In this document: piece by piece, positions 1-64,000 of the stretch
Layout: every line of letters starts with the position of its first letter
Numbering within the stretch: position 1 is the first letter of the stretch
Assembly (NCBI RefSeq): GCF_902652985.1
Contig: NC_047029.1
Span: 27,032,001 to 27,096,000, forward strand
Length of the DNA stretch: 64,000 nt
From: Pecten maximus
Taxonomy: Eukaryota
Reading direction: 5' to 3'
Notes under the pieces: generated by a model
What the model saw: only the letters and a program-made list of their open reading frames with translations
What the model was told of the DNA's origin: nothing
Databases searched by the model: none
Made by a program: the position numbers and the translations under genes

Positions 1-2548
1 AACATTGCAAATCGGGATCTAAGGTTTTGTTCTTTTGACTTTTAAAATCATATTGAATAACTTTTTTCTTTGACCTTTTATCATATGTGAAATATTTTTC
101 CCTATGGTCATTTATAAAATGATGTAAAATAACATTTTTTGTCCTTAGCATTTGTCATGAGAAGTATGAGTTTCTTTGGCCTTTAATTCGTTTATTACAT
201 CCCTGATCATGAAAAATAATTTCCCCCCTTTGGTATTTCTTAACAACTGCAGTTCAGTGTTGCTACTGGTAGCCTGGTAGGAATACTTTATCAAGGATGA
301 AGACTTGTTAAACATTGTGAATCAGTGATATACAACTGTTTACCTGTACTTAATGAGTTTGGGTGGAGGTGTCTACCTGAATGGTAGAAGAAAGGGTGGG
401 TAGATTTATCTTGTGTTTACAAAATTTCCATATCACTGTTGACTTAATCGTAGCTGCAATGTTTGCACTAGTGCAAAGGAAGTGTTGTATGACACACTAA
501 CTACTGGACACGAAAACTGATGATGAAAGCTTGAAAGTATACATCAGTCAGTCTAACTGACATATAAACACATCTGGCCTGGAAAAGCAGGAATACATGT
601 ACTAGCTTTATCACGAAATCCAAAATATACTGAAGCACTGATGTTAATTCTCTAGGTTCATCATAATGCATTATACTGTTCGTACATGCTTTAAATAGCT
701 AGATTAAACAAACTATACTGTGCTTGGACAGCATAGTTATAAGATAGCAAACATTTTTAGGCTTTAGATGTTGATGGTTATTTTACCACAATATTACACT
801 AACATTGACAGATTTGATTTAAATTCCGAAGTGTCAGGTATTATAAAAAAAAAAGCAAAACAAAAAAAAACACTCATACCTAACAATTTGTAAAATGAGG
901 TTTCTTTACACATATAAATATTGTAATTGTTGGAGATGTTTTGTATGTCTGACAGATGTATATGAAGACTGTGGTTTCAAACAAGGGGATTTAATATTAT
1001 GATAATAATGATAGAATTAAGTCTACCACTTTAGTACATGTATAAATACATGTGCACCTAGTTGTGGTCTATATGAAATATGATAATGTATGTATGTTAA
1101 ATATCAATATTTAAATCCATAATATGCATTGTCATTCCCTGTCATTTCTGTAGTTATCTAACAATTAACCTGACAATAAGACCATCCATATTTATGTGTG
1201 TTGACATGGCTCTCGGGGCTTATTTCAGGATGAGAAATTTTGAAAAAAAAAGAAAAAGAATTTAACATTATATGTGTAGGAAGAAAATTCCAGAATTCTG
1301 CTGGCTATATATGTCATTGGTTTAATACAGAGTACACTTATAGTCTGTACATTATGTATATAACGTAAGATCCCGGATCCTGGCATTATTTATAAAGTTC
1401 AGAAGGATTTTACTGGGTAACTTTACCCGCTATTTAAATACTGCTTTTATTTAGTTAAGGTAGGCATTTTCATTGTTATTATTGTTAACCAAAACATCCT
1501 GTTTAATCCTCATGGGGCTTTTGTGGCTACAAGGAAGTATTGAGTGTCAAGTTTGTTATCAGCAAAGGCAAAAAACGTCATGAACAGGTACATGTATATT
1601 GGATCTGTTGAGGTTCCCTATTGAGTGGTAAGGGCTGACCATCATTTTTGTCATACCGTATATCTGTATAAAGGTGTCTTTATTGTATTTTTTTTTTTGC
1701 ATCGGTGTTGGATTTCTTTACATTAATGCAGCTTTTAATGAAATGAAAGGTGTATATCAATCACAACAAACTAGAGACTTTTTTTTTTAATTGTGTCATT
1801 ATTGGTGAGCATGATTTACTGGTTTCGCCCAAACATTTCACTTCAGGACAGTTTGATAACTAAATTTTTCACCTATGAGGCTATATGGAAAAAACATTTT
1901 TAAGAAAGAGAGTGGTAAAATGCCACAAGCTAGTTAGATATATATATATAATGGTAACTTTGGTAAACAGTTGAAGTTTTATTAGAGGAAATATGGTCAA
2001 CTCTTTTTTGTTCTGCTTTCTCATGAAGTAAATGTTATTCAATGAAAATATTGTCCTCAAGGGTTTTTTTCATCGTTCTACTTTCAGTTTAAATATATAT
2101 AACACACTTGGTCATGCATGACTGAAATAACTGGAACATGATTCAATAGGAAGATATAGTAAATGTCCCAGTATTCTTAATCCGTGACAAAAATAAGAGT
2201 TGATCCTAATTACATTGCCAACAAAACTTGATCTACATTTAGTGACCTTTACCTTGATTAATGATAACATCGATATATATCACAGTTTTTTTTATTAAGA
2301 CTAAATAAGGCCAACTGTTATAAAATAATGGTTTCCTTATCATACTGTCTGTAGTGTCAGTCTACCTTCCTTGTAGGCTTTGTAGTTATAAGATATATAT
2401 ACCATATACCATATTTATCCAAAAATAAGCCATGCTTAGTAATAACTAAATAAGCCCATCCATGTTTGTTAGTGTAATAAAAAAAGATAACATATATACT
2501 GTTTTATTTTCCTACAATAAGTCCACCCATAACATTAAGGCAACCCTT

Positions 2549-2760
2549 TTTATGCCCCCGCCATGAAATGGGGGGGCATAGTGTTTCCCATATCAGACTG
2601 GACCGTCCTGTCTTAGACCGTCCCATACCTTCCGGTTGAGTCCTGATGCAATGTAACTAGATAATCTTAGGAACTTCTGATGCGATCCTCACAAAATTGT
2701 GTTTCTGTGTGTCAAGTGGCAACGGGGGCAATTAATAGTCTTACAGACATATCATGTAGT
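2549..2760 (+). mobile_element. degenerate HINE-like interspersed repeat (related copy 18496-18840)
   Basis: Shared ends TATGCCCcCGCCA..GGCATAtAGTGTT and GTCTTACAGAcAT. Confidence 0.45.
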
Positions 2761-5700
2761 TTATTTTTGTAGCTATTAAGATTTTCTACATCTCCCAATA
2801 TTTCTTAATCAGATTTGACCACACAGCACCACCCAAAAGAGAAATAAAAAAAACATTGGTTTAGAGGGCTGATCGAAGACTCAAAGAGACACCTAACATT
2901 TTATATAAATGTATAGATGAAGCAATTTTAAGGGATATATACATGTGTATATGTGCCCAATTAAAAATCTAGTTCACTGTTGCCTATATTTCATACTTAT
3001 AAACTATGATAGGTTTCATTTAAAGTCTCTGTTAAAATTTTACATAAAAGCTGGATTGAGGTACATGTACCTGATTAGTTTTAGAATTCTTCAGTTTTCC
3101 TCAGCCTGATACATGATGTTAAGTATTTCTAGGAAAGCTACAGAGAACTAGAACACCTATTACCTGATTTCTAGGATATATGCAAAGCATTGTAATACCT
3201 GTCTATCACCTGTACAGACTCAGGTGTCATAATTTTTAGTGACAGGTTTATTTAGCCCTGTATGTTAATTCATCATGGAATCTGTCTGAAGTAAGTAGTA
3301 CACCAAGAAACCTACTTTCTGTGACCTAATTATATAACACAGTTATGTAACAGTCAGTTGTCTCTCCTAGTTAAATGACAAAAATTGATTTTGTTTATCC
3401 TCTCTGATATAATGTTTAATCAAGTTATAATTAAATATTAGAAAATAGCTCATGGAATTATTGAGAAAGTCTAAAGGGAAATGTTCCTTTTCTTGTATAA
3501 CTATGGTCTTTCTAGTTTTCTTATTCATAATCTCCCCTGTAAATGGTTAAATTTGGAAGGAAATTTTGAGGAGGAAAATGAAATTTCAATTTTAAATAGG
3601 TTAATCATATATATAGCAAGCTGGCCATTATCAGCCTGGAAAGCTCTGGAATATATTTCACAAATTGTATTGTGATTCTACCGATTAATTATGTGAAAAT
3701 AGAAAATAATTCATAGTTCCATCATTGTCATAGCAAAGTAATGATTTGATACATCAATATCTTGTGCTAACCTCGCAGGACTGCTATACACAGAGAAGCT
3801 GATCCGATTGTACTTGTTGATTCAGCTGTGACCAAGAATTGGAGAAAATCAAGTGTATAGTAAAACAAGTGATGTGCTTAATCTACTAACTGGCACCTGT
3901 GTCAGAATGGACAAACAGGAAACACCTGTCTCTCTATACTGGCATCCTAGGGATTTCAACATGTTATCATTATATAATGTTGGTATAGCACTCAATTACC
4001 ATAATCATTGCAATAATCACCCCAGATACTCATATTGAAAGGTCATGGCTGTTGTATAGAGTCAAACTCCATTCATCCATTATTCCATCTTTAAATCTGT
4101 TTAACCTTTCTCACAATTCGGCCCTACAGCCCCCTACCCCCACCCTTCCAAACTCTTACTTTTTTCTGCTACCATAATTCACCTTCTATCTCCTATACTT
4201 CTTCCATTTCTATGTCCATTTTCACCATTCCTGGCTTCCCCACCATCAAACATTACCTTATCTCGGTTCCTAACCCACCCAACCCCCAGCCTTCTCAAAA
4301 ATATTTAGATAATTATGCAAGAATTCCTTATATTTGTGTATCTAACTCCAGCTAAACAAACAGATTCTGTTAATCTTCTTACCAGAATGTGTCCCACAGT
4401 GGTTTTATTTGTATGTTTTATCCTGCAACAAGCCCAGGGGACCAAGCTTAATCTCTGATTCAAAGTGAATGGTCACAGGATGGCTGAACAGTTAAATAGC
4501 ATTTGTCAGTAATTCTAGCTGAACTTCAACAGATATGGATGGGCTGTTATAGAGTTATCATTAGATAAATACCATACTGATACACACAAGTTAGAAATGA
4601 TTTATAATCTTTCCTCTATTATTACCATATTTAAATTATAAGCACACTGTGCACTTGAAAAAAAAGAGATTAGATTAATACAGCTACCTAAAGGGAAAAA
4701 AACTCTTCCAAAATAAAAAAAGAATTAAAGTTTTTCTCACTGCAGTTATCATATGATTTTCTTTCTGATGTGAAATTCTACTATAAATTTCACATCTGAA
4801 TTCCTGACATTTGTTAAGTTTAAATTAGGCTTTATATCTTCTTAATTGATTTGCTACATTTATTTTTGTGTATTAAATGGTACGTGCAGTCTGCCTAGAA
4901 GTGATTTATTGTTCCTGTAGACGTGACATGTGTCTATACATGGCTTATAATAAACACAATAGCCCTGAAGCATTGTCTATAATGTATATTAATGTCCGTG
5001 AGTTAAGGCCATACGAGAATCATTAATAATGCAATTCAGCTGTTTGGCAGGTAAGAATATTGCAATAAGCAAATGTTGACATACATTGGTTTCTATGGTA
5101 ACCATATCTGACCCTTCTAGTGACCCATTGAGATTAGATGTCAGTGTTATAACCCCAGTGGGAGAATCAATGTATTGATTGCTATCAGCAATTATTGGGA
5201 AATACATAGAAATGATGATAATCAATTACATGAATTACAACAATAATCAAACCCGGACATGTGCGATTAGAATATTGTTAAACAACCTTCACAGTATGTT
5301 TCTGGGGCTGGTTTTCTGCGACCACATGTACAGTAGTCTATGTTTTTCAATAAATACAATTGCCTATAACACAATACACTTACATCTAGAGAGATGTTTT
5401 AAGGAGAATACTATTAAATAGTTTAAAATAAAAACGTAAAAACAGGTCATACAGTTGTCTGAGAAGTTCTGTTGATCAGGATTTACATTTGATTTCGATT
5501 TTGGCCAGCTACAGTTAGAATATTAAATCCTTCATGTAAATATGAAAAAGAAACCTGTGTATGTGTTGATATATTTAGCCACTGTTTTCTTTCTTTAATA
5601 TTAAATGGTCAAACACAGATAACGTTTTATGCAAACATCCACTCATTCCTCACACTGAGACACAATAAAATTCATTTGATGCCTACAGATGGAAATGGAA

Positions 5701-6512
5701 AATGATTCAAACACAGGGGCTATATAGTTATAGACATGTTACTGTAATAAAAGTTTGGAAATATCCTGTACTAAGGTTGTATCCTTCATAGGTTACATTT
5801 TTCCAGTCCCCTGTGCAGAATCAAAGGATTCAAATCATATAATGATGATAATACGACCACATTTATCTCAATAAAAATAGCTTTGTAAAAATCCAATGAA
5901 GATTCATGGTTTAGTGCAGAGCTAATATTGGTATGATACTATATCCTACAAGACATATTCAAACTTTTCCCCCAGTCAAGATGGATAAATCAATACAAAT
6001 GAAATATGTTGACATTTTATAGACAAATATGGTCATTTTCCGTTCCAATGACTTCGTTTGTTCGGATGATCCATAGTTTGGATCAAATATCATGTTGTTT
6101 TCTTTTGCAAGATAAGGCTTTCATTTAATAGCAGCCATTCCTTAGAGATTACAGGCTAGCTTATTCTGCAGACCAGCCATTACGTATAGTGTCAAACTTG
6201 AATGCTAGACGGTTTCTATAAAAAATAAGAAGAAATAAAGCCACAATGCTTAATCAATGTAAGAACAAATGATTTCAGTAGATATTTTGAATAAATTTCA
6301 TCATTTTAAATTTTCCAACATGTATTCATATAAGACTAGAAACCAAGCCATTTAGAGCAGATTTCTAGGAAATGACATATTTGCAATAGCAAATCTTCAG
6401 TTTAGATTTTTTAAGACAGAATTTTTTTAGAACATTATATACACAGAACATGTAAGACAGATCTGTCATTTCCTGTACAAGTGTTACTCTCGTTTTAAGA
6501 ATTCTTTTCCAG

Positions 6513-6886
6513 TTGACGTCCCTATTGATTTTGTCGTGGGGTTGCCTCGGCGGTGGGTCTATGCGTTCTATGAAGCCAATGAGGAGTGATACCACGTCTG
6601 TTGGGAAAATCAATGTGCCTCACTAACGGGCTGTAGCAGGGACAGTTATTAATCTTACTGATTTACACATGCTGGATTTAGCTGAATAACCATTCTAATG
6701 CCGTAATATTGACACCTTAAGGGTTTTTGCTAGTGTCGGCAGTTTTGAACTCTTGTTGTTCTTTGTCACCATATTGTCTCTCTGAATATTCATCCTGTTC
6801 CGACCATTTATATTGTCCGTCGGAGTGTTAATTGATCCGGATAGTATTGGATTGTTTACCTTAGGGATAAGTGGCCCTCATTCTAT
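6513..6886 (+). promoter_or_regulatory. candidate ACLY promoter / 5' UTR exon
   Basis: Locally CpG-rich; TGACGT, AGCCAATGA and SRE-like words; ends at donor |gtaagt 6887. Coding exon 1 has an acceptor at 8933, so an upstream exon is needed. Confidence 0.4.
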
Positions 6887-8943
6887 GTAAGTATTTTATA
6901 TAAAGTGTTAATTAATTTTCAGACAACTAATTAATTTGATAATAGCTTAATGATTCTCACACAGGGCTTTTCCCCAGTTTTTTTAATGGGGTCTAGATCT
7001 TATTGTCTCATTTTCAAGAGAAAGTTGTTGAATTGGGAAGAAAATGTGAAGGAATAATTTGTAAATTTTTGGAATTTTTCTTAGTTTTAAAAATAATTAA
7101 ATAGGGAATGAGGCTGATTATCAGAGCAAAGAAGTTTAATCAGAAAAAGACCTAGCTGTTATAAATGGTAATTGATGGGTTTTTTGGGGGGGGTTTTCAT
7201 ATAAAAATGCAACTTAATTGTATAAAATCATATTTAATGCATGTTTATACAGTTCCAGAGCACAATTCTTTTTATAGAAATATGTTTGTAATTCTTGTTA
7301 TGATTCATGCATCACTAAGAAGTCAATTTGGACAAGATTTATTTCTCTTAACAAATGCTTAGCATTCAATGTAAAACACATTAAGTATACAGATACATGT
7401 AGTATTGTTGGGTACTAGTATTTTGGTAACCATTATCTTAGTTTTCATATACACGGGTAGTTTGAATTCCTCATTTCTGCAAGTCCAGGGAAAGAAAATG
7501 TCTGCTCTATCCAAATGGGCAAATGCAGAATCATGATGATTTTGTTGGTCTTCTGGTTGAAGACCTCAAAGGAACTGAAACAGATCTGTTGTCACAATAT
7601 TTGGTGATGGTTTCTTTTCAGTATCTCTCATGATCACCAACTCATGTATCTCTTCTTGGTGCCATATTGCTTAAGACATGTAACCCTAGGCTTTATGACT
7701 GAATTTATTGTTATGGAAACCAAGTTTTACAAATATGTATTCCGACATTAACAAACAGGTTGAAATGAAATCTTGATAACAAATCTGACATTGAATTAGT
7801 GATAACACATATGGAAGTGCAAGTTAAATCTTGAGCTGCTGTTGTGAGTTGTAACCTTGATGTTGATCTTGAACTAAACAACTGATAATGTTGGTAAAGT
7901 ACCTTAATTAACTGACTGCAATTGCTCCAACCAGCAAATGTGGTAATTGTAAAAGTGCTGTTGAAATGTTAACATTGAATGGCTGATTTTACATTGTACA
8001 CTTAAATGACCTTGTATGGCCTTGATCAGGAAGCTATCATCAGATGTACACTTGAATGACCTTGTATGGCCCTGATCAGGAAGCTATCATCTGTTTGATT
8101 AAGATAAAACTGGAATTTATCGTAAGTACATAAGCACTCAGTTTATGAGGTGATGTTAAGTTTAAATTTACACTATATATATGACGATATAAAACAGCTT
8201 TGAGACCTTGGGGTGTGATGCTTGTTGATACCAAATTTCACTATCGGCTGGTATATTTATAAACTTAAGCTGGTGTAGATGTACTTTAATGGCATTGTGT
8301 ACTGTTACAGTTGAAACATGAAAAACCTTAATTTTTTATGTCCTTGCCATGAAGTAGACGGAACTGTAGGTGTTACTGTCCAAAATCTTGGTTCAGAATA
8401 ATTTTCAATGGTGTACAATTTATTTACTGTACTTGTTAACTTTTTTTCAAGTTGAAGGAAAAAAGAAAATATTTAAAATGAACTACAGGTGTATTTATTC
8501 TGATGTAAAACTTCCATTAATTCTTCTTCAAAATTGAAAAACACTGAACAATTGAATTTACAAGCAGATCGCTGGAGATTGATAACAATATATAAGTTTT
8601 TGATCAATTTGTCACATTAAGAAACAAGATCTCTATACTGCATCCAACAGTAGGGTTGTAATGTATAACTACCCAGAGTTCATTTTCTCAGGGACAACAG
8701 AATGTAGCCCAGTTAGGTAGACTTTGTTAATATACTTCAAAGGTGTACTGATTTATTTGAGATTAAAAAAAATCATTTTTAAGATTTATAGTTATTATGT
8801 TGAATCATGTATCTGACTTTCCCTCCCATACTTAAAGACAAAGTTTATTTGTTGAACCCGACCCTGAACTTATTATAGGATATATAGGGCACAGAAATAT
8901 ATGCTTACTTCTTTTATTCTCTCTTGACAACAGTTGATGAAGG

Positions 8944-9093
8944 ATGTCTGCCAAAGCTATTTATGAAGCCAAAGGCAAAGAACTTCTCAACAAGTTCCTG
9001 AAGGACACCGCTGTTGGAAACCGTGTTGCCACGGTGACGGAGGATGTCACATGGAGCACCCTGGCTCAGGAACATCCCTGGCTGTTGACTGAG
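8944..9093 (+). CDS. ACLY: ACLY coding exon 1 (MSAKAIYEAKGKELL...HPWLLTE)
   Basis: Acceptor cag 8931-8933 upstream of the ATG; donor GAG|gtgagc. Confidence 0.95.
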
Positions 9094-9346
9094 GTGAGCC
9101 GACTTTTTTGCCGCATAATTCTTTCTCCTAAGCCAAATTTGAAATTGAAAGGGTACTGCTATGGATATAAAAATCTCTTCATTCTTGTCATGATCAAAGG
9201 CTTGCCGTGTGCCATTTTTGTTGGTTTTAGACCAAACAAAAATGACCAATTGCTGGGCTGAAACATGCCCTTTAGAGATTTCAAACACCATGTTTTCACA
9301 AAAATGCTTTCATTTAATTAATGTTGTGTCCTTCTTTATTTTACAG

Positions 9347-9469
9347 AAACTTGTAGTAAAACCAGACCAGCTGATTAAACGGCGTGGGAAGCTGGGATTA
9401 ATTAAAGCTGGAACTGACCTAGAGGGTGCCAAGGAGTGGCTGAGTCACAAGCTAGGCAAAGATTTCCAG
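9347..9469 (+). CDS. ACLY: ACLY exon 2 ([15 protein letters not shown]...KDFQ)
   Basis: ttacag| acceptor, CAG|gtaaat donor, 123 nt. Confidence 0.95.
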
Positions 9470-9649
9470 GTAAATAACTTCTATATTTGTCTGACAATAA
9501 ATCTGTCCATGTCTGAAAATAAGCCCTTATCTGGGAATAAACCATAGTCTGATAAAAACCATTCAATCTCTGGCAATGAGCCCTTGCCTGGTAATAGAGC
9601 AGGCTATGTCTGATAATAGGCCTGTGTCAAGTAATGAGCAAACCCATGT

Positions 9650-10085
9650 CTGACAATTGCAATAAGCCCTTGTTCGGTAATAAGCCCGTCTTTATCTGGC
9701 AATAAGCCCTTGTCTGGTAATAAGCCCATCTTTATCTGGCAATAAGCCCTTGTCTGGTAATAAGTCTGTCTTTATCTGGCAATAAGCCCTTGTCTGGTAA
9801 TAAGTCTGTCTTTATCTGGCAATAAGCCCTTGTCTGGTAATAAGTCTATCTTTATCTGGCAATAAGCCCTTGTCTGGTAATAAGCCCATCTTTATCTGGC
9901 AATAAGCCCTTGTCTGGTAATAAGCCCATCTTTATCTGGCAATAAGCCCTTGTCTGGTAATAAGCCCATCTTTATCTGGCAATAAGCCCTTGTCTGGTAC
10001 TAGGCCAGGCTATGTCTGATAATAAGCCTGTATCAAGTAATGAGCAAGTCCATGAGCGACAATAAGCCCTTGCCTGGTAGTAAGT
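9650..10085. repeat. 40-bp (18+22) minisatellite CTGG(C/T)AATAAGCCC..
   Basis: Direct tandem periodicity. Confidence 0.9.
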
Positions 10086-10479
10086 CTGTATAAACTATAG
10101 CAGCTCAGTAAAATTGCTGACAAATGCATCTTTTAAATAATTTTAATATAGTGGCCTCTAGACTAATTAAAGATTAATACAGTATATGACTGTGAGAGAA
10201 ATATAGTTGTTTTCCTGATAAGGTTTGATGTGATTTTAAGTTCTGTGCTACTTTTAGATCCATTGATCGGACCAACGAAGTCATTCCCAGAACCCCACAA
10301 TCATTGTGATATACATGGCAGCCAAACACTGCTTCTCTAAGCATTGGAATTGCGGGAACTGAGATTTAGTAATTACCTAGTATTGAAAAAGGTCCACTGA
10401 CCAGATTGATCTTGATTGACTAAATAATCAGTACAGTATGGGGTATATATATATATATCAATGTATCTATCAAGGTTTA

Positions 10480-11910
10480 CGGTAAACCTCCGATTAATTC
10501 GAACACGCGGATAGTTCGAACACACATTTTTTTCTAGAAAAACAGTAATTTTTTAGCTAGTAATAGTTCGAACTCTGACTGTTTATAACTGACACCATTT
10601 CGGATAGTTCGAACTCGTCAAATCAGAGACCTATATACTAATATAGGTCTCTGGTCAAATGAAGAACGTAAAGTAAGGTTTTTTTTATCGGCAAACTCAA
10701 TTGAAAGCTCGCGACGACCCAGCCCCGATGACCGGCCCAGAAAAAATGCCAAGATTTAAATTTGATCAACAAGCACGTTTAGGTTATAAGATTGTATGCG
10801 TGATCATTAGAATGCGTCTGTGATTTAATATTTGCCACATATTTTAGCTTTAATTCAGTTTTTGTTACATTGCAAAATACACCACGCACGAGACAGCTGA
10901 TTGCAAAATTTAGGCCCCGACAATGTATAAATAACATGCGATATTTGTATTTGTGCTGTGTATGGCAAACTAAGAAATCGTCCGTGTATTTTCACATATA
11001 ACTAGTGTTAACTTAGCATTATGATTATTTAATTGTGACTGGACAATCTCTTAAGTATTGCCAATCAAGGTAGATCTATTACCTGAAAACCTGCGACTTC
11101 ACGCTAGGTAAGCAGGCCACGCGAGGTGTCGCTTGCGGTAAAGTTGAAAGGATCGGCTGCCCGATCGTGCTGAGTGACGTGAAGAGCATTCATATCCAGT
11201 CAAAACAATCCACAGGTGTCCCAATCAGTGATGGATAATTTTGCAGGTATCAACTATGTTTTGTAGATAACACGACTGGGCATATTTAAAAGCAGACATG
11301 TTGATGTTCTGACCTAATTTTACCAACACATATCGCCTATTTTTACAGTAGTGCTTTCGTAAACGCAACAGGTTATGAAGACTGCTTTTGATGTATTTAA
11401 GCAGAGACATATATATATGTATATATGTCTCTGATTTAAGAGACCATTTATTACAATAATAAAGTGATAGTTTCTCATTCAGATAAAAAATATAATCATG
11501 CAAAGATTATACTGTACAAATGTTTAACTTTTGTGTCACAAATGAAACGTGTACTGTACTGTTTTGGGGCCTACTGTAGCTACGCATTGCCCGATCCGCG
11601 AGCGGCTTCGTGCAAAAACCATCATAATTATCGCGAAATGAAGAACGTTTAACGATCAATTAATATTGAATTAAATGAAAAACTATCATTTTACCTACTT
11701 ATAAATGTGCCATTGTTCAGGCCGCCGTTGTTAGTATCAGATTTACGATGGATGTGTTTGTGTCTAATGATTTTACTCTGTCGAGATTTTCGCCGATATT
11801 GTCTCGAATAGTTCGAACTCACGCATAATTTCTGAAGTATAATTTCGAATAATTCGAACAGGTTCGTCAATATTTATTTAATTTTGTTCGAACTAACCGG
11901 AGGTTTACCG
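10480..11910. mobile_element. non-autonomous Tc1/mariner-pogo-type DNA transposon, 1431 bp
   Basis: TA|CGGTAAACCTCCG..TTCGAAC ... GTTCGAA..CGGAGGTTTACCG|TA TIRs with TA target duplication; subterminal AGTTCGAAC repeats; CpG-richer than flanks; no transposase ORF. Confidence 0.85.
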
Positions 11911-12210
11911 TATATGCTGGTCTACTGGGTCTATTACAGGGTATTTACGGTATGGTCATAGTTCCCAGTAGAAGTCCTGATTTATAGGTCCAGGAACCTT
12001 AGATAAGATAGAACTGAAAGTTGTAACAGGTCTGTCATCAACAGAGTAGATTAAGCATTATGGGATGGGTGTAGGTAATTTGGCTTAGTTATAGGACTTG
12101 AGTTTTATTCATTGGCAGTAACATGTTTTTCCAATGATATACCATCATTTGTGATATTGAGTGGGAGATTTATTTTTGAAAAAAAAAAGTGTAGTGTGAA
12201 AGAACCAAAC

Positions 12211-13571
12211 CCCATCTCCACACAGGATCCTCATTTCTGTACCAAACCCACCCCAACCATCCCATCTCCACACAGGATCCTCATTTCTGTACCAAACCCA
12301 CCCCAACCATCCCCATCTCCACACAGGATCCTCATTTCTGTACCAAACCCACCCCAACCGTCCCAATCTCCACACATGATCCTCATTTCTGTACCAAACC
12401 CACCCCAACCGTCCCCATCTCCACACAGGATCCTCATTTCTGTACCAAACCCACCCCAACCATCCCCATCTCCACACAGGATCCTCATTTCTGTACCAAA
12501 CCCACCCCAACCATCCCATCTCCACACAGGATCCTCATTTCTGTACCAAACCCACCCCAACCATCCCCATCTCCACACAGGATCCTCATTTCTGTACCAA
12601 ACCCACCCCAACCGTCCCAATCTCCACACATGATCCTCATTTCTGTACCAAACCCACCCCAACCGTCCCCATCTCCACACAGGATCCTCATTTCTGTACC
12701 AAACCCACTCCAACCGTCCCCATCTCCACACATGATCCTCATTTCTGTACCAAACCCACCTGAACCATCCCCATCTCCACACAGGATCCTCATTTCTGTA
12801 CCAAACCCACCCCAACCGTCCCCATCTCCACACAGGATCCTCATTTCTGTACCAAACCCACTCCAACCATCCCCATCTCCACACATGGTCCTCATTTCTG
12901 TACCAAACCAACCTCAACTGTCCCCATCTCCACACAGGATCCTCATTTCTGTACTAAACCCACCCCAACCGTCCCCATCTCCACACATGGTCCTCATTTC
13001 TGTACCAAACCAACCTCAACTGTCCCCATCTCCACACAGGATCCTCATTTCTGTACCAAACCCACCCCAACCATCCCCATCTCCACACATGATCCTCATT
13101 TCTATACCAAACCCACCACAAACATCTCCATCTCCACACATGATCCTCATTTCTGTACCAAACCCACTCCAACCATCCCCATCTCCACACATGGTCCTCA
13201 TTTCTGTACCAAACCCACCCCAACCATCCCCATCTCCACACAGGATCCTCATTTCTGTACCAAACCCACCCCAACCATCCCCATCTCCACACATGATCCT
13301 CATTTCTGTACCAAACCCACCCCAACCATCCCCGTCTCCACACAGGATCCTCATTTCTGTACCATACCCACCCCAACCGTCCCCATCTCCACACAGGATC
13401 CTCATTTCTGTACCAAACCCACCCCAACCATCCCCATCTCCACACATGGTCCTCATTTCTGTACCAAACCCACCCCAACCATCCGCATCTCCACACATGA
13501 TCCTCATTTCTGTACCAAACCCACCCCAACCGTCCCCATCTCCACACAGGATCCTCATTTCTGTACCAAAC
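12211..13571. repeat. 51-bp C-rich minisatellite, about 27 copies
   Basis: Unit CCCCATCTCCACACAGGATCCTCATTTCTGTACCAAACCCACCCCAACCAT. Confidence 0.95.
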
Positions 13572-14971
13572 ACATCAAATCCCACCCATTCAAATCATCT
13601 AATTCCTTTTGACCATCTCTTGTATAAAAACAATTAGTAAAACAAAATCAATACTTATCACCTTTGGATAAATAAAAATATAGCCAAATTGTCTTTACAA
13701 ACCTACCTAATTAAATTTTCTATAATTTAACCATATACATATTTAATGTGACAATAGTTAGTTAATGTAATGTATGATGAGTGGATAGCCGATTACAATA
13801 GACATCAGCTGTTACTACCAACATATGTAGATTCGCTGTTACCAATATGTATATACAATGTAGGTACATATACATGGAATACATGTCATGTCATGGATTG
13901 ATTTGTGTCATAATGGTTTCTGTATTTCTATCACAATCTGACACAGACGTCTTTATGACGAGACTTTATGATATATACATGTGTCAGAAGATTGGATCTA
14001 TATAGGAGCTGTGTTTAACAATTTAATCTTAATATCAAAAGGTCTAGAAAATAACGCTTTGATTTAATCGTGTCGAAGCCTGTTTGTTATTAAACATTTT
14101 ACTGATCTGGACTCAGAATCATAAATTATTGATGAAGACATACCCTTAGTTCTGTAAGCTGTAGTAAACATCATGTCAAACATTGATCCAGTACACCAAA
14201 GTCACGGCGATCCAATTTTAATGACAGTCTAAATATACAAGGTGAATGCCGTGTTGGTTAATTTTTAATCTGTTGGGTAATATCATCCACTGAATTCTGT
14301 CCATTAAACGACTGGTTACTTTTATTTTCTGAATAAGAGTACAATTCATTATCTATAGGTTTATGTAGTAAATAGAGTAATTTTAATCAGTTTCAGTACC
14401 TCTGTTGCAAAACTTTGGTCTCAAAGTAAATTGAAATCAGTTATTTTCCCTTATCATAATTATTATTGAAACATGATACTGCAATAAGATTTCTAAGCAA
14501 CGGAAATGAGTGAAGGGTAAGTTAACTTGCCAAAATTCAAGGTCATTGGGTCAAATGTTGGGGTGAAATTGTGTCTCTTAACATTGAGTCAAAGAAGATG
14601 TCAACTGACCTGAATGGTCAAATCATCATACCAAAGACGTAAACGTCATATTCATACGGTCAAGTTCTAAATTTTGTCCTAAAGGAAAGTTATAATCATA
14701 CTAGTAGTTACTTGTCCTGGTCAATATCTTCACATCAAGGTCAGGACATTTGTCTCATAACTGATAAAAAAACCTGCAAGAGATCACATACTACTTGACC
14801 TCAACCCTATGAGACATGTTATATTTGACAGGAAAGACTATGAGAAATTACCCTTATATATAGCATTTATTTGATTTATATAATTTATTACTCTGTCTCT
14901 GTCTCTGTAATATAAGGCTTCTCTCAGATAGTGACCTCTATATGATGTACTGTGTTTTAACCCTATGCCTG

Positions 14972-15390
14972 CATGGTAATAAACCAATGTCTGGTAATAA
15001 ACCAATGTCTGGTAATAAATTCCTGTCTGGTAACAAGCCCATGTCTGGTACTACATCCATACCTGGTAATAAGCCTATATGTCTGGCAATAAGTCCATGT
15101 CTAGTAATAAGCCAGTGTCTGGTAATAAGTCCATGTCTAATAATAAGCATGTGTCTGGTAATATGTCCATGTCTAGTAATAAGTCCATGTCTGTCAAGAA
15201 GTCCATGTATAGTAATAAGTCCATGTCTGTCAATATGTCCATGTCTGGCAATAAGCCCATGCCTGGTAATAAGCATGTGTCTGGTAATATGTCCATGTCT
15301 AGTAATAAGTCCATGTCTGTCAATAAGTCCATGTATAAAGTCCATGTCTAATAATAAGTCTAATAAGCCCATATGTCTGGTAATAAGCCC
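14972..15390. repeat. 18-bp minisatellite ATGTCTGGTAATAAGTCC
   Basis: Tandem; related to the 9650 array. Confidence 0.9.
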
Positions 15391-15827
15391 ACTCATGTCT
15401 ACTGCAGTTCTATAAAAATGCTATTAAATGCTGTTTAATTGTATTGTCACCCCTATTTTGAGTAAAACCCTCTTAGGGTTATTACAGTATTAATACAGTA
15501 TTTACCTATGAGAGAAATGTAGTTATTTTCCTGATAAGGTTTGGTGTGATTTTAAATTCTGTGCTACTGTTAGATTCATTGATCAGACCAGGACATTATC
15601 AGAGCCCCACACTCAGACAGCGTGTCATGGTGATGTATATGTGGCAGTCTAAGCAGTGGAATTGAGGGAATCGAGAGTTCGTAATTACCCAGTATTGAAA
15701 AAGGTCCGCTGGACAGATTGATCTTTAGTGATAAAATAATCAATACATTTGTAGATCTTGGTTGTTAGGACTAAAGGAACTTGTACAGTAACTTTAGGAT
15801 GAGTGTCTATTCAATTATATAAGTCGA

Positions 15828-16097
15828 TCCCTACCAGAGAAACTGGGGAACTATACTTCTTCTCCATCCGTCTTGTATGCATGTATATATGTACGTAACA
15901 CCAAAATTTGTCAGTGTTCTTGAAGCGGTTTCATTCCTGATTGATTTTAATCAAACTTTTCACAATTACGAAGGACCACCATATCTCAGACAAGATTGAA
16001 TCAGGGTTTTGGGGTCAATGTTACTCTTACTACTTTTAGCCCAGGTCGTAGGGGTCGGTAGGGGACATGCATTGCCTTCGCAATACCTAGTATGTTT
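15828..16097 (+). mobile_element. HINE-like interspersed repeat (copies at 34241-34487 and partial ~25410-25512)
   Basis: CCTACCAG..AAACT 5' end; 3' hairpin TATTGCtttaGCAATA followed by CCnGTATG in all three copies. Confidence 0.55.
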
Positions 16098-17402
16098 GTT
16101 TATCTTGCATTAGGCTGATGGTCCAGCATTCAAGATGTGACTAAAAATTAGGATAACATTTAATGCTCTCAGGGATTTTCTTTAAAACTAAATTGCTGGG
16201 TCAAGTCTGCGTGTCGTAAACTTTTTATTTGTCCAGAGATCTCTTTAACATTCCAACCAATCTCATGTTACATTATTGTGCTTTCCTGATGAACATTTTA
16301 ATTAGGTCACCTGAGACGAAGTTTTGATACAAGAATATATGCTACAACAAAAAAAAAAAACAACAATGGCAGGAAACACTTCTCATCTCTATGTAATTGA
16401 TAGCAATTGATATCAGATATTAAGCACAAAATTGAGTTTTCAAGTGAGATGATCTCAAAAAAATTACTATTTTCATTTCACTTTGTTGGTTTCTCTTTGA
16501 ACTAGAACAGTGGTATTGAATTGGTAGGTAAAGTTATGGTCATTGAAGTAAGAATGTGGAGTAGGAAGATGAATGAACTAGAGTAACAGTGTAGGAGTTT
16601 GTATGGTGTGGCTGTGGTGGTAATTTATGTAAAATGACACAAATAATCCATAAATAAAGCCACTTTAAACAATTCCAATCGGTTACACCATCTTGTCCAA
16701 ATGCTGTTTGAGCAATTCTTTCCCATTAGCGTCGTTTGATGGAGAAATATTGACAGAAACTCCCGAGAGCCCACTCAATGGCTCTGGAGACGTAGCACTG
16801 CGTTGGTGTCCCAGCAATATTAATGGATCAGGCAGTCTGTAGGGAACGCAATCACAGCTAACATGAAATTTCTTAAAGCTAGGAAGGGTATTTTTGGTGG
16901 TTTGGCTCAGACAGCCATCATTCTTGGTAACGATTGTTGTTGGAGCTGTACTACTATATGGTTAAGAGTCTGCCGTGATAATGCTACTGTACCAAACCAT
17001 GGTATAAAACTGCAATACAGATACATCATCAGAATCAGACATCTACCAGAACCTCACTGTAGTAAATACTAGGGATTCCTTTCCTTTACAGTCACAGGAA
17101 ATCTTTGAATATTGTTGTGTGACCTTCAAAAACCTTGAAGTACTTTTGATATTAAAAATCTTTGAAATGAAGTCTGTGTCCTTGAAAAGTCCTTGACAAG
17201 CTAGGCTGTTCGTTGTGTATATGTATATATACTTGTAATTCAAATTGAAAGAGGGACTAAGTTTAAAAACTAGGTATGTGAATTAAAAAGTAAAAATTCA
17301 AAAGTTGAAATTCAGTGGCAGTTTGTGTACACATAGATTTCGAGAAATTGATCTTGAATTGTGAAGTATCTGTCATTAATAAATGATAATCTTTACATTA
17401 TT

Positions 17403-18377
17403 ATTAGCTCACCTGCCCAAAGGGCAAGTGAGCTTATGCCACTTCTTCTCAATAACCAAGAGGCCCAGTGACTTGATATTAGGCCTGTAGCATGCTGGGG
17501 TGAAGGGCTCTCAAGTTTGTTCAAATAAATGACCTTGACCTTAATTCATTCAATGTCACATGGGTCAAATAGGCTATAATCTTCAAAAGACTTCTTCTCA
17601 ATAACCAAGATGCCTCAGGGACTCGTTATTGGGCCTGTAACATGCTGGGGTGAAGGGCTACCAAGTTTGTTCAAATGAATGACCTTGACCTTCATTTAAG
17701 GTCACATGGGTCAAATAGGCTATGCTCTTCAAATGACTTCTTCTCAGTAACCAAGAGGCCCAGGGACTTTATATTGGGCCTGTAGCATACTGGGGTGAAG
17801 TGCTACTAAGTTTTTTTTAAATAAATGACCTTGACCTTTATTCAAGGTCACATGGGTCAAAAAGGCTATACTCTTCAAACAACTTCTTCTCAATAACCAA
17901 GAGGCCCAGGGACTTGATATTGGGCTTGTAGCATGCTGTGGTGAAGGGCTACCAACTTTGTTCAAATACATGACCTTGACTTTCATTCAAGGTCAGATAG
18001 GCTATAATCTTTAAATGACTTCTCATCAATAACCAAGAGGCCAAGGGACTTTATATTAGGCCTGTAGCATGCTGGGGTGAAGGGCTACCAAGTTTGTTTA
18101 AATAAATGACCTTGACCTACATTCAAGGTCACAGGGGTGAAATTGGCTTAAATCTATAAACAGTAATTTTACGATAGCCAAGAGTCTCTGAAACCTGATA
18201 TTAGGTAAATAGTATGCTGGAATGAAGGACTAGAACATTTATTGATATGAATAAACCTTAGCGTACACTGATATTTGAATAAACAGGTAATCAGCATAGT
18301 ATGTGTAGAAATGACCTCAATCAACTTCAATGTTGCTGTAGAGCCAGGTGAGCGATATAGGCCCATTGGGCCTCTTG
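17403..18377 (+). mobile_element. Helentron/HINE-like element with internal ~146-bp tandem repeats
   Basis: Subterminal inverted repeat GCTCACCTG...CAGGTGAGC; 5' short IR; 3' hairpin AGGCCCattGGGCCT; about 4.7 units starting at 17451, 17600, 17746, 17892, 18028. Confidence 0.75.
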
Positions 18378-18495
18378 TCATGATATTTATTACCAAAAAA
18401 GTGTTAAAGGTGACCCCATCCACTATATATATTTTTTATATATCATTTCTAACATGTGGGAGAGCGAGGCGGGATACATGTTTCACAAATATTTG

Positions 18496-18840
18496 TTATG
18501 CCCTCGCCAAAAAATAGGAGGTGGCGGCATATAGTGTTGCCCATATCTGCCATCACATTGCAATTGTGTCCTGTCACATCTCAACCCAATGCAATGTAAA
18601 CACTTATAAAATTAGCAACTTCATTGTTTGACAGGACAAGTAGGAATATATTTCGGACATCATTGTGTTTCAGGGTTCCAAGTTCAAGGCCAAGGTCACG
18701 CTTGCTATATACATTGTGTATATATAAAATTATTGATTGATTAAATTATAACACTTCATTCTTTCATGGATTTTAGTCAAACTTTATGTAGAGGTCACAT
18801 GACAGCAGGGACATTTATGTCTTACAGATATTTCCTAGTA
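18496..18840 (+). mobile_element. degenerate HINE-like interspersed repeat (related copy 2549-2760)
   Basis: Same terminal words; internal CAAGGTCAC motif. Confidence 0.45.
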
Positions 18841-18902
18841 CTAAGCTACAGATAAAGGTAAAGATCATCATTCTAAGTAAAAGTCAACCTTCTGTTTTAC
18901 AG

Positions 18903-18965
18903 ATTGGAGCTGCTCGTGGTAAACTGAGGAACTTTGTCATCGAACCATTTATCACACATACACAG
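18903..18965 (+). CDS. ACLY: ACLY exon 3 (IGAARGKLRNFVIEPFITHTQ)
   Basis: AG/GT boundaries, 63 nt, EPF motif. Confidence 0.93.
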
Positions 18966-19205
18966 GTACTGTACCTTGATAGACACGACCATGTTAAAAC
19001 AAAGAATTCCTTTTTTGTTTAATTCATTCTTAAGTAATATTAAGTGAAAGATAACATTTATCAGTTTTGTGTGGTAATACTTAAAAAGATTTGATTATTT
19101 AAAAAGTTTAATAATACACACACGTATCACTAAAGCCTTAGAAATTGGATTAAATTATGACTAGATACCCTGGTAATTGTTTTTTTTTTCTTTTTTTTCC
19201 CACAG

Positions 19206-19304
19206 GATGAAGAGTTTTATGTTTGTATATACTCACACAGACATGCAGATAGTATCCTCTTCCACCACGAGGGTGGTGTGGACATCGGTGATGTTGATGC
19301 CAAG
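19206..19304 (+). CDS. ACLY: ACLY exon 4 ([10 protein letters not shown]...[13 protein letters not shown])
   Basis: AG/GT boundaries, conserved EGGVD. Confidence 0.95.
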
Positions 19305-21346
19305 GTAATTAAACTGTTATCTAAATCTATATATAGTACGTACATAATATGATTTTGATCTGTTAATCTAAAATCAAAATGATTCTGATGAACAAGCTAA
19401 GGTTGCTTCCCTTTGTTATACTTATCTCTGCAATACAAAGACTTGCTAGTTTTTGTATAAAATTCCCAAAAAGAATTCGCTTCTCCAGAAATTACACAAG
19501 GAAGTAAACACACCTCTCCCTATATTAAGTCACTTCACAACTTTAACTAAACTAGGTATATAGCTAGATTACATAATGGACATCTCAACACACCCTTCAT
19601 TTACGAAATATCATCTAGAATTTATGGTCCATTACGTATACATGACTGGAAATTAGGGGTGCTGCCAATCTAGACTTTAATGTTGTGTGTTTTGCTTAGT
19701 TTCTCAGAAATTATCAACGTTATTTCAATCAAACCAGCAATTTAGTTTCATTCTAGTATGGCCATCTCAACACACCCTTCAGAAAACATAAATTTCAATT
19801 TTTTGCTTTTGTTTTTGGTTAAAAACCTTAGATTTTGATAGATTGATGTTAAATCTTAATTTCTTCTTCAGTTGATTTACAAGTTTGATTGTAGCCAAGT
19901 TGGAATTCATCCTATATATTCAATGTATTTTTTTCTCACTTTCCAGAAGGAGTGATTTTTGGGGTAAAAAATTACATATTGAGATGAATTTTGAGAATAA
20001 GTGCAGATTTTGTGAAATTTGATAATTGTTTTGCAACACAACATTAAGTGGAGGTTTTTTTGATGTTTTTTGAAAAAATACTTACATTTTAGTGAATTTT
20101 GGAGTTTTCTTAAAACTTACTATACTGACAAGGCAGAACAGGCAAGACATATATATGTGCACATGTATTTCCTGTATAAAATGCACCTTCTTTACATGAA
20201 CTGATGTAGAATGCCGTACATTAAAAGTTTTACAATGTTAATCACTGCTTTAAAATAAGATCCCTATGTCTTTTCTGATGTCTGTAAAAGATAACATACT
20301 TATTTATATAATTGTCTCGGTTTCAGATTCTTCAATCTAACATCAAATTAAATTGAAATTATATCACAATATTTCTCACAAAACGTAAATGTCTTCGGTC
20401 TGATGTTGAAAATTAATTTAATATACTGGAATCTGAACTTCTGCAGAATGTTTGCTGAAACAGCACATTACATCATTGACATTGTTTCAAGCTAACATTG
20501 CTTTGAAACTCTGAATCCTGTGGTGTAGAACCCGTATTTTGTAGATAAATCTATAGAATCTGTACAAGGCTTTTTAAATGTGAGCAAGGTTTAAATCGAT
20601 GCTAAGGGGTAGTAGCTATTTCTGAGCCACTAGATCAATAAGGGTTGTATGCTTCGTTCCAATGTGTATAACTAGCTAAGATGGAGGCAGTTTGGTTTCC
20701 CAATTATTTTTTTATTTAAAGATGTATGCTACCTCACTTATCTCCTTTCTTGAAGAGTTCCAATTCCAAGAGATTCTTCAGATTTTAACATAATATTAGA
20801 ATTTCATCTCCAGATATTGGTACAGTTGAAAAAGGTTATTATAGTGAGGAGCTTATAATGATAAAAAATGATTGTAAATTAATCAAACAATGAACTGAAA
20901 CTGATTATGTCAAATTGAAAAAAGTCAGTTTATCAGTACAGTATGAAGAGACTGTTTCCTATCTCAAATTATTCTGAAGAAGTATAAAAATGGTTTAAAT
21001 AGAGATTTATGTTCAGCTTACAGATTATAAAGGCTCAGATTCAAAGTTTTCAAGTACCTGTGATATATGTTTATTCCAAATTTACTTGGCTTTCAGTAAT
21101 TAAAACTCTCAGCTTTAATTACCTGGTATTCTTAGTTAACCTATAAAAACCAATATTTATCAACAATTTGTTGGTTTATATGCATTACATTATCAATTAT
21201 GAAAATGGTACCAATTCTAGGTCCAGAACAACATTTATTATATTGAGGTACATTCTGAGTTATAAGATAATGCTATTAATTATTCCAGATTAAACTATCT
21301 ATGGCTACAGTACAAACAAAAATGACTGAAATTCTTTTCGTTTTAG

Positions 21347-21438
21347 GCAGTTAAATTGGAGGTGCCAGTTGGGGAGGATTTGACCACAGAAGCTATCACC
21401 TCCACGCTACTTGTAAACGTTCCTGCTGCAGCCCACAG
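21347..21438 (+). CDS. ACLY: ACLY exon 5 (AVKLEVPVGE...AAH)
   Basis: AG/GT boundaries, phase fits both neighbours. Confidence 0.9.
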
Positions 21439-21499
21439 GTAGGTCAGCCACACATACACCTGGCATGTTCCTCTTTATGTCATTGTTTCAAAGAAGTAA

Positions 21500-22332
21500 A
21501 AAATAAAGGGAAATGTGATATAAAAAGAAATTTGATATTAAGAGAAATGTGTTTCAAAGAGCAATGTGGTATACAGATTGAAATGTCATATAAAGAGAAT
21601 CATGATAACAGAAATTGTTTTAAGGTTATGTGGTTTAAAGAGAAATATGATATAAAGGGGAAAATGATGAAAAGGAACACATGATATAAATACACATGTG
21701 ATATAAAAAGAAATGTGATATAAAGAGAAATATGATATAAAAGGAAATGTGATATAAAGGGAAATGTGATATAAAGGGAAATGTGATGTAAAGGGAAATG
21801 TGTTTCAAAGAGCAATGTGATTTACAGATTGAAATGTCATATAAAGAGAATCATGATAACAGAAATTGATTTTAAGGTTATGTGGTTTAAAGAGAAATAT
21901 GATTTAAAGGGGAAAATGATGAAAAGGAACACATGATATAAATACACATGTGATATAAAAAGAAATGTGATATAAAGAGTAATATGATATAAAGGGAAAT
22001 GTGATATAAAGGGAAATGTGATGTAAAGGGAAATGTGTTTCAAAGAGCAATGTGATATACAGATTGAAGTGTGATATAAAGAGAATCACGATAAAAAGCA
22101 TAATGCAATTTAAAAGAAAATATGATACATGTACCAATAAAATGTGATGCGTAGACAATGTAATTTAAGGGAAAATGTGATATAAAAAGAAATTGATTTT
22201 AAGGTTATGTGGTTTAAAGTGAAATGTAATTTAAAAGAGAAAATGATGAAAAGGAACTCATGATATAAATACAAATGTGATATAAAAAGAAATTTGACAT
22301 AAAGAGAAAATTGATATAAAGGGAAATGTGAG
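21500..22332. repeat. degenerate ~17-18-bp purine-rich repeat with ~235-250-bp higher-order blocks
   Basis: AAAGGGAAATGTGATAT units; GTTTCAAAGAGCAATGTG recurs at 21551, 21802, 22037. Confidence 0.85.
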
Positions 22333-22402
22333 CATTTTTGTATAAGATGTAAATTTATTGTTCTTGCCTGAGACCAGTAATATTCCCATTTTCCTTTGAC
22401 AG

Positions 22403-22482
22403 TGTACTAACAGCATTCCTACTAGCCCTTTATGAGGCCTACAAAGACCTACACTTTACTTACCTGGAGATCAACCCACTTG
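22403..22482 (+). CDS. ACLY: ACLY exon 6 (..DLHFTYLEINPL)
   Basis: LEINP motif, AG/GT boundaries. Confidence 0.95.
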
Positions 22483-23338
22483 GTAAGGCAAAGATTCCTC
22501 ATAGCTTCTGGTGGGAGGGAGAACTGATAAAGGAAACGATAGTTTTTATAGCAAGATAACAAGAAGTTTAATTTTGTGTTTGTATAATTTGGAACATTTT
22601 ACAGTTCAATATTTAGCCTCTTCATTTCACAGTTGTTATTTTATTTGAAGGCCATGAAAAACTCCATAAATTCAAGACTTATTTCCAGGATTCATTGATT
22701 TTACTATCTGTCCATTAAGAAAATAATCAGTTCAAATAGCAGATTAATTCATCTTTTTACTAGTTGGTATTTAGTTGATATAACAGGGGTTATATTTTGA
22801 TCTTAGATATGGTCCAATTTTCCTAACGTCTCATTGGCTAAAACATGGTCATGTGAAAGTTAATATTTTGAAATATTGACTTTATTTTTTATCATTCGAA
22901 ACACAGTGTTAATATTGCATTTATGATGTCATAATCATTATAATTTCACAATGCCCCAATGTTATCAAGAAAGATATAATGTAATTCCACCATTTTGCAA
23001 ACAAGTTTCATATATCTAATATAAAATTAAGGGCTTTTGGTAAGGTCAAAATGGTGTTAAAACGAACTTGGAGAAATTGAAATATACCTAGGGCTTCACT
23101 TTCTGTCAATATTTGATTCTACCAGGTTGGTACAACACCATATTGACCTCACCAAAGGTCTGTAATTGATAAATATCATAATATAATATGATACATTGTG
23201 CCATATTCTTTTTTTTTTTTGATTGTTGGCTTATACCTTTATCAACAACTTATACCTAATTATGTGAAGTATGGTAAATTTTTTGTAAAATTAAACTTAT
23301 TGAGAGAGATTCCTGAAGTCTTGAAACCTTTTTGACAG

Positions 23339-23469
23339 TGTTTACGGGAGGAAAGATCTACATCCTAGACCTGGCAGCTAAGATTGACCAGTGTGCAGAG
23401 TACCTGTGTAAGGCTAAATGGGGAGAAATGTCCTTCCCTCCGCCCTTTGGTAGGGACGCACTTCCTGAG
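23339..23469 (+). CDS. ACLY: ACLY exon 7 (..[21 protein letters not shown])
   Basis: Conserved motifs, AG/GT boundaries. Confidence 0.95.
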
Positions 23470-23904
23470 GTAAGTCGATACCTTCCTGTGAAGTCAGATA
23501 ATGAAAATGTTCACTTAACCATTAAGATGTCAATCAAACTACCCACCAAACATATCAAACATCGTGTCCAGATCTAAGTATGAGAATGAAGCAATAGTGT
23601 AGCCTTTTCCAGTCCTTTTCCTATTTGTTTTTTAGTTGTAACTACAATGACAGATTTATTTTGTTTCTTGTATTATGACATGAATGCATCAACCGATTTA
23701 GTTCATATTCACACCATAAAAACACAAGATCAATTGCTACACCTGATTACAGTTTGGTGCTCATTGGTGAAGAATAAAGGGTCAAAGGTTAGACATAACT
23801 TTTGAAAAATTGTTTTAAGTTAACCATCTACACCATTAACTGATGAAGAGGTGGGGTGGAATATGTGGGCGATGACCTCATCACTTTATTTATATCTTAC
23901 ACAG

Positions 23905-24023
23905 GAAGCATATATAGCTGACCTTGATGCTAAGAGCGGTGCTTCTCTAAAGCTGACCATTCTCAACAAAAAGGGACGGATCTGGACTATGGTTGCTGGT
24001 GGTGGAGCCTCGGTGATATTCGC
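23905..24023 (+). CDS. ACLY: ACLY exon 8 ([30 protein letters not shown])
   Basis: Conserved motifs, AG/GT boundaries. Confidence 0.95.
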
Positions 24024-24448
24024 GTAGGTCATCAAACTTGTTTACATTTACTTTGTTTAAATATTGGTATGACTCATATTTTTTTTTCCATCTCAGAGCT
24101 GGTTTTTAGGGTTATTTTCACTGTTTGATTAAACATTAATTTAACATCTTCAGTACCTTATGTATTTTGATTTCATTGAAGTTTTTTATTCTCTTGCTAA
24201 TTATATATATAAGAACAACAACAAAGAATACCAACATAACAAAACCATAATTCTTTCTCAAAATAAAACCAGGGCAAAATTTGAATATAAATTGTATGGA
24301 GACCATAAAAAAATACAAGAAGAACAAGACCAAGTGTTCAGGAAGAGTAAGGGTCTTCTGTTTCATTGATGACACCTGCAATACAAATCTAGGTCAACAA
24401 AGTCATAAGGAGGGAAAATACAGTTCTATATTTGTTCTGCATTTCCAG

Positions 24449-24585
24449 AGACACTATATGCGACCTAGGAGGAGCTCCAGAGTTAGCTAATTACGGCGAG
24501 TATTCCGGAGCACCCAGTGAACAACAGACATACGAGTATGCTAAAACAATCCTTGGTTTGATGACACAAGAAACTCATCCTGATG
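24449..24585 (+). CDS. ACLY: ACLY exon 9 ([21 protein letters not shown])
   Basis: Conserved motifs, AG/GT boundaries. Confidence 0.95.
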
Positions 24586-24696
24586 GTAAGTGTAGTTTGA
24601 TATGCAGTATTAATTGTTTAGACTTAAGGGGACCACACCTTCTAACAGTTGGAGATGTATCAAAATGTAAGCGCCATATACAATGTACCTTTTACT

Positions 24697-24912
24697 GTGT
24701 AAACTCTATTTATTTTACAACAATTTGCAAAACAAGTTATATCAACTTATATAATCATGAGGGGTCTTACTGTGGGAGAAACCCGGAGTACCCGGGAAAA
24801 ACCCATGTGGTCAGGCAGGTGACACCATACCTTTTCACATCCAATCAGGGAATTGAACCCTGGCCGCCCAGGTGAAAGGCAAGTGTGTTACCACTGTGCC
24901 ACGTGACCACCC
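24697..24912 (-). mobile_element. tRNA-derived SINE, second family
   Basis: Reverse complement shows A/B-box-like head and GGGTTTTTCCCGGGTACTCCGGGTTTCTCCCAC core; similar copy at 39417. Confidence 0.75.
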
Positions 24913-25302
24913 TAAAACTATCAACACAGTATTTTCAGATTCTCTGGTGCGTTGTAAATGTTTGTGCTAAAAACTTTACTTTTAACTAAAATGAATACAA
25001 TTCAAACTAACAGGTATTTGTTTTGTGTTCCAAATTGTAATGAGCAATAACTGTCATCTTTGATTTTTGTACTCTCTTAGCAAGAGAGACAACACCACTT
25101 CATTCAAGGGTTAATCTGATGCACTGAATTTTGAGTAATATACAAAAATATATCCGTTTAAATGTAGAAATTTGATAATAATGGTTTAAGTTACAATTAT
25201 GACACACTTCAGGTTCTATGAAAATATCATATAAAACAAACATTAGGCTACAGAAACATTTCCTGTGAAATCTACATGTAAGGTTGTTCCACTGTTTTAC
25301 AG

Positions 25303-25364
25303 GTAAGATCCTGATAGTTGGAGGTGGAATCGCCAACTTCACCAATGTCGCTGCCACATTTAAG
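25303..25364 (+). CDS. ACLY: ACLY exon 10 (GKILIVGGGIANFTNVAATFK, citrate-binding loop)
   Basis: Conserved motif, AG/GT boundaries. Confidence 0.95.
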
Positions 25365-25686
25365 GTAAAGTACAAGTAATGCCCAAAATAGACAAACGGT
25401 AGGTCAGTTTGAGGGATTCTGGTCAAGGTTAAGCTTAAGGTCACTGTAACTGTTTTTGAAGGGGGTGGCCAGTAGGGAATATGTATTGCTTTAGCAACAC
25501 CCAGTATGCTTGATGGGCTCGTATCACAAAACACTGCCCTATAAAAAAAAAATTTTGAATGGACATCACCAATAATAGTCAAAATCTTCAGGGGAGATAA
25601 CTCACACAAAGTGTGCATGTATATGATTATGTAAGTTATAGACAATATTAACTTTGTTTTGACAATATTAATAACTTTATTTTCAG

Positions 25687-25804
25687 GGAATTGTGAGAGC
25701 ATTGCGAGAGTTCCAACAACAGCTGATCGAAACAAAGACCAGCATCTATGTGAGGAGGGCAGGGCCTAACTACCAAGAGGGCCTGAGGATCATGAGGGAA
25801 TTAG
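25687..25804 (+). CDS. ACLY: ACLY exon 11 ([24 protein letters not shown])
   Basis: Conserved motif, AG/GT boundaries. Confidence 0.95.
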
Positions 25805-25816
25805 GTAAGGGTTTCT

Positions 25817-26604
25817 TAGGGGTTAATGATAATACTACTAGGGGCTAATGATAATGCTACTAGGGGTTAATGATAATGCTACTAGGGGTTAATGATAATG
25901 CTACTAGGGGTTAATGATAATACTACTAGGGGTTAATGATAATACTACTAGGGGCTAATTATAATGCTACTAGGGGTTAATTATAATGCTACTAGGGGTT
26001 TAATACTACTAGGGGTTAATTATAATGCTACTAGGGGTTAATGATAATACTACTAGGGGTTAATGATAATACTACTAGGGGTTAATGATAATACTACTAG
26101 GGGTTAATGATAATGCTACTAGGGGTTAATGATAATGCTACTAGGGGTTAATGATAATGCTACTAGGGGTTAATTATAATGCTACTAGGGGTTAATTATA
26201 ATGCTACTAGGGGTTAATGATAATACTACTAGGGGTTAATTATAATGCTACTAGGGGTTAATGATAATGCTACTAGGGGTTAATGATAATGCTACTAGGG
26301 GTTAATGATAATACTACTAGGGGTTAATTATAATGCTACTAGGGGTTAATGATAATACTACTAGGGGTTAATTATAATGCTACTAGGGGTTAATTATAAT
26401 GCTACTAGGGGTTAATGATAATACTACTAGGGGTTAATTATAATGCTACTAGGGGTTAATGATAATGCTACTAGGGGTTAATGATAATGCTACTAGGGGT
26501 TAATGATAATACTACTAGGGGTTAATTATAATGCTACTAGGGGTTAATGATAATACTACTAGGGGTTAATGATAATACTACTAGGGGCTAAAGATAATAC
26601 TACT
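25817..26604. repeat. 22-bp minisatellite TAGGGGTTAAT(G/T)ATAAT(A/G)CTAC, about 35 copies
   Basis: Tandem periodicity. Confidence 0.95.
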
Positions 26605-26647
26605 CGGTAAATCATCAGTTGTACAAGATTAGACAAGAGCTTTACTG

Positions 26648-28732
26648 TAAGGAATTAGATAGGGGTATCTGTTGTTGTCTCTGCCAATAGGAATTAGATA
26701 GGGGTATCTGTTGTAGACTCAGGAACAAGGGAACTAGATAAGGGCCTATGTTGTAGGCTCTGTCACAAGGGAACTAGACAAGGGCTTATGTTGTAGGCTC
26801 AGCTACAAGGGAACTAGATAAGGGCCTATGTTGTAGGCTCAGCCACAAGGGAACTAGATAAGGGCTTATGTTGTAGGCTCTGTCACAAGGGAACTAGATA
26901 AGGGCCTATGTTGTAGGCTCTGTCACAAGGGAACTAGATAAGGGCCTATGTTGTAGGCTCAGCCACAAGGGAACTAGATAAGGGCCTATGTTGTAGGCTC
27001 AGCCACAAGGGAACTAGATAAGGGCCTATGTTGTAGGCTCAGCCACAAGGGAACTAGATAAGGGCTTATGTTGTAGGCTCTGTCACAAGGGAACTAGATA
27101 AGGGCCTATGTTGTAGGCTCTGTCACAAGGGAACTAGATAAGGGCCTATGTTGTAGGCTCAGCCACAAGGGAACTAGATAAGGGCCTATGTTGTAGGCTC
27201 AGCCACAAGGGAACTAGATAAGGGCTTATGTTGTAGGCTCTGTCACAAGGGAACTAGATAAGGGCCTATGTTGTAGGCTCTGTCACAAGGGAACTAGATA
27301 AGGGCCTATGTTGTAGGCTCAGCCACAAGGGAACTAGATAAGGGCCTATGTTGTAGGCTCTGTCACAAGGGAACTAGATAAGGGCTTATGTTGTAGGCTC
27401 AGCCACAAGGGAACTAGATAAGGGCCTATGTTGTAGGCTCAGCCACAAGGGAACTAGATAAGGGCTTATGTTGTAGGCTCTGTCACAAGGGAACTAGATA
27501 AGGGCCTATGTTGTAGGCTCAGCCACAAGGGAACTAGATAAGGGCTTATGTTGTAGGCTCTGTCACAAGGGAACTAGATAAGGGCCTATGTTGTAGGCTC
27601 TGTCACAAGGGAACTAGATAAGGGCTTACGTTGTAGGCTCAGCCACAAGGGAACTAGATAAGGGCCTATGTTGTAGGCTCAGCCACAAGGGAACTAGATA
27701 AGGGCCTACGTTGTAGGCTCAGCCACAAGGGAACTAGATAAGGGCCTATGTTGTAGGCTCAGCCACAAGGGAACTAGATAAGGGCTTATGTTGTAGGCTC
27801 TGTCACAAGGGAACTAGATAAGGGCCTATGTTGTAGGCTCTGTCACAAGGGAACTAGATAAGGGCTTACGTTGTAGGCTCAGCCACAAGGGAACTAGATA
27901 AGGGCCTATGTTGTAGGCTCAGCCACAAGGGAACTAGATAAGGGCTTACGTTGTAGGCTCAGCCACAAGGGAACTAGATAAGGGCCTATGTTGTAGGCTC
28001 AGCCACAAGGGAACTAGATAAGGGCCTATGTTGTAGGCTCAGCCACAAGGGAACTAGATAAGGGCTTACGTTGTAGGCTCAGCCACAAGGGAACTAGATA
28101 AGGGCCTATGTTGTAGGCTCAGCCACAAGGGAACTAGATAAGGGCTTATGTTGTTGGCTCTGCCACAAGGAATTAGATAAGGGCTTATGTTGTAGGCTCA
28201 GCCAGAATGAAACTAGATAAGGGCTTATGTTGTAGGCTCAGCCACAAGGGAACTAGATAAGGGCTTATGTTGTAGACTCAGGAACAAGGGAATTAGATAA
28301 GAGCTTATTTTGTAGGCTCAGCCACAATGAAACTAGATAAGGGCTTATGTTGTAGGCTCAGCCACAAGGAAACTAGATAAGGGCTTATGTTGTAGGCTCT
28401 GTCACAAGGGAACTAGACAAGGGCTTATGTTGTAGGCTCAGCTACAAGGGAACTAGATAAGGGCCTATGTTGTAGGCTCAGCCACAAGGGAACTAGATAA
28501 GGGCTTACGTTGTAGGCTCAGCCACAAGGGAACTAGATAAGGGCCTATGTTGTAGGCTCAGCCACAAGGGAATAGATAAGGGCTTATATTGTAGGCTCTG
28601 TCACCAGGGAATAGATAAGGGCTTATGTTGTAGGCGCTGTCACAAGGGAATAGATAAGGGCTTATGTTGTTGGCTCAGCCACAAGGCAATAGATAAGGGC
28701 TTCTTATGGAAGGCAGCTACAAGGGAACTAGA
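26648..28732. repeat. 40-bp minisatellite ACAAGGGAACTAGATAAGGGCCTATGTTGTAGGCTCAGCC, about 50 copies
   Basis: Tandem periodicity. Confidence 0.95.
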
Positions 28733-29101
28733 TATTGGTTACTATTACAAGAGAATTAGATTAAGCCACAATTGTAGGACTCGCACACTAAGAAATCTTC
28801 AATGTTTCTGCTGATGTTTGCGATGTGATACTGATATTATAGTTCAAGGTTGTTCTGTACGATAAACTCTCAGAGCTATGACAAGTGGCATTTTATGTCT
28901 GAGGGATATAATATCTGTTACCCAACAATGTAATACATTTGTTTACTAATGTAATATCACCATGATATGGTAAATCTGACATGATTGATATTTCTGTATA
29001 GTTTTTCACTTCAACTATTTTTTTGAATATCAAATTTGATATTTGAGAGAATATATATCATATTTAGACATTTCTTAGTAAATGACACCTCTGATTTCCA
29101 G

Positions 29102-29247
29102 GTAACACTCTAGGAGTGTCTATCCATGTATTTGGACCAGAGACACACATGACCTCTATTGTCAGTATGGCTCTTGGCAAGCGAGAGATCCCGGATAACC
29201 CTAAACCCATGCAGACCACAGCCAATTTCCTCCTACCTACTGGTGGG
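29102..29247 (+). CDS. ACLY: ACLY exon 12 (..IHVFGPETHMT..TTANFLLPTGG)
   Basis: Conserved motif; donor GGG|gtatgt is phase 0, matching exon 13. Confidence 0.92.
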
Positions 29248-29467
29248 GTATGTAGTTACCATAGCAACACTTCACAGTGTTTAAGTTGGTGGGGTAAATA
29301 GCTACCATAGCAACACTACACAGTGTTTAAGTTGGTGGGGTAAATAGTTACCATAGCAACACTACACAGTGTTTAAGTTGGTGGGGTAAATAATTACCAT
29401 AGCAACACTACACAGTGTTTAAGTTGGTGGGGTAAATAGTTACCATAGCAACACTACACAGTGTTTA
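29241..29467. repeat. 46-bp tandem repeat spanning the exon 12 donor, about 5 copies
   Basis: TGGTGGGGTA at 29241, 29287, 29333, 29379, 29425. Confidence 0.9.
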
Positions 29468-30839
29468 GTTCATCTTCTTTTCTCATTTTGTTGAAGTAGG
29501 TAGTTATCACTGCAACAGTATTTTAAATTCAGCTTCTTCTTCCCTTCTGGTTTTAGCCATGGATACATAGTTACTATAGCAACACATCATTATGGGGTTT
29601 CATAGTTACCAAACAACAGAGCTTAATGTCCAGAACTGCAGTTAATATGCAAGTAGATACCAATTAGTAGATTGTGTAGTTTAACAATCTGGACTGAATA
29701 AAGTGCCGTACAAATGCCTGTAAAGCTAGTTCTAGACAATACTCTGATTTATTTATTTTTATGAAACAAGGTTTTTGTATTATATTAATGTCAGATGTAA
29801 CAATTTAGGGTAAAGGCATCCAAAATTGAGGATGGTAATGATCTGCCATGATAATGTATCTGTTTAGAATTTAGAGGGTTATGGCTTTAAAGAAATATAA
29901 AACTATTTTTGAAATTCAACACAGGGACTTTTACCATGTGAGAACTCTGTACTTTGGGAGAATTTAGGGTTATTGAAGTTTTAAAGACAAGTATCTTTTA
30001 TAAGTGAGTTCAGACACATGTGTTACAAGCATACAGCTAGCTACAAAGATTAAGTTTCTATGACATTCAACAGAAGTTAATTGTTTGAACATTAACTGAA
30101 AATAATTGATAATAGAAAGAACTTTTTTAAAAGGCAAAATTATTTCTGATGTGGAATTAATTAGCATATTAATATAAAATAAATATTATATAAAACTTTA
30201 TGGCAAAGAATATTGTGTTTAACACTAACTAATTTGTGTGGCTTTAATATTTTACCTTCCTCACACCCCCTCACACCTAATTGAACTGGTCAGTTTATAA
30301 TAACTGGGACAGTCATTTGAGGCAACCCAGGGGAAGTAAGATTGATAATGAGTGAAAATAATATGATATTGCTTTATTAATTACTAAGGCCAAGTGCAAA
30401 AATTTATGTTTCCTGCCAATCAATATTACACAAAAAGTAGATAAAGTGGATGAAAAGTTATTTTTCAAGGAAAAATACTGATTACATGTGCACATTATTT
30501 AAAGATGCAGATACAGAGCTAGGCTCTCGTGATCAATAGAGAAAATTTTGGTGTTAATTGTCAAGTTGTTTCTGACTAAAGTTGCATGAGAATTGCTCAC
30601 TGGTGAAATGTGACCATAATTTCCTAGTTGTAAAAAGTTTTGATAATGAAAAGAAAACAATAACTTCAAAACCTGTCAAAAAAACTGTTCATACAATTAA
30701 TTAACCAAATATTGACATAAAACAAAGAAAATAAGAAAACAGGAAAAAATTTGTTTTTGATAAACATATATTTGTTTCATTGGCCTTTTGGATTTCCCGC
30801 TTTGTTAGATATATATTTTGTTTGATATCTTTATTTCAG

Positions 30840-30854
30840 TCAAAAGCGTCTTTA
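30840..30854 (+). CDS. ACLY: candidate 15-nt ACLY microexon (SKASL)
   Basis: T-rich tract ..ttatttcag|TCAAAAGCGTCTTTA|gtaagt; phase 0-0, no stop. Confidence 0.6.
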
Positions 30855-31167
30855 GTAAGTGCCTTAGTAGCAGGATGTGAAAAAAAGTTCTGTATATGTT
30901 TATTGAGATGCATTTGATGCATGATGTTGAGAAATGTCAGCCTCTGATTTAGATTTACAGTAGAATGTTAATTATTTGAACCTGACAGAAGATCTATAGA
31001 GGATCATGCCAAAGGAATCAAAGTCTAATTCCTATGATCTTACATGAGTGGCTACATGTATGTTGTGTGGAATTTATTAAACTCGTTCAGTAATTTGATT
31101 TGCCACCAGTCACTAGACTTTTGGCAAGTGGCATATTAAATTATTGAACAAGTTTGATCAATTTTGT

Positions 31168-33268
31168 ATGTCAGATATATAGTCCAATGTCATATATAGT
31201 CCATATGTCAGATATAGCCCAATGTCATATATAGTCCATATGTCCATGTCAGATATAGTCCATATGTCCATGTCAGATATAGTCCATATGTCCATGTCAG
31301 ATATAGTCCAATGTCAGATATAGTCCATATGTCCATGTCAGATATAGTCCATATGTCCATGTCAGATATAGTCCATATGTCAGATATAGTCCAATGTCAG
31401 ATATAGTCCAATGTCAGATATAGTCCATATGTTATATATAGTCCATATGTCCATATGTCAGATATAGTCCATATGTCAGATTGTCAGATATAGTCCAATG
31501 TCAGATATAGTCCAAAGTCATATATAGTCCAATGATAGATATAGTCCAATGTCATATATAGTCCATATGTCCATGTCAGATATAGTCCATATGTCAGATA
31601 TAGTCCAATGTCAGATATAGTCCAATGTCAGATATAGTCCATATGTTATATATAGTCCATATGTCCATATGTCAGATATAGTCCATATGTCAGATTGTCA
31701 GATATAGTCCAATGTCAGATATAGTCCAAAGTCATATATAGTCCAATGATAGATATAGTCCAATGTCATATATAGTCCATATGTCCATGTCAGATATAGT
31801 CCATATGTCAGATATAGTCCAATGTCAGATATAGTCCAATGTCAGATATAGTCCATATATTATATATAGTCCATATGTCCATATGTCAGATATAGTCCAT
31901 ATGTCAGATTGTCAGATATAGTCCAATGTCAGATATAGTCCAAAGTCATATATAGTCCAATGATAGATATAGTCCAATGTCATATATAGTCCATATGTCC
32001 ATGTCAGATATAGTCCAATGTCAGATACAGTCCATATGTTAGATATAGTCCAAATGTCAGATATAGTCCAATGTCAGATATAGTCCATATGTCCATATGT
32101 CCATATGTCCATGTCAGATATAGTCCAATGTCAGATACAGTCCATATGTCAGATATAGTCCAATGTCAGATATAGTCCATATGTCAGATATAGTCCATAT
32201 GTCATATATAGTCCATATGTCAGATATAGTCCAATGTCAGATATAGTCCAATGTCAGATACAGTCCATATGTCAGATATAGTCCAATGTCAGATTGTCGG
32301 ATATAGTCCAATGTCAGATATAGTCCAATGTCAGATATAGTCCATATGTCAGATATAGTCCAATGTCAGATTGTCAGATATAGTCCAATGTCAGATATAG
32401 TCCAATGTCAGATATAGTCCATATGTCAGATATAGTCCATATGTCATATATAGTCCATATGTCAGATATAGTCCAATGTCAGATATAGTCCAATGTCAGA
32501 TATAGTCCATATGTCAGATATAGTCCAATGTCAGATTGTCAGATATAGTCCAATGTCAGATATAGTCCAATGTCAGATATAGTCCAATGTCAGATATAGT
32601 CCAATGTCAGATATAGTCCAATGTCAGATTGTCAGATATAGTCCAATGTCAGATATAGTCCATATGTCCATGTTGGATATAATCCATTTTCAGATATAGT
32701 CCAATGTCAGATAGTCCATATGTCAGATATAGTCCAATGTCAGATATAGTCCAATGTCAGATATAGTCCAATGTCAGATATAGTCCAATATCAGATATAG
32801 TCCATATGTCAGATAAAGTCCATATGTCAGATATAGTCCAATGTCAGATATAGTCCAATGTCAGATTGTCAGATATAGTCCAATGTCAGATATAGTCCAA
32901 TGTCAGATATAGTCCAATGTCAGATTGTCAGATATAGTCCAATGTCAGATATAGTCCATATGTCCATGTTGGATATAGTCCATTTTCAGATATAGTCCAA
33001 TGTCAGATAGTCCATATGTCAGATATAGTCCAATGTCAAATATAGTCCATATGTCAGATATAGTCCAAATGTCCATTTGTCTGATATAGTGATATGTCAA
33101 TTTATCAGATAAAGTCCATTGTCAGATAAAGTCCATTGTCAGATATAGTCCATCGTCAGATATAGTCCAATGTCAGATAGTCCATATGTCAGATATAGTC
33201 CAATGTCAGATATAGTCCAATGTCAGATATAGTCCATCATCAGATATAGTCCATATGTCAGACATAGT
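31168..33268. repeat. 17/18-bp minisatellite TGTCAGATATAGTCCA(T)A with 214-bp higher-order repeat
   Basis: Marker variant at 31514, 31728, 31942. Confidence 0.95.
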
Positions 33269-33407
33269 ATTTAAAATTTTGAATAGTTATGGTTCGAACA
33301 ATCAGCATTCTACTGTGTTTTGAATTGAAATTTGTTTTTATGTTCTGAAATATTAATTGTAAATGTTTGATATTAACATTTAACCTTTGACCCTGTTTGT
33401 TTTACAG

Positions 33408-33416
33408 GTTGTACAG
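33408..33416 (+). CDS. ACLY: candidate 9-nt ACLY microexon (VVQ)
   Basis: taacctttgaccctgtttgttttacag|GTTGTACAG|gtatat; phase 0-0. Confidence 0.55.
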
Positions 33417-34240
33417 GTATATCATTAGCTTTTAGTCTATAGATGTTTCTGTCACTTTAACATGGGCATGCAGTATATCATATTTTATAGTGATACACCA
33501 ATGTCCAGGAATAAGCCCACCTCGACACCATTCACTATGTTAACAGAGTTTATAAAGGACAAGTCTAGGCTGGGAAATAAAATAAAACCTTAACACCTGT
33601 TATAAACCATATTTACTTTTATAATAACTACATATTCTAAGATCACCAAAAAATGAAGTTTTAAATATGCTGTGCTTGTACTGCTAAAGAAGTCAGTTGT
33701 ATGCCATTTTCATTTGACTCCAAGTAATTCTTAAACAGATTTATGCAATGTAGGAGTATTAAAAAATTACTACACTCCAGCTTTATTATGAATATTCAAT
33801 TGACTGATTTATATTAGTAAGTTGGAAAATTTCTTTAAATTAACACTTTTTCTTAACCCACTTTTGTTTTCCAATAGAAATACTTCATGGGTTTTCTTAA
33901 ATAAGGTGCTGTCTTTTTGTAAAACATTACCTTCATATCCATTTTACCCCATTTCCAAGATCTTCATTTTAATATAAGGGTTTGTGTTGTAATTTGTCTC
34001 TATATTGTGTGTTTGTCTGCCTAGTTACTAGCTATATACATTGTATGTTAAAACTGGGGTCAAAAATTAAAAATGTGAATATGCCCTGGATGAGGTAGCA
34101 ATTAAAATGGTTTTCTAGTGTCAATGTTTTTGATTGTATAAAATTGCAAAAATTCTCAGCTCTGAGCGATAAGAAACCAGTACCTGAGCAAAGCTTTTAC
34201 CAACATTATTCCATATTATAACAGAAATCATAACTGGTCA

Positions 34241-34487
34241 TATTAGTCTCCTACCAGTGAAACTAGGTTTCTGTCCATCTTGTACATATGTACGTACATA
34301 ATGCCAAAGTTTGTCAGCGCTCGACCACCATCAATCATTCATTGAGGAATTTTGACAAAACTTTACGCAGTGATAAAGGACCATAATATCTTGGACAAGT
34401 TCGAGTTTCAGGGTTTTTGGGCCACCTGCTGTTTAAAATAGGGGCTATAGGAGACATGTATTGCTTTAGCAATACCCGGTATGCTTC
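34241..34487 (+). mobile_element. HINE-like interspersed repeat (same family as 15828)
   Basis: Co-linear similarity, including AAGGACCAtaATATCT..GACAAG. Confidence 0.55.
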
Positions 34488-34537
34488 TTTAAAAATAAAT
34501 AACTATTAATTCTAATATCTGAGGATGCAAATGTTAC

Positions 34538-34790
34538 CTATGGACATTGCTTCCTAGAGGTGTCATGGTTCAGAGTTAGTGTATCTACTAGGATACAACA
34601 ATTACCCATGGACATTGCTCCCTAGAGGTGTCATGGTAAAGAGTTGGTGTATCTACTAGGATACAACAATTACCCATGGACATTGCTCACTAAAGGTGTC
34701 ATGGTTCAGAGTTAGTGTATCTACTAGGATACAACAATTACCCATGGACATTGCTCCCTAGAGGTGTCATGGTAAAGAGTTGGTGTACAT
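34538..34790. repeat. 68-bp tandem repeat, about 4 copies in alternating A/B variants
   Basis: TGGACATTGC at 34541, 34609, 34677, 34745. Confidence 0.9.
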
Positions 34791-35764
34791 TGTATCTAGT
34801 AGTATTCCAATTGTTTCCTGTTTCTAGTCTGATTGGAAGTTGAAATGGAGTGCTACTAGGCGGTCTCTATGTTGTCTAAGGTGGCGTGGATGTTTTAAGG
34901 TACGGACTCGAAGTTCATGTTTAGTTTCCCCAATGTATTGTTTGCATTTGGAGCAGGTGATTGTTTAGTAAATGAGGATTTGGGAAACGTAGCTACCTGG
35001 AAGTTTGTCTTTGTACAATAGTTTTGTGAATGTGCTGATGAAGTGTTTGCTAATGCAGACTGTGTAATTGTACTATTTGCAGTCAATTACGGGGTATTAA
35101 TATGAGTTTAGCAGAGCCTTACTGCAGACCAGGCTTAGTGGAGTATTATGCCTTTTCAATAGACTTTAATGAGAGTTGTGGAACAGTTTTTGCCACAAAA
35201 TTGATATACAGCAGTTCTGGCATATTGTACATATCATTGTTTGATGGAAGGCTATCGCTGTGATTACAAATGGTCTGACGAGTGACTACATCAGAAGTAA
35301 TAAAATTTTTGGTCAGTTGTTATATATAAGATGTAGAAGACTATTTGGTTCAATCCCTTCATTTGGAATTTTTAATTATCAAATTTAGTCTGTTGTATTT
35401 GAAGTGTCTGGACTTGTGCATGATGGTATTTAAAGGAGCATGCATACATATCAACGGTATCATATATTGTATAAAGTGTATTTTGTATATGCACTGGGAC
35501 ACATGTTGTATTGTGAGTATTTTGTAAACTGATATCATTGTTTGTGGAATATGTATATTAGCACTAACTGCTGCATGTGGCGCACAGGGGATCAATAAAT
35601 GAGGATATGCAAGGGAGATCACTCCATCATAACAAGGGCAGATCATGTACTGGTAGATTGCACTGGCTGTAGGTGTCATACAAGGGGTGTTAATCGCTTT
35701 TAGCATATGCTTAATTTTCAGCAGAGAATGCTTTACTTGAGCATTTGGCCTTCACTAGGCTTTT

Positions 35765-36080
35765 ATAAACCCACCATCATCAGATGGTAGGATATTCAAA
35801 TCAATCTTTGTCTGTAGTCTGTTGGCTGTCGTCTGTAAACTGATAACCCTTGTAATATTTACTATTTCTTGAGAAGCACTTGAAGGATATTTCTCAAACT
35901 TTTCATATAAGTTGTGTTTTCTACTTCAATCTTTCTTAGATTTCATGTGAAGGTTTTCTTATTAATCAAATGATTAAGAAAAAAATGGGAAAGAAAGAAA
36001 TGTAGAGAAAAGATCAGTCTTCCATAGAACCAATAAAGACCATTCAGTGGTGGGTGCTAAGATCCCTCTGGGATCCCTTG
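35765..36080 (+). mobile_element. HINE-like interspersed repeat (inverted copy 58824-59323)
   Basis: CCCACCATCAtcaGATGGT 5' IR; 3' GATCCCTCTGGGATC hairpin. Confidence 0.5.
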
Positions 36081-37274
36081 TATGGTCTTTGACAGTACAA
36101 ACCTCTCTGGAAGTTCCTGTTTGTCAGATTTGTTGAGTCAAAATTATTGTAACAAGCTGATGATTTTGTCATTTGATTGAAATGCAGTACATGTATATCT
36201 TTTAATGATAAAAATAGTTTACACTTATAATATCTTTGAAAACCTTGGGTAAGATTTTACTAAGATAATGATAGTGTTCTGGGACCTGGTGTTACTAAAT
36301 ATAGATCTAGTGTTTACAGCTGAAAGGTTGTCAGAAAAAAAATGTGGCACCTAAGCATGCACAGTAAAACAAACAAATTTTAATTGTAATCTAAACTATC
36401 ATCCTCCTGCCGACATTTTACAAATCTCCAAAAAGAGCAGTGTTGAAGTGAATAAGGAATAGAAAAAAATAAGTAAAGGGTTTTGTGAAATCAAATTGAA
36501 TGTTTATTGCAAGATTGACAAAGTTCAGAAAAATAATATCTCTCCTGGCTATATCTGAACCACCAGTTCCTCTCACAATTGCAATTGTTAAATATCTCTA
36601 TTTTTTATCTGATTAGAATTGTCAATTCATCTGACAGTGTATTTTTTAGGAGATGTATTTTGAGATCCACCACCAGTAGTAATGTATGGTTTCCACCCTT
36701 TGTATGTAGTCTTAACAAGTACTATTAGTACACTTTACTAACCATACCAAACAATATTTATTTTAAAATTATTCACTTATTGATTATTTATATTGTTTGC
36801 TTTGTTCATCCTTTAAACAAAAATAAACTTCAATTAAATATTGTAGACTGAATTTAAGAATAGAAAACAAGTCAACTTTCAGGTTGAAAAATCAGTGGAA
36901 CACTTTTTGTAATATCTTATCTTTGAATTACTGGATTGATGAAAGTATTAAGAAAAATCTTTCCAATGCTTCACAGTTAAAAGGAAGAAATAAAGTTATT
37001 GATGATGCGGAGGTTTTGAATTTTTCTAGTTTAGAATTGTATGATATGTGAGTGCTGTCTACTTAACCTTCCTACTGATATTGGACCCATAATCTTACAT
37101 AACAGGGATCTGTAATTAAATGCATTTTGAATATGAAGGGAGATAATTCCACCTGTTTTGTCTGATAAATTTCGCTATGAAGCGTTATTAAGCATAAAAA
37201 AAGAATTTCTAATTTTTATATACAATGATCTTTTGACAAAGAAATGATTTTCTTTTTCTTTTTGACATTTACAG

Positions 37275-37519
37275 CAGTCCCCCTCCAGTAGCCGGAGAAG
37301 TTCAGTGGTGGAAGGCAGATCACCGTCAAAGTCGTCGGACTCTGTGGGCGGTACCACCCAGAAGTCGACCACACAGGGTAACACAGGACCCTTGTTTACG
37401 TACAAGACAAAGTCTATCATATGGGGCATGCAGCAACGTGCCGTACAAGGCATGCTGGACTTTGATTACGTCTGCTCACGTAAAGAGCCATCTGTGGTAG
37501 CCATGATCTATCCATTCAC
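37275..37519 (+). CDS. ACLY: ACLY exon 13 (Ser-rich linker [10 protein letters not shown].. then [20 protein letters not shown])
   Basis: NAGNAG acceptor (alternative start 37278); conserved start of the CoA-binding domain. Confidence 0.93.
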
Positions 37520-37894
37520 GTAAGATTCTGTGTGATCCCCTTATATGACATTAGTCATTGAAGGACATTAAAATCTAGAGGAATTAGAAGACAATTTTAG
37601 ATATTTTAACCAACCAAATGAAAATATTGAACATTCTGATAATATGTTAATGGTAAAGAGTGCCATACATGGAAAGCATGACTCCAGATTGTTTGATACT
37701 GTTACCAAATGAATGAAAATATAATGTGTTATACAGGATAATTATGAATATGCTGAAGAGTGCCATATAGACCATGCTTGACTCAATACTGCTCGATTCT
37801 ATTTCTAAGACATTCATCATTTTTTCTAATCTGTTGAAATTTGACAATTTGCTAAATTGATATACATGTATTTATATATTTACTGCACTTTCAG

Positions 37895-37947
37895 TGGAGA
37901 CCACAAACAGAAGTTTTACTGGGGACACAAGGAGATCCTGGTACCAG
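37895..37947 (+). CDS. ACLY: ACLY exon 14 ([17 protein letters not shown])
   Basis: Conserved motif, AG/GT boundaries. Confidence 0.95.
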
Positions 37948-38181
37948 GTATGTGGTACTCCCTCCAATCAACAGACTATGAGAAAACTGTATACTGTACT
38001 AATCCGTAAATAATTTCCTGTGCACAAATAACCCTTTCCTTAATCTTATAGTAATCTTGAATTATACACAGTAACCAAAATGTTGTTCACAAATAAGGCC
38101 TCATTGTCATCATGAAGAAATTTGAATATTTTCAGTCATTGTCACAATTCCTACAATGACCTTGACCTACTCTGTTTTCAG

Positions 38182-38297
38182 TATATAAGAGTATGGCCGA
38201 TGCCATGGCAAAGCACAAAGAGGCTGATGTTTTAGTCAGCTTTGCATCCCTTAGATCTGCCTATGAGAGCACCATGGAAACTCTGAATTTCCCTCAG
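38182..38297 (+). CDS. ACLY: ACLY exon 15 ([21 protein letters not shown])
   Basis: Conserved motif, AG/GT boundaries. Confidence 0.95.
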
Positions 38298-38504
38298 GTA
38301 AGTTCTACCTGTGTGAGTGCATCCAAAAATTATGTATCTCAAAAAAAACAAAAAAACAAAAAAACAATAAATAATAAAAAACAATAAATAAAAAAAACAA
38401 AAACAGAAAATGTACTGCAGATAGGAAACAGCTAAATAATTATCATTTCAGGAACCATATGTCAATTTTCTGAAATCATTTCATTATCTTGGTTTTTGTT
38501 TTAG

Positions 38505-38609
38505 ATTCGAACCATAGCCATCATAGCAGAAGGAATCCCTGAGAATTTGACAAGGAACCTCGTGAAGAAAGCCATTGAGAAAGGTGTATCTATCATAGGT
38601 CCAGCTACA
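38505..38609 (+). CDS. ACLY: ACLY exon 16 ([19 protein letters not shown])
   Basis: Conserved motif, AG/GT boundaries. Confidence 0.95.
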
Positions 38610-39088
38610 GTAAGTGCTTGTTTTATTTATGACAGTGCAATTGATTTTGGTAAAGTCACGATTGTGATACATGTTTTAATTTATATATTATCTACTATTT
38701 TAATGATATTGGATTCTTAAAAAATGAAATACTGTGTTTTGATTGATACACAGTGTGTCAAAATGTAGTATTCCCGTTGTGACACAGTTTGTCAATAAAT
38801 TATCTCCATTTGTATCACAGTTTGTAAATAATTTACATAGTTTGACAGTAAGTTGTCTCCCTTCATGCCAAAGTTTTCAATAACTTATCTCCCTTTGTGA
38901 CACAGTTTGTAAATAGGTTTATTCCCTTTAAATCTGTAATGTCAGTAAGTTATCTCCCTTCGAAACATAATTATCAATAATTCACCTCCCTTAAACTTGG
39001 AAACATTGTCCTTTAGTTTTTATCTCCCTTTTAACATATAATAAGTTACCTCCCTTCCTCTCTGATAATCATGTGTTATCTCCCATAG

Positions 39089-39180
39089 GTTGGTGGTGTG
39101 AAGCCTGGATGTTTTAAGATAGGTAACACTGGAGGTATGCTGGACAATATTCTGGCCTCTAAACTCTACAGACCAGGCAG
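39089..39180 (+). CDS. ACLY: ACLY exon 17 ([22 protein letters not shown])
   Basis: Conserved motif, AG/GT boundaries. Confidence 0.95.
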
Positions 39181-51731: not shown

Positions 51732-52158
51732 GTATGGAGTCATTTTGTTCAGAATAGAATGCTTATTATCCTCTCTATCAAAAATCAGGACATGTTGTAA
51801 TGCAGCTGTCCTCCATCATTCTGTCAATCCACAAAACCATTTCCAGACAATAAATCACTCAAGTTCAAGTGGCTCGATCAAGCTCAAACTTGACAACTGC
51901 TTCTTAGTGCTTCCATGGGAGTACTTTTGGGTCAAAATTTCAAATGTCAAGGCCACTGTATTGTTAACTTGAGTTCTCGTGAATCTATCATGGGGAATAG
52001 TATCCTTCAGCAATACCTTGTTATTTAATGCCAATCAATCATTCAGCAATTAATTTTGCTGACCCGTATCTAAATTGAATGATCAATATATAGCCATCTG
52101 TCCACCAACCCTTCACAATATTTGGGGTATATCTATATACCTGTTGGTTTTGTTACAG

Positions 52159-52235
52159 TGAGGAAGCCAGGGAGTTTGTAGACATTGGTGCTCTCAATGG
52201 ACTCTTTGTCTTGGGACGTAGCATGGGATTTATTG
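52159..52235 (+). CDS. ACLY: ACLY exon 28 ([25 protein letters not shown])
   Basis: Conserved motif, AG/GT boundaries. Confidence 0.95.
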
Positions 52236-52440
52236 GTGAGTTGTCTCTCAAGTGAAAATAAGTTAGGAATTGATGTAAATACAGTGTAACAGTAATTCTT
52301 GTGTACTTCCTATATGTATCAGATTCTATATTAGACAACAAATTTGCTTCTTTTTTTTCAGTTAGACTTATAACATCCAATTAATGAATCTATAAATAAA
52401 TTCCCAGAATCGTCGATTATTTCTGCCACATGATCATTCA

Positions 52441-52620
52441 TATTTCAGACCACTGATTAGTTGTACATTCTGATTGGTTAATTTTTCGGACTACTGATTG
52501 GTTATACATTTTGATTGGTTTAAATACAAGTATCAGACCACTGATTGGTTATACATTTTGATTGGTTGATATTCCAGACCATTAATCAGTTATAAAATTT
52601 GATTCATATCATAGGCCACT
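52441..52620. repeat. degenerate ~40-48-bp repeat ending at the last-exon acceptor
   Basis: CAGACCACTGATTGGTTATACATTTTGATTGGTT, about 4 copies. Confidence 0.75.
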
Positions 52621-52733
52621 TCCTGGACCAAAAAAGACTGAAGCAAGGTCTGTACCGCCACCCATGGGACGATATCTCCTACATCATGCCCGAGACCATG
52701 GGACTGATGGGTGATCGCACAGATCATGTGTAA
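52615..52733 (+). CDS. ACLY: ACLY last coding exon ([25 protein letters not shown])
   Basis: Conserved motif; TAA at 52731-52733. Confidence 0.95.
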
Positions 52734-54193
52734 CAAACATCAACATTTAATGAGAAATATGCAAGAATCTGTTGTGTGAATAACTAAGAAGGGAACTCCT
52801 TTCAGTAATAACAAATTATTGGAAACTGAAAGTAATTTTGTACTTAAGGAAATGTGGCATGTTCTTTACACAATATGCTCTGTCTCACAGTAGATAGTGC
52901 AGTGGAAGCAGGTACAATGAGGACAATAATTAGGGACTGCTACAATCCTCTTTTATTGTAAGGTTGTTAAGTTTTAGTATTGTTTAATTCTCTGATGTTG
53001 AAATACTGAAATTTATCATCAAAACGTTCAATATTTAACAAATTCCATTTTTTACACAAAAAATCTTACATTTTTCATTTTCCTTTCGATTGTTAATGAA
53101 GTTAAGAGTCATTAACAGCCAAAATTCTGTAGTAGTTCTGCAATTAAAAAATGATGAAATGATTTTGTGCTAAAATGGGAACTGCATAAATAAGAAATTT
53201 CTATTATGATACTGTTTAAAAAATACTTTGTGATGAAAAGGCGAATTTCACAGCAAATGCTCACGTTTTGTGACAAGTATGTGTTTTAGTATTGTTATTG
53301 TTGTGTAACTATCTGTTTTGCAGACAATGTGGGAAACCGTTTTTGAGAATTGTTTTATATTGATGTCAGTTTGGTGACTAAAATGTTAAATGATAACTAA
53401 TATTATTATCGTTATGAAGTAGCAGTCATGTGACCTGTCTTGTTACAAATTCAGATGTATAATTTGTGTTACAGTTATCAACTGTATTAGACTTTGTATA
53501 GTAAAACTTGGTACATGTATATGTTCCAGGAAATCACAATCTTCGAAATATTGTCCCTCCATTTTGTGTAGGCTGTTATTTTTACAATTTTTTGTAGCTT
53601 GTCTTGAAATTGAACATTTGCAAAATTACACTGTATTTAGAGTATTTATGAGGTAATCATTTAGACCATTTATCAGATAGAAAATTAGTAACCTCTGCAG
53701 ATGGAAAAATATTTATGTGACAGATATTTGAATATTTATGTGATAACTATTTTAATATTTGAGATCATTATTTATATCTACCATATATTAAAGAACTTGG
53801 CACAATGTGGATTAGATATAAAATTGTACTACACCCAATGTATAGCATAAGAAATAAATCATTTGAATTTTGTTGTAGATCACATGACTTCTTTTTCGTC
53901 CAATCATTTTAAAGATATACAATATCTGTGTGTCTGTCTCACCTTTTCTGGTGCTTATGAAAACAAGATGGATGTTGTGCATGTACTTGGATTGTATATT
54001 TGTTTAATAACTTATTTAAGTATATAGTTTATATGTTGGGGTGATTTTTTAAGTTTGAAGGTTTAGCATCTGGTGGGAAATAAGAAGCTAGATTGTGAAT
54101 CATAATGGTATATTGAATTCATATTTGAAATTTCAATGCTGTTTTCTAAAATCAAACATTTAGCAGCAGATAACAAACAACTTATTATATCAT

Positions 54194-54199
54194 AATAAA
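54194..54199 (+). terminator. candidate ACLY polyadenylation signal
   Basis: AATAAA followed by GT-rich sequence; another AATAAA near 53833. Confidence 0.4.
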
Positions 54200-57100
54200 A
54201 GTGTGTATTGTAGTTATGAAAAGTCATGTGTCCAGTTATTTATGGTGTTTTAAGATTTGTATTTAAAGTATTCAGAGTATATGTATTTGTGACATATTTA
54301 TTTATTTCTCCTTTTTTTTTATTTAATCAGAGTGTCTCATCACAAATTCAATATCATATTCTCCCTTCTCAGGCTAGTATATTCTTCATCCAGTATTTTA
54401 TGGTGTAGACAAAATACATCTGTTGAACTGGAAGCATTTTGTGTAATCCTCTGAAACAGATACATGTTACATGTATCAAAATACAGAACCAGCCTCATTG
54501 ACACATCATTTTGACTTGATATTAATTGACACATCATTTTGACTTGATATTATTGTAAATCCATAAGAAAATTAAACAATTCCAATGTTTTTGTTCACTT
54601 TCTAAAATATCCGTCTTTGTCAAATTATGGCGAGGGTCTAGAGAGGATCTGCTTTTAAGAATCTTAAAAATATCATAAAGTTACACAAACAATAATGCAT
54701 ATGTACCCAGAAATTATTTTCTTCCAATGAAAAAATGCTCAATTTATAGAAATTTCTGGAAAAGACTATACCAGGGGTATTACAAAAATGTCACATTTTC
54801 ATTTTGAAGATTTTTATCTTTCAATAATCCATGTACACTACCGAGACTAAAAGCATTTAATATGATGACATAACGCATGCATAAAGTCCATATTAAGGGG
54901 AGGGAAGTCGTAATTGAAGCGCTACGAAAACAGATAGGCCACGTTTTTGTGAGGATATCAATAATGTTTTTTTTTATTTATCACTATATACTATACTAAT
55001 GTTTTGTTTGAAAATCATCTATTGTTTATTTTTCCCTGCATATTATTTTCTACAGAATCAGAATTTGCAATAATCAACTCTTTGTGCAATTTACTTTCAG
55101 TAATATTACATTTAAACATAGTTCTTATACAACACCTATATTCGTTCTTTAAAAATGTTAAACAACAAAAACATAACATGTGTTCCATTTACTGTGCTGA
55201 AGTTACATTAAGGACTAGGGTTAGTCCCCGAGGAAGGTGAAGTGTTCGCTCTCAATCCCTCCTTCCGAATGAGTTATATGCAGAAGCTGGAAAAATAATT
55301 TTCTATAATAGTACATCCAGGGATGTACATACATGCATCCCTTGCACATGAAATTAAGATTTAAAAAGAAAAGAAAAGGAATTACAATCAGGTTTATTTT
55401 CGACGTTAGAATTAATTCAAGGGAGATAACTATGATATATAGTCTTGTAATTGATTGAAAAAAATAGAAACTTAAATTTGTTATTAAAGGTGCGAGGGAT
55501 TTCTTCTCAAAACCTGTTTAGTGCCACTTAAGCGTGAGATCGGCATGATAAATTCCAACAGAACTGAGAAGAGATTTTTTTTATTAACACTAGTTAATGT
55601 CCTTCATTCAAACCATGAACAATTGTACTCTAGTTATTTGTGTGTATGGCATTTATATTTTACTTAATATTTTTATATTTTGTAGATTTTTTTTTTATTT
55701 TAGATTTTTTTTCATTACAAATTGTGCTTACAAAGCTTTGTCATCTTACTTTGTATTGTTTACACACATATCAAGCTTACAGGTATCATGCTCTTATCGT
55801 CTTCTTAGACTTTAGAAATAAAAATATATGCAAAAGCATTTTTAACTCATAAACAAGAACTTGTTTCTGAAGATAAATTATGTTTAGAACAGTTAACACA
55901 TAGAAGCGTCTGTGATTTGTCATGCAATACCTATATGTAGTACCCTCTAAATACACACTATCATATTGTCATTGGACCTTGGGTTGTGGGATGGTGAAAT
56001 CCCTGGCTTTATTCCACAATCCATACATCCTATTCACAAGAACTTCTGGTATGATATTCTATGAACAAACTCATTTAAGGAACTTTCAATGTCTCCTATA
56101 ATGACGAAATTCATTTAGAAACTATATATACTTTCTGGACAACTTGTCATTGTACTTCTGTGATCTCATGTAGCCCTGTGATTGACAAAGAGTCAAAATT
56201 TCCTACGGGAAGTCTTGATAAATATCAATATATAGGTATATACATACAGTATTTTGACTGCTTGCATTTCAATTAACAGGAGTTATTTGATTTAGATTGT
56301 GTTCTGGAGGTGCGAGAGTGACTTCTTTGGTCACATACAAAATGTGTAGAATTATATTTGAAAATTAAATGCAGTCATTGCTATAAGAAAACATAAACTT
56401 TGAAGACTTTGTACTCAGTCTGTACATCTCTCCACCAGGGGTAAGTTTGTCTTGTACTACCTGTCTGTAAACCACTCGTTGTACTTAGTGCTTTAAAGTA
56501 GTATGCAAAGAGGGCATTGTACAATAAAATCTGGATGAAAAGTGGTGGTTGTTGTTTTTGTTGACCCATATAGCCGACTACTCTGCATTACATTTTTACC
56601 AGTGAAATATCTAAAATTATTCATTCTACAAAACTGATGTTTTTCCTCACTTTTTCTGAATTGACCAATCAAAGCACTTCTTACAAACGACAATGGGAGA
56701 ATATTAAAGCTGTCCCCGTAGATTTTGCTATAAAATGTAATTAACAGAATATATAATGGTATCTTCAGTAATACCAAATGTATTTCATTTTTGTCAGTAA
56801 TATTTTGATATTTTTCAAGAGTGTGTTGGATATCCTTCATGTATTTAACTGATTAAGCACACTTGTCCCTACAATGGCATTGCACCATTCTGTAGAAATG
56901 TTGCTTAATTACTTCACAGTATACTGAATATTGTTTTGATAGAACTCTTAGCCAAAAGATATTCCAGAGATATATTAGGTGGAATATCGTATTGACAATA
57001 CAATGACTTGGGTATACATCACTTGTTTGTCTTCTCCTTCAAATTAGAAATTGGTAATCTATTTGTATATATATGAAGGAAAATATTTGCGGGAGAACAT

Positions 57101-57971
57101 TGTCCATGATGCTCTTCCAGACTATAACATCCATCTTCCTGAAGGTTTGGTTGTACCCTTATTAGTTCTGTACAATCAAGGTTACAGTTAGAGTTAATAT
57201 CAAATTCACTGCCAATCATATATCTTTCTTCATGTAGGTAATGAAATGTTATCTTCACATCTGTACTTAAAAGGGTAATGATCGAGGTCAAAGGTCATCC
57301 ATGTGCAAGATAGTTTTTCAGGCTATTAATCAATATCAATGTTTGGGATGTAGGTTGGTTTATATAGGAAGGAAATTGAAGTGTGCAACATTGTATATCA
57401 GTAGGCCAATGGTCAAGGTCACCCTGATGGTAAATTTCGATTTGGTTACTACAGGTTTTGCAATGAAATACAGATCCATATATAACTGTGTTGTGCGCCA
57501 TATTCAGGTCTTTCAAAAGTTATCGCATCAATATTTTGAGGTCAAATTTTAAATTCTTGTCCACAATATAACTTGATTTCCTGAAGGTAATGCTAACTAG
57601 CAAGGCTAAGTGTAAGTTATAATTTTGAGTTTTGGAGTGTCACATTTTCGAGATTTTTCGCCATTATACACGAGTCTGTCAATGCAGGGCTTTTTCTCAC
57701 TGGTTTGGAATGGGGCCTCTTTTTCTTTTTTTTTTTTTATCTCATTTTGGACAAAAAATTGGTGAGGAGGGAAAGATTGTTTAGGAGTAAACTGCAAATC
57801 TTGGACATTGCTTAAATATGAAATAATTTCAATTAGGAATGGGGCCCATTAACAGCCCCAAAAAACCCTCAGAAAAAGCCCTGCAAGGTCATCAGGTTCT
57901 ATTGGTATAGACAGTGGGTCAAGCATCAACCTGAAAAGATCACTATGACAACTTGTACTGTACATTTTTTC

Positions 57972-57977
57972 TTTAAT
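57972..57977 (-). terminator. RPL27 polyA signal ATTAAA directly after the stop codon
   Basis: Minus strand reads TAA ATTAAA G; short 3' UTRs are typical of ribosomal protein mRNAs. Confidence 0.6.
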
Positions 57978-58026
57978 TTAGAACCGCAGCTTCTGGAAAA
58001 ACCATCTGTTCTTTCCTGTCTTGTAT
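57978..58026 (-). CDS. RPL27: RPL27 last coding exon (YKTGKNRWFFQKLRF*)
   Basis: Conserved C-terminus, TAA. Confidence 0.96.
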
Positions 58027-58537
58027 CTGAAACATACAAAAACAGGAAATAGTTAAGGTTTGAAGGTATGGAAAACTTAAATTGCAAGCATACAGTCAAT
58101 TCAGACTAGAAGAACCAAATCAGCGGACTTTCCACACAAGTGACTGTTATACACGAGACTTCTATACATATCAGTGCTTAAATTAAGCAGTGTACTTGCA
58201 TGAAAAACCCATTAAAATTTACCAATTGTCCCATCATATTTTTTGAATGCATACTAATTACCCATACAATATTCAAACTATACAACCAAGTCGTTACGAG
58301 TTAACATACATGTACCTTTTAGGTACCCATGATTAAAAACAATAATTACCCAACTGTTGTCACCGCAAAGAAAATTTATCCCTCGTGTGTAAAAAATGCA
58401 AGTACACATATCCACCCATAAAAAAATATCATATGGAGCACTACATATTACACATGCTTAAAATACAAAAGTTTGCAGCTCTATTATGTACTCTCTCACT
58501 CCGCCATTTAACTTTTGATAATAATGCCAAGATTTAC

Positions 58538-58648
58538 CTCTCCTCAAATTTGGCCTTGACGTCTCGTCTGGCCTTGCGCTTGAGAGCTGGGTCCCTGAAA
58601 GCGTCCTTGTTTACAGAGGTTTTGTCTAGGTTCACATCAACGGAGTAT
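58538..58648 (-). CDS. RPL27: RPL27 coding exon 3 ([15 protein letters not shown])
   Basis: Conserved motif, AG/GT boundaries. Confidence 0.96.
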
Positions 58649-58823
58649 CTGTAAAAAAAAAACATAACTTAATATCACATAAATCCTAGACATATAGCAG
58701 GAATTTTTACTTGCAACAAAAGTGGACTTCCCTGGATAAACCTCTTCCCATCCCTCATCAGAAAATGGTCTATGTGTCGTGATATATTGCAGGAAAACTT
58801 CAACTTATTCAAATTTCATTTGA

Positions 58824-59323
58824 CAACAAGAGATCCCAGAGATCTTGGCCCCCAACATTGAATGATTTTATTCAAGACACGTCCCTCCAGTACTCTTCAA
58901 GAGATAGCGATAACAAACTTCAATTCTCAAAATCCAATTTGGCCACCTGTCAGCCTTTGTTTTTCTGACCAAAAATCAAAATTCCTTTGGCATATCTAGA
59001 GACCGAGGGCACCTACACATGAAGTTTGAGGAATATCCCTCCAGTACTTTTTATAAAATAGCGATCACAAATTTCAATTTTCAAAATTCAAGATAGCCAT
59101 TTAATGGCCATTTTATTTTTCTGATTGAAAATCAAAATCCAAATGACACAAATAGGGACCAATGGGAATATGCATGAAATTTGAGGAATATCCCTCCAGT
59201 CCTTTCCAAGAAATAGCGATAACAAGGATTGTTTACGAACGGATGGACCACGAACCAACACAGGGCACCATTAAAATAGCATAAAAATGAATAGCACCAC
59301 CATTTCATGATGGTGGGCTCAAA
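58824..59323 (-). mobile_element. HINE-like element with internal ~150-bp repeats in an RPL27 intron
   Basis: Repeated TCCCTCCAGT..ATAGCGAT units; termini match the reverse complement of the 35765 element. Confidence 0.5.
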
Positions 59324-59746
59324 GTGGGTTGTCTGAATGATTTTGAGTATCTCTCTGCTTTAACATACTTCTAGGGGCAATGATAGTCAGAATTCCTTGC
59401 TCTATGAAAATGCCAATTTTCTCTGACCTGGCAAGAGTATTGATATTTGATCTGTACACAACCTTACCTATGTATTTAAAGTAATGATAGATAAACTGAT
59501 CATTTTTTTTCCCCACCTCAGTCTTTTCTGCATTTTGCGGTCACATCGGGTTTGACAAGAGTTCACATTTAATACCGGCATTAAATTTACATCTTCTGGC
59601 AAGACATACGACATCTGCCCCTAGCAGTATATTAAAGCAGATAGATAATCAGAATAACTCAGAATAAATATTGGGCAACCCAGATGGTTACACAAACATT
59701 TTTTGCAGCCATTTCTGCAAATTGAATGCTGATAGAATCTCGATAC

Positions 59747-59916
59747 CTTGTGGGCATAAGATGGTTGTAGTTGTACACTCTCATGAATGTCTTCATCTTG
59801 GACCTATCCTTGGTCTTCTTCTTGCCCATGTCACGGGTGACCTTGCGTGGGTATCGGTCAATGCCAGCAACTAGTGCATGACCATATCCCTTCTCTTGTG
59901 TGCCATCATCGTAGTT
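59747..59916 (-). CDS. RPL27: RPL27 coding exon 2 ([26 protein letters not shown])
   Basis: Conserved motif, AG/GT boundaries. Confidence 0.96.
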
Positions 59917-61162
59917 CTGAAATAAAGCACATATTTGAAAATCATTTTAAAAGCTACTTCTAAAATATGATTTCAGTTTACACAGTCGGACATATTATTT
60001 GGATATGTTTTTTTTTTCAAACCTTCACAGTCGGACATTTTTATATAATTAAGTAATGCATTCATGTGAATGTAACATCCACTTTCAAAACCTCAAAGTT
60101 TCACTTGGTGTAATAAGTTTTTATTTCTAATTTTTTAATACAAGCTTAGATCACCTGGACACTTCAAATAAAAGAAAATAGTCCGGACAGCATGTCTTTG
60201 TACAAAGCTAACAAAAAGCAACAAACAGCTCTCTGACTAGATCCTACTCTGATGTTGCAAACTCATCCATTTTCTCAATGCCGACCCATTTTATATTCCA
60301 TACAGAACCTGTTTGATCCGTTGGGTTTTTAAATAACCTGCATTTTAGATTAAAGGCCTAAGATGACCCAGATTTGTAAGCTCTGTTTGGAAAGTTATCT
60401 ATATATACTAAATGTACTGGGTGTCATGGCTTCCATAACATTTACAAGCGAATAGGCATTGTCATAGCGAATATTTCCGCCTTAATTTTATTTTTTGTAC
60501 AGACAAATGTTTCTCATTACTTCTGTTCATTTCGAAGACATGGACTTGTCTAGTTGCAAACAATCGCTTTAGTTTCTGGGTCTGTTGAAATGCCACTGGG
60601 ATGTAGAAAAGATGGGTTTGTTCATTTTAAAAATCATTGGATACAGAATATTAGTGGTTATAACCAAGTCTAGTCAATTTGAATCTTGCAATACATATAC
60701 AGGTAACACTTCTAAACATTCATCATGGGATAAAAAGCGATTTCACCTGTTATTTAAAACTGTCAATTTGCATTGCAATCATCAGACAGCTGACAAAACT
60801 GTAAAACATTTCTATGTTTTCATAAAAAAAATTAAAATCCATTGTTCAACGAAGTAATGTTTCCAGATAGTGAGATTACAGTCAGCCATAAGTCAATAAA
60901 GCGTGACAAAATGAATAGTTGGTGTAATTGGAAGACATTATACATGTAAAATTCAGCTCAAATTTTTTAGCAATTTGTTTTCAGTTAGTGTCTATTTATA
61001 GATTTAATAACTTCGCTACTTGCAGACCTGTGGAATCGTTGACCCTTTGTTATGACGCTCAAGGGTCAAAATCTGATTTTTCATTGTCAGAGGTTGACAA
61101 CACTGCCTATTCTATATGCACTAGTACTTAAAACATTAATTTGTCCATGCTATTATAATCAC

Positions 61163-61243
61163 CTTGACGATGACAGCTTTACGGCCAGCAAATCTTCCGT
61201 TCAAGATGAGCACCACCTTCCCTTGCTTCATGAACTTGCCCAT
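61163..61243 (-). CDS. RPL27: RPL27 first coding exon ([27 protein letters not shown])
   Basis: ATG at 61243; donor AAG|gtgatt; acceptor tacag/cag at 61248 or 61245. Confidence 0.96.
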
Positions 61244-61912
61244 GGCTGCTGTAATGAAAAAAACAAACAAAAGCTGTTAATCAGTTCATCACTAATGCGA
61301 GACTAAAACTACTTGGACCATGGGAAAACTGTGTACAGTATATTGATGTCTGTTTTTCTGGTTTTCAATTTTGCCACCTAACTTGACCTAAGCAGCTTCT
61401 TTTTTACCATGTCTTTCACTAAACAATATCATGATTCATGACAAAGCCATGAATTATACTGCCCGTAATTAATTGTAATACGCTATAATGCGAAAGTCAA
61501 CGTCCAAATAATGCTAAATATTGTTATTACTAACCGGGAATATTAACTTGTTTTAACCTCCGAATTAACGGATAGAACTTCGCTTTATAATATTTCAACT
61601 AACTAGAACTATTTTTGAATTCAATTACTGCATAATGATTTTTCACGAGATAGCATACGGCAAATACCGAATATTACTTTAATCCATGTCATGTTGTCGG
61701 ACCCATACCATGGAAGAAATTCTGCGTTTCATACCATGGAAGAAATTCTGCGTTTCAGAGTGATTATTAGACTAAACAGCCCAAATTAACAGTAAATAAG
61801 CCCGGTTCTATTAAATATGATTTAATATGAATACATGAACCTGACTTGCAGTGTATTTAGATTCGTGATGATAGAGATATTAGGAGGATAGAATTTTTGA
61901 TCGGACACTTGC

Positions 61913-61970
61913 CTATGAGCAATGGCCGCTATGGTAGTAGAAAGGAAGTAGTTGTTGCGCACGGAAGTTG
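61913..61970 (-). promoter_or_regulatory. RPL27: RPL27 TCT/5'TOP initiator, ETS/GABP-like site and non-coding exon 1
   Basis: Minus-strand CTTCCTTTCT at about 61948-61939; CGGAAG at 61962-61967; exon ends at AG|GCAAGT. Confidence 0.75.
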
Positions 61971-62210
61971 AGTCTAATCACCGTGCCGGAGAAAGGGCAC
62001 ATTTTCCCGTTTTTCCATAAAAAAAAATCTGTGTTAATACCAACAATGCAGCTTTAATTTACTTACAATGCATACATATTTAAATGCTATAAAATAAATG
62101 AACCAATAGCCAGGTTCATATGGCTAAAAAGACAAGGTCTGTAGTCAGTAACGACCTTATTTGGAGTTGTCCTGCTTTGGCCGTTAACATTGGGTTTCCC
62201 ATATAATCAA

Positions 62211-62296
62211 AGGTGCCTGACTCATTTTATAAAATAATAACACAGATTTATATGTAATCTTATAAGTTGTTATTTTATAAAACGAGTCGGGCACCT
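62211..62296. repeat. inverted repeat upstream of RPL27
   Basis: AGGTGCCtGACTCaTTTTATAAAATAA ... TTATTTTATAAAAcGAGTCgGGCACCT. Confidence 0.85.
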
Positions 62297-63314
62297 GTGA
62301 TATAATCATGAGAAATATTCATTAACGTCTTACCACTCCTTGACGATATAAAACACTGAAAACACTTTACATGTTCATTTTAGCATGCTATAATAATAAT
62401 ATATACACCATAGAGTTTAAGACACAGAAACAGGGGCACAATAATATTTAAAATATCAAATGTATTATTACATACATTTATACGTAACTCCATAAGGTAA
62501 CATTTATTTGCAGGCGACACAGACGATTTCTTCAACTACCAATTCTATCACCACGTGTGTGTATATACATGTTAATCATAACATGTAAATATTATTATTT
62601 CATTTCATATTGATTTAAGGTGTTCCAGTTCCAAAGATTTATATTTGCCTTGGTATGTACATGAGAGAGGAGTTAATATAAGCTCTAAGCTTATTTTCCG
62701 ATTCCATGAAAATATTTGTATATATATATTTAGTATTTTGAGTAATGAAAAAACAATATTGTTTAAACTAAAGAGTTGCGCGGGACGGAACAATAAACAG
62801 GAAGTTCTATCACTTAATGAGTGGTTAGAGGGCATTTTAAAACCACCAACCTCATTACAAAGTCAATGTTTAATTTCTAACAGTTCGAAGATAACAAGTA
62901 ATCAATAGTTTGTCTCCAACTCATTTAACACAAAATGATATCATAATTATAAAGCCTATCAAATTTCAAAGAAATCGGTTAAACTGTAGGACGAAATTTG
63001 CTGACAATATTCAAGTGCTAGTAATAAACAAAGAGCACTCACTATATCAAACATAGTTAAATCAAAATGCCTCTCGGGGAAACACGACGATATATATTAT
63101 GCTTATAAATCCTGCAACGTTTCCAGGAAATAGGTTGAAAAATGTAGATCCACGAACAAATAATCAAATACATAATTAAACTTTGTTTAAAATAGTAGTC
63201 TGCAATCAATATTCCTTTCAAGGGAAGCACAACTACACATTATGATGGCCACAGGTACTTGTGGATATGATTATGGTGTTTTTAATCAAAATGTTACATT
63301 ATTGACGAGCAAAC

Positions 63315-63489
63315 TATTGTATTACAATCGCAAGCTTAATTTGTAAAAATATATATCGTACCTTGGCTTTATAAATACTAACAGGTAAGTAATAGATCGA
63401 AAATCTAGGTCACCGACTACTGGATTCCCTCGAGAGGGTAGGCGGTGAACTAGATTTTTATAAATTAAGCATGCGATTGTAATACAATA
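63315..63489. repeat. foldback / nested inverted repeat
   Basis: Outer arms TATTGTATTACAATCGCAaGCTTAATTTgTAAAAAT; inner arms AAAATCTAGgTCACCGaCTAC / GTAGgCGGTGAaCTAGATTTT. Confidence 0.8.
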
Positions 63490-64000
63490 ATTACTATTTT
63501 TAAAATCAGGGAAGATTCCTCAACACGGGGGCGTGGCCTTAGAATCTACAAAAAAAATAAAGACTAAAATATTCGTTTCCACAGAGAACTGTTGTTTTTC
63601 AAGAAAAAATCGAACTTTGCAGAATGTCTCAGTTTTGATAAATTATTTATTACAGAGCTGACTGTCAAATGAATATAATGTCCTACTTTGTCAGAATAAA
63701 ATCTATGTATCTCTTACGGAGAGGACATTGATAAGTTGTGATAACTTGCGTCAAATCATTTTGTGTATTGTTTGCAATAAAACTGTCCTAAATTCAGACG
63801 ACGCCATACCATACCATATTTTTTTGGCGGGAAAGAGAAACTTACCGATTCTTCTCCATTTGTTTTTTTGTTTGTTTGTTTTTTGTCGATCTTTAATGAA
63901 AAAGTAAGCATGCATATACAAAGTGTACACGGATAAAATCAATGTTTGGCAGGTGCACGGATCCATAAACACGCATCAAACCTTACAGGTTTACAGTACT

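Follow-up and report, generated by a model that had tools for sequence, protein, structure and literature searches.

An optional 15-nt exon of the Pecten maximus ATP-citrate lyase gene at a linker junction with recurrent inserts in molluscan proteins

A described mammalian counterpart of the exon considered here is exon 14 of human and mouse ATP-citrate lyase (ACLY), which codes for 10 residues including S481. In the available part of PMC11260853, human exon 14 is described as controlled by ESRP1, and its removal as having no detectable effect on enzyme activity, cells or mice. The same part of that source gives human ACLY S455 as an AKT/PKA site that primes GSK3 sites, and prints 'T477' where the aligned human chain gives T447. 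Two splicing programs offer further comparisons. Rbfox proteins are described as promoting inclusion when bound downstream of an exon and skipping when bound upstream of it (PMC11380049, available part), and an upstream UGC is the described signature of targets of the SRRM4/eMIC program, which is reported to be ancestral to bilaterians (PMC10551640, available part). With these systems we compared a 15-nt coding stretch, SKASL, in the ACLY gene of the scallop Pecten maximus, within a window of 64,000 nt (the whole stretch of DNA analysed, contig NC_047029.1, positions 27,032,001 to 27,096,000). The features on which the comparison turns are as follows, in window coordinates.

8944..52733, + strand: host gene, a fused animal-type ACLY with 29 constitutive coding exons (isoform mapping and Pfam domains)
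29102..29247, + strand: coding exon 12, constitutive, upstream of the microexons, ending PTGG (isoform mapping)
30583..30588, + strand: another TGCATG, 257 nt 5' of the SKASL exon (sequence)
30780..30839, + strand: T-rich acceptor region ending TTTCAG, with a TTGAT branch-point-like site at -18 (sequence, splice scoring)
30840..30854, + strand: 15-nt cassette microexon SKASL, phase 0/0, residues 441-445 of isoform X1 (X1 mapping)
30855..30860, + strand: donor GTAAGT (sequence, splice scoring)
30918..30923, + strand: TGCATG at +64 of the SKASL exon, a candidate site for Rbfox (sequence)
33408..33416, + strand: second microexon, 9 nt (VVQ), used in isoform X2 (mapping, contigs, splice score)
33466..33470, + strand: GCATG at +50 of the 9-nt exon (sequence)
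37275..37519, + strand: coding exon 13, constitutive, downstream, with the S447/S451/S455 ladder and the remaining linker (mapping, alignment, transcript contigs)

Exon 13 had a single match in its own genome, which lay within the window, and its best protein match was scallop ACLY, in a cluster containing three RefSeq P. maximus isoforms (XP_033762911.1, XP_033762912.1 and XP_033762913.1). A script requiring exact residue identity and canonical splice sites placed all three proteins on the window and set coding intron 12 at 29248-37274, in phase 0. Isoform X1 (XP_033762911.1, P0124) matched the window letter for letter and used 30840-30854 as a coding exon, isoform X2 (XP_033762912.1) carried the 9-nt exon in place of SKASL, and isoform X3 (XP_033762913.1) carried neither; the three are identical except for SKASL or VVQ at residue 441. 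These XP records are predicted models, of a kind that NCBI usually builds from RNA-seq. The exon examined here and that of XP_033762911.1 are the same, with no difference between them, and the SKASL exon is thus already known, its exact coordinates being in the public RefSeq annotation. A sequence-only reading had described the locus as a T-rich tract, CAG, 15 stop-free nt, GTAAGT and a TGCATG at 30918, all of which proved exact, and the isoform mapping upheld its matching of a phase 0 exon to a phase 0 intron 12; its expectation that gene predictors would likely miss the exon was wrong. No study of scallop ACLY isoforms was found among the titles and abstract openings of the papers listed.

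The insert (residues 441-445) lies between the Pfam domains Citrate_bind (241-417) and CoA_binding (488-593), in a stretch whose counterpart in the human alignment is the disordered segment 429-493, and ends one residue before S447 of the ladder. Scallop S447/S451/S455 (X1 numbering) align with human T447/S451/S455, of which T447 is presumably the residue meant by 'T477', and on this alignment the three scallop serines may likewise be phosphorylated. The placement, together with the mapping, supports the earlier proposal of an optional, frame-keeping microexon in the ACLY linker beside the phosphosites. Mammalian exon 14 resembles it in being a small, frame-keeping, optional exon of the same disordered linker; however, it lies ~30 residues further downstream and after the ladder, whereas the scallop insert precedes it, and at the position of human exon 14 the scallop gene has no intron but continuous coding exon 13. 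In the aligned proteins the scallop insert (441-445) and the human exon (around S481) do not share a position, and judged by these alignments human exon 14 is a parallel, not an ortholog, of the scallop microexon. The suggestion of convergence with vertebrates stands only loosely, for a small optional linker exon in both, the human exon lying elsewhere in the linker and being regulated by ESRP1. In two apparently mis-predicted fish models (P0074 and P0103) the break falls where human residues 446/447 align, so that the intron as such may be old. A role for SKASL as an extra rung of the i-4 GSK3 ladder was rejected, since the scallop inserts place A, M or L four residues before S447; that the insert instead breaks the ladder is speculation (the skipped form has T at -4, but Mytilus lacks that register).

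Splice signals were scored with a matrix built on the gene's own 28 constitutive donors and 28 constitutive acceptors. The SKASL acceptor (9.0 bits) and donor (6.3 bits) fell within the range of the gene's real sites, and the exon fits the usual description of a cassette microexon in being very short, bounded by canonical AG/GT and frame-keeping. The 40.5 kb of intron yielded 28 frame-keeping candidates (3-30 nt), of which it ranked 4th, and local dinucleotide shuffling of intron 12 produced an equally strong candidate 18 times in 100, so that the splice signals alone are not beyond chance and support for the exon comes from annotation and conservation. The VVQ exon ranked first of the 28 and was matched in none of 100 shuffles. 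SKASL was the sole coding stretch of the form S-[IKV]-[AVM]-S-L in intron 12. Two further frame-keeping short-exon candidates (18828-18857 and 38821-38847) scored slightly above SKASL and are absent from the three mapped RefSeq isoforms. Poor scores led us to set aside an alternative donor 12 nt downstream (-4.5 bits) as well as the NAGNAG acceptor of exon 13 (0.2 bits). Elsewhere in the gene, a 46-bp tandem repeat of 4.9 copies (29241-29467) begins within the end of exon 12, and the donor-like GGTGGGGTA recurs in it four more times.

Transcript evidence came from the contig sets of 4 of 24 runs, aligned to exons 13-15, in which the downstream GT-AG joints agreed with the gene model. Exon 12, VVQ and exon 13 were joined in contigs of run X1 and run X3 (coded samples), exon 12 was joined directly to exon 13 in run X4, and the contigs of run X11 ended short of this junction; the exon 12/13 junction is thus used alternatively in transcripts, with VVQ or with neither microexon. 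The SKASL junction, which the sequence-only reading had proposed to look for in RNA-seq, appeared in the contigs of none of the three informative runs among the four. Because contigs drop minor forms, this is no proof of absence, although it points to forms other than SKASL as the main ones in the sampled runs. Included and skipped forms are both present among the RefSeq models. A search for shorter proteins gave five matches, all of them bivalve-like read-throughs of exon 12 and none with the SKASL insert.

At the protein level the insert is conserved among scallops, as evidenced by S-x-x-S-L-type inserts in all four scallop species compared: SKASL in Pecten and Ylistrum, SIMSL in Argopecten and SIVSLSL in Mizuhopecten. 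A search for SKASL in molluscan ACLY isoforms, also suggested earlier, was thereby answered. By protein position, SIMSL and SIVSLSL appear orthologous to SKASL. Of the nine members of the scallop cluster, four have the S-x-x-S-L insert, two have VVQ, three have neither and none has both; in Ylistrum the insert is present in the sole model listed. Since the middle residues differ (KA, IM, IV), leaving two of the five variable, the length and place of the insert would seem to matter more than its sequence.

The same junction carries inserts well beyond scallops. We surveyed 30 clusters that were hand-picked for likely isoforms, so that the numbers are biased by this choice. Some records have an insert at the junction and others lack it in Crassostrea gigas (VVQ), a bivalve-like cluster (IVQ) and four Mytilus species (9-10 residues); in the gastropods Patella caerulea (LMQ), Haliotis rufescens (LAK) and Gigantopelta (RSK); and in three Octopus species and a squid-like cluster, with NMQ and a 9-residue insert. 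Records differ in this way also in Biomphalaria (GPQ, LLNCW or both), Physella (IFFPG) and the brachiopod Lingula (two inserts of 5 residues). The caenogastropod and nemertean records listed have no insert at the exon 12/13 junction. An extension to chelicerates was rejected, MM/MQ after PGG being present in the records of spiders, scorpions, ticks and mites alike; in the chelicerate Oedothorax one of three models has a 5-residue insert starting with V, which may be donor read-through. From the protein records, the 3-residue insert, whose last residue is mostly Q, seems to be of old origin among molluscs, and as it recurs in bivalves, gastropods and cephalopods, VVQ would be a better candidate than SKASL for an ancient microexon. 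Relative to the 3-residue exon, the longer insert is on the 5' side in the scallop (30840 < 33408) and on the 3' side in the proteins of Octopus, squid, Biomphalaria and Elysia; because length and order differ between lineages, the comparison suggests that the longer inserts were gained separately.

The explanation that best accommodates these results, and probably the correct one, is that SKASL is an optional 15-nt exon of the annotated ACLY isoform X1 that would supply a five-residue spacer before presumed kinase sites. It would be one of two microexons of intron 12 and likely be included in a minority of transcripts; a spacer fits better than a motif, and the insert might act on access of a kinase or partner rather than on catalysis. 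A measurable effect is doubtful, and would probably be small. A serious competitor, which we hold to be quite possible though short of probable, is that the exon is real but near-neutral, the disordered linker tolerating frame-keeping inserts and small exons turning over without acquiring a job. The lineage differences in length, sequence and order of the second insert, the two variable residues among scallops and the lack of an overt effect of exon 14 deletion in human and mouse, as given in the available part of PMC11260853, speak for neutrality; the retention of a similar insert in four of four scallop species and the recurrence of inserts at exactly one junction in many taxa speak against it.

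Inclusion of SKASL is rather likely to be tissue-biased, and two regulators were weighed. A (U)GCAUG in the proximal downstream intron, the position expected for Rbfox-enhanced inclusion, is present at 30918; a TGCATG within 100 nt has a chance probability of ~0.02 at the intronic rate and follows none of the 28 constitutive donors, but was spotted post hoc. The GCATG at +50 of the VVQ exon has a chance probability of ~0.05 and follows 1 of 28 constitutive donors, and the VVQ exon was not chosen for the motif; taken together, GCATG occurs 50-65 nt downstream of both microexons versus 1 of 28 constitutive donors. The SKASL exon thus resembles Rbfox-enhanced cassette exons in its own downstream element and in that of its neighbouring microexon, and differs from them in its upstream TGCATG, where Rbfox would be expected to repress. 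On these motifs, Rbfox acting through the downstream UGCAUG may tentatively be named the best single candidate regulator of SKASL. The other proposal, that SKASL is a neural microexon of the SRRM4/eMIC program and not an Rbfox target, is improbable: its 15-nt size, frame preservation and disordered location do resemble those of SRRM3/4-dependent neural microexons, and the program is bilaterian-ancestral in the available part of PMC10551640, but unlike them neither scallop microexon has a TGC in the 100 nt upstream, and the form retained in the contigs of two runs is VVQ. A genome search with the Pfam models Fox-1_C and SRRM_C gave no match and, run without a positive control, is uninformative.

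That SKASL reflects noise in splicing or an artefact of annotation, with a few reads having promoted a chance AG...GT pair, is very hard to credit. Its signals are equalled in shuffles and its junction was not seen in contigs, but RefSeq records of four genera share the residue position of an S-x-x-S-L insert, among them the only listed model of Ylistrum. The SKASL cassette microexon is very probably real.

The optional-spacer reading makes SKASL an ordinary annotated isoform, and the recurrence of inserts at its junction across molluscs is the more interesting lead. In its fullest form, which we regard as unlikely when taken whole, intron 12 would be a lophotrochozoan hotspot in which an ancient 9-nt exon (variants VVQ, IVQ, LMQ, LAK, NMQ, GPQ, GRQ and RSK in bivalves, gastropods and cephalopods) was joined by second exons that arose repeatedly and independently (SKASL in scallops, and inserts of 9-13 residues in mussels and Ostrea, of 9 in cephalopods and of 5 in pulmonates, with two of 5 in Lingula), all of the inserts lying immediately before the Akt/PKA-GSK3 ladder and forming an Rbfox-driven, tissue-specific switch of phospho-control that evolved apart from mammalian exon 14. 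The titles and abstract openings of the papers listed held no description of a mollusc-wide insert pattern at this ACLY junction; the main text of a cross-bilaterian splicing preprint (10.64898/2026.09.05.749416) mentions neither ACLY nor citrate, and its supplementary tables may list the octopus exons. With no function found for linker splicing in mammals, recurrent mollusc inserts beside the kinase ladder could serve as a separate experiment of nature on whether ACLY, a central acetyl-CoA enzyme, is tuned by the splicing of its linker.

Three minor observations concern the window and other ACLY proteins. The exon at 42292-42385 has a second copy of its 3' end ~330 nt downstream (42671-42712), directly before a 6-kb array of 26-bp tandem repeats (42740-48740). 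On the minus strand, 59662-59946 holds an exon for the ribosomal protein L27e (Pfam PF01777), ~7 kb downstream of ACLY; the human ACLY and L27e genes presumably share a chromosome band. Nemertean ACLY records (Lineus and Tubulanus; P0207/P0284/P0282 and P0167/P0166) have optional inserts of 10-16 residues at 333-334, which marks another variable site of the enzyme, within the citrate-binding domain.
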